From positions 18,304 through 82,303 of the forward strand of contig JAAELT010000305.1 of assembly GCA_024226315.1 (NCBI GenBank): DNA of 64,000 bases, in the 5' to 3' direction. Source of the stretch: a bacterium. Lineage in GTDB: Bacteria > Acidobacteriota > Thermoanaerobaculia > Multivoradales > J023. Both the position numbers and the translations under genes were made by a program. The notes under the pieces are model-generated. The model worked only from the letters and a program-made list of their open reading frames with translations, ran no database searches and had not been told where the DNA came from. This document shows, piece by piece, positions 1 to 64,000 of the stretch. The number at the start of each line of letters is the position of its first letter. Position 1 is the first letter of the stretch.

Positions 1-2984
1 GGGTCGTAGCCCGTCAGGTCGGCGGCCGGATCCACCGGGCCGGTGCGGGAGGTCGACTCCGCCCGCTCCCACATCCGGACGAAGTTCTCCGCCGAGCTCC
101 ACAGGTTGTTGGTGTCGACTCCGAGGTTTTCCAGGTCCTCCACCAGGTCGGGCAGCTGCCCGACGTCGCCGGCACCATGGATGTCGAAGGTGGAGCCCAC
201 CGGGTCGGTCTGGGCGGCGGCATCGCAGTCCTGCTCCGCTCGCAGGACGGCCCCGCTGCAGGCGCCGTTCTGGAGCACCCCGGCCGAGGTCTGATCCTGG
301 TGGTAGAAGCGCGGCCGCGTCTGCTTGATGAAGCCGTTGTGATCGGCACCGAAGGCGATGTCCACCCCCAGCTCGTTGGCGCCGTAGGTGAACGCCTGGG
401 CGAACGACTTGCTCGACCCTTCACAGTCGTCAGCGACCCCGGAGAAGAGATAGGTTCGGGCCGACGCCGGGTCGGGCCGCATGCCGAACATGCCGCCGGT
501 CTTGCGGATCATCTGAATCTCCCACACCGGGGAGGTCTTCTCGTGCGCGCTCGTGGCCGGCGGCATGATGTCGCGGAAGTGGCCGTGCGAGGTGTAGAGC
601 GGGAAGAAGTCGTTGGCCTCGGACAGCGCGAAGGTCTCCTCCCGCGCCAGCTCCGACATGTGGGAGAGGTCAATCGGCATTCCGAGGTTCATCATCTCCT
701 GGAGGAAGTCGTGGCCCTCCTGGGTGAGGCCGCGCACGTTGCGGCAGGTGCCGTCCGGCCCCAGCTCGACGTCGAAGCCGAACACCGGGTCACCGCAGTC
801 GATGTCCTCGTGGCAGGTGTTCTGGAGCTGGAAGAACTGGAAGATCTCGTTGTGCAGAGCGGCACCGCCGAAGCGGTTGTCCTCCTCGTGGATCGGGATG
901 ATCGTCCGCACACCGCGGTCGTGGAAATCGTGCAGGCGGGCGATCGGATCGGAGATGCCCTCGAAAACGTGCGAGGACTCCACCCCCAGCACCATCGCCA
1001 TCTTGCCGTCGCGGATGATCTGGCGGGCGTGCAACGGCGACAGCGCGATCTCCACCCACGAGCGCGAGGCGGCGAAGGCGGTGGCGTCGTCGAGCTGGGT
1101 GACGATGTCCGCGTACGGGTCGCAGCTCGGACGGTCCAGGTTGCCGGGCGGCATCAGCTGGCAGAGGATGTCGTAGGTCTGCGCCAGCATCACCGTGAGC
1201 TTCATGCCCTCGTCGTGGGCGTCCTCGAGCCAGTCCTCCCAGGCCGCCTGGTGGGCGATGGCGTCCCAGCGCGGCCAGCCGACGCCGGGGTCGGTGCGCT
1301 TGGGATGCAGGCCGGTGTCGCCGGCGGTGCCGTCGGTGGGGTCGACGCCCGTGAGACCGATGAGCTCGCTGAGGATCGGGCCGCTCAGGTCGAGGAAGAC
1401 CTGCACCTCGGGACCGTGCAGGAACGGGCCGCAGTCGCGGATGCCGTCCCAGAAGCTCGAGACGTTGTCGCGCAAACGGCCGTGATCGCTGCCGATGCCG
1501 CCGCCGTCGCAAACCGTCTGCGGCGAGGTCGTGGAGCCGTGGTACCAGCCGCCGCCCCAGGCGTGCTCGGCGAAGATGTGGGAGTGGATGTCGGCCAGGC
1601 CGGTGATCGGCCCGTAGGGATCGTAGGGCCTGAGATCGCCCCGGCAAATGCCGCCGGGGGTCCCGAACAGGCGCCGGATCTGGTCCGGGGTCAGCGGCAC
1701 GGCGTGGATGGTGAATTCGTCGAGCGACCCCTGGTAGGGGTTCGACACCACCGCCCCCGGGTCTTCCAGGGGCCGGGCACCCGCCAGCCACAGCTGCGCC
1801 GTGTTGCCGTAGGCGCCGCCGGGGAACGCGCTGTGCGCCTCCACCTCACCGTCGACCACCAGGGTCACCGCCTCCTGCTCGACGACCGCCGCCACGTGGT
1901 GCCAGGTGTCGTCGGCCACGTAGCTGCTCGCGGCGAATTCGTACTCCTTGGCGCCGTCCTCCAGGCGGAAGACCGCGCGGCCCTCGTCGAGCACCATCGA
2001 CCAGCCGCGGTTGCCGGTCTCGGACACCTTCTCGCGCTTGTCGGCCAGGGTGCCGTACTTCTCCGCGGTGCGGATCCACAGCTCCACGGTGAGCCCGCAG
2101 GCGCCCTCGCCGGATTCGTCGCAGCCGCCCAGGTCGAAAGCGTCGTCGTGGGCCACGAGCGCGTGCGCCTTCTGGCCGTCGAACCTCAGGCCGCTCTCGA
2201 TCCTGCCCGCGACCTCCTCCGGATGGTTGATCAACTCGGCGTCGCCGGTGCCGGCCAGGTTCGTGCCGCGGCCCTCGTCGAAGGGGAAGAACGCCGCCAG
2301 CCCGGTGTCCGGAGCGTAGCGGTCGGTGCAGGTCTGGGGTGCCGCCGCCCCGGTCCGGATGTCGTGCACGTACTCCACCACCAGGCCGCCGAAGGCACCG
2401 TTCTCCGGGTCCTTGGCGGTCACCTTGGCGGGGCCCTCGCTCTCCCAGGTGGGGGCGTGGAAGGTGAGGGTCGTGGGCGTCACGTGCAGGATCTCCTCCG
2501 GGCTGATCTGCACGATGCCGCTGGGCATCTCCACGATCACGAAACTCTTGCCGGTGAAGCCCTGGCCCGAGAGCACGATCACCTCACGGTCGCGCCCTTC
2601 CTGGCCGGTGGTCACGAACGCCGGCGAGACCTTCTTCACCACCAGCTCCACCCCGCTGGGGCATTCGCCGTCCGCGCAGGATCTCTCATCGGGCGTACAG
2701 CCCTGGATGGGAAAGTGCGAACAGCTGTTGTTGTCGGCGTCGCACAGATCCTTGGTGCACGGGTCACGGTCGTCACAGTGCTGGTTCTCCTCGCAGCACC
2801 GGCCGAAGTCCCCGTAGTCGGGCCCTTCGAGCCAGCTGTAGGTACACTCCCCGCCCGCCAGCACGTCCTTGGTACAGACACGGCCGTCGTCGCACTCCTG
2901 GGCCAGAGCCGGGAGCGCGAGGGACATGAGCAGGAAACAGAGGGCGAGAATTGAGTGGTGGGGTCGTCGGGTCGATCGGGTCAT
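1..2984 (-). CDS. Secreted multidomain protein, truncated by window start (C-terminus missing): signal peptide, Cys-rich region, Ig/TIG-like, LamG/concanavalin-like domain, C-terminal amidohydrolase-superfamily (membrane-dipeptidase M19-like) domain
   Basis: Reverse-strand reading from ATG at 2984 (GGAGGAGG SD 6 nt upstream) gives MTRSTRRPHHSILALCFLLMSLALPALAQECDDGRVCTKD... with no stop down to position 1. LamG-like stretch GLTVELWIRT...WHHVAAVV. C-terminal DIHSHIF, LGVESSH, IDLSHMSE, GADHNGF motifs. It is not in the ORF track because it has no in-window stop; the long + ORF 177..2954 is its in-register antisense shadow. Confidence 0.7.
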   Translation of the reverse strand, partial: MTRSTRRPHHSILALCFLLMSLALPALAQECDDGRVCTKDVLAGGECTYSWLEGPDYGDFGRCCEENQHCDDRDPCTKDLCDADNNSCSHFPIQGCTPDERSCADGECPSGVELVVKKVSPAFVTTGQEGRDREVIVLSGQGFTGKSFVIVEMPSGIVQISPEEILHVTPTTLTFHAPTWESEGPAKVTAKDPENGAFGGLVVEYVHDIRTGAAAPQTCTDRYAPDTGLAAFFPFDEGRGTNLAGTGDAELINHPEEVAGRIESGLRFDGQKAHALVAHDDAFDLGGCDESGEGACGLTVELWIRTAEKYGTLADKREKVSETGNRGWSMVLDEGRAVFRLEDGAKEYEFAASSYVADDTWHHVAAVVEQEAVTLVVDGEVEAHSAFPGGAYGNTAQLWLAGARPLEDPGAVVSNPYQGSLDEFTIHAVPLTPDQIRRLFGTPGGICRGDLRPYDPYGPITGLADIHSHIFAEHAWGGGWYHGSTTSPQTVCDGGGIGSDHGRLRDNVSSFWDGIRDCGPFLHGPEVQVFLDLSGPILSELIGLTGVDPTDGTAGDTGLHPKRTDPGVGWPRWDAIAHQAAWEDWLEDAHDEGMKLTVMLAQTYDILCQLMPPGNLDRPSCDPYADIVTQLDDATAFAASRSWVEIALSPLHARQIIRDGKMAMVLGVESSHVFEGISDPIARLHDFHDRGVRTIIPIHEEDNRFGGAALHNEIFQFFQLQNTCHEDIDCGDPVFGFDVELGPDGTCRNVRGLTQEGHDFLQEMMNLGMPIDLSHMSELAREETFALSEANDFFPLYTSHGHFRDIMPPATSAHEKTSPVWEIQMIRKTGGMFGMRPDPASARTYLFSGVADDCEGSSKSFAQAFTYGANELGVDIAFGADHNGFIKQTRPRFYHQDQTSAGVLQNGACSGAVLRAEQDCDAAAQTDPVGSTFDIHGAGDVGQLPDLVEDLENLGVDTNNLWSSAENFVRMWERAESTSRTGPVDPAADLTGYD

Positions 2985-3245
2985 GGTGGCCTCCTCCAGT
3001 TGAAAGTTCGAGCAGCGCGGGCCAATACGGGTAGCCATCGCAACGCTCCTGTCTGGAGTAGCGCACCGGGGAGGGAGACCTTGTCAGGCGGCATCGAGCT
3101 CGCCTGCCCCGCACCAACGGACGCTTCGCCTGTGGCCCTTATTCAGCTGGGGTCAGGAGGCATGCTGATCGTGCTCTATCATGGGCTCCACCACGACTGC
3201 CCCCAACGCGCCATCGTGCCCACCCGTCAATAGAGGACTAGAAAC

Positions 3246-3350
3246 ATGATCACAGGCGCCCACTCCGTTATCTACAGCACCGATCCCGAGGCCGACCGCA
3301 CCTTCCTGCGCGACGTGCTCGAGCTGACCCACGACCTGGCCCGTCAAGCC
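3246..3350 (+). pseudogene. VOC/glyoxalase-family gene fragment (only ~30 N-terminal codons retained)
   Basis: MITGAHSVIYSTDPEADRTFLRDVLEL matches the typical N-terminus of VOC/glyoxalase-like proteins. Similarity is lost after ~30 residues, where the ORF runs into the 3' end of the convergent yaaA gene. Confidence 0.45.
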
Positions 3351-3354
3351 TTGC

Positions 3355-4143
3355 TCAACGGGAAACGGGCGGCGGCTGGGGACGGTGGAACTCCCAGCGC
3401 GTCTCGGTGGAGAGGGCGTCTTGCAGCACGTAGCCGCCACCGTCGAAGGCACGCAGCTGGTCCGCGGAGGTCGCCCGGTTCTGAGTCGCCCACCGTACCA
3501 TCTGGCCACGGGCTGCTTTGGCGAAGAAGGAGAGCACTCGCGCCTTTCCTTCTTTGACGTCCTTGAAGACCGGGGTGATGAGCGGGCCCGCGAGCTTCTC
3601 GGGTTGGACCGAGCTGAAGTACTCCCCGGAGGCGAGGTTCACGACTGTGCGGTCGTCGCGCCCCTCGGTGAGCTGATTCAGCTGCTCCGTGATGCGCTGA
3701 CCCCAGAAGGTGTAGAGATCCTTGCCGCGCCGCGTCCTGAGCTTGGTGCCCATCTCGAGCCGATAGGGCTGGATCAGGTCCAGGGGCCGCAGGGCGCCGT
3801 AGAGCCCGGACAGGATCGCCACGTGTTCCTGGGCGAAGGCGAGGTCCTCACCGCTCAGGGTGCTGGCGTCGAGACCGCGGTAGACATCGCCGTTGAAGGT
3901 CAACACGGCTTGTCGGGCGTTCTCCGTCGTGAACGGCGTCACCCAGTCCCGGAAGCGTTGGCGGTTGAGCACGGCGAGCTTGTCGCTGATGCCCATGAGT
4001 GCCTGGAGCTTGGGCGCGCTCAGACGCCGAGTCGTCTTCATCAGCGTCTCGGTCTGATCGAGCATCGCCGGCTGAGTCGCCGGCAGACCGGGTACGGCGG
4101 ATCCTTCGACGAGGCTCTTGGCTGGGGACAGCAACATCAGCAT
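3355..4143 (-). CDS. yaaA: YaaA-family peroxide stress protein (UPF0246/DUF328)
   Basis: MLMLLSPAKSL... N-terminus typical of YaaA. GGAGG 8 nt upstream of the ATG at 4143 (the track ORF starts 5 codons earlier, at 4158). Confidence 0.85.
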   Translation of the reverse strand: MLMLLSPAKSLVEGSAVPGLPATQPAMLDQTETLMKTTRRLSAPKLQALMGISDKLAVLNRQRFRDWVTPFTTENARQAVLTFNGDVYRGLDASTLSGEDLAFAQEHVAILSGLYGALRPLDLIQPYRLEMGTKLRTRRGKDLYTFWGQRITEQLNQLTEGRDDRTVVNLASGEYFSSVQPEKLAGPLITPVFKDVKEGKARVLSFFAKAARGQMVRWATQNRATSADQLRAFDGGGYVLQDALSTETRWEFHRPQPPPVSR

Positions 4144-4195
4144 GGGGTGGACCTCCAAATCAGGGAGCGCAGCTTAGCCGCCGTCGGCGCACCCG

Positions 4196-5278
4196 TCAAC
4201 GCCCGGCGCTGAAGCGGGAGTGCTTTGAGAAGAAGTCCCAGATGATGTCGTTGCCAAAGTTGTCGGCATCATCCCGCGGCCAATCGTGCGCGCCGTCCCA
4301 GGCGCAGTGAACGACTTCGGCGCCGGTCGTGCAGCCGTCGTGCTGGATGCACGCGAGGCCGAAGGCGCCGGTCCGCGAGGTCTGGTAGGGGGTGCTCGCC
4401 GGGTCGCAGCCCTGCGACTTCGCGCTCGCCCACTTCTTCATCACATCCTCGGCCGAGGTGTAGTAGTAGCCGTCGGAGCTCTCGACGCCCTTCTGCGACA
4501 CGTAGTCGTCGCGCGTGCCGTAGACGTTCATCATCGACAGCGGCGTCGAGGCGCCGGGGGCGCAGTTGAACCCGCGAGCCAGCGTGCCGCCGACGGGAGC
4601 GATGGCGGCGAGGCGCTCCGGCATTGCGCAGCCGAGGCGGTGAACGAGCATGCCGCCGTTGCTCATGCCGGTGGCGTAGATCCGATCGAGGTCGATGCAC
4701 AGGGTCTCCTCGAGCCGGTCGAGCATGAGCTCGATGAAGCCGAGGTCGTCGTGACAGCTGGCCCAGTTGCAGGGGCGGGCCTCGCCGCACTCCGGGGGGT
4801 GCGGGTACTTGTCGGCGGTCTCCGCGCAGATCGGTCCCGCCGGGCCGGGCGAGGCGCTGCCGGCGAGGTCGTTCCACGAGGTGATGCTGTGGCCCTCGTC
4901 GGTCACGAACGCGGTGCTCTGGGGGTAGACCACCGCGTAACCGTACTCGTCCGCGTGCCGGCTCAGCCCGGTGTAGCTCTCCGTGGACTCAGCCGTGCCG
5001 GTGTAGCCATGAAAGTGCAGGACCAGGCTCACCGCGCGGCCCGGATCGTAATCAGGCGGCAGGTGCACCCGGTACTCCCGCTCGAGACCGCCGGCGCGCA
5101 TGGCGACGGTTCCGGACTTCCCCGGCACCACGGGTGGCGGCGTGCCGCAGCCGGCGCTGGCGCGCACGGCCGCGCGAACCGCTACCGGAGCTGAGGACGC
5201 GCCGGAGGCACACGCTCCGGTCAGGGAAGTTGCCAGCAAGACCGCGGCGATGGTCGTTCTCCAGGCGGCGGCGTCCAT
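4196..5278 (-). CDS. Secreted lipoprotein esterase, PHB-depolymerase-like alpha/beta hydrolase
   Basis: Signal peptide with lipobox LTGAC; LHFHGYTG and GMSNGGM (nucleophile elbow) motifs. Proposed start is the internal ATG at 5278 (GAGGGG SD); the track ORF extends to 5386. Confidence 0.7.
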   Translation of the reverse strand: MDAAAWRTTIAAVLLATSLTGACASGASSAPVAVRAAVRASAGCGTPPPVVPGKSGTVAMRAGGLEREYRVHLPPDYDPGRAVSLVLHFHGYTGTAESTESYTGLSRHADEYGYAVVYPQSTAFVTDEGHSITSWNDLAGSASPGPAGPICAETADKYPHPPECGEARPCNWASCHDDLGFIELMLDRLEETLCIDLDRIYATGMSNGGMLVHRLGCAMPERLAAIAPVGGTLARGFNCAPGASTPLSMMNVYGTRDDYVSQKGVESSDGYYYTSAEDVMKKWASAKSQGCDPASTPYQTSRTGAFGLACIQHDGCTTGAEVVHCAWDGAHDWPRDDADNFGNDIIWDFFSKHSRFSAGR

Positions 5279-5386
5279 CGGCACCCCTCGTCGCTCGAGC
5301 TCGGTGCCGGTGGCGCCGTCGAGCAGAATCAGCTCGCCCATCGCGATGCGAGCCGACAGGTCGTCCATAGGAGACGGATTCGACAT
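5279..5386 (-). pseudogene. N-terminal remnant of a homocysteine S-methyltransferase (PF02574; MmuM/BHMT-like) fused in frame upstream of the esterase
   Basis: MSNPSPMDDLSARIAMGELILLDGATGTELERRGVPMDAAAW aligns with the E. coli MmuM N-terminus MSQNNPLRALLDKQDILLLDGAMATELEARGCNLADSLW. Similarity stops where the esterase signal peptide begins. Confidence 0.45.
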
Positions 5387-5399
5387 GGGTGAGAACGGC

Positions 5400-6926
5400 T
5401 CAGCGCGACTCGTCTGCCGCTCGGTCCTCCTCGAGCCATTTGAGCAACGACGCCACGCTGATCGCGATGACGAACATCAGCGGGAAGGCGACGACGATCG
5501 AGACCGTCTTGAGCGGCTCCAGCCCACCCAGGTACATCAGCGAGATCGCCATGGAACCGAGGGCCAGGGCCCAGAACAGCCGGTTCCAGCGCCGCGGCTC
5601 GCGCTTGCCGGCTTCGAGGTTTTTCGAAGCCACCGAGGCGATGGTGTAAGCGGAAGAGTCGACCGTGGTGGCGGAGTAGATGAAGCTCATCAGCAGGAAG
5701 ATCACCAGCATGAAGGTGCCGGCCGGCAGGTTCTCGACCACCGCCACGATCGCCGCCTGCCCGGAGACCTCACTCATGATCTTCGTCACCGGCACCTGGC
5801 CGGTGAGCTCGTCGTGGAGCGCCGTGTTGCCTAACAGGGCGAAGAACAGCCAGCACCCCAGGCTGCCCCAGACGACGTTGGCGACCACCACCTCGCGAAA
5901 GGTCCGCCCCTTGGAGATCCTGGCCACGAACAGACCCATGTAGGGAGCGTAGGCGATCCACCAGGCCCAGTAGAAGATCGTCCAGCTCTGGGGAAACGAC
6001 GACTCGCCCACCGGGTCGGTGTAGAAGCTCATCTGGAGGAAATTGCCGGCCATGAGCCCGAGGCTGTTGGTGAAGGTCTCGACGATGAAAACGGTCGGGC
6101 CGAGCAGGAGGATGAGAGCGCAAAGGCCGAGGCCGAGGAAGACGTTGACGTCCGAGAGCCACTTGATCCCCCGGTCGAGCCCCAGGTAGACGCTGGTACC
6201 GAAGATCGCCGTCCAGATGACAACGACGACAGCGTCTAGGCCGAAGCTGCGCTCGATGCCGAAGAGAGAGCTGATCGACTCCGACAGAATCGGCGTCCCC
6301 AACCCCAGGGACGTACCGGTGCCGCCGACCAGACCGAGGATGAAGAGGACGTCGATGATCTTGCCGACCAGGCCGTCGGCGCGATCACCGATGACGCCCC
6401 GGCAGGCCTGGCTGATCCTCAGGAAGGGAATCTTCTTGACGTGAAAGGCATAACCGATGGGCAGGGCGGGCAGGCAATAGATGGCCCAGGCGATAGGTCC
6501 CCAGTGGTACATGCCGTACATGGCCGCCCAGTGCGCCGCGTCCGTGGATCCAGGCTCGATGCCGAAGGGCGGCGCCTGGTAGTAGTAGACCCACTCGATC
6601 GTGGCCCAGTAGAGCAACGAGGTGCCGATACCGGCGCAGAAGAGCATGGCGATCCAGCTCACGGTGGAGAACTCGGGCCGGTCGTCGGCGTCGCCCAGCT
6701 TCACCCGGCCGTAACGGCCGAAGGCGAACCACAGCAGGAGGGCGAAGTTGGCCGCGGCGAACCACAGATAGAGCGAGCCGAACTGGTGGGTGGTGAAGCT
6801 CAGGACCCGCTTCAGCGCCACGTCGCTCTCCGCCGGCCACGCGACGAGCGGCAGGATCACCGCGATCACGCAGATCAGTGCGGGCCAGAAGACCTGGCGG
6901 TCGATGGGGGCGGATCGGTCACTCAT
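5400..6926 (-). CDS. BCCT-family (betaine/carnitine/choline) transporter
   Basis: BCCT signature WTIFYWAWWIAYAPYMGLFVARISKGRT; about 12 TM segments. Start moved to ATG 6926 (MSDRSAPID...); the upstream 80 codons of the track ORF are low-complexity overlap with hipA. Confidence 0.9.
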   Translation of the reverse strand: MSDRSAPIDRQVFWPALICVIAVILPLVAWPAESDVALKRVLSFTTHQFGSLYLWFAAANFALLLWFAFGRYGRVKLGDADDRPEFSTVSWIAMLFCAGIGTSLLYWATIEWVYYYQAPPFGIEPGSTDAAHWAAMYGMYHWGPIAWAIYCLPALPIGYAFHVKKIPFLRISQACRGVIGDRADGLVGKIIDVLFILGLVGGTGTSLGLGTPILSESISSLFGIERSFGLDAVVVVIWTAIFGTSVYLGLDRGIKWLSDVNVFLGLGLCALILLLGPTVFIVETFTNSLGLMAGNFLQMSFYTDPVGESSFPQSWTIFYWAWWIAYAPYMGLFVARISKGRTFREVVVANVVWGSLGCWLFFALLGNTALHDELTGQVPVTKIMSEVSGQAAIVAVVENLPAGTFMLVIFLLMSFIYSATTVDSSAYTIASVASKNLEAGKREPRRWNRLFWALALGSMAISLMYLGGLEPLKTVSIVVAFPLMFVIAISVASLLKWLEEDRAADESR

Positions 6927-6941
6927 AGATGGAATCCGGCG

Positions 6942-6972
6942 TTCTTTCAGACTACGAGACCCCCGGAACGGT
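6942..6972. repeat. ~31-bp dispersed repeat spanning the stop codon of hipA; second copy at 11985..12015 spanning the stop of the histidine kinase gene (3 mismatches)
   Basis: ttctttcagactacgagacccccggaacggt vs ttctctcagactacgaaacccccggcacggt. In both genes the reverse complement encodes the final residues TVPGVS* followed by TCTGARAGAA. Confidence 0.7.
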
Positions 6973-8223
6973 CCGGAACGCTCGTCGTGTGGCTTCGGCA
7001 CGCTCGCTGATGTCGTGGGTGATCTGCTCGAACATCGAACGCGCGGGATCTGGGGGCGACGGGGCGATTTCTTCGGCGAGCCGGCGGGCCTCGGCGGGGA
7101 GCCGTTCGGCCATCGCCAGCAGATCTCGGCGAACGCGTGGAGGGGCGAGGCCCACATCACGGGCAAAGCGCTCCCAGTGGCGCGGCAGGATCTGACCGAA
7201 GCGGTTTCTGCCGCCGACTTTCATCGCCATGCGACCCGTGTGATCGCGGTATACCGTCGTGCACAGGAGATCGTAGGCGGGCGCCAACCGCGTGCCTTCG
7301 GCCTCGTGGAGAAGCGCGAAGTTCTTGCCGTGGGCATCGGCATTGCCGATCAGATAGTTGAAGAGTACCCGTCGCAGCATCTCGAGGCGATCCAGCGCCG
7401 GTCGTGAGCAGGCTTCGAGCAGAGCGAACGACCGTGCGAGCGACGGACCGCCCTCGCCCTGATACTTGCGCTCGGGTGGGATGGCGAGCGCCTGGCAGAA
7501 GTCCTCCTGGTGCACACGCTGGATGAGGCCGTCCTCGGCGGGCGCACGATCGTAGCGCTCGATGAGGAGGAACTGAACGTCCTCGGCAGACGCCATCTCC
7601 ACCGCCGGCACCCGGATCCCCACGCGAGCCGCCAGCTTCATGCAGAAGCATTCGTTGGGCACGGTGTCGACGAACTGGGTGATCGCGGGCTTCAGGATGT
7701 GGGTCGTGGGGAAATCTCCCCGCGGCAGGAAGAAGGTCTCGTCGCTATGGACGAGAGCCATCTTGTCCTGGGCGCCGGCGAGCGACAGGCGCAGCTCGCC
7801 GCCGGCGTGAAGCGGGCGCCGGGGGAGATCACGCAGGAGCGCCGCCAACGCGGCCTCGTCCAGGGGCGCGAGGTCGCCGGCGCCCGCGGCCGGCGGCGGG
7901 ACGTCCGGTGGGTAGAACGCGATCGCGCCCGCGCATTCGCCGCCGACCTCGGCGAGGAGCGCAAAGTCGTTGTGTCGGGAGACGCCCAGGTGGCGAGCGA
8001 GGCGCTCGCGGGACAAATCGTCGGGCAGCAACCCGGCGAAGAACGGCCGCGCCACGCGGTCCTCGAATGCCGCTCCCTGCAGAGGCAGGGACAGAGAGAG
8101 CGGTCGGCGACCGGCTTGCCGGAGCCACTCCCCCCGGTAACTGAAGGTGAGGCGCCCCGAGTCCTCCTGCCGCAGCGTGCCAACCACCTCTCCCTGGAGA
8201 TAGACGGTGAGATCCCTAGCCAA
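6952..8223 (-). CDS. hipA: HipA-family serine/threonine kinase toxin
   Basis: PLSLSLPLQ, SLAGAQDKMAL and D-x-H-x-K-N motifs. Probable TTG start at 8223 with GGAGGA SD, overlapping the hipB stop. Confidence 0.8.
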   Translation of the reverse strand: MARDLTVYLQGEVVGTLRQEDSGRLTFSYRGEWLRQAGRRPLSLSLPLQGAAFEDRVARPFFAGLLPDDLSRERLARHLGVSRHNDFALLAEVGGECAGAIAFYPPDVPPPAAGAGDLAPLDEAALAALLRDLPRRPLHAGGELRLSLAGAQDKMALVHSDETFFLPRGDFPTTHILKPAITQFVDTVPNECFCMKLAARVGIRVPAVEMASAEDVQFLLIERYDRAPAEDGLIQRVHQEDFCQALAIPPERKYQGEGGPSLARSFALLEACSRPALDRLEMLRRVLFNYLIGNADAHGKNFALLHEAEGTRLAPAYDLLCTTVYRDHTGRMAMKVGGRNRFGQILPRHWERFARDVGLAPPRVRRDLLAMAERLPAEARRLAEEIAPSPPDPARSMFEQITHDISERAEATRRAFRTVPGVS

Positions 8224-8476
8224 TGCGATCCTCCGGGAGCTCGAGCACGACCCGCAGCCCGAGCATGTTGAGCACACGGAGCACGTGACCGATCCCGGCG
8301 GTCTCCCGGCCGCGCTCCAACTCGCTCAAGAAACGCCGACTGACGCCGCAGGCGGCGGCGAGGTCTTCCTGGGTCATGCCTTGAGCCCTGCGCTCGATCC
8401 GGACGGCGCGGCCGAGCTCGTCGATCGACTGGATAATTCGTTTCATGATCCCGATCGGGAACTTCTCTCCGATCAA
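8216..8476 (-). CDS. hipB: HipB-like XRE-family HTH antitoxin
   Basis: HTH_XRE motif QGMTQEDLAAACGVSRRFLSELERG; immediately upstream of and overlapping hipA. Confidence 0.75.
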   Translation of the reverse strand: MIGEKFPIGIMKRIIQSIDELGRAVRIERRAQGMTQEDLAAACGVSRRFLSELERGRETAGIGHVLRVLNMLGLRVVLELPEDRIG

Positions 8477-8610
8477 ACCGTTTGATGGCGAAGATGTTCC
8501 CGAACGGGATCATATCGCGATTCCTAGCCAGAGGACCGGACAATGATCCCGCTCGGGATCATTGTCTTCGATTCTCGCGGGCGTGCGTTCAGACGAGAGA
8601 TACTGAGCCG

Positions 8611-9888
8611 ATGCCCGACGAACCCACCACCACTCCAGTACCGCCTGGCCAACGCACCGGCAACGCGTTCCCGCGCTTCGGAGCGGCCTTCAGGCCGGTG
8701 CCGGAGGTGCCGGGCGAACCGCGGCTGCGGATCACCGGGGCGGTGGAGGAGACGGGCGAGATCGGGCTCGGTGAGCTAGCGGCGCTGCCACGGCGCGAAC
8801 AGGTGAGCAACCTCCACTGCGTGACGACGTGGACGAAGCGGGATCTCCGGTGGAGCGGCTGGCGGCTGGCCGACCTCTATCGCCGGTTGATCGTGCCCCG
8901 CTTTCGGCCGACGCCGGAGGCGCGCTGGCTGGTGCTCTACGGGCTCGACGGCTACCGCTGCAGCCTGCTGCTCGAAGACGCGCTCGAGGGCGGCGTGCTG
9001 GTGGCCGACGAGCTCGACGGCGAGCCGCTGTCGCCCTACCACGGCGCGCCGCTGCGAGTGGTCAGCCCGCGGCAGTATGCCTACAAGAGCATGAAGCACC
9101 TGAGCGGCATCGCGCTACGCGCCGAGCCGGCGCGGCCGCCTCTCGGCCTGGAGCACCGGCGCGGACGGGTGGCGCTCCAGGAGCGACACGCGAGCCTCCC
9201 GGCCTGGCTGGTGCGCCTGCCCTACCGCGCACTGATCGGACCCACGGCCTACCTCCAGGGGCGTGGCCTCGGCAGCCATCATCTCGCCGGCCGGCCGACG
9301 CTGCTCGACGAGGTGATGCCGCAGGCAACGTCGCGCCGGAGGCGCGCCAACGGAACACAGCATCACGAGCTGCATCACCTGTGGCTCGACGCTTCGCCGG
9401 CCGCAGCCTACCGGGCGCTGGGCGAGGTCACCGGCCGCGAGATCCGCCTGCTCATGCCCCTGATGGCCTTGCGGCAGCTGCCGGCGCTCCTGACCGGGCG
9501 CGCAAGGCGCGGCGACCGCGAGATGCCGATCTTCGAAGCGATCGAACGCGGCGGTTTCGCCCGCATCGCCGAAGACCCGGGGCGCGAGATGGTCTTCGGC
9601 GTGGTGGGGCGCTTCTGGAAGCTCACCCGCAATACGCCGATCGAGACAGTGCGCGACCTCGACGGTTTCACGTCCTTCGACCGGCCAGGCTCCGCCCGGG
9701 CGGCGATGAGCTTCCTGGTGCGCGCTGAGGGCCGTGGCTGCCGCCTGATCACCGAGACCCGGATCGACACCACCGACGCTCGCGCCGCCCGCAGCTTCCG
9801 CCGCTACTGGCGTATCGTGCGGCCCGGCAGCGGCTTGATCCGCCGCAGCTGGCTGGCTGCGGTCCGCCGCCGCCTGGCGCGCGAGTAG
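8611..9888 (+). CDS. Molybdopterin-dependent oxidoreductase domain protein (sulfite-oxidase/YedY-like) with ~170-aa C-terminal uncharacterized domain
   Basis: Oxidored_molyb-like stretch LRITGAVEE...HCVTTWTKRDLRWSGW...YHGAPLRVVSPRQYAYKSMKHL. Start chosen at ATG 8611; the track ORF starts at 8482, inside the hipB promoter region. Confidence 0.7.
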   Translation: MPDEPTTTPVPPGQRTGNAFPRFGAAFRPVPEVPGEPRLRITGAVEETGEIGLGELAALPRREQVSNLHCVTTWTKRDLRWSGWRLADLYRRLIVPRFRPTPEARWLVLYGLDGYRCSLLLEDALEGGVLVADELDGEPLSPYHGAPLRVVSPRQYAYKSMKHLSGIALRAEPARPPLGLEHRRGRVALQERHASLPAWLVRLPYRALIGPTAYLQGRGLGSHHLAGRPTLLDEVMPQATSRRRRANGTQHHELHHLWLDASPAAAYRALGEVTGREIRLLMPLMALRQLPALLTGRARRGDREMPIFEAIERGGFARIAEDPGREMVFGVVGRFWKLTRNTPIETVRDLDGFTSFDRPGSARAAMSFLVRAEGRGCRLITETRIDTTDARAARSFRRYWRIVRPGSGLIRRSWLAAVRRRLARE

Positions 9889-9915
9889 GAGCCCGTTGCG
9901 CATGGCAACGGGCTC
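9889..9915. terminator. GC hairpin (11-bp stem) between convergent genes; possible bidirectional terminator
   Basis: gagcccgttgcg-catg-gcaacgggctc lies directly after the stop at 9888. No clear U-tract on either strand. Confidence 0.4.
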
Positions 9916-9977
9916 CTGGCTCGGTGGGGACGGGTCGAAAACCGAATGTCGAAGACTTCGGGTTCTCGAGGCGTTAG

Positions 9978-11828
9978 CTATTGGTCATTGCCGTCCGGGC
10001 AGATGATGCCGCCGATGCTGATCCAGACGGTGGCGGTGTCCGAGCCCCCCGGTTTGTCGCAGACCGTATAGGGGAACGAGTCGAGGCCGACCGCGCAGCC
10101 ATCGGGCGGGGTGTAAGTGACCGCCGTCTTGCCGTTGGGCGCCAGGGTCCCGTACTGGGGAGACCCGGTGGCGCAGACACTGATCGGATCGCCGTCGGGA
10201 TCGACGTCGTTGGCCAGCAAGGTCGCGAACGGGATGTCGATCTTGGTCTCCCACAGGGTGGAAAACCAGTCGTCTGTCGCCATCGGATCCGTGTTCGGCT
10301 GCACGATCTCGACCTTTTCGAACCACACGTCGGGATCGTTATGGCCGTCCTGGACGTTGCGGTCGTCGGACCACTGCACCAGGGCGTCCTCGCCGGCTTG
10401 AATCTGCTGATCGTAGTCTCCGTGATAGCACTGCAACTCGACGAAGAGCGGCGAAGAGACGTCGGACACGCGCACGCTGGGCTCCCAGGTGTCGCCGCCG
10501 TCGAACGAGGTCCGCTGGTAGTAGTCGAACATCAGGTTGCCGGGATCGAGCCGGCGGTCGTACCAGGTGGCCACCACCGTCGTGCCTCCCTGGCCCGTGC
10601 TCAAGGTCGGGAACCACTGATCGTTCGAGGTGGCGTCGTCGTTGAGCCGGACCTCGGGCTGCCAGCTCGCCCCGCCGTTGGTCGACCGGCGGTAGTAGAC
10701 GTCGGCGACGTCGCCGACGTCGAAGCCGTCCGGGTCGTACATGTAGACCACGTGCAACGTACCGTTGTCCGCCACCGCGATCTGCGGCGACGCCAGCACG
10801 CGGATGTTGCCCTCGAGCGCCGGCCGGCCGCAGGTGGCTGAGGCGGCCGAATCCCTGGGCAGAACCTGCCCGGTCATCGGGTTGGCCATCTGGGTGAAGC
10901 TCGCGCCGCCGTTGATCGAGCGCGCGACTTCGACGTCGATCGGACCGAAGCGCCAGTCGACCCAGCGCAGCCAGGCGACGTAGAGATCGCCGTTGGGGGC
11001 GACCGCCGGCCAGGGGGATTGAACGTCGCCGGTGGTGGTGAGCTGCACCGCGGAGGACCAGGTCAAGCCGCCGTTGTCGGAGTAGTTGGCGAACAGCCGG
11101 CCGCTGGCCGCGAAGCCTTTCCAGACGACGTACAGCCGCCCGTAGTAGGGGCTCTCGGGATTGTTGTCGACGGCCAGGAACTCTTTGTCGTCGAGGGAGG
11201 AGACGTGGGTGTTGCCCCGGAAGGCAAAGGTCTGACAATCGTCGGTCGAGCGCCAGACGCCGAGACCGTTCGTTTCGAGAGCGGTGAAGTAGAAGCGGCC
11301 GTCGAGGCGACGCCACACCAGGCTGGGGTCGCCGAAGCTGTTGGCCCCCAGCGCGCCGCGGTCGTCGAACGATGCCCCGCCGTCGGTCGATCGGCTGAAG
11401 CCGGCATAGCCGTTGTCTTCGGCGAAGAAGTGCCAGGCGTCGTTGTAGCCCGAGCAGATGGTGCCGGTGGTCTCGTTGCGGGCGATCGAGGTCTCGTTCT
11501 GGAACTGGGAAAAGCCCTCTTCGCCGGTCGGGTCGTTGACCAGGACGTCGGTGGCGAGAACCTTGGCCGGCGGGGCCTCGCCGGAACCTTCGGGGCCGGG
11601 CGTCCAGAGCTCGTCCTCCCGTCCGCAGGCGATCAGCAGCTTGACGAGCAGACCGTCCATCGTGTCGCGCAGGTCGGGCTCGTCGAGCAGCGCGCAGGCG
11701 GCCGGGTCCACCGCCGCTTGCGCCAGCGCGGTGGTGCCCTGTGCGCCGGCGGCCGGAGCGGCGGGTATCGACGCGATTGCCACGGCAACGGCGGTCAGAA
11801 ACCGGAACTTCTCGAATGGGACTCTCAT
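9978..11828 (-). CDS. Secreted BNR/Asp-box repeat (sialidase-like beta-propeller) protein with C-terminal Ig-like region
   Basis: Signal peptide MRVPFEKFRFLTAVAVAIASIPAAPAAGAQG. Asp-boxes STDGGASF, SINGGASF, STNGGASW, SFDGGDTW. AGGAGG SD 7 nt upstream of ATG 11828. Confidence 0.8.
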   Translation of the reverse strand: MRVPFEKFRFLTAVAVAIASIPAAPAAGAQGTTALAQAAVDPAACALLDEPDLRDTMDGLLVKLLIACGREDELWTPGPEGSGEAPPAKVLATDVLVNDPTGEEGFSQFQNETSIARNETTGTICSGYNDAWHFFAEDNGYAGFSRSTDGGASFDDRGALGANSFGDPSLVWRRLDGRFYFTALETNGLGVWRSTDDCQTFAFRGNTHVSSLDDKEFLAVDNNPESPYYGRLYVVWKGFAASGRLFANYSDNGGLTWSSAVQLTTTGDVQSPWPAVAPNGDLYVAWLRWVDWRFGPIDVEVARSINGGASFTQMANPMTGQVLPRDSAASATCGRPALEGNIRVLASPQIAVADNGTLHVVYMYDPDGFDVGDVADVYYRRSTNGGASWQPEVRLNDDATSNDQWFPTLSTGQGGTTVVATWYDRRLDPGNLMFDYYQRTSFDGGDTWEPSVRVSDVSSPLFVELQCYHGDYDQQIQAGEDALVQWSDDRNVQDGHNDPDVWFEKVEIVQPNTDPMATDDWFSTLWETKIDIPFATLLANDVDPDGDPISVCATGSPQYGTLAPNGKTAVTYTPPDGCAVGLDSFPYTVCDKPGGSDTATVWISIGGIICPDGNDQ

Positions 11829-11994
11829 GTCGCAATCCTCCTGCAGTGGACGTCGGCCCTTCCGAGGGCCGGTCCGGGTGAGAGTCCGGTGGCGAGGCAA
11901 CCCTAGCATGTCCTGGCGCCGGCTGGAGCGATGACCTGCTGTCGATCCTCGCAGTCGCCCACCAGAAGCGGCGGCCGCGGACGATTCTCTCAGA

Positions 11995-13833
11995 CTACGA
12001 AACCCCCGGCACGGTGAAACAGATCGAACACCCCTGCCCCCGCCCCTCCGACTCGACCCACACCCGGCCGCCGTGCACCTCGATGATCCGGCGCACCGTG
12101 GCCAGGCCGATGCCGCTGCCGTCGCCGCCGGCGTCGAGCTGGCGAAAGAGGGTGAAGACCTCTTCCTGGTGCTCGGGCTCGATGCCGATGCCGTTGTCGC
12201 GCACGTAGCAGACCGGACCCTCGGGGTCTTCGCGCATCCCGATCTCGACGCGCGGCGCGGCCTGGTCGCCCATGTACTTGGCGGCGTTCTCGAGCAGGTT
12301 CTGGAGCACCTGCAGCAGGCGGGTGCGGTCGCCGAAGACCATCGGCAGATCGGGCGAGATGTCGACCTCGACCCCGCGCTCGTGGAGCGGGCCGGCCACC
12401 AGAACCTGGGCCTCGCGCGCCAGCCCGAGCAGGCGAACCTCGCGCGGCTCGCCGACGATCTGGCCGCTGCGCGCCACCTCCATGACGTCTTCGAGCAGCC
12501 GGTTCATGCTTTTCGCGGCCTGGCGGATCCGCCGGATGGGGATCTCCGTGCGGGACCTCTCGCCCGCGGCGACGCCGTCTTCGAGCAGGCCCAGATAGCC
12601 CGTGATGCCGGTGAGCGGGCTTCGCAGGTCGTGCGACACGGTGTAGGCGAAGCGCTCGGTCTCGGCGCTACGGGCCTCGAGCTCGCTCACCAGGCGCTCG
12701 CGCTCCTCGGACTTCTGGCGTTCGACCTCGAGCAGCATGCCGCGGGTCTGCTCGTACTTGTGCTGCCGGTGCAGCAGCTGGCCGAAGGCGACGAGGTAAA
12801 ACAGCACCACCAGGGAGCGCGGCCGATCGGCGGCGGCGTCGGGAAGACGGTAGAACTGATACACCAGATGGAGCACCGGCAGGAGGGCGGCGTAGAGCAG
12901 CAGGATGTTGGAGAAGGGGTACGCCAGCCGCTCGCGGATCAGCGCTTCCTCCGAGGCCTCGGCCACCTCGCCGCGGGGCAGGGCGTGGCGCAGGCGCGCG
13001 AAAACGACCAGGGGAAAGAGGTACACGTACCAGGGCGTGAAGTACAGCGGCGGGACCTCTTTCCAGGAGTACACGAACCACGAGCTGGGGTAGTAGCCCA
13101 GCAGATCGATCGCGTCGGTCACCGTGGTACAGGAAATCGTCAGGGCCAGAGCTCCGTAGAGCGTACGCCAGCGTGGATCCCGGGTGATGCGATGGACGTA
13201 GGCGATGCGGACCAGGAGCAACAGATCGATCGCTAGGTAGAGGCTCCCCGAGGGGACGAAGGTGATGTATTCCTCCGCCGAGACTGCGGTCGGAATCACG
13301 ATGTAGTAGACGGTGAGGCCGATGAAGAAGAACGCCGCTCCCTCGAGCTCGAACCGCCGCCGGGCTCGCCAGGCATGAAGGTGCTCGGGTGAGAAAACGC
13401 GGTGGGGATGGGTCTCGACGGCCGAGAGCAGAAAGAGGTAATACAGCACGTAGAGCGAGTCTTCGAGCAGTTGCCCCCACAACGTGAGATTGGCCTTGGG
13501 AAAAAAGACCCAGAACAGCATGGCGGCCAGCCAGCACGAAAAGGCATACGAGCAAAGCTCCCAGAAGCGGTGCTCGGCCGGCCTCTCGATCTTCCCCAAC
13601 CCGTGCCGCAAAGCCCAGACGGCGGCCACGAGCCCGATCAGGTTGCCTTCGTAGAAATCGATCAGCTCGAATCCCGCCGCCAGCGGCAGGGCGAAGAGCG
13701 CCACGGCTGCGAGTACCACGAGCGTGGCGGCCTGCAGGACCGGGTCGCCGCGGAAAGCGCGGACGAAGAGCGCCCGCGCGCCGGTGGCGGGGGTGGGGTC
13801 GGGCGTCATCGATAAGGATTTCGTTGTGGCCAC
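11995..13833 (-). CDS. Membrane sensor histidine kinase (polytopic N-terminal sensor, HisKA, HATPase_c)
   Basis: H-box FAYTVSHDLRSPL; N/G1/G2 boxes LLENAAKY, RDNGIGI, GSGIGL. No adjacent response regulator. Confidence 0.85.
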   Translation of the reverse strand: MATTKSLSMTPDPTPATGARALFVRAFRGDPVLQAATLVVLAAVALFALPLAAGFELIDFYEGNLIGLVAAVWALRHGLGKIERPAEHRFWELCSYAFSCWLAAMLFWVFFPKANLTLWGQLLEDSLYVLYYLFLLSAVETHPHRVFSPEHLHAWRARRRFELEGAAFFFIGLTVYYIVIPTAVSAEEYITFVPSGSLYLAIDLLLLVRIAYVHRITRDPRWRTLYGALALTISCTTVTDAIDLLGYYPSSWFVYSWKEVPPLYFTPWYVYLFPLVVFARLRHALPRGEVAEASEEALIRERLAYPFSNILLLYAALLPVLHLVYQFYRLPDAAADRPRSLVVLFYLVAFGQLLHRQHKYEQTRGMLLEVERQKSEERERLVSELEARSAETERFAYTVSHDLRSPLTGITGYLGLLEDGVAAGERSRTEIPIRRIRQAAKSMNRLLEDVMEVARSGQIVGEPREVRLLGLAREAQVLVAGPLHERGVEVDISPDLPMVFGDRTRLLQVLQNLLENAAKYMGDQAAPRVEIGMREDPEGPVCYVRDNGIGIEPEHQEEVFTLFRQLDAGGDGSGIGLATVRRIIEVHGGRVWVESEGRGQGCSICFTVPGVS

Positions 13834-13943
13834 GGCTTCGGATCCGGTTGCGAGATCGTTCCGGTCGCGAGACCAGTAGGGTGGCTAGAATCTGGTCTCG
13901 TTGCGGGCGATCGAGGTCGGGGCCGGCACCAGGATCGCGCGGC

Positions 13944-16900
13944 TCAGCCCAGCGCCCGCTCGATCAGCTCTTTCTGCTCTTTCTTGTGCGCCGCCGCCGA
14001 GCCGGTCGCCGGGCTCGCGGACGGTGAGCGGGTGACGCAGTCCAAGGGCCAGCGGCCGAAGGGCCGGCGGCCGAGGCGCAGCAGCAGGAAGCTCCAGGCG
14101 CCCATGTTGCGTGGCTCCTCCTGTACCCAGAAGACGGGGGTGTCGTCGGCGTAGGGTGCGAGCGCCGATTCCAGCGAGTCTTCGGACAGCGGATAGTACT
14201 GCTCGAGCCGCACGATCGCCACGTCCCGGCGCTCGCTCTCGCGGCGCTCTTTCTCGAGGTCGTAGTAGACCTTGCCGCTGGTCACGAGCACTCTTTTCAC
14301 GCCCGCCGGCTCGACCTCGGCGTCGGGGATGACGCGCTGGAAGCTGCCGCCGGCCAGCTCGTCGATCGTCGACACGGCGCGCGGGTGGCGTAGCAGGCTC
14401 TTGGGCGACATGACGATCAGCGGCTTGCGCCACGGCCGCAGCACCTGGCGGCGCAGGCAATGGAAGTACTGGGCCGGGGTGGTGAGGTTCACCACCTGGA
14501 TGTTGTCTTCCGCGGTGAGGTTGAGGTATCTCTCGAGCCGGGCGGACGAATGCTCCGGGCCCTGGCCCTCGAAGCCGTGCGGCAGCAGCATCACCATGCC
14601 GGAGAGGCGCCGCCACTTGTCCTCGCCCGAGGTGATGAACTGGTCGATGATCACCTGGGCGCAGTTCGAGAAGTCACCGAACTGAGCCTCCCACAGGCAT
14701 AGGCCGTCCGGCGTGTCCATGCTGTAGCCATACTCGAAGCCGACGACGCTGACCTCGGACAGCGGGCTGTCCCAGACATGGACCTCGGCCTGGACCTCGG
14801 CCAGGTGTTGCAGGGGCACGTGGAGGGCGCCGGTCTCGAAGTCGTAGAGCACCGCGTGACGGTGGCTGAAGGTGCCGCGGCCCGAGTCCTGGCCGCTGAA
14901 ACGAACCCGGGCACCTTCCGCCGCCAATGACGCCAGGGCCGCGGCCTCGGCGGCCCCCCAGTCGAGCGGCATCTCGCCGGCCGCCATCTTCTGCCGGTTG
15001 CCGAAGAAGCGGCGCAGCTTGCGGTGGACGTTGAAGTCCTCGGGGATGTCGGCACTCTTGCGCAACAGCTTCGCGAGCCGCTCTCTGTTCATCCCGGTCG
15101 CGACCTCCGGCACCTTGGCGTCGGCGCCGCCCACATAGCCTCGCCACAGGCCGCCCCCGGTCTTGACCATCATCGTGTAGGTGAGCTCGTCCTGGGTCTC
15201 CTGCGACTTGCTCAGCTCGTTTTCGAGATCCCGGGTGCGCTCCTCGCGGATCTTCTCCGCCTCCTCGCGGTCGACCCCTCCCAACTCCAGCATGTGCTCG
15301 AGGTAGCTCTCGCGCACCGTCTTGCGGTTGCGGATGACCTCGTAGAGCAGCGGCTGGGTGTAGGACGGCTCGTCGCCCTCGTTGTGGCCGTAGCGGCGGT
15401 AGCAGTACATGTCGATGATCACGTCCTGCTGGAACTCGCGCCGGTAGTCCATGGCGATGCGCACGACATGGGCGACGGCGTCCGGATCCTCGCCGTTGAC
15501 GTGGAAGACCGGCGTCTGGATCATGCGCGCGACGTCGGTGGCGTACTGGGTGGAGCGCCCCATCTCGGGCGAAGTGGTGAAACCGATCTGGTTGTTGACG
15601 ATCACGTGCAGCGTGCCGCCGGTACGGTAGCCCGGTAGGTTGGCCATGTTGAACAGCTCCTGGATCACGCCCTGCCCGGCGAAGGCGGCGTCGCCGTGCA
15701 CCAGGATGCCCAGGCAGCGCCGGTGCTCGGTGTCGCCGAAACGCTCCTGCTTGGCCCGCACTCGCCCCTGCAGCACCGGGTTGACGAATTCCAGGTGGCT
15801 GGGGTTGAAGCACAGCGAGAGGTGCATCTTTCGGCCGCCCTCGAGCTCACGGTCGGAGCTGAAGCCCAGGTGGTATTTGACGTCCCCGCCGCCGATCATC
15901 AGATCGGGGTCGTCGTCCGCGAACTCGCGGAAAACGTCGCGGGGACTCTTTCCCATGATGTTGACCAGCACGTTGAGCCGGCCGCGATGGGCCATGCCCA
16001 GAACCACCTCGTCGACCCCCTGGCCGGCGGCCTCCTCGAGCGCCAGGTCGAGCAGCGGGATCAGGGTCTCGGCCCCTTCGAGCGAGAACCGTTTGGCTCC
16101 CAGGAACTTCTTGTGGATGAACTGCTCGAACAGCTCGGCGTCGGTGAGCTTGGTGAGGATGCGCAGCTTCTCGTCGCGGTCGAGGCGGCGGTGGTGCTCG
16201 GAGTCCTCGACGCGGTTGATCAGCCAGTTCTTGGCGTGCACGTCGTCGATGTGCATGAACTGCACGCCGATCGAGCTGCAGTAAACCGCCTTGAGCAGAG
16301 CCAGGATATCGCGCAGGGTCAGCACGGTGGTACCGGCGATGGTGGTGGAGGAAAACAGGGAATCGAGGTCATTCTCGGACAGGCCCCAGTGCTCGAGCTC
16401 GAGCTCGGGGCTCGAGGTCCGGGTGCGACCGAGCGGGTCGAGCGATGCCAGCAGGTGACCTCTCACCCGGTAGGCGTGGATCAGCCGGTTGACTTTGTCC
16501 TGCCGCGAGCTGCGCTCGCGCAGGCGCGAGGTGAGCATCTGCAGGAAGCCGCGGTTGAGCACCGGCCGGCGCTCGAGCAGGCCCAGCAGATCGAAACGGT
16601 CGATCGACAGTGTCTTGACGTCGCCGCGGGCGACGACGTCGGCCGAGCGCGGCTGCGAGTCGAGCACCGACAGCTCGCCGAACACCTCACCCGCCTGCAG
16701 CATGGCCACGATCTGGTCCTTGCGCCGCACCAGCAGCTCGCCCTCGATCAGCAGGTAGAGGGAGGTGCCCTCGTCGGCCTCGCGGAACAGCACCTGGCCA
16801 CCCGAGAAGCGCTCTTCGACGGCGAGCAGCGCCACCGCCGCCACCTCCTCGGGCGGCAGGCCCCGGAACAGCTTGAGATCCTGCAGAAACTTCACCCGCT

Positions 16901-17276
16901 CGGCGGTTTTGCCGGTGACCGCCACCGGTGGACTGGCCAGCGCGGCAGTGACGGAGGTAGCCGCGCCGACAGATACGGGTCCTACGGCAGCCGCGACCGG
17001 TGGCGCGCCGGCCGCCGGGGCGCTGGCCGCCGGGGCGCCGGCCGGAAGAGCGCCGCTCGGTGGAGCCTCACTCGGCGGGTCGAAGATGCTCGACGCCGAG
17101 AAGCTCGGCCCATCGACCGAGCGCCGGGCCGCCCAGGCGTCACCGTCCTCCGAGGCCCAGCCCTCGAAGTATCGCCGCCAGTCTTCCTCGACCGAGGTCG
17201 GATCCTCGAGGAAGCTGGCGTAGAGCGCCTCGACAAAGGGAAGATTGCTTCCGGCTAGAGGATCGTCGCTGGGCAT
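13944..17276 (-). CDS. sucA: 2-oxoglutarate dehydrogenase E1 component with an inserted cyclic-nucleotide-binding (CAP-effector) domain
   Basis: Collinear with E. coli SucA (VNRLIHAYRVRGHLLASLDPLG, GAKRFSLEG, VVLGMAHRGRLNVL, GDVKYH). Residues ~128-256 form a complete cNMP-binding domain with phosphate-binding cassette FGELSVLDSQPRSADVVA. Confidence 0.85.
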   Translation of the reverse strand: MPSDDPLAGSNLPFVEALYASFLEDPTSVEEDWRRYFEGWASEDGDAWAARRSVDGPSFSASSIFDPPSEAPPSGALPAGAPAASAPAAGAPPVAAAVGPVSVGAATSVTAALASPPVAVTGKTAERVKFLQDLKLFRGLPPEEVAAVALLAVEERFSGGQVLFREADEGTSLYLLIEGELLVRRKDQIVAMLQAGEVFGELSVLDSQPRSADVVARGDVKTLSIDRFDLLGLLERRPVLNRGFLQMLTSRLRERSSRQDKVNRLIHAYRVRGHLLASLDPLGRTRTSSPELELEHWGLSENDLDSLFSSTTIAGTTVLTLRDILALLKAVYCSSIGVQFMHIDDVHAKNWLINRVEDSEHHRRLDRDEKLRILTKLTDAELFEQFIHKKFLGAKRFSLEGAETLIPLLDLALEEAAGQGVDEVVLGMAHRGRLNVLVNIMGKSPRDVFREFADDDPDLMIGGGDVKYHLGFSSDRELEGGRKMHLSLCFNPSHLEFVNPVLQGRVRAKQERFGDTEHRRCLGILVHGDAAFAGQGVIQELFNMANLPGYRTGGTLHVIVNNQIGFTTSPEMGRSTQYATDVARMIQTPVFHVNGEDPDAVAHVVRIAMDYRREFQQDVIIDMYCYRRYGHNEGDEPSYTQPLLYEVIRNRKTVRESYLEHMLELGGVDREEAEKIREERTRDLENELSKSQETQDELTYTMMVKTGGGLWRGYVGGADAKVPEVATGMNRERLAKLLRKSADIPEDFNVHRKLRRFFGNRQKMAAGEMPLDWGAAEAAALASLAAEGARVRFSGQDSGRGTFSHRHAVLYDFETGALHVPLQHLAEVQAEVHVWDSPLSEVSVVGFEYGYSMDTPDGLCLWEAQFGDFSNCAQVIIDQFITSGEDKWRRLSGMVMLLPHGFEGQGPEHSSARLERYLNLTAEDNIQVVNLTTPAQYFHCLRRQVLRPWRKPLIVMSPKSLLRHPRAVSTIDELAGGSFQRVIPDAEVEPAGVKRVLVTSGKVYYDLEKERRESERRDVAIVRLEQYYPLSEDSLESALAPYADDTPVFWVQEEPRNMGAWSFLLLRLGRRPFGRWPLDCVTRSPSASPATGSAAAHKKEQKELIERALG

Positions 17277-17314
17277 GGCCTGACTCCCAAGGGTCTATTC
17301 GAAAGGTTTTGATT

Positions 17315-19183
17315 CTATCTGTCTTCGCCGACCAAAGTCAGGGCACAGCCGAGATAGAAGTAGTGCTCCCCCTTCTCGCGCCAACGCGGCATTTCGCCGG
17401 TGGCGGTGCGAATCTCCATGCGGTAGACATAGATGTCGAGCACGCGCTCCCACGCCGCCCGGTCGCGGTCGTTGCGCACCATGGTCGGGCGCGGCACCTT
17501 CAACACGACCCGCGTAAGTTGGTCAGGACCGGCGACGATGCGCTCGCTCGCGCCCTCGATCTCGAACGTCACCTCGTTACCCGGGGCCTGGCTGCGCACG
17601 TCGAAGGTCAGCTCGGTAATCGGCTCGAGGCTCTGGATCCAGATCTCCGAGGGGCCGCCGGCGCCGATCCACAGCTCCTCGCCCTCAGGGCGCAGGTGGT
17701 CCTTGCGGCCATAGAAGTATATGTCGCCGCGGGCGGCTCCGAAGTAGCCCGGCAGCTCGCGCAGGGAGAGCTCGAGCGGAAAGGCCTGGAACGGATGGTT
17801 GCGGCCGTGGGCCTGGAGCGTCGGCGACGGCACCGCCAGGCCGTAGGGCGAGAACACCAGCGAGCCGATGAACAGGCCGCCGGCGGCGAAGCCCGGTGCC
17901 ACGATCCAGTCCGGGCGGATCCGCGTCACCAGGAAGAGAAACGCCGGATAGAGCATGAAGAAATAGCGGTTGCCCACGAAGCCGCCGCCGCCGTGCCAGT
18001 TGTGGTGCAGGAAGGTGAGGAAGAAGAGCGTAATCAAGGCGAGCGATCCGAGCACTGTCCAGCGCACGGCGCTGCGCCGGCCGTAGGCCAGGAACAGGCC
18101 GAGGGCGATCACCGCGAACGGGTGGTACGGGACCAGGCCGACGTGGCGCCCGAAGAGGAAATACACGAAGTCCTCGCGCAGCTCCGGCAGGCTGACCTGG
18201 GGGACCCCGAAGATCCACCACCAGCCCGCGGTCTCCTTGCCCAGCTCCGCCTCGGCCGCGGCTACCGGCGTTCCCGCCGGCGTCGGCTCCTTCGGCTCCA
18301 CCGGCATGACGTGCGGCGTGTGCACGTTGTAGCCCTGGCGGTCGATGCCGAGATACGACGTCGGGTGGCCGGTCAGGACCTGGCCGATGCCGGCGAAGAT
18401 CCCCACGGTGACCGCCGCCGCGGCCAGCCACAGCAGGAGCTGTCGCCAGCACCGGTGGCGCACCAGCCGAAAGCAGACGGGCAGCCCGATCGCCGCCAGC
18501 ATCGGCTTGTTGTACACGCCCACCGCCAGCGCCGAGGCCGACGCCACGATGGCCACGCGATCCGTCGTCAGCCACGCTGGCAGCCGGGACCACAGGGCGC
18601 GCGTCGTGCCGAAGGCGCGCGGGTCGCGCGACGGGTCGCGCGACGGCTCGAAGGCGTGCAGGCCGAAGAACAGGCAGGCCGCCGTGGCGAACATGTTGAG
18701 CATCTCGGGCTGCAGCCAGTAGACGTAGCGGTAGGTCGTGCTCATCAGAAAGAAGCCCGAGGCGAAGAGCGCCGCCAGCCAATCGGCGTTGTAGCGCCGC
18801 AGGTAGAACGTCGACATCCAGATCATCGCCACCAGCAGCAACGTGTTGAACACCACCAGGCCGTTGGCCTTCCACAACGCGGCGAACGGCGCCGCCAGCA
18901 TGGAGTAGGCGTAGGGCTTGCCGTAGTAGACCGTGTGCCAGCCGTCGTCGGTCGACAGGATGAGGTTCTGGATCGGCGCGTAGGGGAACTCTTCGTAGAG
19001 ACGCGCCAGGTCCTCGGGCTCGCAGCGCAGGTCGCCGTCCCTCGCCAGGCTGAGCGCCGCCAGGTAGTAGGCCGGCTCGTCGGCCTTGAGGGTCGCGGGC
19101 ATGCCCGGCTTGCGATGGGTCAGCGGCAGGATCAGGAGCGCCAGCGACAGGCAGGCGAGGGCCAGGGTGACGCCGCGGCTCAT
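17315..19183 (-). CDS. Polytopic membrane protein, GT-C-fold glycosyltransferase (PMT/ArnT-like) with C-terminal soluble beta-rich domain
   Basis: Signal/TM start and more than 10 predicted TM helices across ~470 aa, then a soluble C-terminal region. Stop overlaps the upstream nucleotidyltransferase gene. Confidence 0.5.
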   Translation of the reverse strand: MSRGVTLALACLSLALLILPLTHRKPGMPATLKADEPAYYLAALSLARDGDLRCEPEDLARLYEEFPYAPIQNLILSTDDGWHTVYYGKPYAYSMLAAPFAALWKANGLVVFNTLLLVAMIWMSTFYLRRYNADWLAALFASGFFLMSTTYRYVYWLQPEMLNMFATAACLFFGLHAFEPSRDPSRDPRAFGTTRALWSRLPAWLTTDRVAIVASASALAVGVYNKPMLAAIGLPVCFRLVRHRCWRQLLLWLAAAAVTVGIFAGIGQVLTGHPTSYLGIDRQGYNVHTPHVMPVEPKEPTPAGTPVAAAEAELGKETAGWWWIFGVPQVSLPELREDFVYFLFGRHVGLVPYHPFAVIALGLFLAYGRRSAVRWTVLGSLALITLFFLTFLHHNWHGGGGFVGNRYFFMLYPAFLFLVTRIRPDWIVAPGFAAGGLFIGSLVFSPYGLAVPSPTLQAHGRNHPFQAFPLELSLRELPGYFGAARGDIYFYGRKDHLRPEGEELWIGAGGPSEIWIQSLEPITELTFDVRSQAPGNEVTFEIEGASERIVAGPDQLTRVVLKVPRPTMVRNDRDRAAWERVLDIYVYRMEIRTATGEMPRWREKGEHYFYLGCALTLVGEDR

Positions 19184-19977
19184 CGATCGAGCTCCCGTGC
19201 CGCGAAGCGGGCGGTGGCCCGCCGCAGATCTTCGGGCGTGCCGACGTCGAGGAAGGATCCCTCCGGGAAGCGCACCGCCGCCACCGCCAGACGATCGTCG
19301 ATCGCGGCCTGGATCACGTCACCGACATAGATCTCTTGCCCCTCCTCGCTGATCGCCGCGCCCACGTAATCGTGCAGGTAGCGGCTGAACCGCGGGCCCC
19401 AGACCGCGATCGACCAGGTGAACCGCAGGCCGGTATCGCGCTGCTTGATGACGATGCGCCTTACCCGGTCCGCCTCGTCGAGCTCGACCATGTCGGCCTT
19501 CCACGACTGATCGGTGGGAAACGCGCCGAGCACCACCTCCGCGCCACCGCGCGCGCGCTCGGCGAGCAGCGCGGCGTAGGCGTCGCCCGGCTGGAAGAGG
19601 ATGTCGGGGAAGCCGAGCGCCACCGTCGACTCGGCAATGAACGGATAGGCCCGATCGAGCGTCTCCGGCACGCTCGCCGTCGGCTCGAGCGCAAGATAGG
19701 CGAGCGGCAGCCCGTGGTCCGCGCCGCTGCCCAGGAGCGCCGGAATGTCCCACTTGCCCTGCCGCAGCAGGACGAAGGCGCGCCCCACCCCCGAGCTCGC
19801 GAAGCTCTCGAGCAAGTAACTGCACACCGCCCGGGGGCGCGGCTCGCCGTCTTCCCCGGTGCTGAAACCGAGCGGCAGGATCTCCTTGCTGCAGGGCAAT
19901 GGGCCCAGACGGTCGGCCCGCCCCGCCGCCGGGATCAGACCGACCACGTCGCTGGTGCTGTGATGACTTTGACCCAC
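19180..19977 (-). CDS. Sugar-phosphate nucleotidyltransferase family protein
   Basis: G-x-G-x-R motif GLIPAAGRADRLGPLPCSKE typical of the NTP_transferase fold. Translationally coupled to the downstream GT-C gene. Confidence 0.6.
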   Translation of the reverse strand: MGQSHHSTSDVVGLIPAAGRADRLGPLPCSKEILPLGFSTGEDGEPRPRAVCSYLLESFASSGVGRAFVLLRQGKWDIPALLGSGADHGLPLAYLALEPTASVPETLDRAYPFIAESTVALGFPDILFQPGDAYAALLAERARGGAEVVLGAFPTDQSWKADMVELDEADRVRRIVIKQRDTGLRFTWSIAVWGPRFSRYLHDYVGAAISEEGQEIYVGDVIQAAIDDRLAVAAVRFPEGSFLDVGTPEDLRRATARFAARELDR

Positions 19978-20111
19978 GGTTCTCCACGCTTTCCCGGACC
20001 CCGGGTTCTACCACCGGCGGCCCGTAGCTTCAAGTTGATAGCCTCGGTAGTGTTCCGTTGACAGCCCGTGTTCCGTTGACAGCCCGGGTGGCCCACGTTA
20101 GCCTCGCCGCG

Positions 20112-20885
20112 ATGAAAGCGGTGATCCTTGCCGGCGGTCGCGGCACCCGGCTATCCGAAGAGACGGTGCGGCGGCCCAAGCCGATGGTGGAGATCGGCGG
20201 CAAGCCGATCTTGTGGCACATCATGAAGATCTACTCCAGCCACGGCATCCACGATTTCGTCATCTGCTGCGGCTACAAGGGCTACCTGATCAAGGAATAC
20301 TTCGCCAACTACTTCCTGCACAACGCCGACGTCACCTTCGACCTGGCGAAGAACGAGATGACGGCCCACCAGAGCACCTCCGAGCCCTGGCGCGTCACCC
20401 TGGTCGACACCGGGGCCGAGACCGCCACCGGCGGCCGGATGAAGCTCGTCCGCGACCATCTCGACGACGAGGAGCCGTTCTGCTTCACCTACGGCGACGC
20501 GGTCTCCGACGTCGACGTCACCGAGCTGGTCGCCTTCCACGGGGGCCACGGCAAGCTGGCGACCATGACCACCATCCAGCCGCCGTCGAAGTACGGCGTG
20601 CTGGCCTTCGACGGCGACCGCATCACCGACTTCCAGGAAAAACCGCCGGGCGAGGGCGGCTGGATCAACGGTGGATTCTTCGTGCTGTCGCCGCAGGTGA
20701 TCGACTACATCGACAGCCCCGACACCCCCTGGGAGTACGCTCCGCTCCACCGCCTGGTGGAGGAAGGCCAGCTCGCCGCGCACTTCCACAAGGGCTTCTG
20801 GCAGTGCATGGACACCCTGCGCGACCGCAACCTCCTCGAAGCCTACTGGAGCTCCGAGGCGCCGCCCTGGAAGATCTGGGAGTGA
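20112..20885 (+). CDS. rfbF: Glucose-1-phosphate cytidylyltransferase
   Basis: MKAVILAGGRGTRLSEETVRRPKPMVEIGGKPILWHIMKIY is near-canonical RfbF. Start moved to ATG 20112. Confidence 0.85.
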   Translation: MKAVILAGGRGTRLSEETVRRPKPMVEIGGKPILWHIMKIYSSHGIHDFVICCGYKGYLIKEYFANYFLHNADVTFDLAKNEMTAHQSTSEPWRVTLVDTGAETATGGRMKLVRDHLDDEEPFCFTYGDAVSDVDVTELVAFHGGHGKLATMTTIQPPSKYGVLAFDGDRITDFQEKPPGEGGWINGGFFVLSPQVIDYIDSPDTPWEYAPLHRLVEEGQLAAHFHKGFWQCMDTLRDRNLLEAYWSSEAPPWKIWE

Positions 20886-21941
20886 TTACAGGGCCTGGTA
20901 GCGGTCGATCTGTGCCTCGGTGAGCTGCCTCATGTCTTCACCGTCGCCGTAGGCGCGGTACCACTCGACGACCCAGTCGAGGGTGTCGTGCAATTCCAGG
21001 CGCGCCTTCCAGCCCAACCGTCCCTCGGCCTTGGCCGGATCGAGGCGCAGGAGATGGTGCTCGTGGGGATGGGGGCCGGGGTCGAGCTCGACCTCGCCGC
21101 TCTCGCCCCAGAGCTCCTGGATCCGTTCGACCATGGCGCCCACGGACAGGGGGTCCTCGTCCGGCGGGCCGAAGTTCCAGGCCTCGCTGAAGCGCTCACC
21201 TTCGCGCCACAGGTGCTCGGCGAGGGTCAGGTAGCCGCCGATCGGGTCGAGCACGTGCTGCCAGGGGCGCACCGACTGGGGGTAGCGGATGTAGAGCGGC
21301 CGGCGGTCGAGGAAGGAGCGCATGATGTCGGGCACCAGGCGGTCGCGGCCCCAGTCGCCGCCGCCGATGACGTTGCCGGCACGGGCCGTGGCCACCGCCA
21401 CCGGCGGCTCGGCGGCGGCGAAGAACGAATCCCGGTAGGCGCGGGTCACCAGCTCGGCGCAGCCCTTGCTGCTCGAATAGGGATCGCGCCCGCCCAGCGC
21501 GTCGTCCTCGCGGTAGCCGCGCTCCAGCTCGAGGTTGTCGTAGCTCTTGTCGCTGGTGACCACCACCACCGACCGGGCGCTGGGCTCGAGCCGGATCGCC
21601 TCGAGCAGGTTGACGGTGCCCATCACGTTGCTCGAATAGGTCTCGATCGGGTCTTCGTAGCTGGCCCGGACGATCGCCTGCGCCGCCAGGTGCAGCACCA
21701 CCTCGGGCCGGTGCCGATCGATGACCACGCGCAGATGGTCGAGGTCTCGCAGGTCGCCTTCGATCGATGTCATGCCGTCGGCCACGGCGGCGATCTCGAA
21801 CAGACTCGGCTCGGTGGGCGGCGGCAACGCGTAGCCAACCAGCCGGGCGCCGGCCCGCTGCAGCCACAGCGCCAGCCAGCTGCCTTTGAAGCCGGTGTGC
21901 CCGGTCAGAAGGACCTTCTTGTCGCGCCAGAAAGAGCTCAT
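20886..21941 (-). CDS. rfbG: CDP-glucose 4,6-dehydratase
   Basis: MSSFWRDKKVLLTGHTGFKGSW...YSSSKGCAEL (SDR, extended). Convergent with rfbF, with zero intergenic gap. Confidence 0.85.
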   Translation of the reverse strand: MSSFWRDKKVLLTGHTGFKGSWLALWLQRAGARLVGYALPPPTEPSLFEIAAVADGMTSIEGDLRDLDHLRVVIDRHRPEVVLHLAAQAIVRASYEDPIETYSSNVMGTVNLLEAIRLEPSARSVVVVTSDKSYDNLELERGYREDDALGGRDPYSSSKGCAELVTRAYRDSFFAAAEPPVAVATARAGNVIGGGDWGRDRLVPDIMRSFLDRRPLYIRYPQSVRPWQHVLDPIGGYLTLAEHLWREGERFSEAWNFGPPDEDPLSVGAMVERIQELWGESGEVELDPGPHPHEHHLLRLDPAKAEGRLGWKARLELHDTLDWVVEWYRAYGDGEDMRQLTEAQIDRYQAL

Positions 21942-21954
21942 ATAGCAAAGGTAG

Positions 21955-21982
21955 CAGATCGTCCGAGGATTCGGACGATCTG
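21955..21982. promoter_or_regulatory. Perfect 11-bp-arm inverted repeat CAGATCGTCCG-N6-CGGACGATCTG in the rfbG upstream region, with a second partial copy at 22045..22066 (84 bp away); candidate operator
   Basis: Palindrome read directly from the sequence; it sits 14 bp upstream of the rfbG start codon. Confidence 0.35.
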
Positions 21983-22095
21983 ATAGGCCGGTGGGATGGG
22001 CCAAGAAGTCGAACGCCGAAGGCTTCGAGTTCTTGGGGCGCTAGCAGATCGTCCGCGGATCGGACAGCCCGGCCTGGCTGGCGACCGGGAGACCT

Positions 22096-22451
22096 CGGAT
22101 TCAGGGTGAATCGGACTCTCCGGAAAAGCAGAGACCTCGGATTCAGGGTGAATCGTAACCTCCGGCAAATCAGGAGGGTGCGATTCACGCTGAATCGCAA
22201 CCTCCGGCAAATCAGGAAGGCGCGATTCACACTGAATCGTGACTACCAAAGGTAACCGAGGTTGCGATTCACGCTGAATCGCGACCCTCCTTTCGTAACC
22301 GATGGTGCGATTCACGCTGAATCGCGCCTGCGTCGCGTAACCGAGGTTACGATTCACGCTGAATCGTGCCTTCGACGCGTAACCGAAGTTGCGATTCACG
22401 CTGAATCGCGACCACCACACGTAACCGGAGTTGCGATTCACGCTGAATCGC
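22096..22451. repeat. Tandem array of 9 units with 42-43 bp period; each unit has a 19-bp palindromic core GCGATTCACGCTGAATCGC plus a ~23-bp partly conserved, partly variable spacer; two unit subfamilies (units 1-3 vs 4-9)
   Basis: Unit starts at 22096, 22138, 22180, 22222, 22264, 22307, 22349, 22391 and 22433. 8-bp arms GCGATTCA/TGAATCGC. Spacers share ...cgtaaccgaggtt with only a ~10-11 bp hypervariable core. Confidence 0.8.
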
Positions 22452-22769
22452 GACTCCGGCGTGATTTCGTTGGGTGAGTCGAGGAAGACGATCGAGTAGC
22501 CTGAGGTTCAGTCACCTGGCGTCGCCGTTCTGGCTCTCTCCGGGAACCGGACCGACCAGATAGAACAGCATAGTGTCGGAAACGGGCGAAACACGGATCG
22601 TGGCAATCGAGCCGACCGTGAGTTCGCGTCAGAGGAGGAGGTGCGAGATGCAGGTCAGAACCGGTGTGAATGCTGGGTATGGACCCTCGGTTGAGCCCGC
22701 AGGCTGAGTCCGGCGCCCGTGAGGGTGCGGCCGTTATGGCCGTGCCCTCACAAGGTCGACTAGAATGAA

Positions 22770-23937
22770 GTGAACAGATTGATTGAACAGGAGGAGGGAC
22801 CCTTTTTGCCGCACAACACCGAGTACGCCCAGCGGCTACTTCGCGAGCTGGACCTACCGGGTAATGCAGAGCAGATCCTGGAGAATCCCAAGTACGCGGA
22901 TCCTGGGTTCGCCGCTGCCTTCTACGAGCACTGCGAAGAGGTGCTCTTCCATTCTCCCGAGGACGCCCTGAAGCTCGCCAAAGTTGCACTGCGGCTTGCG
23001 CACTCTCTGCCAGAAGGCACGGGGCCAGAGGGCAAAAGAAAGCACCTCGAGCTGTTCGTCAAAGCGTGCTGGATCGTGGGGAGCGCCTATCGAAAGTTCG
23101 GCCGGACGAACGAGGCGGAGGGACCGTACCGAAAGGCGCTGGGTATCGCAGGCATCTCGGATGCCATCAAGGCTGCGCTTTATCTGAGGCTTGCGATCTT
23201 GCGGGTGTCACAACAGCGGTACGAGGACGCCTTGAAACTGATCGATCAGGCGGAGAGGATCTACCGATCCGAGAAGGACAGCAAGGGTTTGGGGCATGCA
23301 TTCGCCACGCGAGGGTACACCTACAACGAATCCGGTCGGTTCGCGGAGGCGATCTCACAATTCACCCGGGCGCTGTCGGCGATTGATCCACACCTGGATC
23401 CAGAAAGCGGACGCTTCCACTACTCCGCAACGCACAACGTGGGCTTTGCGATCTCTCAGTGTCGAAGCCCCGAAGCCATCGGCGCTGCGCAGATTCACAT
23501 TCGAGAAGCCCGGAGACTCCTCGGCGATCGGCGACGAAGTGTCCCGAGGTACAAGCTCTATTGGTATCGAAGGGAAAGCCCTGATCAAGCTCGGATCAAC
23601 GCAGTTGGGCGAACGTCGTTTACTCCGCGCACTCAAGGGACTCCTCATCCTCCGCGCGATCTTCGAATCTGCTCTTGTGTGTCTTGACCTTTCGGTCCTG
23701 TTGCGCGACGAGGAGCGTTGGAACGAGCTTGAAGAGGTCGCCGGAGAAACCTTCCGTCGGTTCGAGGAGCTTTCGGCCGACTCGGAGACAATCGCGGCGC
23801 TGTCTCTCTGGATGGAAGCTGTGAAAGCGCGCGAACTTGGGGATCAGCTCATCTCAGACGTCAGAGCCCAGCTCTCTGTGCGGATGCGCCGCCAGCCTCC
23901 CCCCGGCACTGTTCGACGTCGTTGGAAGCGGCGCTGA
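22770..23937 (+). pseudogene. Frameshifted paralog of the helical-repeat protein 26684..27817 (two ORFs 22770..23687 and 23296..23937, joined by a +1 frameshift near 23571-23578)
   Basis: Upstream ORF aligns with the paralog through ...RSVPRYKLYW. The downstream ORF (other frame) aligns from IEG... to the Arg-rich C-terminus (LSADSETIAALSLWMEAVKARELGDQLISDVRAQL vs LSADTESIAVLSLWMDAVRAQKLEDQVIADVRQKL). An extra T in tattggTatcgaaggg explains the shift. Confidence 0.6.
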
Positions 23938-24111
23938 AGCCCCCACCTCGTCGGAGATGAGGGCCGGGGCGCCCTACCAGTCGAGATCCCGGATCTTCTC
24001 CACGTGCTCCCCGGCACCGATCCCCGGAGATACCGCTCCCGGATCTGCTCCGGGGATCGCCAAAATGGGGCAGGACATGGTACCGTAACGTATCCAAAGA
24101 CGGAGGCAGCT

Positions 24112-24408
24112 ATGACCCAATTGACCATCAGCCAAGACATTCGCCCCATCTCTGATCTCAAGGCGAGGGGGAGCGAGATCGTCACCCAGGCGGCGAACAC
24201 GGGTCGCCCTGTCGTTCTGACCCGTCACGGCCGAAGCGTGGCCGTGGTATTGGCCGTCGACGAGTATGAACGTCTTCAGCAGGCGGCGGAACGGGGTGCT
24301 CTGGTGGAGGCCCTTCGGGAAGGGGAGCGGGATGTGGAAGCCGGCCGCGTTCTGACCCACGAGGAGATGCGGGCCAAGTGGCTCGCCGGAGAATCCGAGG
24401 ACGGATGA
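24112..24408 (+). CDS. yefM: Phd/YefM-family antitoxin
   Basis: MTQLTISQDIRPISDLKARGSEIVTQAANTGRPVVLTRHGRSVAVVLAVDEYERL. cGGAGG SD upstream. Confidence 0.8.
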   Translation: MTQLTISQDIRPISDLKARGSEIVTQAANTGRPVVLTRHGRSVAVVLAVDEYERLQQAAERGALVEALREGERDVEAGRVLTHEEMRAKWLAGESEDG

Positions 24409-24409
24409 C

Positions 24410-24712
24410 GTGGAGGTCGTCTGGTCGCGGGCAGCCGATCGAGACCTGGCTCGGATCTACTCCTACCTGGAACCGAGGAGTCTCCGGGCGGTTCGCGGCC
24501 TTCTGCGGCGTCTATTCAAGACGATAGATCTGTTGGCTGAGATGCCCCGGATGGGGACGGTCGCCGATCTCGGACTGGAGAGGGAATACCGACAGCAGGT
24601 GGTCGAGCACTACAAGATCTTCTACTACGTCGAGGAAGAGCGCCTCGTCATCGTGCGACTCTGGGACACCCGCCAAGACCCCACGAAGTTCTTCGTCCCC
24701 CTTACACCTTGA
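24410..24712 (+). CDS. parE: ParE/RelE-family toxin
   Basis: GTG start 2 nt after the yefM stop. VVWSRAADRDLARIYSYL...EMPRMGTV...YRQQVVEHYKIFYYVEEERLVIVRLWDTRQDP is typical ParE. Confidence 0.75.
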   Translation: MEVVWSRAADRDLARIYSYLEPRSLRAVRGLLRRLFKTIDLLAEMPRMGTVADLGLEREYRQQVVEHYKIFYYVEEERLVIVRLWDTRQDPTKFFVPLTP

Positions 24713-24715
24713 GCA

Positions 24716-24853
24716 TCCGGCCTGCAACTCGCCCAGGGTGACCGCGGATAGGTGAAGCTCGTCGTTGTCGATGCCCTCGAGCCAGGCGATCACGGCTCCG
24801 TGAGGGCGTGGACGCCTGAGCTCCGAGATGACGTTCGTGTCGAGCAGATACAA
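24716..24853 (-). pseudogene. VapC (PIN-domain toxin) N-terminal fragment; remainder displaced by or overlapping the convergent parE
   Basis: MYLLDTNVISELRRPRPHGAVIAWLEGIDNDELHLSAVTLGELQAG is a canonical PIN N-terminus (~46 aa). The rest of the 113-aa ORF is antisense to parE and lacks the distal PIN acidic residues. Confidence 0.5.
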
Positions 24854-24857
24854 GAGC

Positions 24858-25145
24858 CTACTCGAAGACCTCCGGCGACCGGCGGCGCCAGCGCCGCCGC
24901 GAAGGGACCGGGATTTCGGCGCGGGGAGAATCGGCGAGCAGCAGCTCTTTCAGCGTCGGTCCGGCGGCTCTTCGCAGGCGGCGCCAATCCTCCACCGGTA
25001 CCAGGACCGCGGCCTCGACGCCCCGGCGGGTCACGATCTGCGGGCCTTCGCGGAGGCTGGCCTCCAACAATCGGCTGAAGTGCGTTTTCGCATCGTGGAC
25101 CGGCCACCGCTTCGGGCTCGTTTCTCCGGCCATGAAGTCCTCCAA
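24858..25145 (-). CDS. Phd/YefM-type (VapB-like) antitoxin
   Basis: WPVHDAKTHFSRLLEASLREGPQIVTRRGVEAAVLVPVEDWRRL; directly upstream of the vapC fragment. Confidence 0.65.
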   Translation of the reverse strand: MEDFMAGETSPKRWPVHDAKTHFSRLLEASLREGPQIVTRRGVEAAVLVPVEDWRRLRRAAGPTLKELLLADSPRAEIPVPSRRRWRRRSPEVFE

Positions 25146-25251
25146 AGGTCCGGCTGGCGAGTACTGGCGGTTCGGTCCAGCTCGATTACCTCTCCGCCGA
25201 TACGGACAAGGCTTCCAGAAACCGACGAAGCCTCACGCATTCGGCAGCCTA

Positions 25252-25758
25252 TCATGACGCCGGGGTGACCGAGGTGGCGGGGTGACCGAGGGGGGTGACC
25301 GAGGTGGCTGGCACCGCGGACAGCAGCGCCTTGGCCGAAGCGACTGGATCTCCGTCGACGGAAGCCAGCCCCAGGGCTTCGTCGACAAGACCTACGCTCT
25401 CTTCTTCACGGTCACGGAGCGCAGTGTACCGAGCGATCCGAAGCAGGACGGAGGCCCGTTCTTCCTCAACGTTTCTTAACAGCTCAAGAGCGGCCTCCTC
25501 GGAGCCAGCGGCGAAGAGCGCCTCGACTGCGGCATTCAGGGCCTCGGGGTCTGCTGTCTGCGTTGCCATGTCGGTAACGCGGACGACCAGTTCGGCTCGC
25601 GCCTGTGGGTCTGGGGTCAGCTTTGCGCCGGGGCTGCAAGCGGCAAGAATTGGGATGATGAGCAGTCCGACCCATCTGATTTCATTGACGCTACAGTTGC
25701 GGCCTCCAGATCCATCGCGGTTACCGCGGATGAATTCGCGTTCCGAGATTGTATGCAT
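25252..25758 (-). CDS. Hypothetical lipoprotein
   Basis: Strong SD GGGAGGA 4 nt before the ATG; lipobox ILAAC. The 3' end lies inside a dispersed GC-rich repeat and encodes ...SAVPATSVTPLGHPATSVTPAS. Confidence 0.5.
   Translation of the reverse strand: MHTISEREFIRGNRDGSGGRNCSVNEIRWVGLLIIPILAACSPGAKLTPDPQARAELVVRVTDMATQTADPEALNAAVEALFAAGSEEAALELLRNVEEERASVLLRIARYTALRDREEESVGLVDEALGLASVDGDPVASAKALLSAVPATSVTPLGHPATSVTPAS
25262..25327. repeat. GC-rich dispersed repeat, locus A (GTGACCGAGGTGGC x3, ending GGGTGACCGAGGTGGCTGGCACCGCGGACAGCAGC); exact 35-bp match at 31824..31858
   Basis: Direct sequence comparison; both copies lie at the 3' ends of minus-strand genes. Confidence 0.75.
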
Positions 25759-26496
25759 GGGATCCTCCCTTCGCTAATTGATCCACGAGTTTGCCTTTCG
25801 GCAGCTCGGCGGTCTTGGAGTCCTTCGTGGCGGCCAGCGTCGCGGAGGAAGCGAGGACCCGTGGCTTTGCGGCACCGGCTTTTGCCGGCTGTGCCTTTTC
25901 GAGGCGCTCGGGTGTCGTTGTTATCGAGACAGCACGAACCTCATTACTAGAGATCATGCTGTCTTCTACATAAGTAGTGACGCCTAACCGCCAGTTATCT
26001 CACCTACATCTAAGAAAAATCCACGAGATCGACTGGGGCTAGAAGCCGGGCGGGCGTCGCAAGACCCGAGCGGCTTCGTGATCGCACCCCCATCAGTCTG
26101 GAGAGGGCGGCGCCACTTAAGGTGCCGGCCGTCTCGGCAAACAGAGTAGCACACCGACCCGATCGACCAGCGGTCACACGCCGAACCGAGCTGATCCCAG
26201 TCCGCGAGCTACCGCGGACACCCTCTGCGAACGGCTTCCGAGGCGCAGTCCGTGTCTCAATGGCGCTAATGAGCGCGCCTTGGGGCTTCTTGGGCGCACC
26301 GGGTCCGCAGCTCTCTATGGAGCGGAGCGGTAGCAGCAAAATCGTTCTGGGTACTTTCTGGTCTGGCTCGGCGAGCGCCTCTTCAACAGCTACGACGGCG
26401 CCCGCGCCGGCCCCGCGCGGCTGCAAGGCAGCCCAACGTCGCTCGGCACGTGAGGTCTCGGCGGAGGAAAGCAACCTGGTGGGAACTCCACGCCAC

Positions 26497-26527
26497 ACTC
26501 CCCTGCCCGAAGGCGGGCCGCCGCCTC
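26497..26527. repeat. 31-bp GC-rich near-palindromic dispersed repeat ACTCCCCTGCCCGAAGGCGGGCCGCCGCCTC; second exact copy at 32716..32746
   Basis: Direct comparison; contains the GGCGG/CCGCC hairpin. Confidence 0.7.
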
Positions 26528-26683
26528 ACGGTACGCTTCGACGAACAGCCGATACGCCTGCTTCAACTGCTTGCGCACCGCCTTCGTCGCGGCGTGAACT
26601 GCCGGCGCGGGCGACTTCTTCGAGCGGGCTACGAAGCGGGTGGCACCTGGGGAGCACCTGGGGAGCACCTGGGGAGCACCTGA

Positions 26684-27817
26684 TCAGCGCCGCCTGTAGC
26701 TGCCCCGTGCGCCTGGCAGTGGCTGGCGGCGCATCCGTCTTTCGAGCTTCTGCCTGACGTCCGCGATGACCTGATCTTCGAGCTTCTGCGCTCGTACGGC
26801 ATCCATCCACAGCGACAGGACCGCGATCGATTCGGTATCAGCTGAGAGCAGCCGAAACCGACCGAAAGTATCGGCCGCAAGCTCCTTCAGATCGCCCCAG
26901 CGCTCCTGCCGACAGAGAACCTCAGACAGGCTCAGTCCAACCAGAGCCAGCTCGAACGGCGCTCCCACGTCGAGGAAGCCTTCCCTGGCTCGCCAGAAGA
27001 GCCGCTCACCGTGCCGCTCGAGGCAGACCTTGACGTAGATCATCCCCTCGATCCAGGTGAGCTTGTGCTTGGGCAAGCTGCGCCGGTGGTTGCGCAGTCT
27101 CCGCTTCGCCTCGCGGATCCAGCGTAGGGCGGATTTCACTGCTCCATCATCGTCGGTCTTCGTGAACGCCAGCGCGAGACAGTGAATCGCGGAATGGTAG
27201 GTCCGGGTGTTCTTGTTCTTGGTCAACTGCAATGCTTCGCCGAAGTGCAGGATGGCCTCGGCAAACTGCGAGGATTGGCTGAAGGCGATCCCCTGTATGA
27301 CGAGGGCCTCTCCGAGGTATTCGTCATGTCGCTGCGTTCGGTAGGTCTTGATTGCTCCGCGGCACAGTTCGAAGGCTTCATCGAACTTCCTTTGCGTGAT
27401 CCGAAGCACCGCCAAGCGATGATGGAGGTTCGATTCCTCAAGGGTTGGAACATCCTCCCGTTCGCAGATCTGCAAGGCAGTTTGGAACGCTGCTTCTGCC
27501 TCGTCGAGCGTTCCGGCACCTCGAAGAGCACCTCCGTACACCGCGTTCGAGCGGACGCGTAACTCTCGGTGGATACGCTGCCCTTCTGATCCGCTGCGCT
27601 CCGGTACCAGCTCGGACAGTCTGGGCGCGAGAACCGCGAGCTTCAGGCCCTTCTCCGGATGATGATAAAGAACATCGTCGCAATGGCCGAGGTAGAGCCA
27701 GAGAAAAGTCTCATCCCAGTAACGAGGCTGCTCAAGCAGAGTGCCAACGTCGACCGGCAGCTCTCGGAGGAGCTTCTGGGCATACTTCTTCGAATGTGGC
27801 AACGACTCCGACTCCAA
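26684..27817 (-). CDS. Uncharacterized alpha-helical repeat (TPR-like) protein with Arg-rich C-terminal tail (RRMRRQPLPGARGSYRRR)
   Basis: Intact 377-aa ORF; paralog of the frameshifted gene at 22770..23937. Confidence 0.65.
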   Translation of the reverse strand: MESESLPHSKKYAQKLLRELPVDVGTLLEQPRYWDETFLWLYLGHCDDVLYHHPEKGLKLAVLAPRLSELVPERSGSEGQRIHRELRVRSNAVYGGALRGAGTLDEAEAAFQTALQICEREDVPTLEESNLHHRLAVLRITQRKFDEAFELCRGAIKTYRTQRHDEYLGEALVIQGIAFSQSSQFAEAILHFGEALQLTKNKNTRTYHSAIHCLALAFTKTDDDGAVKSALRWIREAKRRLRNHRRSLPKHKLTWIEGMIYVKVCLERHGERLFWRAREGFLDVGAPFELALVGLSLSEVLCRQERWGDLKELAADTFGRFRLLSADTESIAVLSLWMDAVRAQKLEDQVIADVRQKLERRMRRQPLPGARGSYRRR

Positions 27818-28273
27818 GTGTTCTGGCCAGAGAATAGCTCATTTAGGGGCAGATGGTGAAGGGGCGCGGTGAACGGGCCGCGCCCCTTACGATCAGCCGT
27901 CTCAGCCGACAGGCGGGATATTCGCGCCGACTCCTGCATTGACGCCAGTACTGATGCGCATGCTCCGTCCTCCATTCAACCGAGCTTCGCGGGTGGCGGG
28001 ATTGCCCCTCCTTCGTCTCGGTTCCCATGAGGACGATAGCTGACCGAACGGTACGAAAAGGCGTCAATAGCCCGGTTCCCAGGTGACGAAAAAGCCTACC
28101 GCTCGGTCGGTAGTTACACATTTAGCCGCACCTTTACTGAATAGAAACCATTGCCGGTTCGATCTCGACGCAAAACCTCTGAAATGAGATCACATTCCGC
28201 CCTGACGAGAACTTTGTCTGCGTGGTAGATGGGAACGGCGCTCCGGAACACGTTTTCGCTGCTAGCCTGACTC

Positions 28274-28765
28274 TTGCTGATGGAGGAGGAGACGCCTAGC
28301 GTGACGAGAGCCGAGCCGAGCGGGTCACCATTGCCGGCGGTCGTCGCCATCCTGGAGCTCATCGCGTCCGAGCACCCTCCACTACTCGACTTCCAGCTCG
28401 ATACGCTTCTCCACAGCACTACCAGATTCGTCGTGCACGAATTTGCCTCGGCCTTCGTCGTCCCACTCAAGCAGGTAGGGCAGACCATCCACAAGGCGTG
28501 CCTCGATCTGGACACGCTAGAAAGAAGACGGGCCGGCTGGAGGGACCCGGCTCTCATCCTCCAGACGCCTAACATCGTCGCGTTGCTGCACGTCTGTCGA
28601 GCCCGGGCCGGGCGGATCGCCGATCGCTACCGCCGGCGAAAGCTCGAGGTGATCGAGAGGCGGCTCCGGGCGGCTCAGGAGCTGGCGCGGTCTCGGGCCT
28701 GGATCGAGGAGTTCATCGGCCCGCCAGTCCGGGACAGAGCCGTCACTGCCAGGCCAGGTGACTGA
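28274..28765 (+). CDS. Hypothetical protein
   Basis: 163-aa ORF with reasonable codon usage, divergent from the helical-repeat gene across a lower-GC intergenic region. Confidence 0.4.
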   Translation: MLMEEETPSVTRAEPSGSPLPAVVAILELIASEHPPLLDFQLDTLLHSTTRFVVHEFASAFVVPLKQVGQTIHKACLDLDTLERRRAGWRDPALILQTPNIVALLHVCRARAGRIADRYRRRKLEVIERRLRAAQELARSRAWIEEFIGPPVRDRAVTARPGD

Positions 28766-29248
28766 CTGTTGGGCAGGGGGTGGCGTAGGCCTCGAGCGGT
28801 TCGCCGGGAGCGCCCAGAATGCCGGCGGCATGGTACCGTCGCACCGGCCATGGAAAAAAAGTTTCCCGCAAAGTGCAAGATTTCAGAGCCCGTTGGTGTC
28901 TATATAAGTAGAGGGTCACGAAAAAGTGCCTGGGTAGATGGCGTCCACGCCGTCACCAGGGACCGCATGGCGGCGGCCCGGGGTCCGGCCTACCGGAGTC
29001 CGGCTCTTTGGGTCCGGTCTCCCGAGGGGCCGGCCTACCGGGCCGGCCTTCTGGCACCGCCGCTCTGGATCCTCACCGCGTTCGGCGGGCTCGCACCGAT
29101 GGCGAGCCGCTCGTACGCCGACTGTCACGGCCCCGATCCGTGACGTGTGCCGTGCCGGCTGCCTGCACGGCTCTGACCGATTCCGAGTCCGGGGAACGCG
29201 ACCTCCGCCCCTTCCGGGGGGCGTTCGTCCGCCCTGTTCGAGGACCCA

Positions 29249-29290
29249 ACCCGCCGCGTGCCCCCCCCCGGGGTGCCGGCGGGTTTTTTC
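29249..29290 (+). terminator. Imperfect GC hairpin followed by T6, ending ~25 nt upstream of the sigma-factor start codon; candidate attenuator or terminator of a leader/ncRNA
   Basis: cccgccgcgtgcccccccccggggtgccggcgggtttttt. An AT-rich stretch with a tatata element lies at ~28845-28925, upstream. Confidence 0.45.
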
Positions 29291-29315
29291 GTGGAGACCG
29301 AAGAGAAAGGAGAAA

Positions 29316-30636
29316 CATGGAGAACGAATCGACGGACTGGACGCAGTGGGAACCGACTGCCGAAGATCTCCCGGAGCTCGATGCCGCAACGGTGGCCGCG
29401 GTCCGTGAGCTTCAGGGAGGGGAGGTCGCCGAGAGCACCCGCCACCTCTTCGCGACCTTCGAGCCGCAGCTCGCCGCCTACTTCCGGCGCAAAGGCTGTC
29501 AGGACGACGACGCCAACGACCTCACCCAGACCGTCTTCATCCAGATACTGGACCAGATCGAGACCCTGAAGGACCCGACGCGCTTCCATTTCTGGCTCTT
29601 CAAGACCGCCGAGCACCATCTCTTCAACTTCGGGCGCGACTCGGCCCGCGACCGCGAGGGGCTCGAGGGCTTCGCGGACAAAGCGCGCAAGGACAGCGAG
29701 TCGGGCACCTTCTGGGTGCGGGGCACCTTCGAGCCGAGCCCGGAGGCGAGGCTGACGGTAAGCGAGAGGGTGGGTCGGCGGCGCGAAGTGCTGCGCAAGC
29801 TGCTCAAGGCCACCCGGCTCGCGCCGCGGACGCGAAGGTCCCTCCTGCTGCGGCTGCGCGGCGCCAGCTACCAGGAGATCGCCCGCGAGCTCGAGTGCTC
29901 CGCCGGCACCGTCGGATCGCACATCAGCCGCGCCAGCACCGCACTGATCAGGAACCTCGAGAGGATCGATCTCGACGCCGTGGCTCTCGACGACGACGAC
30001 GCCGACCTCGTGGCCGCGCTGACCCCGGAGCTCCTCACCTTCAAACGGGAGGCCCAGGAGGCGGATCCGACCTACGCCTCGGCCGGCATCCTCGAGGCCG
30101 CCAGCGCCGACTTCGAGGGGATGCAGGAGAGCGACGATGAAGCGCTGGATCTGCTCGACAAGACGGACGGGGAGGAGGAGACCGAGAAGGGGGAGGCCGG
30201 GAAGGTCGAGCGCGTGGTCGACAGCCCGGCGGAGATCGCCGCCGTGGCCCGGCAGGACCGCAGGCGGTGGCGGCCTCGCCGGCGGACGACCCGGACGATC
30301 CCGCCGGCGGGAAAGAGAGACGGAGGGCCGGACCTGGGGCGCCTCTCGAGAGACGACCTGGGCTACCCCCTGACCCTCCTCGAGGAAGCCGCCGCCCGCT
30401 GCGGCGAGCGCGGCGGGAGCCGCGACGGTCACGCCTTCGATCCTCTGGCGCTGAAAGCCAAGCTCGCCTGCGCCGGCTCGCTTCTCGCCCGTGGCCGGCG
30501 CTTCGCGGTCGCGCGGCGGGTCGGCGAGATCGTCCGGCTGGCGATCCTGCTGATCGGCCACGGACGGCGCGACGACGTCAGACGCAAGCTCGCGGAAGGC
30601 CGCGGCCTGCTCGAGGCCTACCTCGGGCGCAACTAA
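29316..30636 (+). CDS. ECF-type sigma-70 factor (regions 2 and 4) with ~40-aa N-terminal and ~200-aa C-terminal extensions
   Basis: Region 2: DANDLTQTVFIQILDQIETLKDPTRFHFWLFKTAEHHLFNF. Region 4: LLLRLRGASYQEIARELECSAGTVGSHISRASTALIRNL. AAGGAG SD 7 nt before ATG 29316. Confidence 0.75.
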
Positions 30637-30826
30637 ACAGTCCCCGAGCTCACGACTCCGACCCACCGCTTCCCGACGGGAAGCCGTGGAATACAACCCT
30701 CAACCAGGGCGCTACAGGCGGGCCACATGTGTCCGCCTGTTTCCGATATGCCCGCGTCCGGGACGCCGGATCGCGAGCACAAAACCAAACCGCCCGGAAA
30801 CCCCGGGCAAAGAAAGGAGCCATCAC

Positions 30827-31694
30827 CATGGCTAAATTGACTGTATCGATCACCGGCAAGGTCAGGTCCTGCCTGTTCTTGCTCGCGGCCCTCGGAGAAC
30901 AAGGGCCCAAGGTGACGCAACTCGTGCTGGACAAGCTCCAGCCGAGCCTGAAGCGAGGCGAAGAGCCTCCCCCGTTCCTGGCCCAGCTGCAAGCGCTGGG
31001 CCGACTGCTCCGAGCCGCGCTCGAGCTGATGATCGCACTCGACCGCAAGCTCTACGACGAGGACGAGCTGCGAGCGACCCTGTTCGCGGATCGCCAGGAA
31101 ATCGCCGGCAAGCTCGGACGCAAGGTCGGCGGCCTGCGCCGCATCGTCCTCGGCCACTACCCCGACGCCAAAGCGGAAAAACTCGGCCTCCAGGGCCGGA
31201 CCGAGCAGGAGCCGGTCGCACTGCTCCGGCAGTCCGAGCTGATCTGCCAGAAGCTGCGGCGTGAGGACCTGGAGAAGATGCTGGGAGATCCCTTGTTCGA
31301 TCTGCAGCTCGATCCGGAGCCCTACGTCCTTCAGGTCGATCCCGTTCTGCCGCGTCTGACCGAGGCCTACGAGGTCCACCAGCGGGCGCGGCGCCGGGTC
31401 GACAACCTGCTGGACGAGAAAAAGGAGGCGGTGACGTCCTACGACGTCGCCTTCCTGCGGGTGGCCCGCCAGTTCGAGGACCTCTGCCGTCTGGCAGGGA
31501 AGAACGAGCTGGCCGACAAGGTACGGCCGTCGCTCACCCACCCGGGTGAGACCGCCGAGAGGCCGGACGACAGTGAGGTTCTGGACTCGGCCGACGGCGT
31601 CGTCGCGGCCGACGTCGCCGGCGAGCCCGAGGCGCCTGTGTCCGAGGCCGAGCCGCGGTCCGAGACGGCGCCCGAGCCGTCAGACGTCGGCTAG
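30827..31694 (+). CDS. Hypothetical protein (289 aa), downstream of the ECF sigma factor
   Basis: AAAGGAG SD; a clean ORF followed by a strong intrinsic terminator. Confidence 0.6.
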
Positions 31695-31702
31695 ATGCTA
31701 GC

Positions 31703-31742
31703 GGCGCCGGCGCAGCGACCACGCTGCGCCGGCGCCTTTTTC
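31703..31742 (+). terminator. Rho-independent terminator (15-bp GC stem, 4-nt loop, T5)
   Basis: ggcgccggcgcagcg-acca-cgctgcgccggcgcc-ttttt. Confidence 0.7.
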
Positions 31743-31868
31743 CTTCGTTCCTGATCCGCGGGAATGCCTGGCGAGGCAGGCGGGCTCGCCTTGCGGGTGA
31801 CCGAGGTGGCTGGCACCGCGGACGGGTGACCGAGGTGGCTGGCACCGCGGACAGCAGCACCTGTCGTC

Positions 31869-32582
31869 TCATCGTGCCAGGAAGTTCTTCGTCACCTCTT
31901 CGAGGGCGCGACCGGTCTCCTTATCGAGTCCTTTGAACGCGATGCCTGCTCGACACACTCCCTCCTCCGAAACCTCCCGGATCAGCTGGCGGTTGGCGAC
32001 CCGACCGGCCATCTGGAGCGACCGGTGACCGGCGCGCAGCTCCATGTCCAGGGTGGAACCGACGTCCAGAAGCAGCTTGGTCTCGATCAGCATGCCAGAG
32101 AAGCTGATCACCGAGACCACGAAGTCGTGGTACTCGCTGACCTTCGCCGGCCCCTCCAGGGTCACTTTGAAGCGTCCGTTGATGCGCTTCTCCGCGTCGA
32201 TCACCATGTGGTGCTGGAGGAAGGTGAGAACCTCCAGGGCCTTTTCCTCGAGCGCGCTCCGAAACTCCAAACCACTCTGGTAGACCGGAATGACTTCGCT
32301 GTTGGACCGCTCGGTGCGCACCAGGTGACTCCATCGAACGTCCGATTTGAGCTCCAGGCCCTCGTCGCCTTTCTGGAGAGTGATCTCGTACTCACTTCCG
32401 ATCTCCAGCGGCCTCTGGCACTCGACGGCGAGTCCGGTGAGGCTCATGTTGAAGACCTCGACCTCGAAGTGCAGCGGGAATCTCCCGCGTACGTCCCGAA
32501 CCTGGTAGCGAGGATGCTGCCGTCGGAGCTTGTAGCGAGGATGCCGCCGCCGTCCTGATCCCGACTTCGAGGGGTCGCTCAT
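31869..32582 (-). CDS. Tandem PilZ-domain protein (putative c-di-GMP receptor)
   Basis: RRRHPRYKLRRQHPRY...FNMSLTGLAVE, and a second PilZ-like half RINGRFKV...ISFSGMLIE. Confidence 0.7.
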   Translation of the reverse strand: MSDPSKSGSGRRRHPRYKLRRQHPRYQVRDVRGRFPLHFEVEVFNMSLTGLAVECQRPLEIGSEYEITLQKGDEGLELKSDVRWSHLVRTERSNSEVIPVYQSGLEFRSALEEKALEVLTFLQHHMVIDAEKRINGRFKVTLEGPAKVSEYHDFVVSVISFSGMLIETKLLLDVGSTLDMELRAGHRSLQMAGRVANRQLIREVSEEGVCRAGIAFKGLDKETGRALEEVTKNFLAR

Positions 32583-32896
32583 CGAACCAGGCTATCAGAA
32601 GGATCGCTTGCAGCTCGGGCTGGGGCAACAGGTCGGCCGGCCGGTCTGTCCAGCGCTCGAGATTCAGGATGCCGTGGGTCAGGATTCGTGCGCCCGGCAG
32701 CGGCTATCACGTCGTACTCCCCTGCCCGAAGGCGGGCCGCCGCCTCGGGGAGGTCGACAGTAGTTCTCATAAAAGCATCTTTATAGCTTGATGCGCGACG
32801 GTCAAGTCCCCGAGGCGGCCCCGCCTTGCGGGCTGCCAACCTTTGGGCTAGTCTCATTTCCGGCCCGCATCTCCCTCCTCGATTCGAACTCCGTCC

Positions 32897-33817
32897 ATGA
32901 CCGAACCCAGCGTCGCGGCCCTCGTTCTCAACTACAACGGCAAGGAGCTGACGCTCCAGACCGTCGAGAGCCTGCTGGCGATGACTTACCCGCGCTGCGA
33001 GGTCGTGGTGATCGACAACGCCTCCACCGACGGATCCCACGAGGCGGTGCAAGAAGCCTTTCCCGACGTCACCCAGGTCCGGGTCGAAGTCAACCAGGGG
33101 CCGGTGAGTGGTATGAACGCCGGCCTGCGATACGCGATCGAGCACGACTTCGACTACGCGCTGCTGCTCAACAACGACATCGAGGTCGACGCCGAAATGG
33201 TCACCGAGATGGTGGCGGTGGCCGAGCGTGACGAGACCATCGGCGTGGTCGGTCCCAAGGCCTACTACTTCTGGGACCGCGAGCGGATCTGGTCGGCCGG
33301 CGGCATCCTGCGCTTCAAGGAGTCGGTGACGCGCGAGCGCGGCGACGGTGAGCTCGACCGCGGGCAGTGGGACCGCGACGAGGAGGTCGACTACATCTGC
33401 GGCTGCGCCATGCTGGTGCGGCGGTCCGCGATCCTGGCCACCGGGCTGTGGGACCCGACCTACACCCTCGGCGTCGAGGACGCCGACTGGTGCGCGCGCA
33501 TGAAGCGGCAGGGGTTCCGCTGCTACTACGCCCACAAGGCCAGGCTGTGGCACAAGGTCGGGCAGTCGATCGGCGTCTACAAGCCGGGGCGCACGTTTCA
33601 CACCGGTCGCAACATGGCGATCTTCGTGCGCAAGTACGCCGGCCCCTGGCAGTGGCTGACCTTCGCGCTGTTCTATGCCGCGAGCATCCCCGTGGCCTTC
33701 TTGCGCGAGCTCCCCAAGGGCAACCAGATGGCGGCGGTCATGAAGCTCAAGGGCGTGCTGGCGGGCCTGAGGGTGCCGCTGGGCTCGCCGCCGCCGTTGC
33801 CCGGGAAGCCCGGCTAG
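32897..33817 (+). CDS. Family 2 glycosyltransferase
   Basis: ALVLNYNGKELTLQTVESL...VVIDNASTDGS...LLLNNDIEVD. Confidence 0.85.
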   Translation: MTEPSVAALVLNYNGKELTLQTVESLLAMTYPRCEVVVIDNASTDGSHEAVQEAFPDVTQVRVEVNQGPVSGMNAGLRYAIEHDFDYALLLNNDIEVDAEMVTEMVAVAERDETIGVVGPKAYYFWDRERIWSAGGILRFKESVTRERGDGELDRGQWDRDEEVDYICGCAMLVRRSAILATGLWDPTYTLGVEDADWCARMKRQGFRCYYAHKARLWHKVGQSIGVYKPGRTFHTGRNMAIFVRKYAGPWQWLTFALFYAASIPVAFLRELPKGNQMAAVMKLKGVLAGLRVPLGSPPPLPGKPG

Positions 33818-33945
33818 ACCATGCCGGACCTGTTTCGCCCTTACAGGGCGATCCTCTCGGGGCTCCCGCAACCCGGGGCTGCGCCCCGGGCTTTACGATT
33901 TCGCCCCTTCGGGGCGCAGACATGGCAGCCTGAAGAAGCTCTGCC

Positions 33946-35379
33946 GTGAGCCGCGAAACCACCCGCCGGTTCCTGCATTCGTCGGGCGCCGCCATCTTCT
34001 CGCAGCTGTGGCGGGTGGTGGTGACGTTCGGCACCATGCTGCTGCTCAAGCGGTGGATCTCGGACGGGGATTGGGGGCTCTGGCACTGGGCGCTGACGGT
34101 GTTCATGATCCTCGGCGCGGCGCGCGACCTGGGGCTCGTGTTCCACGTGGTGCGGGTGAAGCCGCGGCCCTACGGCAACCTGCTGGCCGTGGAGCTGATC
34201 TGGGGCAGCGCCATGGTGGGCCTCGCCTACTGGGGGGCGCCGCTGCTCTCCCGCGGTTTCTCGGAGGCCCACCCGGACGTCATCGGAGTGCTGCGGGCGC
34301 TCACCCTTTTCCTGTTCTTCGAAGGCCTGTCGATAGTGCCCCGAGTGTACTTCGAGGGCGAGCTGCGGATCGGCCGCGCGGTGGCGCCGGAGCTGGTGCG
34401 CAACCTGGTGATGGCGGCCACGGCGATCGCCCTGGCGTGGCAGGGCTTCGGCGTCTGGAGCCTGGTCTGGGCCTGGGTCGCCTCGGCGGCGATCTACGCG
34501 CTGATGCTTTGGTGGCGCGCCTGGGGCGACATTCCCTTGCTCTTCCAGCGTGGCGAGACCCTGGCGCTGATCCGCGAGAGCTCGCCCCTGGCGGTGATCT
34601 GGTTTCTGATCATCCTGGTGCGCTTCATCGACCCGTTGATCCTCGGCTGGCGCTTCGAGAGCAGCGTGGTGGGCAACTACGGCTTCGCCTACGAGAACGC
34701 CTTCCGGATGTCCGAGATCGTCTTCCCGGCGGTGGGGCGGGCGCTCTACCCGGCGCTGGTGGCGTTTCGTGAAGAGGTGCGCCGGCTGTTCGACGCCTAC
34801 GCCCTGGGGACCCTGTTCATCCAGGCCCTGGAGCTGCCGGTGGCCTACTTCCTGTTCCTCAACGCCGAGACCGCGCTGTATCTGTTGGGCGGCGCGCAGT
34901 GGGAGCAGGCACCGACCTACCTGCGTATCCTGTGTTTCGCGCCGCTGGTGGATCCGTTCACCCGCCTGGGCGGCGAGATCCTCAAGGTACAGCACCGCGA
35001 CGGGCTGTGGATCGTCTGCAACTGCATCACCCTGGCGACCTTTCTCGGCGGCGGCATCTACCTGACCGGGCTTCTCGGTCCGGTGGGCATGGCCTGGATC
35101 AACCTGTTGCCGCTGGGCGGCGTGCCGATGGCGTGGGCGCTCTACCGGGTGGCGCCGAAGCGCTTTCTCGAGCTGGTACGGCAGCTGGTCTTCGTCTACC
35201 TGGTGCCGATCCCGATCTTCGTCTGCGCCTGGCTGGCCGCCGGCGACCATCCCTGGTGGCTGTTCGCGGTGTCGCTGGTCGCCGTCGCCCTCAGTCTGGC
35301 GATCTTCGCCTGGCGGTTCGGTCGCGACTTCGTGGACTTCTTCCAGCGACCCACCGGCGCTTCCGCTACCGACGACTGA
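33946..35379 (+). CDS. Wzx-like oligosaccharide flippase (MOP superfamily, polysaccharide biosynthesis protein)
   Basis: 477 aa with ~12-14 TM helices; typical Wzx N-terminus. Confidence 0.8.
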   Translation: MSRETTRRFLHSSGAAIFSQLWRVVVTFGTMLLLKRWISDGDWGLWHWALTVFMILGAARDLGLVFHVVRVKPRPYGNLLAVELIWGSAMVGLAYWGAPLLSRGFSEAHPDVIGVLRALTLFLFFEGLSIVPRVYFEGELRIGRAVAPELVRNLVMAATAIALAWQGFGVWSLVWAWVASAAIYALMLWWRAWGDIPLLFQRGETLALIRESSPLAVIWFLIILVRFIDPLILGWRFESSVVGNYGFAYENAFRMSEIVFPAVGRALYPALVAFREEVRRLFDAYALGTLFIQALELPVAYFLFLNAETALYLLGGAQWEQAPTYLRILCFAPLVDPFTRLGGEILKVQHRDGLWIVCNCITLATFLGGGIYLTGLLGPVGMAWINLLPLGGVPMAWALYRVAPKRFLELVRQLVFVYLVPIPIFVCAWLAAGDHPWWLFAVSLVAVALSLAIFAWRFGRDFVDFFQRPTGASATDD

Positions 35380-35543
35380 GCCACGACGGCCCGTCTTGCG
35401 GGGCTCGCCCGCTTGGGCTAAGCTGCCTCACGGCAGGCCCGCCTGCCCCCACCCACACACTCACGCCCCGCAAGCCCGTCTCCGCTCGCCCGCACGCTCA
35501 GATCATCCGAAGGGCCGGGGTCTCGGATCCTGGAGATCAGGAC

Positions 35544-36395
35544 ATGATTCGCTCTCTCGTCATCAGCTTCCTGCGCAGCTCTTTCAAGGAGGACATGCGC
35601 CACCAGCTCGACGGGTCGGCCACCGCCGGCACCGCCGGCGCGCCCAGTAAGAAGCGCGCCAACCCCATCCTCGAGACGATCGCAAGACTGGGCGGCAAGC
35701 TGATCGGCCCCCGTACCAAGACCCGGATCCAAGGCTACCTGATCAACAAGTTCGACGTCCCGCTGTCGTTCGTGCCGCCGGATCAGCTGGTCGTGTTCTT
35801 CGAGAAGGCGGTGGGGCGCCTGAGCGAGACCGTGGGGCCCGAGAACGTGGGCGACTACCTGGAGTTCGGGGTCTACCAGGGCAACTCGATGATGGCCATG
35901 CAGGAGGCCGTCCGGCGCGTCGGTATCGATCGCGTGCGCTTCTTCGGCTTCGACTCGTTCGAGGGCCTGCCGAGCGAAGCGGAGTGGGATGGACCGTGGT
36001 CGGAAGGGGAATTCCGGTCGGACATCGAATTCACCCGTAAGCGCCTCACCGAGGGCGGTGTCGACTGGGACCGCACCGAGCTGGTCAAGGGATTCTTCTC
36101 TGACACCCTGACGCTGGAGCTGCGGCAACAGCACTCCCTCGAGAAGGCCAGCCTGATCATGGTCGATGCCGACCTCTACACCTCCTCGCGCGACGCGCTC
36201 GTCTTCTGTGAGCCGTTGATCAAGGACACCTCGGTGATCTTCTTCGACGACTGGAACTCGACCGACGAGGAGGGCGGCGAGAAGCGCGCGATGCGCGAGC
36301 TGCTGGAAGCCCACCCGGACCTCGAGGCCGAGGAGATCGGCACTTACTCGCCCAACGCCCTGTCGTTCCTGGTCACCAGGAAGCCCGCCGCGTAG
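35544..36395 (+). CDS. TylF/MycF-family (macrocin-O-methyltransferase-like) SAM-dependent sugar O-methyltransferase
   Basis: FFGFDSFEGLP...IMVDADLYTSS...VIFFDDW. Start moved to ATG 35544; the track ORF starts at 34899, inside the flippase gene. Confidence 0.75.
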   Translation: MIRSLVISFLRSSFKEDMRHQLDGSATAGTAGAPSKKRANPILETIARLGGKLIGPRTKTRIQGYLINKFDVPLSFVPPDQLVVFFEKAVGRLSETVGPENVGDYLEFGVYQGNSMMAMQEAVRRVGIDRVRFFGFDSFEGLPSEAEWDGPWSEGEFRSDIEFTRKRLTEGGVDWDRTELVKGFFSDTLTLELRQQHSLEKASLIMVDADLYTSSRDALVFCEPLIKDTSVIFFDDWNSTDEEGGEKRAMRELLEAHPDLEAEEIGTYSPNALSFLVTRKPAA

Positions 36396-36415
36396 CCCAC
36401 TGGCGGGGACGCCCG

Positions 36416-37369
36416 ATGCCGGAGACGCAGGATCTCGATCTCGCCGAGCGCAGGGTCCTGGTGACCGGCGCCAGCGGCTTCATCGGCGCCCACCTGTGCC
36501 GCGCGCTGGCCTCGGCCGGCGTCCGCCTCCACGCCACATCCAGGCACTCTCGGCCGGGGTCCGAGGCCCTCACCTGGCACCGGATCGACCTCGGCGACGC
36601 CGGCGAGGTCGACAAGCTGGTCGGCGCCGTGCGGCCGGAGATCGTGTTTCACCTGGCGAGCTACGTGGCCGGCGCCCGCTCCGTGGAGCTGGTGCCGCTC
36701 ACCTTCCACGCCAACCTGGCCTCGACCGTCCATCTGCTGACCGCGCTCACTCAGCAGGGCGGCCTGCGCCGCTTCGTGCAAGTGGGCTCGCTCGAGGAGC
36801 CCGAGCCGGGCGAGCCCCTGGCGGTACCGTCCTCACCCTACGCCGCCGCCAAGATGTCGGCCAGCGGCTACGCCCGCATGTTCCACGCTCTGTACGACAC
36901 CCCGGTGGTGCTGGCGCGCCTGTTCATGGTCTACGGACCGGCCCAGAACGATCTGAAGAAGCTCATCCCGTACCTGATCCTCTCGCTGCTCGAAGGCCGG
37001 CCGCCGAAGCTCTCGAGCGGCACTCGCGAGGTGGATTGGATCTATGTCGACGACGTCGTCGACGGCCTGATGCGTGCCGCCGCACGCAACAGCTTGGGCG
37101 GCCGGCGCGTCGACCTGGGATCGGGGCGCCTGGTGACCATTCGGGGTGTGGTGGAAGAGCTCTACCGGCAGCTGGCGCCGGGCGAGGCGGCGCCTTTCGG
37201 CAGCCTCGAGGACCGGCCGATGGAACAGGTACGCCGCGCCCGCATGGCCGACACCGAGGCGCTGCTCGGCTGGCGGCCGGGGACGTCGCTCGAAGACGGC
37301 CTGCGCGCCACGATCGCCTGGTACCGCCAGGAGCTCGAAGCCGGACGACTGGACACCGGTGGCGGATGA
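36416..37369 (+). CDS. NAD-dependent epimerase/dehydratase (SDR family) sugar-nucleotide enzyme
   Basis: VLVTGASGFIGAHLCRAL; YAAAK catalytic motif. Confidence 0.85.
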   Translation: MPETQDLDLAERRVLVTGASGFIGAHLCRALASAGVRLHATSRHSRPGSEALTWHRIDLGDAGEVDKLVGAVRPEIVFHLASYVAGARSVELVPLTFHANLASTVHLLTALTQQGGLRRFVQVGSLEEPEPGEPLAVPSSPYAAAKMSASGYARMFHALYDTPVVLARLFMVYGPAQNDLKKLIPYLILSLLEGRPPKLSSGTREVDWIYVDDVVDGLMRAAARNSLGGRRVDLGSGRLVTIRGVVEELYRQLAPGEAAPFGSLEDRPMEQVRRARMADTEALLGWRPGTSLEDGLRATIAWYRQELEAGRLDTGGG

Positions 37370-37893
37370 TGTTCGCGAACCTGCGCCAGGACGTCGCCCG
37401 CCTGCGGGAATCGAAGTCGAAGCCGTTCCCGTGGTTCGTCATCGAGTCGCTGGCGTTCGAGAACGGTTTCCAGGCGGTGGTGCTCTACCGCGTGGCCCAC
37501 TGGTTCAAGAGCCACAAGATCCCGATCCTGGGGCCGCTTTTCGGCCGCCTGTCGCTGTTTCTCACCGGCGTCGACATCGCGCCCGCGGCCGAGATCGGGC
37601 CGGGTCTGCGGATCTCCCACGGCACCGGCATCGTGATCGGCCATTGCGCCCGCCTGGGCTCGCACGTCACCCTGCTGCACAAGGTCACCATCGGCGGCAC
37701 CTCGGCCAAACGACCGCACGAGATGCCGCGGATCGGCGACCACGTGTTCCTTGGTGCCGGGGCGTCGATCCTCGGCGAGATCGAGATCGGCGACCACGTC
37801 TTCGTCGGCACCGGCGCGCTCGTCATGCAGGACGTGCCGGCCCACTCGAAGGTGGTCTCGACCACCGGAATCGAGATCAAGACGGCCGACTGA
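37366..37893 (+). CDS. Hexapeptide-repeat O-acetyltransferase (serine acetyltransferase-like)
   Basis: ATGA overlap with the upstream stop. WFVIESLAFENGFQAVVLYRVAHWF plus left-handed beta-helix repeats. The track ORF 36496..37893 uses a wrong upstream start in the same frame. Confidence 0.75.
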   Translation: MMFANLRQDVARLRESKSKPFPWFVIESLAFENGFQAVVLYRVAHWFKSHKIPILGPLFGRLSLFLTGVDIAPAAEIGPGLRISHGTGIVIGHCARLGSHVTLLHKVTIGGTSAKRPHEMPRIGDHVFLGAGASILGEIEIGDHVFVGTGALVMQDVPAHSKVVSTTGIEIKTAD

Positions 37894-39019
37894 CCAGATC
37901 CCGCCCCGCGGCCCGAACCAGCAGATCCTGCCACTGGGGCATCACCCGCGGCAGGTCGTAGAGGCGCCGCGCGCGCTCCCTGGCCGCTTCGCCCATCGTG
38001 GCACAGCGATCCCGATCTTCCAGGATCTCGACGATGGCGCCTGCGACGGCTTCCGCGTCTCCCATCTCGACCAGCCGGCCGGTGACGCCATCCTCGACGA
38101 TCTCGTCGGGCCCGAAGGGGCAGCGGGTGGCGACCGCCGGCGCCCCGAGCCCCTGGGCCTCGATCAAAGCGTTCGGCAGACCCTCGAAGTCACTGGTCGA
38201 GACGAAGAGGTCCGCCTGGCGCAGGAGCGCGAACGGGTTGTCCTGGAAACCCAGGATCTCGACCGCCTCGCCCAGGCCAAGCTCGGCGATCTGTGCCTCG
38301 ACCGCGCCACGCAGTGGGCCGTCACCACAGATCCACAGCCGCACGTCCATGCGCCGGCGGACCAGGTTTAGGGCCTGGAGAAGGACGTCTGGCCGCTTCT
38401 GCGGTTTGAGGCGGCCGATGAAGAGCAGCGTCGGCACCCCGTCCTCTGACCGGCGCGCCGGCGGTTCGTCCGCCAGCTGGTCGATGGCCGAGAAATCCGT
38501 CGGGTTGGGGATCGAGGTGCAGCGTCCGGCGGTGCCCGGATAGAAGCTCTCGAAGGCGTCTTGCATGCGCCGGGAGTTGGTCACGCACTTGCGCGCCAGG
38601 GGATAGACCGCCCGCGACCACCACTGCTGCGTGCGCGGCTCGCCGACCCCCGGCGCCATGCCGATGCGCGCCACCCACGGCGGCCGGTCGCGCAGCAGCG
38701 CCACCGCCCCGCCGGTGAGGCAATTCGTCGCCACCACGTTCGACAGCACCACGTCGGGTCGCTCGGTCGTCATCAGCTTCTTGAGGCGCAGCAGCGTCCT
38801 CGGCAAGTCGCGGATCCCGCGGTACCCGAGAGTCGACACCGGCACGTCGGCGGGCAAGGGATAGGTCGACTTGTCGGTGACCAGACAGATCTGTGGCGCG
38901 AACCGGTCACGGTCGAGGCCGCCGAGCAGGTTCGAGGCGAAGCGCTCGGCGCCACCCACGGACAGCGAGTGGGTGACCACCAGGAGGCGGACGGGATCGG
39001 TCGCCGATCCGGCCCCCAC
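37877..39019 (-). CDS. Family 4 glycosyltransferase
   Basis: EGLPNALIEAQGLGAPAVAT (the GT4 EX7E region). Confidence 0.85.
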   Translation of the reverse strand: MGAGSATDPVRLLVVTHSLSVGGAERFASNLLGGLDRDRFAPQICLVTDKSTYPLPADVPVSTLGYRGIRDLPRTLLRLKKLMTTERPDVVLSNVVATNCLTGGAVALLRDRPPWVARIGMAPGVGEPRTQQWWSRAVYPLARKCVTNSRRMQDAFESFYPGTAGRCTSIPNPTDFSAIDQLADEPPARRSEDGVPTLLFIGRLKPQKRPDVLLQALNLVRRRMDVRLWICGDGPLRGAVEAQIAELGLGEAVEILGFQDNPFALLRQADLFVSTSDFEGLPNALIEAQGLGAPAVATRCPFGPDEIVEDGVTGRLVEMGDAEAVAGAIVEILEDRDRCATMGEAARERARRLYDLPRVMPQWQDLLVRAAGRDLVSRPS

Positions 39020-40326
39020 TAAGCCGGCTCCAGCAATCCCGCCTCGCGCAGCGCTTGCGCTGCCTCCAGGATCTCTCCATAGCTCATCGCCGAGCGCTCG
39101 GCGATGTCGAGCAACGAGTGCTCGCCGTCGCTCTGGTTGAGCACCCAGAGCAGCGCCAGCTGCTTGCGCTGACCGGCGGCGCCGCCGATCGAGGGATAGA
39201 GCCCCCGCTTGCCGAGCTGCGGCTCACAGTGCGGCTGGAGGTTGCGGTAGCGCCGGTTCGACTCCAGCACGCGGACGACCCCGAGGTAGCGCTCCAGAGA
39301 CGTCGCCAGGTGCTCGGGGCGCACCAGGTCGAGGTCGTCGGCCGAGGTGTGGTACTGCGGGTAACGGCCCCAGGGCGTCCGGGTCAACGAGCCGACCGCC
39401 AGGTCGAAGCCCGGGGAACAGTACTGGCGCTCGTCGTAGCCGAACGGCAGGAAGTCCTCGATCTCGTGCGGCTCGCCCGAGTCCGCCAGCACCCGCGCCA
39501 CGGCGCGATCGATCTCCGCGTCGCCGCGACGGCTGCGCTTGTAGTGGAAAGCGCCCGCGTCCCCGAGGTTGGCGGCCACCAGACCGTGGCGCACCTGCCG
39601 CGCCTGCTCGCCGTTGCCGGCCAGCCAGGTGATCGAGCCGATAGTGCCCGGGATGAACAGGAAGCGGTAGGAGTACCGCCTCTTCGCCTCGGCGAGCAAC
39701 TTGGCCAGGAAGGTGCAGACCGCGATTCCCGACAGGTTGTCGTTGGCCAGCGAGGGGTGACAGACGTGGGCCGAGAGCAGCACTGTCTGCTCGCTTTCGC
39801 CAGGCAGAAACAGCTCGCCCCAGGTCAAGTGGCCGGGCTCGAGGGTGGAGTCGATTTTCACCTCGTACTCGCCCTCTTCCAGGCCCTCGAGCACCCTGTG
39901 CTCGAGGCAGAAACCCCAGCGCTCCTGGTAGTAGGAGGTGCGGTACGGGACCAGGTCCGGCTGCTCCGGCAAGGTGAAGAGGTGCTCGCGCAGCTCGGCC
40001 AGCGGCATCTTGCGGTGCACGGGGACGCTGTAGCTCAGCACGTGGAGCGAATGCCGGCTGAAGTCGATCACCCGCTCACCCCGGGGATTCTTCACCCACG
40101 CGGCGCGGATGTTCCACTCGGCCGGGACCGTCCAGTCGAAAACCTCCGTGCCGCTGGCAACCTCGCGCACCTCCAGGTCGACGTGCCGGCGCAGGAGGTC
40201 CAGGGTCCGGCGCACGCCGTCGCCGGTGATCGAGCGGCAGATCGGATACGCCTCACGCGCCAGCGCGTGCATCTCGCCACCGAGGCGATCGAAGTCGAGC
40301 CCGTTCGGGTCCCGGAGGACGTCCAT
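39019..40326 (-). CDS. DUF4910/aminopeptidase-like domain protein often found in O-antigen clusters
   Basis: 435 aa, C-terminal winged-helix-like region, translationally coupled to GT4. Family assignment from memory, unverified. Confidence 0.5.
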   Translation of the reverse strand: MDVLRDPNGLDFDRLGGEMHALAREAYPICRSITGDGVRRTLDLLRRHVDLEVREVASGTEVFDWTVPAEWNIRAAWVKNPRGERVIDFSRHSLHVLSYSVPVHRKMPLAELREHLFTLPEQPDLVPYRTSYYQERWGFCLEHRVLEGLEEGEYEVKIDSTLEPGHLTWGELFLPGESEQTVLLSAHVCHPSLANDNLSGIAVCTFLAKLLAEAKRRYSYRFLFIPGTIGSITWLAGNGEQARQVRHGLVAANLGDAGAFHYKRSRRGDAEIDRAVARVLADSGEPHEIEDFLPFGYDERQYCSPGFDLAVGSLTRTPWGRYPQYHTSADDLDLVRPEHLATSLERYLGVVRVLESNRRYRNLQPHCEPQLGKRGLYPSIGGAAGQRKQLALLWVLNQSDGEHSLLDIAERSAMSYGEILEAAQALREAGLLEPA

Positions 40327-40333
40327 CAGCTCG

Positions 40334-40864
40334 TCAGGCGCCGAAGTCCGGAAATTCCAGGTCGCGCTCGGAGATCACGCTGATCTCGCGCGGCCAGGTG
40401 ATCTCGAAGGCGGCGTCGTTCCAGCGCACGCCGCGCCCCGCCGATGGGTCGTAGAACTCGGACATCTGGTAGAAGACCTCGGTGTTGTCGGCCAGGGTCT
40501 GGAAGCCGTGAGCGACACCGGCGGGAACATAGAGCGCCGCCTGGTTCTCGGCGTCGAGGCGGACCGCGAGGTGGCGTTTGAAGCTCGGTGAGTCCGGGCG
40601 CAGATCGACGATGACGTCATGGATGGCGCCGCGGGTGCAGCGCACCAGCTTGACCTCCTCGGCCGGCGGCGCCTGGTAGTGCATGCCACGCACGGTGCCG
40701 CGCAGATGGTTGAACGAGATGTTGCACTGCGCAATGTCCGGCTCGAGTCCCCGCTGCTCGAGCTCGCGGCGGCAGAACGTGCGGGCGAAGAATCCTCGCT
40801 CGTCCTCGTGCCGCTCCGGCTCGAGCAGGTAGGCTCCCGCAATCTCCAACTCGCGGAAGAGCAT
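40334..40864 (-). CDS. rfbC: dTDP/CDP-4-dehydro-6-deoxyhexose 3,5-epimerase (RmlC-like cupin)
   Basis: GTVRGMHYQ...KLVRCTRGAIHDVIVDLR...LYVPAGVAHGFQTL. Confidence 0.85.
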   Translation of the reverse strand: MLFRELEIAGAYLLEPERHEDERGFFARTFCRRELEQRGLEPDIAQCNISFNHLRGTVRGMHYQAPPAEEVKLVRCTRGAIHDVIVDLRPDSPSFKRHLAVRLDAENQAALYVPAGVAHGFQTLADNTEVFYQMSEFYDPSAGRGVRWNDAAFEITWPREISVISERDLEFPDFGA

Positions 40865-40873
40865 CGATTTCCG

Positions 40874-41926
40874 CTAATCCGGATCGGGCAGATCGGAGTC
40901 GAAGAATGCCGCGGTGTCGCCGACGCTGGCAAACGTCTCGAGCGGGTTGAAGTACTCCTTGCACTCGCCGGACTCGGTGTCCTTGACCGCCAGCGTGAAT
41001 TCGACGTTCGACAGCGCCCCGTAGAAGACCCAGAAGTGGCCGTTGTTGGTCCTACCGTCGAGTACTTTGATCGCCAGCTCGATGTTCTGCGGATCGAACC
41101 AGTAGAAGGCGCCGGTGTCGTCGGTCTGGGGCACGGCGATCCCCACGCCCGTCTGTTCGAAGAAATTCTTCCAGGCGGCTTCGAGCCGGAAGCGGCCCTG
41201 GTTCAGGCACAGGGCGGTGCTGCTCGGGACGCACGGGCCGTCCGGCAGCTGGCCGCACAGATTCTCACGCGTCAAGGCGTCGATCGCCGGCGCGAGGAAC
41301 GCGGCGGCCATGATGCCGTAGCCGGTGGAATTGGGATGCAACTGATCGAAGTAGTAGAGGTCGAAGAAGTTCGGCCGGTCCCAGAATTCGTGAAATTGAT
41401 CGGCGAAGGCCCAGCCGTTCTCCTGCGCGTCCTCGAGCAGCCTGTCCGCGATGGTGTACGTCTTGCCGTTGGACGAGTCACGCGGGGAATCCGGACCGCG
41501 CGGGATGATCGACGCCAGCAGCGGCTCGACGCCGGCGCCCTCCGCTTTCGCCATCATCTCGTTCAAGTTGAACAGCGTCGTCTCGAAGGCCACGGCCTCG
41601 GAGACGTCGTTGGTCCCTTCCATGATGATGATCACGTCGCCGCCCACGGCCAGGACGTTGTCGATCCGGGAGATTCCGACATCCGTTCTCTCGCCGCACT
41701 CGCCGAAGTTGAGGAACGTGGTGTCGATGCCGGCCGATGCCAGTTGCGAGCGCAACCGCGACGGATAGCCGGCCGTGGAGGTGTGGTCCGGACACACCAC
41801 GTTGCCTTCGCCATAGCCCACCGTGATGCTGTCACCGAAGACCAGAACGCGCTTGTCCGCGGCGTCGGCCGGCAGGCTCGAGACGCACAGCAGCAACAAT
41901 AGCAGCGGGATGGATCTCGGGTTCAT
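40874..41926 (-). CDS. Secreted SGNH/GDSL hydrolase with extra C-terminal domain
   Basis: Signal peptide MNPRSIPLLLLLLCVSSLPADA; blocks VLVFGDSITVGYG, GTNDV, DQLHPN. Confidence 0.75.
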   Translation of the reverse strand: MNPRSIPLLLLLLCVSSLPADAADKRVLVFGDSITVGYGEGNVVCPDHTSTAGYPSRLRSQLASAGIDTTFLNFGECGERTDVGISRIDNVLAVGGDVIIIMEGTNDVSEAVAFETTLFNLNEMMAKAEGAGVEPLLASIIPRGPDSPRDSSNGKTYTIADRLLEDAQENGWAFADQFHEFWDRPNFFDLYYFDQLHPNSTGYGIMAAAFLAPAIDALTRENLCGQLPDGPCVPSSTALCLNQGRFRLEAAWKNFFEQTGVGIAVPQTDDTGAFYWFDPQNIELAIKVLDGRTNNGHFWVFYGALSNVEFTLAVKDTESGECKEYFNPLETFASVGDTAAFFDSDLPDPD

Positions 41927-42065
41927 GGTGGTGTCGGGCAATGGAATCGTGGACCGAGGATCGGACCGGGACGAGTGGGGTCCGGTGCGCGGCGACCTGA
42001 GGCGACATATTTTATCGCACCAGGACATAAGTTGTCGAGGCCGATCCAGCCTCGACCACCGAGCG

Positions 42066-42218
42066 CTAAAACAGCGTGTAGATGAACGGCGCGACCGCCG
42101 AGCCCTGGGTCAGGACCAGCAACATGCCCAAGAGCAGCAGCATGAGCACGATCGGCCCGAGCCACCATTTCTTGCGGACTTTGAGGAATTCCCAGAACTG
42201 CTGCAGGAAGATCTTCAT
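42066..42218 (-). CDS. Small membrane protein, DUF5989/SxtK-like (50 aa); not in the ORF track (<60 aa)
   Basis: Reverse translation: MKIFLQQFWEFLKVRKKWWLGPIVLMLLLLGMLLVLTQGSAVAPFIYTLF. AGGAG SD 8 nt upstream; directly downstream of the 42229..42669 gene. Confidence 0.6.
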   Translation of the reverse strand: MKIFLQQFWEFLKVRKKWWLGPIVLMLLLLGMLLVLTQGSAVAPFIYTLF

Positions 42219-42228
42219 CTGTGGACTC

Positions 42229-42669
42229 CTAGAAAAACTTCTCGTACCGCGAACGGTCCTTGATCGGGTACTCCTTCTCGATCCAGTAGCTCGGTGCGTC
42301 GCGGTCGAGCTTGCGGTGCAGGGCGTCGCGCCCGATCAGGCGGAAAACGAGTCCGACCGGCGTCAGGACCAGGAAGAAAAAGATCGTCAAGAGCACCCGC
42401 GTCATCACGAAGCCGAGCGCCACCGCCATGGTCATCCAGGCATAGTAGATCGGCTTGACGACGATCGGCAGCAGGGTGCCGACCACCGCCAGCACGACGC
42501 CGATCTGCCACAGGAGAGGCAGATCGCGAACCTTGGCGCCGAACACCCAGGGAAAGACGTAGGCCAGAACCGCCCACAACAGGACGAAGGCGATACCCAC
42601 CGTCCAGCTGAACTTGCGCAGGTCCGAAGGATCTGCAGGCAGCTCTTTGACTTCCGCGATGATCGACAT
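42229..42669 (-). CDS. SxtJ-like small polytopic membrane protein, partner of the carbamoyltransferase
   Basis: 146 aa with 3-4 TM helices; lies between the carbamoyltransferase and DUF5989 genes. Confidence 0.55.
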   Translation of the reverse strand: MSIIAEVKELPADPSDLRKFSWTVGIAFVLLWAVLAYVFPWVFGAKVRDLPLLWQIGVVLAVVGTLLPIVVKPIYYAWMTMAVALGFVMTRVLLTIFFFLVLTPVGLVFRLIGRDALHRKLDRDAPSYWIEKEYPIKDRSRYEKFF

Positions 42670-42684
42670 CGATTCGAATCCCGC

Positions 42685-44502
42685 TCAGTCGAGCTCGAAC
42701 TCGTCGCGCCAGTCGCCCTGTTCGGCCCAGTCCGGTTGATCCGGCTTGGCCAGCAAGTAGGGGCCGGCGATGAGGAAGTCCATGTCGGTGCGCATGAAGC
42801 AGGTGTAGGCGTGCTCCGGCGTGCAGACGATCGGCTCGCCGCGCACATTGAACGAGGTGTTGATGATCACCGGACAGCCGGTGAGGTCGTGGAAGGCACG
42901 GATGGTGTCGTAGTACAACTGGTTGTCCTCGGGGTGGACGGTCTGCACCCGGGCCGAGTAGTCGACGTGGGTGATGGCCGGGATCGAGGAACGCTTGACG
43001 TTGAGCTTGTCGATACCGAAGAGATCGCTCTGCTCGTCGCTCATCGCCTGGCGGTGCTCTTCGCGCACCGGCGCCACCAGCAGCATGTAGGGACTCTCGC
43101 GGTCGAGCTCGAAGTAGCTCGAGACCTCGTCGTAGAGCACCGACGGCGCGAACGGCCGGAAGGACTCCCGGTACTTGATCTTGAGGTTCATGATCGACTG
43201 CATCTTCTCAGAGCGCGCGTCGCCGATGATGCTGCGACTGCCGAGGGCTCGGGGGCCGAACTCCATGCGGCCCTGGAACCAGCCGATCACCTTTTCATCA
43301 GCGATCAACCTCGCCACGCGGCCGGGGATCTCCTCCTCGTCGAGGCGCTCGTACCTGGCGCCGAAGACGTCCAGTCGACGGCGGATCTCTTCCGGGCTGA
43401 ACTCGGGACCGAAATAGGAGCCGCGCTGGTTGCCCCGGGGCCCGACACTGCGCTCGTTCTCCAGGTACTGATACCAGGCCACGAGCGCCGCGCCCAGGGC
43501 GCCGCCGGCGTCGCCGGCGGCGGGCTGGATCCAGATGTCCTCGTACTTGCTCTCGCGCAGGATGCGGCCGTTGCCGACGCAGTTCAGAGCCACGCCACCC
43601 GCCAGGCAGAGGTGCTTCTGTCCGGTCTCGCGGCGCACGTGCTCGGCCATGCGCAGCATCACCTCTTCGCACACCACCTGCACCGAGCGCGCCAGATCCA
43701 TCTCGCGCTGACTGAGCTCCGACTCGGGCTGGCGCGGCGGTCCGCCGAACAGCCGGTGGAACTTCTCCGACGTCATGCGCAGGCCCGAGCAATAGTCGAA
43801 GTACTGCTGATCGAGGCGAAACGAGCCGTCTTCCTTGAGGTCGATCACGTGCTCGAGGATCGTCTGCGCGTACTTCGGCTCGCCGTAGGGTGCCAGCCCC
43901 ATCACCTTGTACTCTCCCGAGTTGACCCGGAAGCCGGTGTAGTAGGTGAAGGCGGAATAGAGCAGCCCCAGGGAGTGCGGGAAGTGAATCTCCTTGAGGA
44001 TCTCGATCCGGTTGCCCTCGCCGACGCCGAAGCTGGTGGTCGCCCACTCGCCGACGCCGTCGATGGTGAGAAACGCCGCCGACTCATAGGGCGACGGGTA
44101 GAAGGCCGAGGCGGCGTGCGACTCGTGGTGCTCCGACAGCAGCAGCTTGCCCTCGAAGCCGTCGAGCGATTTCCTGATCAGGTCCGGGATGAAGAGCTTC
44201 TTCTTCAGCCACAGCGGCAGGGCCTTGATGAACGAAGGCAGGCCGAGGGGGGCCGAAGCGATGTAGGTCTCGAGGATACGCTCGAATTTGAGAAACGGCT
44301 TGTCGTAGAAGGCCGCGATATCGAGCTCGGCGGCGGTGATGCCTGCCGTCTCCAGGCAGTAGCGAATCGCTCTCTTCGGGAACTCAGAATCGTGCTTGAT
44401 GCGCGAGTATCGCTCCTCAGACGCCGCGGCCACCACCTCGCCGTCAACCACCAGGCAGGCGGCGGCGTCATGGTAGTAGCACGAGATGCCGAGGATCTTC
44501 AT
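42685..44502 (-). CDS. Carbamoyltransferase (NodU/CmcH family)
   Basis: MKILGISCYYHDAAACLVVDGEVVAAASEERYSRIKHD is canonical. Confidence 0.9.
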   Translation of the reverse strand: MKILGISCYYHDAAACLVVDGEVVAAASEERYSRIKHDSEFPKRAIRYCLETAGITAAELDIAAFYDKPFLKFERILETYIASAPLGLPSFIKALPLWLKKKLFIPDLIRKSLDGFEGKLLLSEHHESHAASAFYPSPYESAAFLTIDGVGEWATTSFGVGEGNRIEILKEIHFPHSLGLLYSAFTYYTGFRVNSGEYKVMGLAPYGEPKYAQTILEHVIDLKEDGSFRLDQQYFDYCSGLRMTSEKFHRLFGGPPRQPESELSQREMDLARSVQVVCEEVMLRMAEHVRRETGQKHLCLAGGVALNCVGNGRILRESKYEDIWIQPAAGDAGGALGAALVAWYQYLENERSVGPRGNQRGSYFGPEFSPEEIRRRLDVFGARYERLDEEEIPGRVARLIADEKVIGWFQGRMEFGPRALGSRSIIGDARSEKMQSIMNLKIKYRESFRPFAPSVLYDEVSSYFELDRESPYMLLVAPVREEHRQAMSDEQSDLFGIDKLNVKRSSIPAITHVDYSARVQTVHPEDNQLYYDTIRAFHDLTGCPVIINTSFNVRGEPIVCTPEHAYTCFMRTDMDFLIAGPYLLAKPDQPDWAEQGDWRDEFELD

Positions 44503-44656
44503 CGACGGGTCCTGACGGAGCGATTCGGAGGAGTGGGGAGATTCGGGAGGCGGGAGCCCGGCCGAAAGGCGTTTCTACCACAATCGGCGCCACTCCGTCA
44601 CGACAATCCAATGCGTGCCTTCGTCACGACAATCGATGCGTGCCTCCGTCACGACG

Positions 44657-45556
44657 TCACGAGGTCTTGCGAGCTTCCAGCTCCTCCAGCGTCTTTGGCC
44701 AGTCCTGTTTCATCAGGCGGGAGAGAGCGCGGTCGGCCAGCAAGCGGCCGGCGGTCTGGCATCGCGGGCAGTAGTTGGCCTCGTTCTCGGCGTAGAGCAC
44801 GCGCTGGACCGGCGTCGAGCACACCGGGCACGGCTCGCGGTAGCGTCCGTGCACCGCCATGCCCTGGCGAAAGGCGGTGACCTTGTCGGGGAAGCCCTCC
44901 CCCACCTCCTCGCGCGTGCGCTCGGTCCATTCGACGAGTACCTCGCGGGTCGCTTCGAACAGGCGTGGCCACTCCCCCTCGGCGAGCTGGGCGGTGCGCT
45001 TGAACGGCGACATGGCGGCGCGATGCAGGATCTCGTCGGAGTAGGCGTTGCCGATACCCGACAGCAGCCGCGGATCGGTCAGCGCCCGTTTGAGGGTGTG
45101 GTTCTCGGCGGTCAAGGCGGAGTGAAAGGCCTGGAGATCATTGTCCAGCACCTCCAGCCCGCCCGGGTCGTGCTCGGCGACCGCCGCTTCGCCCCGCACG
45201 AGGTAGAGCGAAGCGCGCTTCTTCGAGCTGGCCTCGGTGAGCAGCAACGTGCCGTCTGGGAAGTCGAAGGCGGCCAAACCGTTCCTCCTCGGCACCTTGG
45301 CCCCCTTCGGCCGCCAGCGCAGGCGCCCGGCGATCATCAAGTGGAGCACCAGGAAGAGATCCTCCTCGACCGCCAGCACCAGGCGCTTGCCCAGACGCCT
45401 CACTCCGACGAGCCGCTTGCCCTCGACCGCCGAGAGCGGCGGATCGTAGGACCGCAGCAGGAAAGGGCTCGTCAGCCGGACGCGCTCGATCTCCCGGTCG
45501 AGCGCGAACCGCTCCAGGGCCTCGACGTAGACGACGATGTCCGGCAACTCGGGCAT
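44657..45556 (-). CDS. Fpg/Nei-family DNA glycosylase (formamidopyrimidine/endonuclease VIII-like)
   Basis: MPELPDIVVYVEAL N-terminus (catalytic Pro2, Glu3); zinc finger CPVCSTPVQRVLYAENEANYCPRCQ. Confidence 0.85.
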   Translation of the reverse strand: MPELPDIVVYVEALERFALDREIERVRLTSPFLLRSYDPPLSAVEGKRLVGVRRLGKRLVLAVEEDLFLVLHLMIAGRLRWRPKGAKVPRRNGLAAFDFPDGTLLLTEASSKKRASLYLVRGEAAVAEHDPGGLEVLDNDLQAFHSALTAENHTLKRALTDPRLLSGIGNAYSDEILHRAAMSPFKRTAQLAEGEWPRLFEATREVLVEWTERTREEVGEGFPDKVTAFRQGMAVHGRYREPCPVCSTPVQRVLYAENEANYCPRCQTAGRLLADRALSRLMKQDWPKTLEELEARKTS

Positions 45557-45660
45557 GAGGGGGCACCGAGCTTACCAGCAGCCAGGTGGGGTTCAGGCTC
45601 GTGAGGTCGGCTGGGCGCTGAGGTTCCGAAACAACGACCAGCCTCGCTGCTACGACCGGC

Positions 45661-48582
45661 TCATCGTTCGGGCAGCGCGGGACAGTCCTCTCTAAAGAAG
45701 TTCCGGCATCGTTCGTCAGATAGCCTGTGCTGGCCGACTTTCCTCCTCGCGATGGCAAGCAACTCTTCCCAGTGGCCGTCCAGGTCGGCATGGCTTTCCA
45801 GGAGGTAGATTCGAATCTTGCTGTCGGTGCCGCCGGAGAACAGGAACTGCCTGCCGGTCTCGCCCGGTCGAAAAGCTACCGTGTGGACGGTCCCGTCGTG
45901 AGCCTGAAAGGCATGGAGCTCAACGAGCGGCTCTGGTTGAATCCCAGCCTGGAAGGCCCAGACCTTTACGGACTGTCCGCCCGACGCCGCGAGAAGTGCT
46001 CCGTCTTGGCTGAAAGCGACGTCCGTAACCGGCTCGGAGCTGCCGTCCAGAGGCTGGTGCCCGATGCTCTTGTGAGTCGTAAGGTCCCAAACCTCGATCC
46101 GATCGGATGATCCAGTGGCTAGATAACGGCCGGTGTGGTCCAGATCCACTGCCTCGACGGGTGACTCGTGTCGAAGTGTCGTTCTCTCTCTCTCTTCGAG
46201 ATACCAGACAACTGCTCGGTCGTTGTGGTTCCCGGTGGCAATGAGATTGCCCGAGTCCGAGAAGTCAACTGCCAGGATCTTGTTGGAGAACTTGAAGGCG
46301 GAGTTGATGTTCATCCGGTCGAAGGTTCTGTCGTGTACATTCCAGAGGGTCAGAAGCTTGCTGCCTGTCGCCAATTGGCTGCCGTCGGGGTTTAGGGCAA
46401 TGCTGTTGATTGGAAAGAGGTTCGTGTCGAATCGTGCGATTTCGCTCCAGGTCTCGACATCCCAGATGATCGCGGACTGGCCCTCTGAACTAGCTACTAG
46501 GCGATTTCCCGTGTCCCCGTTGAAAGCGACACTCGAGAATGCCTCTCCTTGGCGAAGCGGTTCCTTGGCCCGGCCTTGAAAATCCCAAAGGAAGACTCCG
46601 CTAGCGGTGGCCGCCGCCAATAGTCTTTTCTTGCTAGTGATAGACAGATCTCGAACCTCGCTGGGTGCCTGAAGCGTGAAGGCGTCTTCGAGCGTTTTTC
46701 GCACAGCGCGTTTCGCATCGATCGGGGTCGCCTCATCTGCACCAGACGTGATGCTTGCCGTGTGAAGAGCCAGTAGCAGCCGGTCGAGACGGTTGTAGTC
46801 GCCGAGCTGGTCAGTGCGCCAGAGAAGACGCCTTGCCGCCTCTTCGGATCGCCGCCGCCGCTCTTTCCTTCTCTCATGTCTGGAAAGTTCGCGCCTGAGT
46901 TCTTCGACCGAATCCGAAAGCCTCTTCTTTTTCTCCTCGAGTGCCTTCTGCTCCTCTGCTTGCTCCCGCTTCTTCTTAGCGCGTGTGAGTTCCGTCACGC
47001 TCTCATCGATCCCTTGGAAGATCTTTTGGAAGAGGATATCCCGACCCTGACGCTCCTTTTCCAGGGTCGCGATCTGACTGTTCAAGTCATCTTCGGTCTC
47101 CTGGAAGATCTGGTGGTTGCTTCTAGCTTCTAGCTTGTGTTGCTCTGCGCTTTCGGCATGCTTACGAATCAAGCTCTCGAGTTCCTGGGTCTTGTCCCTG
47201 GTCTTGAAGAAGAAAGCCACGAAACTGAGTGTCGCGAGCAACAAGACCACGGGATAACCGAGAAACCTTCGCAGCCTCTTGGCGCGCCTTTTTGCCCGCT
47301 TGATCTGTGCGACTTTTTCTTCGATGGGTTTTGCCACCTCGAGCCGGTACGCCTCCCTGCTTTCCCGGTCTCGAACCTCCTGCTCGATCGAAGGAATCAG
47401 ATACTCAGTGGTCAGCTCGTAGTAGGAGGTCCCGCGTTGAGCGGTCAGGCTCACTAGCTTCTTCGTTTTCAAGTACCTCAGAATCGGATCTACTTTCTTA
47501 GGATCGGCGCCTTCAGCAGAAGTGATCAGTTCAAGCAGCTTGCCTTCACTGACCACGTCTCGGGTGCTCTGGTCCGTGATGAGCTGGCCCAGCGTGGCGA
47601 TCGTGAGCGTTCTCCGTTTCCCAGGTCGGATGTCGAGCTCGTCCTCCAAAAGCGTCTGGAGGATGCCTCGAACTCTATCTAGCTCTTTGTACTCGTCGAT
47701 GCCGATCTCGACTCGATCAGCCGCGAACCTATTCCACAGTCGATTACAAACGATCTGAAGCTTTGTCGGGTGGATAGAACCTTCGAGACGATGCTCTTTC
47801 AAGTCGCTCAGGATCTCCTGCGCGAGCTCGGGCTTGATCCGGGACACGTATGAGTGGCCGGGCTTGAAAGGATCGAGGATGGCCTTCCTGGCGTCTTCGC
47901 GGCTTAGATGACCCAGCCGTAATCGGTAGTCGAAGATCCGGGCGTAGTTTTTTGTTAGAAGTTCGAGCCTTCCGAGGAAATCTTCGCGGATCGCGATGAG
48001 GATCTTGATATGGAAGTCGTCGCTGTTGGCGACTTTGAAGAACATTTCGAGAAACTCACGACGCAGTATTTGCTGTTCTTCGGATTCACGATCGAACAGC
48101 GTAAAGAGTTCCTCGAATTGATCGAATATCAGAACGCAAGGAGATGGAGAGTCTCTCAAGGAGAGAATCTCTCGAAAGTGCTCCAAGGAGATGGCAATCC
48201 TGCTACCCTGACTCTGGGTTTTCGTATCAAAAATGGACGGGGTGAACCCGGGCCCGGGCTCCTCGCCCGTGTCGATTCTCTCCACGAGGATCGGCTCGTC
48301 GCGGATCGGCCGAAGGAGCAGACGTTCAACGCCGTAAGACTCTTTTCTCAAAGCCGGTACCAGGCCGGCGTTGATCAACGAAGATTTTCCCGAGCCGGAA
48401 TGGCCGAAGAGCACGACAAGAGGCGAAACTAGAACTTTTGCAAAGAGGTTCTCTGCGATCTTGTCGCGGCCAAGGAACACGTGCCGATCCGAGTAGCGAA
48501 AGGCATGGAGGCCTCGGTACGGACTCTGCGGCCGATCGGTGTTCTTTCGCTCTGCCGCTTCTTTGCCGCTCATCGGGTGCAA
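45661..48582 (-). CDS. STAND-class P-loop NTPase with coiled-coil region, one predicted TM segment, and C-terminal WD40 beta-propeller
   Basis: N-terminal PYRGLHAFRYSDRHVFLGRD; Walker A GHSGSGKSS; Walker B VLIFDQFEELF. K/E/R-rich coiled coil with TM FLGYPVVLLLATLSFVAFFF; several WD repeats. Local GC ~48-55% against ~68% for flanks. Confidence 0.85.
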   Translation of the reverse strand: MHPMSGKEAAERKNTDRPQSPYRGLHAFRYSDRHVFLGRDKIAENLFAKVLVSPLVVLFGHSGSGKSSLINAGLVPALRKESYGVERLLLRPIRDEPILVERIDTGEEPGPGFTPSIFDTKTQSQGSRIAISLEHFREILSLRDSPSPCVLIFDQFEELFTLFDRESEEQQILRREFLEMFFKVANSDDFHIKILIAIREDFLGRLELLTKNYARIFDYRLRLGHLSREDARKAILDPFKPGHSYVSRIKPELAQEILSDLKEHRLEGSIHPTKLQIVCNRLWNRFAADRVEIGIDEYKELDRVRGILQTLLEDELDIRPGKRRTLTIATLGQLITDQSTRDVVSEGKLLELITSAEGADPKKVDPILRYLKTKKLVSLTAQRGTSYYELTTEYLIPSIEQEVRDRESREAYRLEVAKPIEEKVAQIKRAKRRAKRLRRFLGYPVVLLLATLSFVAFFFKTRDKTQELESLIRKHAESAEQHKLEARSNHQIFQETEDDLNSQIATLEKERQGRDILFQKIFQGIDESVTELTRAKKKREQAEEQKALEEKKKRLSDSVEELRRELSRHERRKERRRRSEEAARRLLWRTDQLGDYNRLDRLLLALHTASITSGADEATPIDAKRAVRKTLEDAFTLQAPSEVRDLSITSKKRLLAAATASGVFLWDFQGRAKEPLRQGEAFSSVAFNGDTGNRLVASSEGQSAIIWDVETWSEIARFDTNLFPINSIALNPDGSQLATGSKLLTLWNVHDRTFDRMNINSAFKFSNKILAVDFSDSGNLIATGNHNDRAVVWYLEERERTTLRHESPVEAVDLDHTGRYLATGSSDRIEVWDLTTHKSIGHQPLDGSSEPVTDVAFSQDGALLAASGGQSVKVWAFQAGIQPEPLVELHAFQAHDGTVHTVAFRPGETGRQFLFSGGTDSKIRIYLLESHADLDGHWEELLAIARRKVGQHRLSDERCRNFFREDCPALPER

Positions 48583-49460
48583 GCCTCGTAAAGTGCCGGC
48601 ACGAAGTCCCAGAGATTCTGCCTTAAGAAGCTCACCATTCTCTTGGGGTCATGCTCCAGGATGGTGACAATCAAATTGTCTGGGGATGGATCCACGGAAA
48701 AAGAAACGGGAAACTGAGAGGATTTGAGGTTCCAGCGCAACGAGTTGAAGAGCAAGCGGAGGTTGTAGTCCTTGAGGCTGTAACCGATGAACAGGACGGG
48801 CCACGTGTTCAATCGGGCGCGAATATTCAACGGTATCGGGTGCCTGTCCGGTAAGCTCATTCTCTCGATGAATTTGAAGTAGTCGACCTCGGTGACCACC
48901 AGGGATTTCGGCTTGGCAAGCTCGCCGTGCAGTTTGAAGAGGATTGGCTTCTCCTCTTCGGGGTCGAGAGGTACGTCCTCCGGTTCGTTGTCCGGATCGT
49001 AGACGACGGGAAGGGGTCGCTTGGGGCGCTCTTTCGTTGTGTTTGCCCGGCCGAGAGCCAGGTCGAAAAGATTGTCGTAGTTGGTGGTGATAATCACCGG
49101 GAAGGGAAGCGCGGCGAGCATCTCCAGTGCGGGCGAAGGCAGGTATCCGTTGTCGAGCTCGGCTCGAAGTGCGTCCACGAGCTCCTTGCGAGAGCCTCCC
49201 TTGCGGCGTTCCATGTACAGCGAGACTCTCTGAAGGTTTGAGGAGTCTTTGTAAGGGTACTGGCAGGCTTTCGCGAGGCGTTTCGATAGCGCCGCACCGC
49301 TCGGCGGTCCGTTTTTATACTCGTATCGAGAGCGCTCAGGGGACGGGGCGTGGGCCATCGAGCCGAGGAACAGGATGCACTTTCCGTCTTTGACCTTGCT
49401 GATCACAGATTTAGGGATCGAGTCGACTTCTTTGGTTTTGGCAGTCATTCGAATGGGCAA
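48570..49460 (-). CDS. SIR2-like (SIR2_2/PF13289-type) domain protein, putative NAD+-consuming effector
   Basis: CILFLGSMAHAPS, IITTNYDNLFDLAL, KLHGELAKPKSLVVTEVDY, VLFIGYSLKDYNLRLLF. 13-nt overlap with the STAND gene start (translational coupling); low GC. Confidence 0.8.
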   Translation of the reverse strand: MPIRMTAKTKEVDSIPKSVISKVKDGKCILFLGSMAHAPSPERSRYEYKNGPPSGAALSKRLAKACQYPYKDSSNLQRVSLYMERRKGGSRKELVDALRAELDNGYLPSPALEMLAALPFPVIITTNYDNLFDLALGRANTTKERPKRPLPVVYDPDNEPEDVPLDPEEEKPILFKLHGELAKPKSLVVTEVDYFKFIERMSLPDRHPIPLNIRARLNTWPVLFIGYSLKDYNLRLLFNSLRWNLKSSQFPVSFSVDPSPDNLIVTILEHDPKRMVSFLRQNLWDFVPALYEACTR

Positions 49461-49753
49461 GCGCGGCGATCGGGTTTGTTCTTCGCCACCGCAGAGCAGG
49501 CCTCCGACGGAGATTTCCCGTCAGCCGAGTCTGCCGGCATCAGGGTGAGGTACGTGTCGAAACTGCCGATAGTCTACCGCCAATCCCGTGTTTGCTGTCA
49601 ACAGCGTAAGGAAAGCGAGGAATCCCCCACCGAGGCACCTGCGAGTGCAGCTGCTATGCTCTGTCCGACGCGGATTGGCGAGTCGAAGACTATGCCCGAG
49701 CATACCAGCGGCCAGGCTACCCGATGGCAGCTGACCTCAGCGTCGCGCCGACC

Positions 49754-51736
49754 TCAGCGTCGCGCCGATGTCACCAACCGGAAACCCACCTGGCTGCTGC
49801 GCTTGGCGGGGGGCAGCTCAAGGCTGCCGGACGCCTGGCACATCTCTGGAGAGGACCTCCAGCTGCCACCGGCGACCGACTCCTGCTTCCTGGGCTCCCA
49901 GCTGATCGAGCGATCCTGGAAGAAAGACTCCGGCGCAGAGGGGCGCTGATCGCCGTCGGGGCCTTCCAGCAGGTACATGGCCGGCGGGGTGGAGCGCGTC
50001 CATTCCGCGACGTTGCCGTGTACCTCGTGGAGGCCGTAGGCGTTGGCCGGCATGCCGCGCGCCTCCTCGGTGCCGATCTCGCGGTCCCTGGAGTTGCCGG
50101 CGCATCGCGCGTCCTCCGGCGTCAGCTCGTCGCCCCACCAGAAAGCGGTTTCCCGATCGCCCTGCGCGGCATAGCGCCACTCCGACTCCGTCGGCAACCG
50201 GTAGCCGTCGCACCCGTCCACCGGCGCGACGAAGCCGCAGAAGAAGCCGCCGTCGCAGGACGGAGCGTCCTCGGGGCAGCCGACGCCAGGTGTTCCCTGG
50301 CAGCCAGCCAGGCGATAGCAGGCCCGGCGCTCCTGGTGCTTCGAGAGCTCGTTGGCAAAGAGCATGGCGTCGAACATGTTGACCCGCTCCACCGGGCACT
50401 CCTCGCCGCAAGAGCGGAAGTACGACGGATTGGCGCCCATGAGCAACTGCCAGTCGCCCTGGGTGATCTCGGTGTCGGTGATCCAGAAGTCGTCCCTCAC
50501 CCGCAGCATCTGCCGGGACTTGCCGCGCTGCCGATCCTTCGGCGACCGCGACGCCCCGATCTCCCCCGCCGCGACGTACTCCAGCCGGAGATCCAGCTCG
50601 CGCTCGTCCTCGTCCTCGGTGGCTAACTGAGTCACTTCCTCGACCATCTCGAGGCCGGCGGCCCGGGCGAGAGCGATCTTGAGCGCCTTGCGCAAACTCT
50701 TCGCGTCCCAGGCGAGCTGAAAGGTGCCACCGCTCTTCTGCGCCAGGCAGCGCAGCTGCGACTGGGCCTTGGCGTTGCGCAGGATGTCGAAGCCGACGAC
50801 GTAGGTGGTAAAACCCACTCCTCTGCTCTCCATCGCCTCGTGGATCTCGCACGGATTCCGGCCGCAGGACTCCTCGCCGTCGCTGACCAGTACCACCCGC
50901 GCGGTTTCGCCCTCGCTGGCGACGTCTTCGGCAGCCTGGATCACGGCCTGGGTCAGAGGCGTCGCGCCCTTCGCCTGGATCTGTTCGACGGCGGCGATCA
51001 CGGGCGACGCTCCACCGCGGTCCGTCGGCACCAGGGTCTCGATGTCCTGGCAGGTGCCGTCGCGATGGCCGAAGGCCACCATGCCCAGCGAGATCTTCGG
51101 ATCCCAGTCGGCCAGGACCTCGCGCAGCACGTCGCGCGCGATCTCCAGCTTGGGCCGGCCGTTGATCCGCGCCTTCATGCTGCCCGAGGCGTCGAGAACC
51201 AGGCTGATCCGGTCCGGCTTGTCGTCCTCGTCGTCTTCGTCCTCGTCGGTGATCTTCACTACCTTGACGCCGTCGGCCGGAACGGCGCCCGGCGAGACGT
51301 AGCCGATGGCCGCGGTGTGGAAGCGAACCCACTGGATGACCGCCTCGTCGCCCTCTCGTACCAGCAGCCCGTCACGGCGGGCCGCGACCGCTTTCTCCTG
51401 CCAGCCGTGCACCGAAGAAGCGGACTCGGCGTGCACGAATCTGCTGAATGCGGCGTGGATCTCCGTCTCCGGAGCCTGTTCCACGGGCTCCACCGGCTTC
51501 TCGTCGGCCCAGGTCTGACCGGCCAGCAGAAAGAGCTCCGCCACCTGCTCGCGGGTCAGCGACTCGGTCGGGTTGCGATGGTGGACGATCAGGCGGAAGC
51601 CCGGGTCTCTCGTGGCGGCAACGACGACCGCGGCCTCCGCGACGGGATCGGGCGTAACGGGAATGGGCACGGCGCCCGATCGACCAACGGCAAAAGCCAG
51701 CGCGACCAGGACCAAAACGAGCGAGCGCTTGAGCAT
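49754..51736 (-). CDS. Secreted multidomain protein: PBP-like domain, von Willebrand factor A domain, FGE-sulfatase (SUMF1/EgtB/PvdO-like) domain
   Basis: Signal peptide; VWA MIDAS DASGSM...GATPL...VLVSDGEE; FGE block WITDTEITQGDWQLLMGANPSYF...GYRLPTESEWRYAAQG...GLHEVHGNVAEWT. Confidence 0.75.
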   Translation of the reverse strand: MLKRSLVLVLVALAFAVGRSGAVPIPVTPDPVAEAAVVVAATRDPGFRLIVHHRNPTESLTREQVAELFLLAGQTWADEKPVEPVEQAPETEIHAAFSRFVHAESASSVHGWQEKAVAARRDGLLVREGDEAVIQWVRFHTAAIGYVSPGAVPADGVKVVKITDEDEDDEDDKPDRISLVLDASGSMKARINGRPKLEIARDVLREVLADWDPKISLGMVAFGHRDGTCQDIETLVPTDRGGASPVIAAVEQIQAKGATPLTQAVIQAAEDVASEGETARVVLVSDGEESCGRNPCEIHEAMESRGVGFTTYVVGFDILRNAKAQSQLRCLAQKSGGTFQLAWDAKSLRKALKIALARAAGLEMVEEVTQLATEDEDERELDLRLEYVAAGEIGASRSPKDRQRGKSRQMLRVRDDFWITDTEITQGDWQLLMGANPSYFRSCGEECPVERVNMFDAMLFANELSKHQERRACYRLAGCQGTPGVGCPEDAPSCDGGFFCGFVAPVDGCDGYRLPTESEWRYAAQGDRETAFWWGDELTPEDARCAGNSRDREIGTEEARGMPANAYGLHEVHGNVAEWTRSTPPAMYLLEGPDGDQRPSAPESFFQDRSISWEPRKQESVAGGSWRSSPEMCQASGSLELPPAKRSSQVGFRLVTSARR

Positions 51737-51802
51737 GGGTTGGATCTCCTCCCTTCACCTATTCAACGGATCAGACCCTCCGAACGTCACAGTCGTCTCC
51801 GC

Positions 51803-52429
51803 TCACCGCGCTGTCTTCGCGGCCTTCTTGGCGGCGCGGATCGCGCGCCCTACTTCCGCGTCCAGCTGGCGCTCGACCTCGCTGCCCCAGCCCGACTGCT
51901 GGTACCGGACCTTGCCGTCGTGGCCGACCACGACAAACGTCGGATAGCGGGAGATCCGGAAGATCCGGCGGGTCAGCTCGCGGTCCTCGTCCCACACCTG
52001 GGGCCAGTTCATGTCGTGCTTGGCGACGAAGCTCCTCAAGGCGTCGCCGTCGTGGTCGTTGCTGATGCTCAGCAACACGAAGGGGTCCTTTTCGCTGCGC
52101 TCGTGGAGCGTCTGCAAGTGCGGAATCGACGCCACGCAGGGAGGACACCAGGTGCCCCAGAAATCGATCAGGAGCACCGTGCCCGCGAAGCTCCCTTGGC
52201 TGAGCCGCTCGCCTTCGAGAGTCACGGCTTCGAAGGCCGGCAGGGCGTCCTTGGCGCGACGCGCGGCGCTGTCGCCTTCCTGGAGCACTTTCGCGAAAGC
52301 CTCCCCGTACGGATCCTCCTGGGCGAGGGCCGGTATCGCGGCCCACAGCAGAACCGCCGACGTCAGAATCCACGTCGGTTTCGAGAACCACCGTGTCTTC
52401 GAGAAAAACAGTGTCGCTATCCGCATCAT
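51803..52429 (-). CDS. TlpA/ResA-like periplasmic thiol-disulfide oxidoreductase (thioredoxin fold)
   Basis: Signal peptide; WGTWCPPC active site. Confidence 0.8.
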   Translation of the reverse strand: MMRIATLFFSKTRWFSKPTWILTSAVLLWAAIPALAQEDPYGEAFAKVLQEGDSAARRAKDALPAFEAVTLEGERLSQGSFAGTVLLIDFWGTWCPPCVASIPHLQTLHERSEKDPFVLLSISNDHDGDALRSFVAKHDMNWPQVWDEDRELTRRIFRISRYPTFVVVGHDGKVRYQQSGWGSEVERQLDAEVGRAIRAAKKAAKTAR

Positions 52430-52500
52430 CGAGACCTCCCTCGGGGGAAACCTCGAGATTGTAGCGCGAGGCCTGTCTGTCCGAATACTCGGACAGACTC

Positions 52501-52977
52501 CTACCTGTTCATTTCGGTTCCCCGAGCTTCCGCCTCCAGCCGGCCTGTCAGCCAGTCCCGGAACAGCGGCAGCTCACGCTGCAGGGCCGACAGGTAGGGG
52601 CGGCAAGCCTCCTGATCGCCGGCGCGCGCTTCGCGCTCCAGCTGCTCGCACAGGATCATCACTCGCCGACCTCCGAGCCAGCCGGCCAGGCTCTTGAGGG
52701 AGTGGGCTCCCCGGACCACCGACGACAGACCGCCGGCTTCGAGCGCCCTCTCGATCGTGGCGAGCTTGAGGGGCGCGTCGATCAGAAATCGCCGCACCCA
52801 TTTGCGGAACAGCGCTCCGTCCGGATCGAGTCTTCTGAGTCTCTGAAGAGCCTCGCGGTCGTGGGATTCTCCGGTCATCCTGAAGCTCCCCGGAATCGGC
52901 TCTCTCGAATACGCGTTGTGTAGCATTCCCAACCTCCAGACATCGACCGTGGACCGGGTCGAACCGGCTGAGGCCAC
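52501..52977 (-). CDS. Hpt (histidine phosphotransfer) domain protein; real start probably at the internal Met (~52878)
   Basis: Hpt motif RGAHSLKSLAGWLGG. Confidence 0.6.
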   Translation of the reverse strand: MASAGSTRSTVDVWRLGMLHNAYSREPIPGSFRMTGESHDREALQRLRRLDPDGALFRKWVRRFLIDAPLKLATIERALEAGGLSSVVRGAHSLKSLAGWLGGRRVMILCEQLEREARAGDQEACRPYLSALQRELPLFRDWLTGRLEAEARGTEMNR

Positions 52978-53047
52978 AGACTCGCCCCGGCGTGTTAAGC
53001 CGTGGTGAGCGAAATGTTGCGATCTGTTAAGGCGTCTTCGAGAGGGC

Positions 53048-53929
53048 TCAAGGCGAGCAGTACCCTTCGATCGGCGTCACGCCGTGGAAGACCACGACGC
53101 TCCCCGCCGGGGCCACGTACTCGCTCAGACCCACGGGATCGCCGGGGTTGCCCCAGTCGTAGGTGTACCCGAGAGCGGTCCACGGGTAGTTGTCGAACAG
53201 CTCCTCGTGGCCGTAGCTGGACGCCCAGTTGTCGCACATCCAGCGCAGGTGCCCGGGGTGCACGGTGAGGTACCTGCCGGACACCTGGCGTTTGAGGCCG
53301 CAGTCCCAGGGGCGCCTGAGGTCGCGGTCGACCACCGGGATCTCGACCTGGCACTCGTGGTCGGAGATCTCCGGATCCGGGCACGGGCGGAAGAGGTCGG
53401 TCGGATCGACCCAGACCTCGAGGAAGGCGTCCTTGCCACGGCCGGGGGGCAGGCCGATCAGCTGCTCGAGCCGCAGAGTGAGCATTGGAACGTCCAGATC
53501 CAGCGCCTGACAGAAGTCCCGGGCGAGAGGGGTGGCGGTAAACCAGGTGTCGACCGGCAGCGGGTAGGTCTGCCCGGGCCGGAGCTCGGTGGGCTCGTAG
53601 TACTGCTTCTTGGTCCAGGTCGCCATCAAGATCTGGCCCTGGTCGTTCCAGATCAGCCCCTCGGTGGAGGGCAGGAGCGGCGTCAGATCGCGCGAGATCT
53701 CCGCCGGCGTCGGGACCCGGGCGTCCTCGATGGCGGCCTCGTAGGCGGCACGGATCTCGGGCGAGGCGGGATCGAGGCACAGCGGACAGCCGGGCGCCGG
53801 GGCCGCGGGCATGGCCGGCGGCGAAGGAGCAGGGGCCGAGGGAGCGGAAGACGGTCCCGAGCGGCCGGCGCAGCCGGCGAGCAGAGCCAGGGCGAGGATC
53901 GGGACGAGCAGGCGGGGGCGTCGGCGCAT
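53048..53929 (-). CDS. Hypothetical lipoprotein
   Basis: MRRRPRLLVPILALALLAGCAG lipobox. Start set at ATG 53929; the track ORF's 115 upstream codons are Arg/Gly-rich overlap with argH. Confidence 0.55.
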   Translation of the reverse strand: MRRRPRLLVPILALALLAGCAGRSGPSSAPSAPAPSPPAMPAAPAPGCPLCLDPASPEIRAAYEAAIEDARVPTPAEISRDLTPLLPSTEGLIWNDQGQILMATWTKKQYYEPTELRPGQTYPLPVDTWFTATPLARDFCQALDLDVPMLTLRLEQLIGLPPGRGKDAFLEVWVDPTDLFRPCPDPEISDHECQVEIPVVDRDLRRPWDCGLKRQVSGRYLTVHPGHLRWMCDNWASSYGHEELFDNYPWTALGYTYDWGNPGDPVGLSEYVAPAGSVVVFHGVTPIEGYCSP

Positions 53930-53934
53930 CGGTG

Positions 53935-55320
53935 CTACCCCATCCCCTGCCGCAGCACTCGCACCTGGCGCTCGACCTCGACCCAGGCGGTGCCGCCCAA
54001 CGAGGTCCGGCGCTCGGCGGCGGCGCGAGGGTCGAGCCAGGGGCCGAGGTCGTCGGGAAACCGGGGGTGGAAGCGCTTGGCGGCCTCGGGCGTCAGCGCG
54101 CCCAGGTCGCTGCCCTGGTCCTCGCACCAGCGGACGATCCGCCCGACCACCTCGTGGGCCTCGCGGAACGCCACACCGCGCTCGACCAACAGGTCCGCCA
54201 GCTCGGTCGCCAGGCTGAAGTCGCCTTCGAGCGCCTTCTCGAAACGCTCCCGGCTCAACTCGAGGGTGCGCCACATGCCCGCCATGATGCCCACCGACGC
54301 GAGGGTCGTCTCCACCGCGTCGAACAGCGGCTCACGGTCTTCCTGAAGATCCCGGTTGTAGGCCAGGGGCAGAGCCTTGACCAGGTGCAGCAGGGCCATC
54401 AGGTCGCCGCACACCCGCGACGACTTGCCGCGCACCAGCTCGGCGGCGTCCGGGTTGCGCTTCTGGGGCATGATCGAGGAGCCGGTGGCGTAATCCTCGC
54501 CCAGGCGCACGAAGGCGAACTCCGAGGACGACCACAGCACCAGCTCCTCGGCCATCCGCGACAGGTGGGTCATGCAGATGGCGCAGGCCGCCGCCACCTC
54601 CTGCTCGTGGTCGCGCGCCGCCACCGCGTCCATGGCGTTGTCGGCGACGCCGGCGAAACCCATCGCCTCGGCCGTCGACGCGCGGTCGATCGGGTGCGGC
54701 GTGCCGGCCATCGCACAGGCGCCGAGCGGCGAACGGTCGAGGCGCCTCGTCGCGTCGACGAGGCGCTCGCGATCGCGCACCAGCGGCCAGGCGTGTGCCA
54801 GCAGGTGGTGGCCCAGCAGGATCGGCTGACCGCGCTGCAGGTGGGTGTAACCGGGCAGCAGCGTCTTGCCGTCACTCTCGACGCGGTCGAGCAAGGTGTT
54901 GACGAGCTCCGCGAGGGCGGCGTCGAGCTCGCCCAGCCGGCGCTTGAGCCAGAGGCGCACGTCGGTGGCCACCTGATCGTTGCGCGAGCGGGCCGTGTGC
55001 AGCTTCTTGCCGAGGTCGCCGAGCAGCTCGATCAAGCGCGCCTCGACCGCCATGTGCACGTCCTCGTGCTCGTCGCCGGGAACCCAGGCGCCGGAGGCCA
55101 GCTCGCCGCGAACCTCTTCCAGACCGGCGCACAGACGCTCGGCCTCGCCCGGATCGAGGATGCCCACCTCGCCGAGCATGGTGGCGTGGGCCACCGAGCC
55201 GTCGATGTCCTCGTCGAGCATACGCAGATCGATCGCCAGTGAGGTGGAGTAGCGCTGCATATCGCCGCTGGTCGGCTGATCGAAACGGCCGCGCAGCAGA
55301 TTGGGATCGGGCTCGCTCAT
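53935..55320 (-). CDS. argH: Argininosuccinate lyase
   Basis: GSSIMPQKRNPD signature; collinear with ArgH. Confidence 0.9.
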   Translation of the reverse strand: MSEPDPNLLRGRFDQPTSGDMQRYSTSLAIDLRMLDEDIDGSVAHATMLGEVGILDPGEAERLCAGLEEVRGELASGAWVPGDEHEDVHMAVEARLIELLGDLGKKLHTARSRNDQVATDVRLWLKRRLGELDAALAELVNTLLDRVESDGKTLLPGYTHLQRGQPILLGHHLLAHAWPLVRDRERLVDATRRLDRSPLGACAMAGTPHPIDRASTAEAMGFAGVADNAMDAVAARDHEQEVAAACAICMTHLSRMAEELVLWSSSEFAFVRLGEDYATGSSIMPQKRNPDAAELVRGKSSRVCGDLMALLHLVKALPLAYNRDLQEDREPLFDAVETTLASVGIMAGMWRTLELSRERFEKALEGDFSLATELADLLVERGVAFREAHEVVGRIVRWCEDQGSDLGALTPEAAKRFHPRFPDDLGPWLDPRAAAERRTSLGGTAWVEVERQVRVLRQGMG

Positions 55321-55431
55321 GGTGCGCCGTACTATGCCACAGCGGCTGTTGTGGAACACAGTAGGCTGTTGTGGATCATCGTAGGCTGTTGTGGATCATC
55401 GTAGGCTGCTGTGAAATCATCGTAGACGGCC

Positions 55432-56505
55432 ATGAAATCAGCGGTACTGGACAAGATCGCCTCAGTGACCCTCAACTGCCGGCTGCCCCGAGAGGTCAAG
55501 CTGGGCGACGAGTTCCCCTGTCAGGAAGGGGACGTGGTGGCGGTGCGGGTGCTGACCCGCAAGTCCACCTACAACCAGCTCGAGCTCACCACTGGCCGCT
55601 TCTCGCTGGTCAAACGCGGCGACGTGATTGCCGGCGCCCTCGGTCACCGGCGGGCGCTCCTGGGCTATGCCGGCCACCTGCCCGAGCAGCTGCGGGTCGG
55701 CGACGTCATCCACCTGCTCAACACCGGCGGCTGCCTGGGCGTGTGCACGTCGTCGAATCCGGACATCGGTCCGCCCTTCGACTGCGAGGTGCTGGGCCAG
55801 ATTCTCCACTTCCCCTACCTCGGCGAACGCATCGGCGTGCCCGCCAACATCGGTCAGGGCGCCGAGCCGATGAGCGACCGGCTCGACGTCGGCGCGGTGC
55901 CGGTGGTGGCGGTGGTCGGCACCTGCATGAGCTCCGGCAAGACCCTGGCCTGCACCAGCCTCATCCAGGAGCTGGTGCGCGAGCGCCTGAAGGTACACGC
56001 GGCCAAGGCGACGGGCGTCAGCCTGCGGCGCGACGTCCACGCCATGGAGGACGCCGGGGCAAAGGAGACCATGATCTTCACCGACCTCGGCGTCGTCACC
56101 ACCCAGCGCGCCAACGCTCCGGCGCTGACGCGCAGCATGCTGTCGGCCCTGGCGGCCTCGGATCCGGACGTCATCGTGCTGGAGCTCGGCGACGGCCTGA
56201 TGGGGGACTACGGCGTCGACGCCATCTTGGAGGCCGCAGACATCCGCGAGGCGTTTTCCGCCGTGGTGCTGGCGGCCAACGACCCGGTGGGCGCCTGGGG
56301 CGGCCACCGTCAGCTCGCCGAGCGCTTCGAGATCGACACCACGGTGGTCACCGGCCCGGCGACCGACAACGTCGCCGGCACCGACCTGATCGCCGGCCGC
56401 ATGGGCGTGCCCGCCTTCAACGCCCGCACCCGGCCCTCCGAGCTCGCGAGGCACATACTGAAGCACATCCGTCAGGAAGAAGTCGCCGATGCCGTCACCA
56501 GCTGA
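55432..56505 (+). CDS. Uncharacterized P-loop-containing protein, possibly DUF1611/DgcN-like, embedded between argH and argC
   Basis: VVAVVGTCMSSGKTLACTSLIQEL (GT-x4-GKT P-loop) in the C-terminal half, with an N-terminal Rossmann-like half. Family assignment from memory, unverified. Confidence 0.5.
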   Translation: MKSAVLDKIASVTLNCRLPREVKLGDEFPCQEGDVVAVRVLTRKSTYNQLELTTGRFSLVKRGDVIAGALGHRRALLGYAGHLPEQLRVGDVIHLLNTGGCLGVCTSSNPDIGPPFDCEVLGQILHFPYLGERIGVPANIGQGAEPMSDRLDVGAVPVVAVVGTCMSSGKTLACTSLIQELVRERLKVHAAKATGVSLRRDVHAMEDAGAKETMIFTDLGVVTTQRANAPALTRSMLSALAASDPDVIVLELGDGLMGDYGVDAILEAADIREAFSAVVLAANDPVGAWGGHRQLAERFEIDTTVVTGPATDNVAGTDLIAGRMGVPAFNARTRPSELARHILKHIRQEEVADAVTS

Positions 56506-57571
56506 GATCCCCGCCCCGGCGCTCAAGGTCGCCGTGCTCGGAGCCTCCGGCTACGTGGCCGGCGAGCTGATGCGCCTGCTGGCGTTTCATCCGCGGCTCG
56601 AGCTGACGGCGGCGATCTCGCGCTCGCAGGCCGGCCGGCGGGTGACCCAGGTCTTTCCCCATCTCCGGGGCGTCTGGGACGGCCTCGCCTTCGGCAGTGA
56701 CGAAGACCTGAACGCTCTGCTCGAGGCTCCCCGCCTCGCCGTCTTTTCCTGCTTGCCCCACGGCCAGACCGCCGCCCGGCTCGACGCCCTGCTGGCGAAA
56801 GCCGAGGAGTGTGGCACCGACCTGCACCTGGTCGACCTGTCGGCGGATTTCCGTCTGCCCTCGCCCCGTGACTACGAGGAGGTCTACGGCGAAGGGCACG
56901 GCGCGCCCGGGCGCTACGGCACCTTCACCTGCGCCCTGCCCGAGCTCCTCCCCGGCACCCCGAAGGGCGCCGTGGCCCACCCCGGCTGCTTCACCACCGC
57001 CGTGACGCTCGCCTGCGCCCCCGCCCAGGCCCGCGGCCTCGCCCGGCCGCCACACTTCCGGGTTTCGGCCGTCACCGGCTCGACCGGAAGTGGCCGCAAG
57101 CCGTCGCCCACCACCCATCATCCCGAACGCCAAGGCAACCTCAGGGCCTACCTGCCCCTCGCCCACCGGCACGCGCCGGAGATGGAGATGCTGCTCGGCC
57201 GGCTGGGCGGCGAGTGCCCTGAGGTCAGCTTTGTTCCCCACTCCGGCCCCTTCAGCCGCGGCATCCACGCCACCGTCCACTTCGATCTGGCGCAGCCGAT
57301 GACCAGCGACGAGCTCGCCAAGCACTACGCCGCCTTCTACGCCATGGCGCCCTTCGTCTCCGTGGCCTCCGAACCGCCCAACCTCAAAGAAGTCGTCGCC
57401 ACCAACCGCTGCCGCCTCGGCGTCGCCGCCCGCGGCACCCGCGCCGTCGTCCTCTCGGTGATCGACAACCTCACCAAGGGCGCGGCGGGAGGCGCGGTGC
57501 AGTGGATGAACCGCCTGTGCGGTTTCGAGGAGACGGCGGGGCTGGAGCTGCCGGGAGTCGGGTGGGCTTGA
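56489..57571 (+). CDS. argC: N-acetyl-gamma-glutamyl-phosphate reductase
   Basis: KVAVLGASGYVAGELMRLL; catalytic Cys in PGCFTTAVTLA. Confidence 0.9.
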   Translation: MPSPAEIPAPALKVAVLGASGYVAGELMRLLAFHPRLELTAAISRSQAGRRVTQVFPHLRGVWDGLAFGSDEDLNALLEAPRLAVFSCLPHGQTAARLDALLAKAEECGTDLHLVDLSADFRLPSPRDYEEVYGEGHGAPGRYGTFTCALPELLPGTPKGAVAHPGCFTTAVTLACAPAQARGLARPPHFRVSAVTGSTGSGRKPSPTTHHPERQGNLRAYLPLAHRHAPEMEMLLGRLGGECPEVSFVPHSGPFSRGIHATVHFDLAQPMTSDELAKHYAAFYAMAPFVSVASEPPNLKEVVATNRCRLGVAARGTRAVVLSVIDNLTKGAAGGAVQWMNRLCGFEETAGLELPGVGWA

Positions 57572-57625
57572 AGCTCGCCTCTCTTAGAACGAGTTCCCCG
57601 ACGAAGGAACCGTGTCCTCGCGCGG

Positions 57626-57751
57626 GAAGCGAGGGTTCCCCGGCGATCGAACTGCCTCTTCGCCAGCGAAGCGAGGGTTCCCCGGCGATCGAACTGCCTC
57701 TTTACCAGCGAAGCGAGGGTTCCCCGGCGATCGAACTGTGTCTTCACGGAG
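57626..57751. repeat. Tandem repeat, 3 x 42 bp (GAAGCGAGGGTTCCCCGGCGATCGAACTGCCTCTTCGCCAGC), each unit an internal inverted repeat GCGAAG...CTTCGC
   Basis: Unit starts at 57626, 57668 and 57710; downstream of the argC stop. Confidence 0.7.
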
Positions 57752-57872
57752 CCGTTCTTCGCGCTCGTCGGGTTCTGGCAGGAGCCGGCGTCAGGGGTCG
57801 AGGCTTTCCGCGGTGCCGAAAACGCTCCCATCCCAGAGCTTCTGCGCGCCTGGAGAAGAATCTCCAGTCGGC

Positions 57873-57977
57873 CCTGATGATGCTGACGCACTTCCCTTTA
57901 CGCGCATTTTTGGTCGAGAGGCGACGGCGGGCGGCGAGTGAAATGCGCGTAGGGGAAAAGGCGTCAGCATCATCAGG
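57873..57977. repeat. Large imperfect inverted repeat (two ~37-bp arms, ~31-bp spacer); MITE-like or structured RNA/terminator
   Basis: cctgatgatgctgacgcacttccctttacgcgcattt ... aaatgcgcgtaggggaaaaggcgtcagcatcatcagg. Confidence 0.55.
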
Positions 57978-58064
57978 ATGTATTTGGATCTCTCGATAAT
58001 TCATGTGGCCGAGGATGCGGGTGGATCGTCAGTAGCGGAAGCCGGGCCCTTCCGCCCCGGGCTC

Positions 58065-58637
58065 TCACGCGTCTCCGAGCACAGCCAGAAGCTCCTCGGG
58101 CGTCAGAGCGGATATCGGGGAGCCGGCGAAGTCGGCAACGTTCCGGCTCACGATCTGAGTACAGCCAGCTGCCTCGGCCGCACTGGCCAACGCGGCGTCT
58201 TCGAAGTCGGTGAACGAGAGACTCCTCGCCCGGACGAAGGTACCGAGCGTCTGGAGCAGTTGCAGCTGGCGCTCGATCACCTCGATCGGTTCGACGAGCT
58301 CACCGAATAGATGAAGGAGGTCGTCCGGGCGCGGCAGGACCTTCCATACCGCGGCAGCCTTCCGGCCCTCGAGGAAGGAATCCGCGCTCTGGAACAGCCG
58401 CCGCCATATCTCGACCGCTACCTCGCCCGCATCTATCGTGATCCGGCCGCCGCCCACTAGGCGCTCGACCAGTACGTTATCGACCACGGCAGCGCGGAAG
58501 CCTACCGCCGGCTTCTGGAAGCTCCCGATGCCTTCGGGCGCCTCCGAGGCCAAAAGATTCTCGGCCAGCCGACCGCCAGCCGATCCGAGTCTCTCTCCGC
58601 CGCTAGTCGCACCGCCGCGATCGGCCTCGACCGCCAT
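58065..58637 (-). CDS. PIN-domain (VapC-like) protein with ~55-aa N-terminal extension (or internal GTG start near 58470)
   Basis: AVVDNVLVERLVGG... and the C-terminal block SLSFTDFEDAALASAAEAAGCTQIVSRNVADF fit the PIN pattern. No obvious antitoxin ORF upstream. Confidence 0.55.
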   Translation of the reverse strand: MAVEADRGGATSGGERLGSAGGRLAENLLASEAPEGIGSFQKPAVGFRAAVVDNVLVERLVGGGRITIDAGEVAVEIWRRLFQSADSFLEGRKAAAVWKVLPRPDDLLHLFGELVEPIEVIERQLQLLQTLGTFVRARSLSFTDFEDAALASAAEAAGCTQIVSRNVADFAGSPISALTPEELLAVLGDA

Positions 58638-58795
58638 TCACAACTCGAGGTCCGCGAGCAGGAAGCGCCGCGGCCGAGGTTGCGACTGTGAGGAGTCCGC
58701 GAAACCGTGGATGCTATGATTCGCGATGGTCGCGGCGCACGGCTGACGTACAGATGGCGGTCCGCAGCCGCACCAGCAACTGCAGGGAGACGACA

Positions 58796-59137
58796 ATGGC
58801 GGGAGCATCCCACCCTGAGACCGTGGCAAGGAGGCCGGTGGAGGCACGTGATCTGGTGCAGGCCAAGTTGTACGGAACCGAAGAGGAGGTTATCCGCGAC
58901 GCTCTACGCCATCTCCTGCGGGCACGCCCTGACGCGAGGCTCCGGCTGGCGATACATCGCTACGAGAACGAAGAGATCTCGTTAGCTCGAGCGGCTGAAA
59001 TGGCGGGCGTGAGCTGGGCTCAGATGCGGGAGATTCTGCTCGAGAGCGGAGCTCGGCCCCGGCTGGGTCCGGAGACTGTCGCAGAGGCCGAGGACGAGAT
59101 CCAGGCTCTCCGCGACTTCTTCGCCGACCGCCAATGA
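58796..59137 (+). CDS. UPF0175-family antitoxin
   Basis: AIHRYENEEISLARAAEMAGVSWAQMREILLESG. GGGAGA SD; ATGA overlap with the downstream gene. Confidence 0.7.
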   Translation: MAGASHPETVARRPVEARDLVQAKLYGTEEEVIRDALRHLLRARPDARLRLAIHRYENEEISLARAAEMAGVSWAQMREILLESGARPRLGPETVAEAEDEIQALRDFFADRQ

Positions 59138-59664
59138 GCGTCATTTCCAATACCACTGTCCTCTCCAACTTCGCAGGTATAGGCGCCCTCGATCTGCTCC
59201 GAAAGCTCTACGGCGAGATCTACCTGTCAACGGACGTCTACCAGGAGATTCAGCGAGGACTCGAGGAAGGTTATTCCTTCTACGCCGGTATCGATGCAAT
59301 AACCCATCCGAGGGCGGAGGACGGCTGGCTGCGCCTGACGACTCTCACCGGCCAAACGGAGGTTGAGCTGTTCTCGGCTCTGCCTTCTCAGTTGCACGCG
59401 GGAGAGGCTTCGAGCCTGGCGATCGCTCAGAATCGACGTTGGCTCTTTCTGACCGACGACAATGCAGCACGGAAGCTCGCACTGCGACGAGAGGTGGCAC
59501 TCTCTGGCACGCTGGGATGTCTCGCGATCGGAGTCGAGCGGAAGCTGTGGGCGCTGGAAGAGGCGAACCGATGGCTGAGAGGGATCATCGACTCCGGTTT
59601 CCACTCACCCGTTGCGGATCTTGCGGAGCTGCTGAAAGTACCCGGGCCGGATCAGCAGTCATGA
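59134..59664 (+). CDS. DUF3368-family PIN-like toxin partner of UPF0175
   Basis: MSVISNTTVLSNFAGIGALDLL...LFLTDDNAARKLA; canonical gene order with UPF0175. Confidence 0.7.
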   Translation: MSVISNTTVLSNFAGIGALDLLRKLYGEIYLSTDVYQEIQRGLEEGYSFYAGIDAITHPRAEDGWLRLTTLTGQTEVELFSALPSQLHAGEASSLAIAQNRRWLFLTDDNAARKLALRREVALSGTLGCLAIGVERKLWALEEANRWLRGIIDSGFHSPVADLAELLKVPGPDQQS

Positions 59665-60057
59665 CGACCGTGTGCGTTCTCGTCCATGTGGAACGTCGTG
59701 CTCACCACCGATGCTTCAAGGCGGCAAGGCGCTGCGTCAGAGGCGAGGAGGCGCTTTCGCGCCGAGAGTCGTCGGCCAGTCGGCACCGGCTCTCAGTATC
59801 CTCATCGAGCTCGCTCACATGGTCCCAGTGGTAGGCAAGCGCTTTCGACCAACTCCTCGCAAGGCTCGAGGTGGTGTCGAAGCGACGCATCGCTGATGGT
59901 CGGTCTTTCTCTACTGGACGGTGAGAACTCGCGACGTCCCACCTCAGAGGTGTATGAAAGTGCACCATGAGTGCACCATTTGGGCCGTGAGAGCCGCAGG
60001 AGACAATCGGCGCTGCTGAAGGGGCACCTCCTAAGATATTGCAACTAATAGATTTAC

Positions 60058-60145
60058 GTGGCGGAGGGAGTGGGATTCGAACCCACGGATGGTTGCCCAT
60101 CAACGGTTTTCAAGACCGCCGCTTTCGACCACTCAGCCATCCCTC
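60058..60145 (-). tRNA. tRNA-Ser (anticodon UGA), class II with long variable arm, CCA encoded
   Basis: Reverse complement: GGAGGGATGGCTGAGTGGTCGAAAGCGGCGGTCTTGAAAACCGTTGATGGGCAACCATCCGTGGGTTCGAATCCCACTCCCTCCGCCA. 7-bp acceptor stem, anticodon loop CTTGAAA, T-loop GGTTCGAATCC; collinear with E. coli tRNA-Ser. Confidence 0.85.
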
Positions 60146-60207
60146 CGGCGATGGACCTCGCTCGGGAGCTTACCCCGAAGCAGCGGCGAACGGCTAGCTG
60201 CCAGGCG

Positions 60208-62361
60208 TCAGCGAAGAGTCTCCGTCAAGAGCACCTCAGGTGAGCTGGCCTGCCGCTCGATCACGTAGGCCGCCCACTCATGTGACCCGGGCGAGAACAC
60301 GGACTCCGGGACGAGCATCGAGTAGCAAACGTGCTTTCCGCGCCGGTAGGTGCGAGCCGTGGACCGGATCACGCCATCGATGGCGAGGACGAGATCCACC
60401 GGAGGCTTCGTGCCGGGCGGCAGCTCGACGGCGCCCATGAGATAGGCGGGCACGTATCCCGAGGCTGGATCGACGGCAGTGAGGGCCTCGCTCTGGTCGA
60501 GACGAGCTTTGACGCTGTTGCCATGGGTCGCGAGGGCGACCCCGGAGCCTTCACTCAGCGCGTCGATCCGTAGGCCGAGGAGCTCGGGTGCCGGTCCGGC
60601 GGCGTAGACCTCGTCCCACTCCCCCGCGCCGACACGGACGATCTTGAGCCGTAGATCCTCTTCCAAGAGGGGGCTCGGCCAGTCACCGCGCGGCAGTTGG
60701 TCGGCGTCGGCTCCGGACGGATCGCGAGCTCTCAGCTGCTCGAGTCGATCGGGATCAAGGAGCCCTCTGCCCTCGACTTTCCAGGGAATCTCGAATCCCA
60801 GGACGCCGGCGATCGTCGGTAGCAGGTCGCGGAGGTCGACTGACCGGTCGTCGATCGCGCCACGGCGGGTGTGGGGAGCCTTGACGAAGAAGGGCACGTG
60901 AACCGTGCCGCCATCGCCCATCTCGCGAAAGAAGCCGCCCGGCCGATAGCTCTGGCCGTGGTCGGCGGTAACGACCACCAGGGCCTCGTCGTAGATCCCG
61001 AGCTCTTCGAGGTGATCGAGGATCCGCCCCAGCAAGCGGTCCGTGTAGCCGATCTGGAGGACCAGGCGGCGATACGCGAAGTCGACAAGGGATTCGTCAT
61101 CCTGCCAGCGCGGGTGCCCCTTCTCGCGGGCTCGCCCCTGGAGCATCTCCAGGTTCAGGCGCCGGGCACTCCCGGGGTCGACGTAGCGCCGGCCTGAGGG
61201 CAGGTAGTGGTACGGACCGTGAGGCAGTTTGAGGTGGAGGTAGGAGAGGCTGGGGCCGGAGCCTCTCGGCAACCCATCGAGGAATCGCTGGAGCTTCGCC
61301 TCGAGATCTTCCCGGGCGATCTTCTTCCGCCGTTCGCGGATGATCTGCAGGCGTTGCTCGCGCTGGTCCTCCCCGCGCGTCGGGCCGGCGAAAGATCTCG
61401 GTGTCTCCGCGTTCGCGAAATCGCCCCACTGCTGGTCGACGGCCGGCAGGCGTCCGGCCAGCTCGACGGGCGTGAGGATGTGGAGATAGACGATGGCCGA
61501 GTCTCTCAAGAGCCCCGCGAGGCGCGGGGGGGCCACCTGCTCCTCGGCCTGGCCGCAAAGCGATTCGGGACACAGCCAGGTCATCGATTCGAAGATCCAG
61601 GCGGGGGTCCGGGGCCCCACCAGGGTGAACAGGGACTGCGGGTACTCCGCGACGATCGGCAGGGTGCCCAGGACGGTGGAGCGGCCGGCCAGGAGGGCGG
61701 GCACGGCGGCAGAGGTCTCCGGGGCCACGGTCCGGGCCTGGCGAAACCAGACCGCGTCGGTCGCGAGGCGGGCGAAGGCCGGAAAGCGGACCGCGTCGAC
61801 CTCCCCCGCCTCGTCCATCAGGGCGGTGACGGGCAGGGCATCGAAGACAACGATCACGACCGGCGTCCGGCGCCACTCCACCCAGGGCCCGCCGGCTTCC
61901 CGCTGGGGAAAGATCATCGAGACGACCGGGGTGAGGAAGAGGAACACGACCGGAAAGATCAGAACCGCGGGCGACAGCACGGTCAGGAAACCCCGGATCA
62001 CGGCCTGACGGTGGTAGAGGACGGCTGAGATCGCGCCGATCACGAGGGCGCAGGCGATCGCCGCCGGGGCCGGAAAGCCGAAGCGCTTGCAGACGGGGAG
62101 GGCGATCATCGCTGCCAGCGCACCTACCAGGAACCACGTGGCGAGGGAAGCCGCGCGGCGACTGGCGAGCCGAAGGCCCGCCAGGCTGGCGGCGAGGAGG
62201 GCGGGCAGAGCCAGGCTCAGCAGCAGGACCAGCAGCCAGATCTGGAACGGCGGGGTGCGCCGGGCGACGAAGAGCTCGGCGTAGCGGCCGAAGACGTCGT
62301 AGATCGGCTGGGCGACGGCGAGGCTCCAGAGGAGAACGACGTGCAGGGCGGTGGTCCGCAT
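60208..62361 (-). CDS. Membrane-anchored sulfatase-like enzyme (LtaS/OpgB/phosphoethanolamine-transferase family, alkaline-phosphatase superfamily)
   Basis: N-terminal TM bundle plus soluble domain with VVVTADHG motif. Start set at ATG 62361 (MRTTALHVVLLWSLAV); the first 87 codons of the track ORF are Pro/Arg-rich. Confidence 0.7.
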   Translation of the reverse strand: MRTTALHVVLLWSLAVAQPIYDVFGRYAELFVARRTPPFQIWLLVLLLSLALPALLAASLAGLRLASRRAASLATWFLVGALAAMIALPVCKRFGFPAPAAIACALVIGAISAVLYHRQAVIRGFLTVLSPAVLIFPVVFLFLTPVVSMIFPQREAGGPWVEWRRTPVVIVVFDALPVTALMDEAGEVDAVRFPAFARLATDAVWFRQARTVAPETSAAVPALLAGRSTVLGTLPIVAEYPQSLFTLVGPRTPAWIFESMTWLCPESLCGQAEEQVAPPRLAGLLRDSAIVYLHILTPVELAGRLPAVDQQWGDFANAETPRSFAGPTRGEDQREQRLQIIRERRKKIAREDLEAKLQRFLDGLPRGSGPSLSYLHLKLPHGPYHYLPSGRRYVDPGSARRLNLEMLQGRAREKGHPRWQDDESLVDFAYRRLVLQIGYTDRLLGRILDHLEELGIYDEALVVVTADHGQSYRPGGFFREMGDGGTVHVPFFVKAPHTRRGAIDDRSVDLRDLLPTIAGVLGFEIPWKVEGRGLLDPDRLEQLRARDPSGADADQLPRGDWPSPLLEEDLRLKIVRVGAGEWDEVYAAGPAPELLGLRIDALSEGSGVALATHGNSVKARLDQSEALTAVDPASGYVPAYLMGAVELPPGTKPPVDLVLAIDGVIRSTARTYRRGKHVCYSMLVPESVFSPGSHEWAAYVIERQASSPEVLLTETLR

Positions 62362-62393
62362 GGGGGGCGGACCGGTTGGCGGAGTCGATGAGC

Positions 62394-63695
62394 TCACCCC
62401 GCGGCCACGATCCGCTCCAATCCCCCGGCGTAGGGACGCAGCGCCTCGGGGACGATCACCGAGCCGTCGGCCTGCTGGTAGTTCTCGAGGATGGCGATCA
62501 GGGTGCGGCCGACAGCGAGGCCGGAGCCGTTGAGGCTGTGGGCGAGGCGAGCCTTGCCGCCGCCCTCGGGGCGGTAGCGGAGGCTGGCGCGGCGAGCCTG
62601 GAAGTCGGTGCAGTTGCTGCACGAGGAGATCTCGCGGTAACGCTGCTGGCCGGGGAGCCAGACCTCGAGGTCGTAGGTCTTGGCGGCGGAGAAGCCGATG
62701 TCGCCGGTGGACAGGGTGACGACCTGGTAGGGCAGCTCGAGCAGCTGCAGGACGCGCTCGGCGTGGCCGGTGAGCTCCTCCAGGGCGTCGTAGCTGGTCT
62801 CGGGGGTGGTGAGCTGCACGAGCTCGACCTTGTTGAACTGGTGCTGGCGGATCAGACCGCGAACGTCCTTGCCATAGGAGCCGGCCTCGGCGCGGAAGCA
62901 GGGGGTGTAGGCGACGTAGCGCACCGGCAGGTCGGCCTCGGCCAGGATCTCCTCGCGGTGCAGGTTGGTGACCGGCACCTCGGCGGTGGGGATCAGGTAG
63001 AGGGCGCGCTCGTCTTCCGGGTCCGCGACGTAGAGCTTGAACAGGTCGTCTTCGAACTTCGGCAGGTTGCCGGTGCCGACCAGGATTTCGCGCTTGACCA
63101 GGAACGGCGTCAGGACTTCCTGGTAGCCATGCTCGCCAGTGTGGAGGTCGATCATGAAGCTGATCAACGCCCGCTCGAGCCGCGCGCCGGCGCCGAAGTA
63201 GACGGTGAAGCGCGCCCCGGCGAGCTTGGCGCCGCGCTCGAAGTCGAGGATGCCGAGCTCGGGACCGAGGTCCCAGTGGGCCTTCGGCTCGAAGTCGAAG
63301 CTCCGCGGCTCGCCGATGACGCGCTCGACGCGGTTGGCCGCCTCGTCGGCGCCCTCGGGCACACTCTCGTGTGGCAGGTTGGGGAAGCCCATGTGAGCCT
63401 CGCCCAGCTCCTCTTCGAGGCCAGACAGCCGGCCCTGGATCTCCTCCACCCGGACCTTGAGCTCGGAAACGGCGGCGATCTGGGCGTCGGCGTCACCACC
63501 CTCGCGCTTGATGCGGCCGATCTCCCGGCTCGCCTCGTTGCGCTGGCGCTTCAGGTCTTCGATCTCGACCAGGGACGCGCGGCGCTCGGCGTCGCTCAGG
63601 CGCCAGCGTTCAACCTGATCGGGGTCGACGCCGCGGGTGGCCAGGAGCCGCGCGGTGCGGCCGGTCTCGTCGCGCAGAAGGTCTCTTGCCAACAT
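62394..63695 (-). CDS. serS: Seryl-tRNA synthetase
   Basis: Class II aaRS motifs; [25 protein letters not shown]; collinear with SerS. Confidence 0.9.
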
Positions 63696-63836
63696 GGGAG
63701 GCAGTGTATCCAGGCACCGCGGAGAGCGTCAACGGCGGCGGCTCACCGACCGAGGGTATACTGGGAAGAGAAGTCACAAGGTGAACGGTCTTAGCGAGGA
63801 ACACGGTCTTAGAGAGGAACACTGCCATGGCTCGAG

Positions 63837-64000
63837 AAAAGAGCATCCTGTCCTGGTACCGGGCGTCGACCGAGACCGCCAAGGGGTTCATCTCGGGCAG
63901 CACGTTCGATCGCAAAGAGGTCGAGTACTCGATCATCGACGGCGAAGCCGTCTTCGAGGGCGACATCATCCTCGGCACCGAGGACGAAATGGCAGCGACC
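63837..64000 (+). CDS. Hypothetical protein, 5' fragment (continues beyond window end); possibly secreted metalloprotease-like
   Basis: ATG 63837 opens MAREKSILSWYRASTETAKGFISGSTFDRKEVEYSIIDGEAVFEGDIILGTEDEMAAT and runs to the window end. Not in the track because there is no in-window stop. Confidence 0.35.

Follow-up and report, generated by a model that had tools for sequence, protein, structure and literature searches.

Is the apparent cyclic-nucleotide-binding (CNB) domain within a bacterial 2-oxoglutarate dehydrogenase E1 component (SucA, or E1o) a real and intact part of the enzyme, and could it place a central TCA-cycle step under the direct control of a second messenger? The question is raised by one gene in a 64-kb stretch of bacterial DNA, which we call the window. 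A preliminary description, made from the sequence alone, had claimed that a complete CNB domain lies between the N-terminal segment and the catalytic core at 16509-16895, and had suggested that a cyclic nucleotide may gate the flux at the 2-oxoglutarate node. In this work, we first confirm the domain and its setting, then examine how widely and how strictly the architecture is conserved, and finally consider what it may mean. In short, the domain is real and complete, the design is conserved in several phyla, and its features suggest, although ligand binding is only inferred, that a second messenger directly controls E1o.

The open reading frame is located on the minus strand at 13944..17276 and encodes 1110 amino acids starting with ATG. 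Its product is 100% identical to NCBI MCP3959930.1, which is derived from a MAG. The features are as follows.

13944..17276, minus strand: complete gene for the CNB-containing 2-oxoglutarate dehydrogenase E1 component (1110 aa plus stop codon).
17284..17288, minus strand: Shine-Dalgarno-like GGGAG, 7 nt upstream of the ATG; only 38 nt separate it from the stop of the upstream gene.
17157..17258, minus strand: N-terminal E2o(/E3)-docking peptide, aa 7-40 (FVEALYASFLEDPTSVEEDWRRYF).
16914..17108, minus strand: disordered (by prediction) Ala/Pro-rich tether, aa 57-121.
16506..16913, minus strand: CNB domain, aa 122-257, with N-terminal helices, beta-roll, cassette, B-helix and C-helix.
16629..16691, minus strand: phosphate-binding cassette, aa 196-216 (GEVFGELSVLDSQPRSADVVA), with ribose-binding E201 and phosphate-binding R210.
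16449..16565, minus strand: predicted single continuous helix, aa 238-276 (RQDKVNRLIHAYRVRGHL), formed by the CNB C-helix running into the first helix of the E1o small helical domain.
13947..16502, minus strand: E1o catalytic core, aa 259-1110 (small helical domain, ThDP-binding and pyrimidine-binding alpha/beta domains, C-terminal domain).

A Pfam search identifies five domains: 2-oxogl_dehyd_N (PF16078) at aa 7-40 (E=2e-11), cNMP_binding (PF00027) at aa 155-236 (E=4e-18, 65.6 bits against a gathering score of 27.5), E1_dh at 383-694, Transket_pyr at 771-963 and OxoGdeHyase_C at 969-1109. The range 16509-16895 corresponds to residues 128-256, whereas the structured domain starts near aa 122, slightly upstream. 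AlphaFold2 (AF2) predicts the fold expected of a CNB domain with pLDDT of 81-93: helices at 122-133 and 142-151, beta strands between 153 and 226, a cassette helix at 201-206, a B-helix at 227-236 and a C-helix from 238. The cassette FGELSVLDSQPRSADVVA at aa 199-216 reads G200-E201-L-S-V-L-D-S-Q-P-R210-S211-A212 at its core and thus conforms to the pattern G-E-x-[AS]-x(6)-R-[ST]-A. The G-to-R spacing of 10 residues appears to be that of PKA RI-alpha (GELALIYGTPR). The best PDB sequence matches are PKG, Epac, PKA-R and CRP. The Ala/Pro-rich linker noted in the preliminary description is also real, and is predicted to be disordered (pLDDT below 50 for aa 57-114).

The rest of the protein is a complete SucA. 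The NCBIfam equivalog NF006914 scores 1227 bits (cut-off 764) and TIGR00239 scores 1070 bits (cut-off 770). In particular, NF006914 aligns aa 254-1109 to model positions 73-916, so the extra domain replaces the normal short linker. Foldseek matches the core to Vibrio SucA 6km9 (TM 0.93-0.94, 49% identity), E. coli E1o 2jgd (TM 0.91-0.92) and M. smegmatis KGD 2xta, and the ThDP-motif residues G528, D529, N561 and N562 are invariant in 80 aligned sequences. The docking peptide is homologous to human E1o peptides 18-22 and 27-40, which were shown to bind E2o and E3 (PMC8146983). We rejected a CRP/NtcA-like regulator, since no helix-turn-helix domain was found, the CNB C-helix runs into the E1o core, and the CRP model NF008732 covers only the CNB part, at 25.5 bits against a cut-off of 266. 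We likewise rejected an actinobacterial KGD/OdhA two-in-one enzyme, since there is no 2-oxoacid_dh domain and the NF008907 alignment covers only model positions 393-1239, which is the E1o part.

Because the sequence comes from a MAG, a chimeric assembly or a gene-calling error that fuses two genes should be considered. However, the gene is a single uninterrupted reading frame with uniform GC3 of 0.90, and the same architecture appears in more than 100 independent assemblies from NCBI, ENA, JGI and Logan, including contigs of 5-12 Mb; this explanation is therefore effectively refuted. More than 100 clusters at 90% identity share the architecture, in MAGs labelled Acidobacteriota, Myxococcota, Gammaproteobacteria and Acidimicrobiia. 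All but about 10 of the best 120 homolog clusters, reaching down to 54% identity, carry the five domains. So do 23 species-level loci from MAGs labelled Acidobacteriota, Thermoanaerobaculia, Ca. Multivoradales, Myxococcota, Acidiferrobacterales, Ectothiorhodospiraceae and Acidimicrobiia, a taxonomic range that is a lower bound. In the relatives L020 and L046, PF00027 scores 77.7 and 59.6 bits, respectively. A search of a representative library was dominated by multi-CNB proteins whose scores add up, so the 47 matches at E<=1e-30 are not a clean count of fusions, and about 15 of the 150 listed representatives match as one stretch running from the CNB domain across the junction, many of them fragments. 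We found no description of this fusion in the literature searched, which omits most subscription journals, nor in a term search of the 2007 CNB census.

The preliminary description also stated that sucA is separated from sucB and lpd in the window. Indeed, neither gene was found among the roughly 43 window ORFs that we scanned, and linkage is also lacking in the closest relatives (loci L001-L003). However, this orphan status is specific to this lineage: the fusion gene is followed directly by sucB in 11 of 22 related loci, and by lpd as well in 4.

Among 114 fusion proteins, G200 is conserved in 114, E201 in 112, P209 in 111, R210 in 110 and A212 in 113, and the G-to-R spacing is 10 residues in 114/114, even though the CNB domains diverge to about 36-45% identity. 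A small subclade has replaced R210 with W. An alternative is that the CNB fold has been repurposed to sense something other than a 3',5'-cyclic nucleotide, such as a nucleoside or non-cyclic nucleotide, as in trypanosome PKA, or a metabolite such as 2-oxoglutarate, as in the CRP-family regulator NtcA. CNB folds are known to bind other ligands (PMC2246266, PMC10959531), a substrate-sensing domain on E1o would make physiological sense, and the residue after R210 varies (S 86, V 10, I 9, A 4, W 2, T 2). Nevertheless, we consider this alternative doubtful, given the retention of the Glu and Arg that contact the ribose and the cyclic phosphate, which the nucleoside-binding trypanosome domains and NtcA seem to have lost, the cassette length identical to PKA, and top PDB sequence matches that are all genuine cNMP receptors.

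The spacer from the cassette to the core is invariant (36 residues for 238->274 in 114/114, with no Pro in 239-272; 64 residues in 113/114), whereas the segment between aligned positions 40 and 128, which contains the Ala/Pro tether, varies from 0 to 93 residues, and the region after the junction has indels. AF2 predicts one continuous 39-residue helix across the junction, at 238-276 in the window protein and at 215-253 in P0116, a family member about 55% identical, although the two runs share most of their alignment and are not fully independent. In addition, CNB and core identities co-diverge (r=0.94, n=22). These observations bear on the possibility that nucleotide binding controls complex assembly or higher-order organisation rather than catalysis, for example how the docking peptide reaches E2o/E3, or CNB-CNB dimerisation between E1o protomers. 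The domain does lie between the docking peptide and the core, and CRP-type CNB domains probably dimerise through their C-helices, E1o itself being, to all appearances, an obligate homodimer. However, the disordered linker of variable length separates the peptide from the CNB domain while the CNB-core junction is invariant and predicted to be rigid, and the Acidimicrobiia-type variants, such as L020, lack the docking peptide altogether but keep the CNB-core unit and the same junction. We therefore regard control of assembly as unlikely.

Note that the domain is not universal in the family. CNB-less E1o proteins are nested at five or more places inside the clade (the homologues P0020, P0046, P0057, P0072/75 and P0118-120), where the domain has been cleanly deleted from an otherwise intact E1o, so it is dispensable for catalysis. 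It might accordingly be a structural or vestigial passenger with no ligand-dependent function, but this seems very improbable: the ligand-contacting residues are among its most conserved positions across several phyla, a pattern not expected for a passive spacer, and the invariant spacer length also argues for a functional coupling. The neighbour-joining trees have no bootstrap support, and in the CNB-only tree a clade of C-terminal CNB domains from TLC/MFS-HEAT proteins of actinomycete MAGs falls inside the fusion group, so a single origin is likely but not proven.

Taken together, the explanation that we favour, as somewhat more likely than not, is that this is the cell's working E1o with a built-in, cis-acting cyclic-nucleotide receptor. 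The protein would dock onto the E2o core through its N-terminal peptide, which hangs on a flexible tether, whereas the CNB domain and the catalytic core, joined by the predicted continuous helix, would form one mechanical unit. In the absence of binding or activity data, we propose that cAMP or cGMP binds the cassette (E201 to the ribose 2'-OH, R210 to the phosphate) and, as in other CNB proteins, repositions the B/C-helix hinge. Through the fixed-register helix, this movement would shift E1o between the resting and active conformations that acetyl-CoA and GarA/OdhI select in actinobacterial E1o. By analogy with the mycobacterial acetyltransferase Pat, PKA, PKG and Epac, relief of autoinhibition by the nucleotide is the more likely direction, but this is weakly founded, and the direction cannot be deduced from the present data. 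No cyclase gene lies in the window, among the ORFs scanned, or in the neighbourhoods that we examined.

The 2-oxoglutarate node is where carbon oxidation meets nitrogen assimilation, and every lineage studied regulates it closely, by GarA/OdhI and acetyl-CoA in actinobacteria and, it appears, by transcriptional control of the sdh-suc operon by cAMP-CRP in E. coli. A receptor built into E1o would be a much shorter route from signal to flux, and would add a central metabolic enzyme to the short list of direct bacterial cNMP effectors. It is about as likely as not that this would be the first known case of a bacterial second messenger (cAMP or cGMP) acting directly on a TCA-cycle enzyme, with no transcription factor or protein partner, in a design that would be old, spread across several phyla and repeatedly lost. 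Since the carriers found are uncultured Acidobacteriota, Myxococcota and others that are common in soils and sediments, it could also inform models of their carbon use.

Both CNB-regulated enzymes and allosteric E1o are already known, and what would be new here, as far as the literature searched shows, is their combination. Canonical bacterial SucA (E. coli 2jgd, Vibrio vulnificus 6km9) has the same docking peptide, the same ThDP core fold (TM 0.91-0.94, 44-49% identity) and, in many relatives, the same sucA-sucB-lpd operon, but it has only a short linker between the peptide and the core (model positions about 40-73), where the present protein has a 136-aa CNB domain plus a longer Ala/Pro tether. 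Actinobacterial KGD/OdhA also has an extra domain fused immediately before the E1o small helical domain, and in MsKGD the fused E2o domain restrains the switch of the core between resting and active states (PMC10415282); NCBIfam PRK12270 aligns to our protein only over the core. In that enzyme, however, the fused domain is a catalytic succinyltransferase joined by a 17-residue linker and regulation comes from acetyl-CoA and an FHA protein, while here it is a putative small-molecule sensor joined by a predicted continuous helix, with no E2o domain.

Among CNB proteins, the mycobacterial lysine acetyltransferase Pat (Rv0998 / MSMEG_5458) is a bacterial enzyme with an N-terminal CNB domain fused in cis, whose autoinhibition is probably relieved by cAMP; NCBIfam NF058543 matches our CNB part weakly (31.6 bits). 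Its catalytic domain is a GNAT acetyltransferase that modifies metabolic enzymes indirectly, whereas here the domain sits on the central metabolic enzyme itself. The CNB domains of PKA-R, PKG, Epac and CRP share the fold, the cassette length and the Glu/Arg pair, with whole-chain E-values from 1e-26 to 1e-13 that are summed over several CNB repeats in the multi-domain kinases, but they regulate kinases, GEFs or DNA binding, and no HTH, kinase or GEF domain is present here. Finally, the CNB-EAL phosphodiesterase Bd1971, chains of which appear among the PDB matches, and the family 2B encapsulin shells with a CNB insertion (PMC11550324; weak hit to NF041163 encap_f2b) show that CNB domains are modular sensors that can be inserted into unrelated bacterial proteins, although neither partner is a TCA-cycle or 2-oxoacid dehydrogenase component.

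The cyclic-nucleotide-binding domain that the preliminary description placed in the linker of SucA, at 16509-16895, is confirmed, and these coordinates correspond to residues 128-256 of one long ORF. The ORF starts with ATG, and GGGAG lies 7 nt upstream. The ORFs on the opposite strand across this region are the usual spurious frames of a 67% GC genome, whereas the real frame has GC3 of 0.90. A Pfam search finds five domains in the following order:
13944..17276, minus strand: the ORF, 1110 aa
aa 7-40: 2-oxogl_dehyd_N, E=2e-11
aa 155-236: cNMP_binding PF00027, E=4e-18, 65.6 bits against a gathering score of 27.5
aa 383-694: E1_dh
aa 771-963: Transket_pyr
aa 969-1109: OxoGdeHyase_C

The NCBIfam SucA equivalog NF006914 scores 1227 bits (cut-off 764) and aligns aa 254-1109 to model positions 73-916, so the extra domain replaces the short natural linker of SucA. 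The cassette noted in the preliminary description is at aa 199-216 and has E201 and R210. In addition, the best PDB sequence matches of the domain are genuine cNMP receptors, namely PKG, Epac, PKA-R and CRP.

To examine the anatomy of the protein, we built an AlphaFold2 model on 80 family members, which has mean pLDDT 82.4 and pTM 0.77. The model shows four parts:
aa 9-55: predicted helices for the docking segment
aa 57-114: a disordered Ala/Pro tether, with pLDDT below 50
aa 122-257: a confidently predicted CNB domain, with pLDDT 81-93, beta strands at 153-226 and a cassette helix at 201-206
aa 259-1110: a normal E1o core

The core superposes on Vibrio vulnificus SucA (TM 0.93-0.94, 49% identity), E. 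coli E1o and M. smegmatis KGD. No solved chain aligns over more than the core, the top-ranked alignments having 860-954 columns and TMq at or below 0.72, so no structure with this architecture exists in the PDB. The key feature of the model is a single continuous predicted helix, aa 238-276, that joins the CNB C-helix to the first helix of the E1o small helical domain (RQDKVNRLIHAYRVRGHL). The two alignments that we used overlap heavily, and the comparison is a robustness check rather than independent proof, but a second model, for a member only about 55% identical (P0116), gives the same 39-residue helix at 215-253.

The fusion is recurrent. The window protein is identical to NCBI MCP3959930.1 from a MAG, and among the best 120 homolog clusters at 90% identity about 110 share the five-domain architecture, down to 54% identity. 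Where named, these are labelled Acidobacteriota, Myxococcota/Myxococcales or 'Deltaproteobacteria', and some lie on contigs of 5-12 Mb. An assembly artefact is thus all but ruled out, since recurrence in independent assemblies excludes it. We also scanned one genome per species with a CNB-only alignment, and a tblastn check then showed the CNB match fused to a SucA core in 23 loci (numbered here with the prefix L), all from MAGs:
L002-L018 and L041: Acidobacteriota, Thermoanaerobaculia, Ca. Multivoradales, Myxococcota
L019 and L046: Acidiferrobacterales
L033: Ectothiorhodospiraceae, partial locus
L020: Acidimicrobiia

Furthermore, about 15 representatives at 50% identity match as one stretch running from the CNB domain across the junction. 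The CNB and core identities to the window protein fall together (r=0.94, n=22), and the fusion CNB domains sit in one region of a CNB tree. That tree is poorly resolved, and one group of unrelated CNB domains nests inside the fusion group. The closest non-fusion CNB domains in this neighbour-joining tree are C-terminal domains of roughly 1000-aa TLC/MFS-HEAT-repeat proteins in actinomycete MAGs (L024, L075, about 3300-6450), and one fusion-bearing genome (L084, 16782-19231) encodes a TLC/MFS-HEAT protein and a stand-alone CNB protein about 5.5 kb from the sucA-CNB gene. The parallel fall in identities and the single region in the tree fit one old fusion inherited as a unit.

The fusion protein is probably the working E1o and not a stray paralog. 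No sucB, lpd or cyclase was found among the roughly 43 ORFs scanned in the window, and the closest relatives, L001-L003 and the homolog P0016, are also orphaned. However, in 11 of 22 related loci sucB follows the fusion gene directly, and in 4 of these lpd comes next. The ThDP-motif residues G528, D529, N561 and N562 are invariant. The orphan status of sucA noted in the preliminary description is therefore a feature of this lineage and not of the family. In the window, the sucA-CNB gene is flanked on the same strand by two genes, with which co-transcription is possible, although this synteny is not conserved in relatives. These and other features of the window are as follows:
17315-19183, minus strand: upstream gene, with a 38-nt gap, for a 622-aa membrane protein weakly similar to LA_3751-type glycosyltransferases
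11995-13833, minus strand: downstream gene, with a gap of about 110 nt, for a 612-aa sensor histidine kinase
25797-25905, minus strand: c-di-GMP-I riboswitch aptamer (Rfam RF01051, 50.7 bits against a gathering score of 35, full-length model match), just upstream of the next ORF
25252-25773, minus strand: 173-aa ORF with no Pfam hit
31869-32591, minus strand: PilZ-domain protein
33872-33916, plus strand: Acido-Lenti-1 small RNA motif (RF01687, 40.3 bits), between a GT2 glycosyltransferase gene and a polysaccharide-biosynthesis (flippase-like) gene within a large sugar/polysaccharide cluster (about 19-45 kb), which fits an Acidobacteriota origin for the window
22089-22460: intergenic tandem repeat of unknown function, a 42/84-nt unit repeated about 7.6 times, next to a drop in GC (0.60 for 22-24 kb)
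57626-57745: intergenic tandem repeat of unknown function, a 42-nt unit repeated 2.9 times
55344-55425: intergenic tandem repeat of unknown function, a 20-nt unit repeated 4.1 times at the divergent start region of the argininosuccinate lyase gene
45661-49520, minus strand: low-GC island (0.56-0.58) encoding a 995-aa nSTAND1 NTPase with WD40 repeats next to a 316-aa SIR2_2 protein, a pairing that looks like a conflict or anti-phage defence module
6952-8325, minus strand: HipA-family toxin kinase (Couple_hipA plus HipA_C domains), probably a toxin-antitoxin element
24512-24949, minus strand: PIN-domain protein, probably a toxin-antitoxin element

Evidence that the sensor is functional and mechanically coupled comes from residue and spacing counts across the fusion proteins.

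Conservation of cassette residues and spacings across 114 fusion proteins
G200: 114/114
E201: 112/114
P209: 111/114
R210: 110/114
A212: 113/114
Cassette G-to-R spacing of 10 residues: 114/114
P238 to H274 spacing of 36 residues: 114/114
R210 to H274 spacing of 64 residues: 113/114
Pro within aa 239-272: none

The domains as a whole diverge to about 36-45% identity. The conservation of the ligand-contacting residues argues against a passive passenger domain, which we consider very unlikely. Likewise, the retained Glu/Arg pair argues against a pocket repurposed for a nucleoside, a non-cyclic nucleotide or 2-oxoglutarate as in NtcA, a reading that seems improbable to us. Note that one monophyletic Acidobacteriota subclade of relatives of the window protein (P0038, P0040, P0042, P0058) has replaced the phosphate-binding Arg (R210) with Trp (motif 'GQPWSADV'), and that P0034 and P0035 instead have Trp at position 211; these may be natural changes in ligand specificity or loss of binding. 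The spacer result is the most informative one. It contrasts with the segment between aligned positions 40 and 128, which ranges from 0 to 93 residues, and with the region after the junction, which carries indels. R251, R253 and Q259 on the connecting helix are also nearly or fully invariant.

A second sub-architecture is found in the Acidimicrobiia variant L020 (5962-8970), in which the CNB domain is at the extreme N-terminus, followed by the same junction and E1o core, with no 2-oxogl_dehyd_N docking peptide. Two library representatives, P0152 and P0177, appear to be of the same type. This raises the question of how that E1o reaches its E2. Together these results show that the conserved unit is CNB plus core in a fixed register, and that the flexible element lies upstream of the sensor.

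In a neighbour-joining tree of the core, CNB-less proteins are nested at five or more separate places within the CNB-bearing clade (P0020, P0046, P0057, P0072/75, P0119/120 and P0118). The tree has no support values, and CNB-less relatives are under-sampled because ranking by bit score favours proteins that contain the domain. P0020 is 81% identical over the aligned core and still carries 'RQRERGSRQDKV', a remnant of the C-helix 'RLRERSSRQDKV'. The domain is therefore a removable regulatory module, and these natural deletions are ready-made controls.

As for how the protein most likely works, CNB domains transmit ligand binding from the cassette through the B/C-helix hinge (PMC2246266), as appears to be the case in PKA, Epac and CRP. 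In addition, actinobacterial E1o has resting and active conformations that are selected by acetyl-CoA and GarA/OdhI, and the E2o domain fused at the same N-terminal site in MsKGD restrains the resting-to-active transition (PMC10415282). We therefore propose that cAMP or cGMP binding repositions the C-helix and that, through the fixed-register connector, this would bias the E1o conformational equilibrium and so control 2-oxoglutarate decarboxylation. The identity of the ligand cannot be read from the sequence, because R-S-A seems to occur in cAMP-binding CRP while R-T-A probably occurs in both cGMP-selective and cAMP-selective domains. The direction of regulation is likewise not known, although relief of autoinhibition, as is likely in Pat, PKA, PKG and Epac, is somewhat more likely by analogy. 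Alternatively, the nucleotide might control assembly or oligomerisation rather than catalysis. We consider this possible but unlikely: the homologous N-terminal peptide in human E1o binds E2o and E3 (PMC8146983), but here it hangs on a floppy tether, so an effect on assembly is less likely than an effect on catalysis.

The source databases name these proteins simply '2-oxoglutarate dehydrogenase E1 component', and neither full-text literature searches, which did not cover most subscription journals, nor a term search of the 2007 CNB census found a description of a CNB-E1o fusion. The architecture is firmly established, widespread and clearly under selection, and it points to direct second-messenger control of a central metabolic enzyme, although this function is still inferred. 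We regard the protein as a variation on known kinds and not as categorically new. By sequence profile, predicted fold and motif residues, it belongs to both the CNB domain family and the SucA family, but it is neither a CRP/FNR regulator, since it has no HTH domain, nor an OdhA-type enzyme, since it has no E2o domain. In its inferred mode of action, it is most like cis-regulated CNB enzymes, such as mycobacterial Pat or Bd1971, and like allosterically regulated E1o.

Follow-up and report, generated by a model that had tools for sequence, protein, structure and literature searches.

The question raised by this locus is whether a segment of ~11 kb (21942-32896), which parts two groups of surface-polysaccharide genes, is one piece of inserted DNA. 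The window, i.e., the whole stretch of 64 kb that was analysed, comes from the metagenome-assembled genome (MAG) of an uncultured Acidobacteriota-like bacterium, and its 21.9 and 28.5 kb junctions rest on that single assembly. All the genes, repeats and low-GC stretches named in an initial annotation are present in the segment. The annotation took them for mobile accessory DNA in a glycan locus. This description fits the 21.9-28.5 kb tract, which looks accessory, but not the right 4 kb, where the sigma factor gene and a 288-aa ORF have native codon usage. The segment is probably a composite, made of a decaying flexible-genome islet (21.9 to ~28.5 kb) and a resident regulatory block (~28.8-32.9 kb), rather than one insertion.

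Flanking glycan genes and gene order in relatives

Pfam and NCBIfam profiles identify polysaccharide genes on both sides of the segment, as initially annotated. The left flank includes genes encoding an OGDH with a cNMP-binding domain (13944-17276, minus strand), a GT-C protein (17315-19183, minus strand; no Pfam match, a weak NCBIfam glycosyltransferase match and homologs named GT87) and a 265-aa nucleotidyltransferase-like protein, as well as rfbF (TIGR02623, 420 bits, cut-off 300) and rfbG (20886-21941; TIGR02622, 468 bits, cut-off 278). rfbG is convergent with rfbF and lies on the minus strand, a detail added to the earlier gene list. The left flank is matched at 99.6% by an independent contig from another assembly. 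The right flank carries genes for GT2, Wzx, TylF, SDR epimerase, hexapeptide acetyltransferase, GT4, DUF4910, RmlC, SGNH, DUF5989, SxtJ and carbamoyltransferase proteins. RmlC is assigned at the equivalog level (TIGR01221, 170.8 bits, cut-off 155.75). The two sides may plausibly be linked in function, since the right-hand cluster has this epimerase but no nucleotidyltransferase, and the type of substrate that an RmlC-type epimerase requires is the type of product that rfbF and rfbG would yield.

Gene order was compared in three family-level relatives (L085, L086 and L089). The conserved block consists of OGDH, GT-C and rfbF, except in one genome, where it ends at a 263-aa gene. Within 10 kb of the OGDH/GT-C block, all three relatives lack both rfbG and the right-hand cluster, and gene order past the core block differs in every relative examined. 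Synteny does break in this region, but at 20885/20886, the rfbF/rfbG junction, and not at 21942, and the adjacency of rfbG and GT2 that was looked for as an empty site was not found in the relatives compared. Because their conserved block stops at rfbF, an earlier contiguity of rfbG and GT2 cannot be read from these genomes. Moreover, rfbG itself looks horizontally mobile, as the best matches among species-representative genomes share only 60% identity with it and are spread over many phyla.

A low-GC tract with decaying genes

The composition of the segment is non-uniform, as anticipated. GC falls at ~21.85 kb and rises again at ~28.45 kb. Genes in the 22770-28765 interval have GC3 values of 0.64-0.83 and mean codon-usage log-likelihoods of -1.04 to -1.52, the ranges for core and surrounding genes being 0.82-0.94 and -0.67 to -1.06. 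GC3 in the flanks is about 0.9. In the right block, the sigma factor gene (0.90) and the 288-aa ORF (0.86) are in the core range, and the PilZ gene (0.80) is intermediate. The gene for a 163-aa protein (orf163, 28274..28765, plus strand), which has no family matches in profile searches, shows intermediate codon usage too (GC3 0.79), and hence the islet has no sharp right boundary. Coding periodicity is absent in 21950-22760, 25960-26690 and 27830-28270 (~2 kb in total). The frameshift in one TPR gene, the truncation of vapC and the stretches with no coding signal show the 21.9-28.5 kb tract to be gene-poor and decaying. The segment contains no tRNA gene, the ORFs scanned by domain profiles include no integrase or transposase domains, and no DNA matches were found in 72,556 plasmids and 50,697 phage records. 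Direct and inverted repeats at 21.9 and 32.9 kb, sought as att-like edges, occur only at chance level. Core genes of relatives have GC3 values of 0.70-0.86, a plausible range for a candidate donor. The window holds two further low-GC3 islets besides this tract; one (45.7-49.5 kb) carries SIR2 and STAND NTPase genes, and the other (58.1-59.7 kb) carries PIN and UPF0175 genes beside a tRNA-Ser gene.

At the left edge, a palindrome read from the sequence (21955..21982; CAGATCGTCCGA-GGAT-TCGGACGATCTG, with 12-bp arms) sits 14-41 nt 5' of the rfbG start codon. A second, partial copy at ~22045-22068 overlaps repeat family D15. The palindromic tandem array follows (22089..22460), and the TRF period (42), repeat families D1 and D3 and inverted pairs I1-I4 all support it. 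Each of its nine 42-bp units features a 19-bp palindrome with 8-bp arms and a CGC centre. The core, GCGATTCACGCTGAATCGC, is represented by seven sites at ≤2 mismatches and two degenerate units, and is confined to the array within the 64 kb window (chance expectation, 0.03 matches). About four units are opposed to about five units of reversed flank, with a dyad centre near 22231, and fold z-scores are -7 and -11. In the F plasmid, the sopC centromere has 12 units of 43 bp in direct repetition, and SopB binds the 16-bp inverted repeat that each of them contains (PMC3177203). Unit length, tandem arrangement in nine copies and a central inverted repeat in each unit are similar in the array. In contrast, the array is organized in two opposed sets around a dyad, has no sequence similarity to sopC, is chromosomal and directly upstream of rfbG, and has no sopA- or sopB-like genes nearby.

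Toxin-antitoxin genes follow. yefM (24112-24408, plus strand; PhdYeFM_antitox, 2.9e-17) and parE (24410-24712, plus strand; ParE_toxin, 3.1e-15) form a type II pair (24112..24712), in which TIGR01552 is also matched. A vapB-type Phd/YefM antitoxin gene (24858-25145, minus strand; Pfam) and a truncated PIN toxin gene, vapC (~24715-24853, minus strand), are adjacent. The initial annotation placed yefM-parE inside vapBC. The four genes are there, with vapC truncated beside yefM-parE; however, the toxin matches only positions 1-48 of the PIN profile, and its C-terminal half was not found in the minus-strand ORFs left of yefM, so that insertion within vapC is not demonstrated.

Downstream, a 168-aa putative lipoprotein (25252..25758, minus strand) features a lipobox (LAAC) identified by eye, and has no family match in profile searches. 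The 3' end of its gene carries repeat A1 (25263-25331; a 17-nt unit in ~3 copies), and the SD sequence AAGGGAGGA lies 5 nt before the ATG. The 5' leader contains a c-di-GMP-I (GEMM-I) riboswitch aptamer (25797..25905, minus strand), matched full-length by Rfam RF01051 at 50.7 bits (gathering score 35; E 5.7e-7). The score is slightly higher with the GGC-variant model (56 bits) but under its gathering score of 59, and helix P2 has a long insertion that is not typical of RF01051. In the minimum-energy fold, the lipoprotein SD is paired with the 5' strand of P2. As in other members of the family, located in 5' leaders, this may be an alternative, SD-sequestering pairing; judging from the fold, binding of c-di-GMP would free the ribosome-binding site and switch the gene on. 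The following stretch (25960..26683) lacks coding periodicity (flat GC1/2/3 in six frames), and its ORFs have no family matches. It carries repeat B1 (26489-26527), and an 11-bp unit recurs 3.6 times at 26643-26682.

The helical-repeat paralogs of the initial annotation are TPR-family genes (Pfam TPR_12). One encodes an intact 377-aa protein (GY719_19010; 26684..27817, minus strand). The other is a pseudogene (22770..23937, plus strand), in which one extra base is present near 23563; BLASTP aligns its ORF pieces to residues 2-255 (38% identity) and 256-377 (53% identity) of the intact paralog. At E≤1e-30 the family comprises 76 cluster representatives. Related Acidobacteriota-like contigs carry homologs, and a search of plasmids found none. 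Elsewhere, homologs have GC3 values of 0.77-0.80 versus 0.85-0.92 for their neighbours, and one is surrounded by VapBC, NACHT, CHAT and M78 genes. Homologs at 59-65% identity feature an N-terminal zf-HC2 (zinc-finger anti-sigma) domain, and one of them lies 20 bp after an ECF sigma gene. Likewise, the TPR gene in the window has an ECF-type sigma gene 1.5 kb away; unlike the anti-sigma factors, both copies in the window lack zf-HC2, and a search upstream revealed no remnant of it. The TPR protein of an independent 7.3 kb sister contig is identical at 371/372 residues. Presence/absence polymorphism was not seen, and the strain-level variation suggested at first finds no support; such near-identity shows an islet that is fixed in the sampled population, and counts against the composite reading.

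Both TPR genes are preceded by a conserved leader, which is also found before a homolog in another genome (L090). The leader of the frameshifted gene (22538..22769, plus strand), which aligns with the other two, contains an SD, a 19-codon micro-ORF (22648-22707, plus strand; MQVRTGVNAGYGPSVEPAG) and a GC-rich hairpin. The leader of the intact gene (27818..28071, minus strand) has a structured 5' part, an SD, a 19-codon micro-ORF (27961-27902, minus strand; MRISTGVNAGVGANIPPVG) and a 9-bp GC hairpin 16 nt past the micro-ORF stop codon. The conserved codons T5, G6, A9, G10 and P17 vary at their third positions alone among the three copies, which are the only instances known. Neither the riboswitch nor the micro-ORFs had been listed before. 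Of the two low-GC stretches initially called non-coding, both are present, but the one at 25.9 kb is the riboswitch and the one at 27.85-28.27 kb is this leader.

Leader-peptide attenuators (pyrBI, tnaC) and the TPR peptide receptors of the RNPP family (Rap/Phr) are known systems of comparison. Like the former, the TPR units feature a short conserved ORF, preceded by an SD of its own, and a hairpin that lies 12-16 nt past the stop codon; the gene follows. Like Rap, the protein has a comparable size and is predicted to be superhelical (AF2 model, pLDDT 87, all-helical). Rap structures are the sole bacterial proteins among its fold matches at E≤0.001. The match is weak (TM 0.30-0.32, versus 0.42 for the eukaryotic LGN), and the micro-ORF peptide differs in having no signal sequence. 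Attenuation or peptide sensing may be considered by analogy.

The right-hand block

The last 38 nt of orf163 and 22508-22545 form an imperfect inverted repeat (30/38 matched), a score reached in 2/200 shuffles in a post hoc test. The ECF-type sigma factor (29317..30636, plus strand) has regions 2 and 4 (Pfam Sigma70_r2 and r4_2; TIGR02937, 58 bits, cut-off 42.9) within residues ~40-216, and the extension initially noted is a C-terminal one of ~220 aa. The 288-aa ORF (30828-31694, plus strand) starts with an SD and ATG, and a strong intrinsic terminator, formed by a stem of 15 bp and a T-tract, follows at 31703-31736 (plus strand). The 5' half of the ORF shows only 87-91% identity in the sister strain (mosaic), and the AF2 model of its product is unusable (pLDDT 47). 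The tandem-PilZ protein (31869..32582, minus strand; Pfam PilZ, 8.4e-16) does contain two PilZ stretches: domain 1 features RxxxR twice, as a result of a 27-nt duplication (D14), plus NMSLTG, and domain 2 features RINGR and ISFSG. The PilZ gene is divergent from the GT2-Wzx operon. The 30744-33193 interval is collinear with an independent sister-strain contig (L081) at 95.9% nucleotide identity. This, along with the divided composition, contradicts the single ~11 kb unit initially proposed.

Two repeat pairs connect the halves. Repeat A2 (31795..31862), a 29-nt unit present twice just past the PilZ stop codon, pairs with A1 (70 nt, 88.6%), and its copy number varies in the sister contig (indels of 16 and 3 nt). 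Repeat B2 (32708..32746), intergenic between PilZ and GT2, pairs with B1 (39 nt, 92%, of which 31 nt are exact), and a 63-codon ORF overlapping it has a non-coding GC1/2/3 pattern. Both pairs had been described as exact; they exist but are near-exact. They link the lipoprotein and PilZ genes, and a c-di-GMP theme spans both halves, which argues against two independent halves.

Origin of the segment

A mobile element of ~11 kb (21942-32896), parting rfbG from GT2 in a once-contiguous glycan locus, would account for the low GC, toxin-antitoxin genes and pseudogenes found in between, and rfbF and rfbG could provide the 4-keto-6-deoxy sugar for the RmlC equivalog of a right-hand cluster devoid of a nucleotidyltransferase. 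It is nonetheless distinctly improbable: composition is two-part, with native sigma and 288-aa genes and an intermediate PilZ gene; mobility genes, tRNA and att-like edge repeats are absent; no relative examined has rfbG beside GT2, the conserved block stopping at rfbF; and rfbG looks mobile itself. Alternatively, the whole segment could be a resident c-di-GMP-responsive control region of a surface-glycan/biofilm programme, with a low GC due to regulatory DNA and weakly expressed genes. In its favour, riboswitch and PilZ protein share one segment, the two genes linked to c-di-GMP are both flanked by repeats A and B, with order and orientation retained, TPR homologs are fused to anti-sigma domains and lie beside ECF sigma genes, and the TPR protein is 99.7% conserved in the sister contig. 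It is nevertheless unlikely: at a genomic GC of 67%, the coding GC3 drop of 0.1-0.25 exceeds the usual effect of expression level; toxin-antitoxin modules, like the frameshifted gene and the truncated toxin, have no place among regulatory parts; and PilZ homologs (45-47% identity) lie in unrelated contexts.

That an integrated plasmid or conjugative element left the low-GC tract behind, with the array as its sopC-like centromere for partition and the toxin-antitoxin pairs as its addiction modules, seems to us very unlikely. Array geometry fits the description of F sopC (PMC3177203) and two toxin-antitoxin modules adjoin, but parA/parB, rep, relaxase and integrase domains are absent from the segment ORFs scanned, the plasmid and phage records yielded no DNA match and no plasmid TPR homolog, and the opposed units differ from sopC. 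An assembly or binning artefact, by which the tract was wrongly joined to the contig, is hardly credible. The source is a MAG, tandem arrays like that at 22.1-22.5 kb mislead assemblers and the independent contigs retrieved do not cross 21.9 or 28.5 kb; however, the left flank (99.6%) and right block (95.9%) have matches in independent contigs of another assembly, the TPR gene is also found on the independent 7.3 kb contig, and TPR homologs are present in related Acidobacteriota-like contigs.

According to the composite reading, the islet would derive, by acquisition or exchange, from a gene pool of lower GC, plausibly that of related Acidobacteriota; as no empty site was found, composition is what points to acquisition. 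It would comprise the palindromic array, yefM-parE, the broken vapBC, the riboswitch-led lipoprotein gene and two inverted TPR units, each made of leader, 19-codon micro-ORF, hairpin and TPR gene, one being frameshifted. The islet is decaying, appears to carry no machinery for its own transfer and is probably retained with the aid of its toxin-antitoxin modules. The resident block would supply the extended ECF-type sigma factor, the fast-evolving 288-aa ORF and a putative tandem-PilZ c-di-GMP receptor, and PilZ or the sigma factor may be tied to regulation of the glycan operon. The whole segment lies just beyond the end of the conserved core block (OGDH, GT-C, rfbF).

Small toxin-antitoxin/defence islets near glycan clusters share the atypical composition, toxin-antitoxin modules, pseudogenes and synteny breakpoint beside a Wzx-type cluster, and the islets at 45.7-49.5 and 58.1-59.7 kb are similar. 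In contrast to such islets, this one lacks an integrase, a tRNA, direct repeats and visible presence/absence polymorphism, and is interleaved with apparently resident regulators. The islet would represent ordinary genome patchwork with some curious parts.

Synteny of the genes flanking the segment

The genes on either side of the segment at 21942-32896 were described in the initial annotation as one polysaccharide locus split by an accessory segment. All of the listed genes are present. The left flank comprises genes for OGDH with a cNMP-binding domain, GT-C and a 265-aa nucleotidyltransferase-like protein, together with rfbF and rfbG, which both score above the NCBIfam equivalog cut-offs. The right flank encodes GT2, Wzx, TylF, SDR, hexapeptide acetyltransferase and GT4 proteins, followed by DUF4910, RmlC (equivalog), SGNH, DUF5989, SxtJ and carbamoyltransferase proteins. 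Since rfbG (20886-21941) is on the minus strand and convergent with rfbF, its promoter is located inside the segment.

Relatives of rfbG identified in a scan of species-representative genomes were useless for synteny, because the best match is 60% identical and the matches come from many phyla. Exact-protein look-ups with rfbG and GT2 returned no match; the annotated start codons probably differ. The comparison was based on homologs of the GT-C protein, which were more useful. The GT-C protein of the window is 100% identical to GY719_18965, a hypothetical protein of a MAG, and its homologs are named Acidobacteriota or Thermoanaerobaculia. The OGDH, GT-C and rfbF block is kept in the family-level relatives L085 (protein identity 66% for GT-C, 78% for OGDH and 85% for rfbF) and L086/L087 (64%, 76% and 83%, respectively), and is followed by unrelated genes after rfbF in both. 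In a third relative, L089 (71% and 84%, in the same order), a 263-aa gene is kept, after which comes only a fragment with weak NTP-transferase similarity. In L085, L086 and L089, the 10 kb next to the conserved block contain neither rfbG, nor the segment, nor the right-hand cluster (GT2, Wzx); therefore, the block ends at 20885/20886. Within the same distance, rfbG was not found beside GT2, and the two glycan halves are not contiguous in any of the three.

The left-hand "polysaccharide genes", with the exception of rfbG, are core genes and not half of a variable locus. What appears as a split is the place where a conserved core block ends, and calls of locus disruption based on annotation need a synteny check. 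The rfbF and rfbG equivalogs map to the left and the RmlC equivalog and SDR to the right, where a nucleotidyltransferase is missing. From the gene assignments, a functional link of rfbF/rfbG to the right-hand cluster is plausible.

Close relatives are represented solely by short contigs of the metagenome assembly GCA_024449835.1. One contig (L088) matches 16628-19437 at 99.6%; another (L081) is collinear with 30744-33193 at 95.9% overall, but its identity is a mosaic. Identity is 87-91% at 30744-31100, across the 5' half of a 288-aa ORF, versus 94-100% over most of the rest, a pattern indicative of recombination at this spot or of diversifying change. A 19-nt length difference occurs in a repeat at 31795-31862. 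On a further contig of 7,294 bp, a protein differs at a single residue (371/372 identical) from the TPR protein encoded in the segment. No presence/absence polymorphism was seen among these contigs, which include the TPR gene and the collinear right block.

Other features were noticed in or next to the flanks. A palindrome with perfect 12-bp arms (21955-21982) precedes the start codon of rfbG by 14-41 nt; ~90 bp farther upstream, part of it recurs. The palindrome could act as an operator or form a hairpin in the 5' UTR. The 128-nt gap between GT2 and Wzx hosts an Acido-Lenti-1 RNA motif (33872-33916, plus strand; RF01687, 40.3 bits versus a gathering score of 37). In the OGDH E1 protein (13944-17276, minus strand), the cyclic-nucleotide-binding domain is inserted at residues ~155-236, an architecture shared by L085, L086 and L089.

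Composition and content of the low-GC tract, a probable islet

The GC content, ~67% in the window, drops at ~21.85 kb and recovers at ~28.45 kb. Composition is not uniform along the segment: from a TPR pseudogene (22770-23937, plus strand) through orf163 (28274-28765, plus strand), GC3 ranges from 0.64 to 0.83 versus ~0.9, and the fit to the codon usage of high-GC3 genes is poor. Coding periodicity is absent in all frames at 21950-22760, 25960-26690 and 27830-28270. Further downstream, the sigma factor gene (29317-30636, plus strand; GC3 0.90) and the 288-aa ORF (30828-31694, plus strand; 0.86) are native-like, and the PilZ gene (31869-32582, minus strand; 0.80) is intermediate. Host-atypical composition is thus confined to 21.9 to ~28.5 kb.

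No integrase, recombinase or transposase domain was detected in the scanned ORFs of the segment with Pfam, NCBIfam and PADLOC, and PADLOC identified no system of any kind in the segment. The only tRNA gene of the window (60059-60146) maps outside the segment. Att-like direct repeats were sought at 21.9 and 32.9 kb and not found: comparison of 21.7-22.1 with 32.55-33.0 kb gave top matches, direct as well as inverted, at the level of shuffled sequence. Plasmid and phage records yielded no DNA match to the islet, and plasmids no homolog of the TPR protein. An imperfect inverted repeat (22508-22545 / 28728-28765) brackets the low-GC tract, with more matches than in 198 of 200 shuffles in a post hoc test. 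As putative transposon ends, it was demoted to a lead because only 30 of 38 positions match, target-site duplications are missing and the repeat partly overlaps the paralogy of the TPR leaders. The orf92 sequence (26390-26668), the C-terminal motif of which we took to be transposase-like, was rejected as a transposase remnant, having neither a family match nor coding periodicity.

For the left two-thirds of the segment, the data support the broader notion of accessory DNA at a variable position beside a glycan cluster. A single 11-kb insertion is not supported, given the split in composition and the lack of mobility genes among the ORFs scanned. The best reading is a composite, in which an islet of ~6.6 kb with low GC3, apparently decaying and devoid of transfer genes, would adjoin a resident regulatory block of ~4 kb, both being placed at the synteny breakpoint after the conserved core block.

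Two other low-GC3 tracts are present in the window. The islet at 45576-49799 (GC 0.54-0.57, GC3 0.67-0.72; genes at 45.7-49.5 kb) encodes an nSTAND1 NTPase of 973 aa with WD40 repeats; the overlapping gene encodes a SIR2_2 protein of 296 aa, which matches PADLOC ThsA/Dsr-type SIR2 models. With a 49-nt inverted repeat on either side (45576-45624 / 49751-49799, 82%), the islet resembles an insertion of two defence genes between fpg and a VWA/FGE-sulfatase gene. A low-GC3 patch at 58065-60146 contains a UPF0175 gene, a 176-aa ORF and a weak PIN_3 match. Its place directly beside tRNA-Ser(tga) is more classical for an islet than that of the flagged segment.

The palindromic tandem array noted in the initial annotation (22089-22460) consists of nine 42-bp units around the 19-bp palindrome GCGATTCACGCTGAATCGC, for which 0.03 matches are expected by chance. 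The units are arranged as two sets of opposite orientation on either side of ~22231, reflected in the inverted pairs I1-I4 and in fold z-scores of -7 and -11. In geometry, the array resembles a partition centromere of the sopC type: in F sopC, tandem units of ~43 bp each carry an inverted repeat (PMC3177203), and the array shares the one inverted repeat per unit and, nearly, the unit length. In contrast to F sopC, the array has a dyad layout and lacks partition genes, as neither parA/parB nor sopA/sopB was found among the neighbouring ORFs scanned. The 19-nt palindrome had no match in viral contigs. It had 12 single matches in JGI metagenomes, those inspected being in unrelated sequence; these were attributed to chance and not to further arrays, several falling within an apparent AIHAES motif of sigma-54 activators.

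Two toxin-antitoxin modules are present and adjacent. The yefM-parE genes form an intact type II module (PhdYeFM 2.9e-17, ParE 3.1e-15; 1 base between the genes). The vapB gene is intact, but vapC covers only positions 1-48 of the 120 in the PIN profile. Its C-terminal half was not found nearby, including beyond yefM; a location of yefM-parE inside vapBC is therefore not supported.

Predicted cis-regulatory elements and TPR genes

Two low-GC stretches recorded as non-coding are real, and both are predicted cis-regulatory elements, a c-di-GMP-I riboswitch at 25.9-26.0 kb and a conserved micro-ORF leader at 27.85-28.27 kb.

The riboswitch (25797-25905, minus strand) matches RF01051 over model positions 1-87 of 87, at 50.7 bits versus a gathering score of 35. 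The GGC-variant model scores 56 bits, under its threshold of 59, and a literature search on this variant provided nothing useful. The riboswitch is located in the 5' leader, on the same strand, of a putative lipoprotein gene with the Shine-Dalgarno (SD) sequence AAGGGAGGA and an ATG at 25758. The aptamer ends 27 nt 5' of the SD and 38 nt 5' of the ATG. The minimum-energy fold has the SD base-paired to the P2 helix of the aptamer, on its 5' strand; ligand binding should therefore free the SD, and we infer from this fold that c-di-GMP would turn the lipoprotein gene on.

The second stretch constitutes the TPR-gene leader (gene at 26684-27817, minus strand). This gene and the TPR pseudogene are old paralogs (38-53% protein identity), the latter carrying a single extra base near 23563, which bears out the description of paralogous helical-repeat genes, one of them frameshifted. 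The leader aligns with the sequence 5' of the pseudogene and with that 5' of a homolog (68% identical) from a different genome, L090. All three leaders feature a GGAGGA SD and a 19-codon ORF (MRISTGVNAGVGANIPPVG, MQVRTGVNAGYGPSVEPAG, MLIGTGIHAGSSPCIEPVG), located at 27902-27961 (minus strand), 22648-22707 (plus strand) and 9822-9881 in L090, each preceded by its own SD and followed by a hairpin. The consensus is M-x-[IV]-x-T-G-[VI]-[NH]-A-G-...-P-x-G, and at conserved residues the three copies vary only at third codon positions, synonymously. The hairpin is GC-rich and starts 12-16 nt past the micro-ORF stop, and the TPR start is 62-119 nt past the stop.

The TPR protein is one of a distinct family of ~370-aa proteins (76 cluster representatives at E<=1e-30, 519 at E<=1e-10). 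At the N terminus, homologs with 59-65% identity have a zf-HC2 anti-sigma domain, and one of them is encoded 20 bp after an ECF sigma gene; another homolog neighbours VapBC, NACHT, CHAT and M78 genes. No zf-HC2 or sigma remnant was found upstream of the TPR genes in the window. The AF2 model (pLDDT 87) is a TPR superhelix, the fold matches of which are generic (LGN, TM 0.42; Rap, TM 0.30-0.32); Rap proteins are the only bacterial ones among matches with E<=0.001. There is a small chance that the TPR units represent a new regulatory module, in which a 19-residue micro-ORF and hairpin would control, or signal to, a Rap-sized TPR protein whose TPR domain, in related genomes, serves as the sensor of a zinc-finger anti-sigma factor.

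The probable regulatory block and possible c-di-GMP control

The sigma factor was correctly assigned to the ECF type, as it contains only Sigma70_r2 and r4_2 (TIGR02937, 58.1 bits versus 42.9). As for a cognate anti-sigma factor, the adjacent orf163 and 288-aa ORF match no family; the anti-sigma fusion occurs in the TPR family elsewhere, but not here. A single-sequence AF2 model of the 288-aa ORF (pLDDT 47) was discarded. Upstream of the sigma gene, a 15-bp unit (CCGGGGTCCGGCCTA) is repeated 4.3 times at 28978-29042 within a long GC-rich region.

The tandem-PilZ assignment is likewise sound (Pfam PilZ, 8.4e-16), with RxxxR and [D/N]xSxxG motifs present. Domain 1 is canonical (RRHPR/RQHPR and NMSLTG, i.e. 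NxSxxG); domain 2 has RINGR but VISFSG. A 27-nt tandem duplication (32497-32550) doubles the RxxxR c-di-GMP-binding motif (RRHPRYKL / RQHPRYQV). PilZ homologs were found only on short contigs or in unrelated contexts. A 63-codon ORF that overlaps the start of PilZ was discounted, its GC1/2/3 values being those of non-coding sequence.

The two repeat pairs are present and significant, but are not exact: A (25263-25331 and 31795-31862) is 88.6% identical over 70 nt, and B (26489-26527 and 32708-32746) 92% over 39 nt. Neither shows an RNA structure signal (z ~0). On the minus strand, the order is B1, riboswitch-lipoprotein, A1 in one case and B2, PilZ, A2 in the other, B being upstream and A downstream. 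The repeats bracket both c-di-GMP-linked genes as if these were exchangeable cassettes.

The segment is an ordinary class of feature; glycan loci commonly contain accessory DNA, which alone would be of small import. The parts worth pursuing are the riboswitch-controlled gene, the palindromic array and the link between micro-ORF, TPR and anti-sigma domains, which can be cheaply tested over ~500 family members. If the module reading were true, the TPR units would act either as an attenuator that works through the nascent peptide or as a peptide/TPR signalling pair with input to ECF sigma control in Acidobacteriota. The riboswitch, the micro-ORF leader and the PilZ protein point to c-di-GMP control of surface components, which would concern a poorly studied, uncultured lineage of Acidobacteriota.

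Follow-up and report, generated by a model that had tools for sequence, protein, structure and literature searches.

A tandem array of nine 42- to 43-bp units, each built around an invariant palindromic core, lies between an rfbG-like sugar dehydratase gene and a TPR gene in the window (the whole 64-kb stretch of DNA that was analysed). On sequence comparison it belongs to a family of dispersed, modular 0.35-0.5 kb intergenic arrays of 42-bp units that carry YGATTCA-N3-TGAATCR. The units are strictly phased, homologous arrays occur at other loci, syntenic loci of relatives lack the array, and the same core stands beside par operons. The reading we prefer, at a probability of roughly 0.4, is that the array is a dispersed modular array of sites, comparable in function to sopC, which a dimeric HTH protein of the ParB type, encoded elsewhere, would bind. 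The repeat family occurs at many places unrelated to one another, and its core matches sites beside par genes; the array therefore more likely serves a DNA-binding protein as a docking platform than the neighbouring sugar gene as a switch.

The nine units run head to tail, all in direct orientation, and each is centred on GATTCA-N3-TGAATC (Table 1). Tandem Repeats Finder (TRF) reported period-42 arrays at 22089-22215 and 22140-22460 and one period-84 row, and a repeat search gave copy spacings of 42, 42, 85, 42 and 42. Both bear out the nine-unit, ~42-bp palindromic array described in an earlier note on this DNA, whose start at 22096 denotes the same array in a register 7 nt off. Core centres are 42, 42, 42, 42, 43, 42, 42 and 42 bp apart and the palindrome is conserved far above its surroundings, as expected of the phased palindrome array proposed there. 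With up to 2 mismatches allowed, the 15-bp core GATTCANNNTGAATC occurs 9 times in the window, always inside the array, against a chance expectation of 1.1 (0 of 100 shuffles reach 9); no further copy lies outside the array in the 64 kb, even with 2 mismatches. The exact 19-mer GCGATTCACGCTGAATCGC is present in five units (3, 5, 6, 8 and 9), units 4 and 7 differ from it at 2 positions, and units 1-2 carry cGGATTCAGGGTGAATCGg with 6-bp arms. At up to 3 mismatches the 19-mer gives 12 matches where 0.03 are expected by chance, and in 185,579 species genomes it appears only as 7 singletons, a chance-level count.

Each unit has a single variable segment of 9-12 nt, and the linkers have diverged almost to randomness. 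A division into about 31 conserved and 10-11 hypervariable positions, as first described, holds roughly for units 5-9, but the palindrome, at 12-16 bp, reaches into part of that variable stretch, and the variable stretches of units 5 and 7 can be matched to stretches of homologous arrays at other loci. As the contig comes from a short-read MAG, the unit count may be mis-assembled, though each unit has its own linker. The repetitive ORFs at 21938-22441(-) and 22262-22477(+) are present and were rightly called spurious: the repeat register shifts at the 43-nt units, and they are non-coding for that reason. Unrelated 42-bp repeats occur elsewhere in the window, at 57626-57745.

Table 1. Coordinates of the array, its units and cores, and the neighbouring features in the window
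Feature	Position	Strand	Remarks
Nine-unit tandem array	22089..22460	.	TRF, repeat search, unit alignment, homology to L043-type element
Unit starts	22089, 22131, 22174, 22216, 22258, 22301, 22343, 22385, 22427		lengths 42 or 43 nt
Core 1, GATTCAGGGTGAATC	22098..22112	.	unit 1; 6-bp arms, GGG centre
Core 2, GATTCAGGGTGAATC	22140..22154	.	unit 2
Core 3, exact 19-mer GCGATTCACGCTGAATCGC	22180..22198	.	stem extendable to GGAGGgTGCGATTCA/TGAATCGCAaCCTCC
Core 4, GCGATTCACACTGAATCGT	22222..22240	.	CAC centre, like most L043-type array units
Core 5, exact 19-mer	22264..22282	.	position matches L043-type unit D; linker gaccctcctttc vs aaccccctatcc
Core 6, exact 19-mer	22307..22325	.	counterpart unit D' in L043-type arrays without palindrome (lost)
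Core 7, ACGATTCACGCTGAATCGT	22349..22367	.	outer pair altered on both sides, G-C to A-T
Core 8, exact 19-mer	22391..22409	.	
Core 9, exact 19-mer	22433..22451	.	longest extended palindrome CCGGAGTTGCGATTCA-CGC-TGAATCGCGACTCCGG, 22425-22459
rfbG-like NAD-dependent sugar 4,6-dehydratase gene	20886..21941	-	Pfam GDP_Man_Dehyd 3.5e-34, Epimerase 8.8e-31; left neighbour, divergent from array
Spacer, rfbG-like start codon to array	21942..22088	.	15-nt-arm inverted repeat 21952-21985; partial direct copy 22042-22060 (TAGCAGATCGTCCG)
TPR cassette 1 5' leader, truncated or degenerate	22461..22647	+	aligns with other leaders from ~22540: GGGAACCGG ... GGCAATC ... GGAGGA
19-codon ORF, MQVRTGVNAGYGPSVEPAG (stop)	22648..22707	+	right neighbour; belongs to TPR cassette, not array
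TPR gene 1, split in two frames	22770..23937	+	Pfam TPR_12; tblastn pieces 22806-23564, 23608-23874

At least five further intergenic sites, their flanks unrelated, carry homologous arrays that are 70-75% identical and agree in core and period; they are on metagenomic contigs of related Acidobacteriota-like genomes, often between convergent genes, and core centres in all of them are 42 or 84-85 bp apart. The window array matches the element typified by locus L043 at 75% identity over 219 nt (E 6e-33). Six copies of this L043 type (L022, L032, L039, L043, L062 and L067) agree in their tail and in the order of their unit types but not in the number of units or in the flanking genes. They are 86-88% identical, linkers and a ~100-nt non-repeat tail included, which shows that they spread as a unit, like mobile repeats. 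Their contigs are Acidobacteriota-like and have sigma-factor and TPR homologues in common with the window; the window copy is without their tail, which ends in a small co-varying hairpin and then GTGTTTGTG. In L043, L022, L039 and L037 the array starts 57-79 nt past the stop codon of a co-oriented gene. In all, five homologous arrays come after a co-oriented gene, and several are in convergent intergenic regions, which have no promoter. One array is 160 bp from an integrase gene and one copy adjoins an IS3 transposase. Core and period are alike in the unrelated sequence backgrounds of the window, L037, the L043-type arrays and L031. L031, an array of Chloroflexota/Anaerolineae, has at least seven units of 41/42 bp with the same core and unrelated linkers. 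Its units hold a 15-17 bp palindrome only, with no extended stem, so a long hairpin is not required in the family. Homology of this array to a 42-bp array at the near-syntenic L076 site was considered and rejected (p = 0.15, not significant). The earlier note had proposed a motif search of related genomes and had allowed for a common dispersed family without promoter association; the family is indeed dispersed in related genomes, but, with no second copy in the 64-kb window, it is low-copy and not a common REP. Searches of 72,556 plasmids by blastn with the window array, the L043 element and the L031 array gave no match, no tRNA genes were found beside arrays as integration targets, and full-text literature searches for the core strings returned no papers.

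Among 52 distinct units from nine arrays TTC/TGAA is invariant and A16, A20, C21 and T28 are at least 90% conserved, and the three central bases and the linkers vary. A core conserved so far above its context argues for sequence-specific recognition, since a purely structural constraint would permit the core to covary. A dimeric DNA-binding protein, put forward in the earlier note, is probably the best candidate ligand, since parAB operons elsewhere have the same core upstream of them. In the metagenome scan the other high-GC match groups, except L031, L016 and L035, are all 28-140 bp upstream of partition genes, and in three unrelated contig groups YGATTCA-N3-TGAATCR stands in 2-3 phased copies directly upstream of parA-parB or ssb-parB. 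There are three sites (TGATTCACCGTGAATCA / CGATTCACCGTGAATCG) before parA-parB in L036/L047/L054, two before parA-parB in L038/L049, and two before ssb-parB-like genes in L041/L065/L053/L023/L050. The associated ParB proteins have the Pfam domains ParB_N and HTH_ParB, and their sites are spaced 34-45 bp, compared with the nine sites at 42-43 bp in the window. The half-site GATTCAC shares 6/7 bases with GTTTCAC, the half-site of canonical parS (TGTTNCACGTGAAACA). The palindrome has a centre of 3 bp (1 bp in a 7+1+7 reading), and canonical parS has none. Canonical parS is absent from the window, and no ParA or ParB homologue was found in the 64 kb or at the array-bearing loci with tblastn (two ParA and two ParB queries) and Pfam. 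Related Planctomycetota plasmids have the same par layout with other palindromes, and closely related plasmid ParBs use quite different palindromes; the shared core is therefore weak evidence for a shared protein family. Dispersed true chromosomal parS arrays would also be unusual, which counts against the ParB reading.

In the proposed mechanism each unit would bind a dimer of an HTH protein, of the ParB type or similar to it in how it recognises DNA, whose gene lies elsewhere in the genome. Since a 42-bp spacing amounts to four helical turns, the nine sites would face one side of the duplex, and the array could thereby nucleate one large nucleoprotein complex, as sopC does with SopB. Protein binding, the ParB-like nature of the protein and the purpose of the complex are inferences. 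The complex could serve chromosome segregation or organisation or titrate plasmid ParB, or the array could be what remains of a plasmid centromere, or a hijacked one, within an accessory island. The accessory stretch around the array holds two toxin-antitoxin modules, which are typical plasmid-stabilisation cargo; the array itself is chromosomal, with argH, serS and sucA on the same contig. A further-reaching proposal, which we regard as distinctly unlikely, is that phased parS-like 42-bp arrays of Acidobacteriota and Chloroflexota form an undescribed, widespread chromosomal class of "orphan centromere", spread as modules and recruiting a ParB-family (CTP-switch) protein encoded elsewhere. If so, a new nucleoid-organising or segregation system would be conceivable, as would decoys that titrate the ParB of incoming plasmids in an incompatibility-type anti-plasmid defence, and integrated elements could hitch-hike on the host partition system.

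The flanking genes are as originally annotated. In the spacer on the dehydratase side, TAGCAGATCGTCCG resembles, in a comparison by eye with L009, L010 and the window paralogue, GGCTAGCAGCGAAA beside the 164-aa gene of relatives, a gene missing at the array locus. On the other side, counterparts of the 19-codon ORF are kept in the window paralogue, L008, L009, L010, L013 and L043; a GC-rich hairpin (22719-22751) follows it, and the frameshift of TPR gene 1 lies between 23564 and 23608. The TPR family is very rare, with 19 matches in 5.8 billion proteins; a scan of JGI metagenome proteins with the TPR alignment found no relatives, and exact-protein look-ups with the rfbG-like protein and P0001 returned no record. 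Upstream of TPR cassettes box1 TCAGAGGTTTTGCG and box2 TCAGTGAGnnTGCG are 41-42 nt apart in 6/6 instances, in a region with stops and non-triplet indels. By alignment and pattern search this conserved element is absent or degenerate in the leader of cassette 1. An origin of the array by local amplification of the box1/box2 element, with which unit 9 aligns weakly, was abandoned when unrelated loci turned out to carry homologous arrays; a remnant of that element may survive only in the sequence that follows unit 9 (gatttcgttgggtgag). A promoter and terminator consensus scan of 21700-23000 gave no promoter-like or terminator-like signal, and inspection of the array region by eye gave no convincing match to sigma-54, ECF or sigma-70 promoters.

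The main alternative to a ParB-type docking platform is a selfish or neutral mosaic intergenic repeat in the manner of BOX, REP/BIME or NIME, composed of a head unit, a variable number of ~42-nt hairpin units and a tail. It would spread by transposition or recombination and be tolerated mainly at gene 3' ends, its hairpin a handle for a mobilising enzyme or functionless, and any termination, mRNA 3' protection or recombination/integration hot spot would be an incidental effect on neighbours. We consider this possible, if somewhat unlikely. The 86-88% identity of the six L043-type copies through linkers and tail amid unrelated flanks, their differences in unit number and composition, the position past stop codons or between convergent genes, and the neighbouring integrase and IS3 transposase are all what such an element predicts, as is the lack of the array at syntenic loci of relatives. 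The stems reach 12-16 bp with two-sided changes that preserve pairing, and D-type units have GTAA(CC) directly 5' of the stem, recalling the GT[AG]G that precedes REP stems. However, eight array junctions contained no terminal inverted repeats, target duplications or common target, single dispersed cores are lacking in the window and in ~60 kb flanks of other arrays, and no Y1/HUH transposase lies near any array. All units are direct, unlike those of BIMEs, and a 12-nt core common to arrays of two phyla with unrelated linkers and to par operons is unexpected for a lineage-specific selfish repeat. A minisatellite without function, arisen through replication slippage as a duplicated cassette decayed, would explain why copy number differs between homologous arrays and would suit the degenerate adjoining cassette and the unrelated 42-bp repeats in the same window and at L076. 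This is highly improbable, since the units are old, in that arrays no more than 70-75% identical have units corresponding to them in position, and still the core is unchanged in 9/9 units here and 52/52 family-wide; the linkers have become near-random with the core kept, and core and period recur in another phylum. The earlier suggestion of a hypervariable minisatellite was thus right only in part, in that unit number and type do vary between homologous copies.

The co-varying stem extension (columns 14/30 are CG 18 and GC 17 times; covariation score 0.209 versus 0.161, 0 of 500 shuffles as high) fits hairpin formation, and either strand of the array is predicted to fold strongly (-201 and -194 kcal/mol, z ~ -11). 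These, together with the five homologous arrays that follow a co-oriented gene and the hairpin that ends the L043-type tail ahead of GTGTTTGTG, would be consistent with a transcribed stem-loop array, to which we give little credence: either a multi-hairpin RNA that serves as a protein sponge or scaffold, or an element of a 3'-UTR or leader whose role is to stop exonucleases or to modulate read-through. T.G pairs make six of the nine window units more stable on the + strand, and the + strand was considered as the RNA strand on these grounds. The family as a whole has no such preference and slightly favours minus (G.U versus A.C pairs 51 to 80; 18 versus 33 units more stable on + versus -), which argues against one functional RNA strand. 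Moreover, the core is invariant in sequence instead of co-varying, some centres form a 7+1+7 palindrome unable to close as an RNA loop, and Rfam 15 gave nothing at gathering score and, in a relaxed run at E <= 5, only chance-level matches (E 0.5-3.5). The window array also faces the rfbG 5' end upstream of a decayed cassette, where promoter-like and terminator-like signals are lacking. An operator array controlling the divergent rfbG and small-ORF/TPR promoters, suggested in the earlier note, draws on the position between divergent genes, on the palindromes phased on one helix face, and on two array loci (the window and L043/L067) that adjoin genes of the very rare TPR family. The TPR protein of L043 even has a C-terminal TetR HTH domain; a TetR link was rejected, as the window TPR proteins have no TetR part and a second TPR-TetR gene (P0015) has no array. 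Such local control is very unlikely: syntenic epimerase / 164-aa gene / TPR loci of relatives (L009, L010 and L074) are without any core, the L043/L067 array, between convergent genes, lies past the 3' end of its TPR-TetR gene, the neighbours of other arrays are unrelated, and TPR gene 1 is frameshifted with its conserved upstream element missing. Neither for rfbG nor for the TPR gene is the array a dedicated operator. A guide-RNA array, CRISPR or TIGR-like, would account for the regular alternation of conserved and variable stretches, and TIGR "stem-loop" arrays also hold palindromes (PMC12045711), but it is refuted by the anatomy. Each unit has one variable segment of 9-12 nt, which is conserved between L043-type copies and not unique to an array; CRISPR spacers are far longer, no TIGR anatomy is seen, and the neighbours are a dehydratase and a TPR gene, with no cas or Nop-domain gene found nearby. 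The original judgement that this is not CRISPR therefore stands.

Should the arrays be platforms on which proteins load, the chromosomes of little-studied phyla would contain scattered centromere-like arrays that are not coupled to par genes and move as small modules, and this would bear on the evolution of ParB-type proteins and sites and on the stabilisation or exclusion of genomic islands and plasmids. If they are selfish mosaic repeats, a BOX/BIME-like family is added for Acidobacteriota, with uses in annotation (spurious ORFs), in judging MAG assembly joins and in strain typing. Either reading removes the tempting but wrong idea of a dedicated operator of an O-antigen-type gene.

CRISPR arrays have repeats of 23-47 nt, unique spacers of similar length and cas genes. 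TIGR arrays have two 8-12 nt spacers per unit, box C/D flanks and an adjacent Nop-domain Tas gene (PMC12045711). The window array resembles both in its conserved, hairpin-capable repeats regularly interspaced with short variable segments, and differs in having one segment per unit, too short and not array-specific, and no cas or tas (Nop) genes. In an iteron origin the iterons stand beside a rep gene with an AT-rich unwinding region and DnaA boxes. The neighbours here include no rep gene, local GC is 0.59 without an AT-rich block, and homologous arrays lie between ordinary chromosomal genes, so that the iteron-like element once suggested is not borne out. BOX of Streptococcus pneumoniae, REP/BIME and the neisserial NIMEs are modular intergenic elements of hairpin subunits and possible hot spots of integration or recombination. 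The array family is likewise modular, hairpin-forming, variable in copy number and dispersed with unrelated flanks, often at gene 3' ends, and its L043-type copies have the head, variable number of subunits and tail of BOX and MITE elements. Unlike BOX, BIME and NIME it is low-copy, directly oriented and strictly phased at 42 bp, its core is common to two phyla and par-operon sites, and no RAYT, transposase association, TIR or TSD was found. The array-less syntenic loci differ from the window by more than the element, in contrast to the empty site expected of a BOX-like element or MITE, and Y1_Tnp was absent from the proteins scanned beside arrays, with one faint match 5 kb from the array-less L013.

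Partition systems offer further parallels. The type Ib-like par operons of Singulisphaera pSINAC01 and pSINAC02 have ~17-bp palindromes with an odd centre in several copies 35-50 bp apart, and the par loci of the L054 type have a core identical to that of the window array. The pSINAC sites number 2-4 and stand directly before parA on plasmids, whereas the window has nine, chromosomal and without par genes. The sopC centromere of plasmid F comprises 12 repeats of 43 bp, each with a 16-bp inverted repeat bound by SopB (PMC3177203). The window array differs from sopC and ParABS in lying on the chromosome without an adjacent parA or parB and in belonging to a family with several loci per metagenome. 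Its linkers are strongly diverged where sopC units are near-identical, its palindrome has a 3-bp (or 1-bp) centre unlike that of ParB/parS, and the counterpart of SopB binding is a prediction. What it shares with sopC is the basic design: direct tandem repeats of about four helical turns, here nine of 42-43 bp, with one short inverted repeat in every unit.

The tandem array between the rfbG-like gene and TPR gene 1 (22089–22460) is genuine, as is the palindrome in each unit reported in the earlier note. Tandem Repeats Finder gives two overlapping rows of period 42 (3.0 and 7.6 copies), together with a period-84 row (score 322); a repeat search of the window places the copies in register at steps of 42/85 bp; and the array parses into nine units. 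The core inverted repeat GATTCA-N3-TGAATC is present once per unit (nine matches versus 1.1 expected in the 64-kb window at up to two mismatches) and is absent from the rest of the window at the same tolerance. The 19-mer, a longer palindrome described earlier, is perfect in five units and two positions off in two further units, and units 1 and 2 have a GGG centre and arms of 6 bp. Column by column, the core is invariant and the flanks are far more variable, so the variability noted previously stands; however, part of the segment called hypervariable is complementary to the left flank, yielding single palindromes of up to 12–16 bp, with unit 9 extending to CCGGAGTTGCGATTCA-CGC-TGAATCGCGACTCCGG. 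Both strands of the array fold with equal strength, and Rfam contains no family matching it. The two long repetitive ORFs over the array, rightly regarded as spurious, are both present and are by-products of its period, because each 43-nt unit shifts the register of the repeat. Anatomy and neighbouring genes rule out TIGR and likewise CRISPR, which the earlier note had already set aside.

Coordinates of the array and of features in the window and in related contigs (L numbers, from database or metagenome scans)
Feature	Position	Strand	Remark
Nine array units, 42 or 43 nt	starts 22089, 22131, 22174, 22216, 22258, 22301, 22343, 22385, 22427		
rfbG-like dehydratase gene	20886–21941	-	left of array
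19-codon ORF, window copies	22648–22707 (+); 27961–27902 (-)		pattern M-x-[IV]-x-T-[GTA]-x-x-AG-...-P-x-G-stop; first copy (cassette 1) right of array, then GC-rich hairpin
TPR gene 1	22770–23937		split by frameshift between 23564 and 23608
Two back-to-back type II toxin-antitoxin pairs	24004–25145		Phd/YefM + ParE (+); Phd/YefM + PIN, VapC-like (-)
c-di-GMP-I riboswitch	25797–25905	-	50.7 bits
Intact inverted paralogue of cassette 1	27961–26684	-	its TPR gene 26684–27817 (-)
PilZ-domain gene	31869–32582	-	
Acido-Lenti-1 RNA	33872–33916	+	40.3 bits, gathering score 37; between glycosyltransferase and polysaccharide-export genes
19-codon ORF copies in relatives	L008 ~9823–9882; L009 ~2328–2387; L010 ~3113–3172; L013 ~5826–5885		
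19-codon ORF, two tandem copies in L043	~5305–5246; ~5056–4997	-	
~75-nt element copies	window 28182–28127 (-); L008 9406–9460, 9618–9673; L009 2123–2178; L010 2907–2961; L012 2266–2321		

The contig is chromosomal, since it carries sucA, argH and serS. Its SerS shares 72–78% identity with sequences whose labels read Acidobacteriota or Thermoanaerobaculia, and these identities and the Acido-Lenti-1 match fit the Acidobacteriota assignment. GC across 22–29 kb drops to 0.59–0.65 from about 0.68. Two toxin-antitoxin pairs and the riboswitch lie between the two TPR cassettes, and a 163-aa gene and an ECF-type sigma gene adjoin the intact one. The split in TPR gene 1 marks it as a pseudogene or else reflects an assembly error. 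The PIN ORF runs into the end of the ParE gene and may be truncated, as its match to the PIN model covers just the N-terminal part; the 168-aa ORF downstream of the riboswitch (25252–25758, -) has no Pfam match. A dispersed motif, GTGACCGAGGTGGC(TGGCACCGCGGACAGCAGC), occurs as tandem duplicates at 25265–25308 and 31797–31852, in the same orientation at both sites, flanking the 25.3–31.8 kb stretch with the intact TPR cassette and sigma gene; it recurs in L022 (2081–2094), about 110 nt past an array, and its copies may mark the borders of an island as direct repeats. A perfect 11-bp tandem repeat of 3.6 copies (GCACCTGGGGA, 26643–26682) ends two bases before the stop codon of the intact TPR gene (26684). 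Elsewhere in the window, a 2-oxoglutarate dehydrogenase E1 (13944–17276, -) has a cyclic-nucleotide-binding domain inserted near its N-terminus (residues 155–236), an unusual fusion, and a low-GC gene (0.54–0.57; 45661–48582, -), whose product joins an nSTAND1 NTPase to WD40 repeats, is probably a STAND-type gene for defence or signalling that arrived by horizontal transfer.

The proposed tie between the array and the rfbG/TPR promoter region finds no support. The TPR protein has very few homologues (19 hits among 5.8 billion proteins), and the contigs with them (L008–L013 and L074) keep the order small ORF, hairpin, TPR; L009, L010 and L074 share the window's synteny of epimerase, 164-aa gene and divergent TPR cassette. 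All have zero copies of the core and zero 42-bp repeats. The conserved TPR locus does not include the array, and an operator local to rfbG/TPR, between which it lies, is very unlikely. The 19-codon ORF, with its own Shine-Dalgarno sequence and followed by a co-varying GC-rich hairpin, stands ahead of every TPR-family gene; the TPR module is also fused to an anti-sigma zf-HC2 domain (proteins P0006 and P0007) or to a C-terminal TetR domain (L043, P0015). The ORF and TPR gene resemble either a cassette of a peptide plus a TPR sensor or an attenuator with a leader peptide, and we found no description of them. Upstream of the relatives' small ORFs is a conserved element of ~75 nt, lost from cassette 1, comprising in order TTGGCAAAT, TCAGAGGTTTTGCG, a short ATCG...CGAT inverted repeat, GATATTCG and TCAGTGAGnnTGCG. 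Its two 14-nt boxes are spaced 41–42 nt apart without exception and pair with each other in RNAalifold, with a few compensatory changes; the element may act as a promoter/operator or as a structured RNA. Derivation of the array by amplification of this element was rejected because homologous arrays were found at unrelated loci.

The exact 19-mer gave seven singleton matches, in unrelated phyla, among 185,579 species genomes, the number expected by chance, and so cannot be counted among common dispersed repeats. Scanning metagenomes for pairs of cores 20–35 nt apart returned 56 contigs. Most of the low-GC contigs are unrelated satellites, and eight high-GC contigs (L022, L032, L037, L039, L043, L044, L062, L067) carry arrays clearly homologous to that of the window, sharing the core, the 42-nt period (with 84/85 steps at decayed units) and recognisable linkers, e.g. 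'...gact(a/t)(c/t)caaaggtaacc(a)gaggt...'. The window array and the L043 element align with 75% identity across 219 nt (E 6e-33). Six L043-type copies (all but L037 and L044) are mutually 86–88% identical and vary in unit number; in each, unit types come in the same order and a tail of ~100 nt, also conserved, closes the element. The flanks of the homologous arrays are unrelated: a BamB/esterase gene and the TPR-TetR fusion gene in L043, an integrase gene on the left in L067 where L043 has BamB/esterase, and RhuM (L039), porin (L037), hemerythrin (L032), and PadR plus permease genes (L062) elsewhere. Arrays start 57–79 nt past the stop of a co-oriented gene in four contigs and lie between convergent genes in three, positions with no promoter to regulate. 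The 'variable' stretch of window units 5 and 7 recurs in L043-type units D and E, so these are old positional counterparts and not recent duplicates; palindromes were kept or homogenised in the window lineage (GCGATTCACGCTGAATCGC), and two positions decayed in the L043 type. L062 and L032 also have a REP-like palindromic repeat, (C)AAAGCTGGGAGCGCAGGCATCCTGCCTGCTC, in several copies on both sides of their arrays, and these genomes thus contain a separate dispersed palindrome family too.

Across 52 distinct units TTC/TGAA is invariant, the remaining 6+6 core positions are at least 87% conserved and the three central bases are free. Stem columns 14/30 are CG in 18 units, GC in 17 and other in 17, and columns 13/31 are AU in 22, GC in 7, GU in 7 and CG in 4. 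Paired cells amount to 76% in register versus 25–41% with the partner slid, and the covariation score is 0.209 against 0.161 in shuffles (0 of 500 as high). Two reservations attach to this: the units are related by descent, and the symmetric variation at the co-varying stem position is also present in sites associated with partition genes. Such stems could belong to a transcribed hairpin array, which we consider unlikely: there is no consistent strand bias across the family, with 51 G.U-type pairs on the plus strand against 80 on the minus, and with the plus strand giving the stabler fold in 18 units and the minus strand in 33.

The par-associated sites account for most of the remaining high-GC contigs from the scan. 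Three sites (TGATTCACCGTGAATCA, CGATTCACCGTGAATCG) at 34–37 bp spacing lie 55–140 bp upstream of parA-parB in L036/L047/L054; two lie 45–105 bp upstream of a second parA-parB in L038/L049 (ParA 50% and ParB 43% identical to the former pair); and two precede ssb and a gene for a ParB-like protein of 490 aa by 28–80 bp in L041/L065/L053/L023/L050. Pfam identifies ParB_N and HTH_ParB in the par-locus proteins. The L054 ParB is nearest to Planctomycetota plasmid ParBs, and Planctomycetota plasmids have the same layout with other palindromes (TGTTACGCSGCGTAACA four times in pSINAC01, TTGCACNGTGCA twice in pSINAC02). YGATTCA-N3-TGAATCR is the consensus of both par-associated sites and array cores, and the half-site is one base away from that of canonical parS, GTTTCAC.

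A Chloroflexota/Anaerolineae contig (L031; a neighbouring protein is 86–92% identical to Anaerolineae sequences) carries an independent array of at least seven 41/42-bp units, whose core is TGATTCACGGTGAATCG and whose linkers are unrelated; a deaminase gene and a truncated PTH2 gene precede this array. That the core and four-turn period recur in two phyla that otherwise share nothing argues for functional constraint on both, of which the simplest cause would be a dimeric duplex-binding protein needing its sites on one helix face; a neutral minisatellite is very unlikely. Unrelated 42-bp repeats also occur, one of 5.3 copies in L076 (11344–11565), near the site of the GATTCAC-core array in the related L031, and one of 2.9 copies (93% matches) at 57626–57745 in the window, in the gap past a gene ending at 57571; each unit of the latter repeat can form a GCGAGG...CTTCGC hairpin.

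We give a probability of about 0.4 to the array being a platform with multiple binding sites for an HTH dimer that is encoded elsewhere and is of ParB type or acts in a similar way. Against this, parA/parB are absent from the window and from the surroundings of all homologous arrays, the par-associated loci have fewer sites at other spacing, ParB specificity is quick to change, and the L043-type copies clearly spread as whole units. That dispersal, with the varying unit number, the positions at 3' ends and the co-varying stems, is accounted for by a BOX/BIME/NIME-like mosaic repeat, the hairpin being the handle of a mobilising enzyme or functionless. This is the main rival and a somewhat less probable reading; it leaves the cross-phylum core and period and the par association unexplained, and searches for TIR, TSD and transposase found none. 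The two readings are not exclusive, as a mobile module with binding sites would meet both. Transcribed hairpins, a local operator and a minisatellite are less likely.

We class the array as a centromere-like or mosaic repeat array; it is real, conserved and recurrent across phyla. It has no match among 72,556 plasmids, and the core strings have none in a full-text literature search. A platform might serve organisation and segregation of the chromosome or island, titrate a plasmid ParB, or be a centromere that an integrated element uses or has left behind; the array borders a toxin-antitoxin-rich accessory stretch, and an integrase gene adjoins one homologue. The putative dimer would dock on the array much as SopB does on sopC of plasmid F, which consists of twelve 43-bp repeats with a 16-bp inverted repeat in each (PMC3177203).
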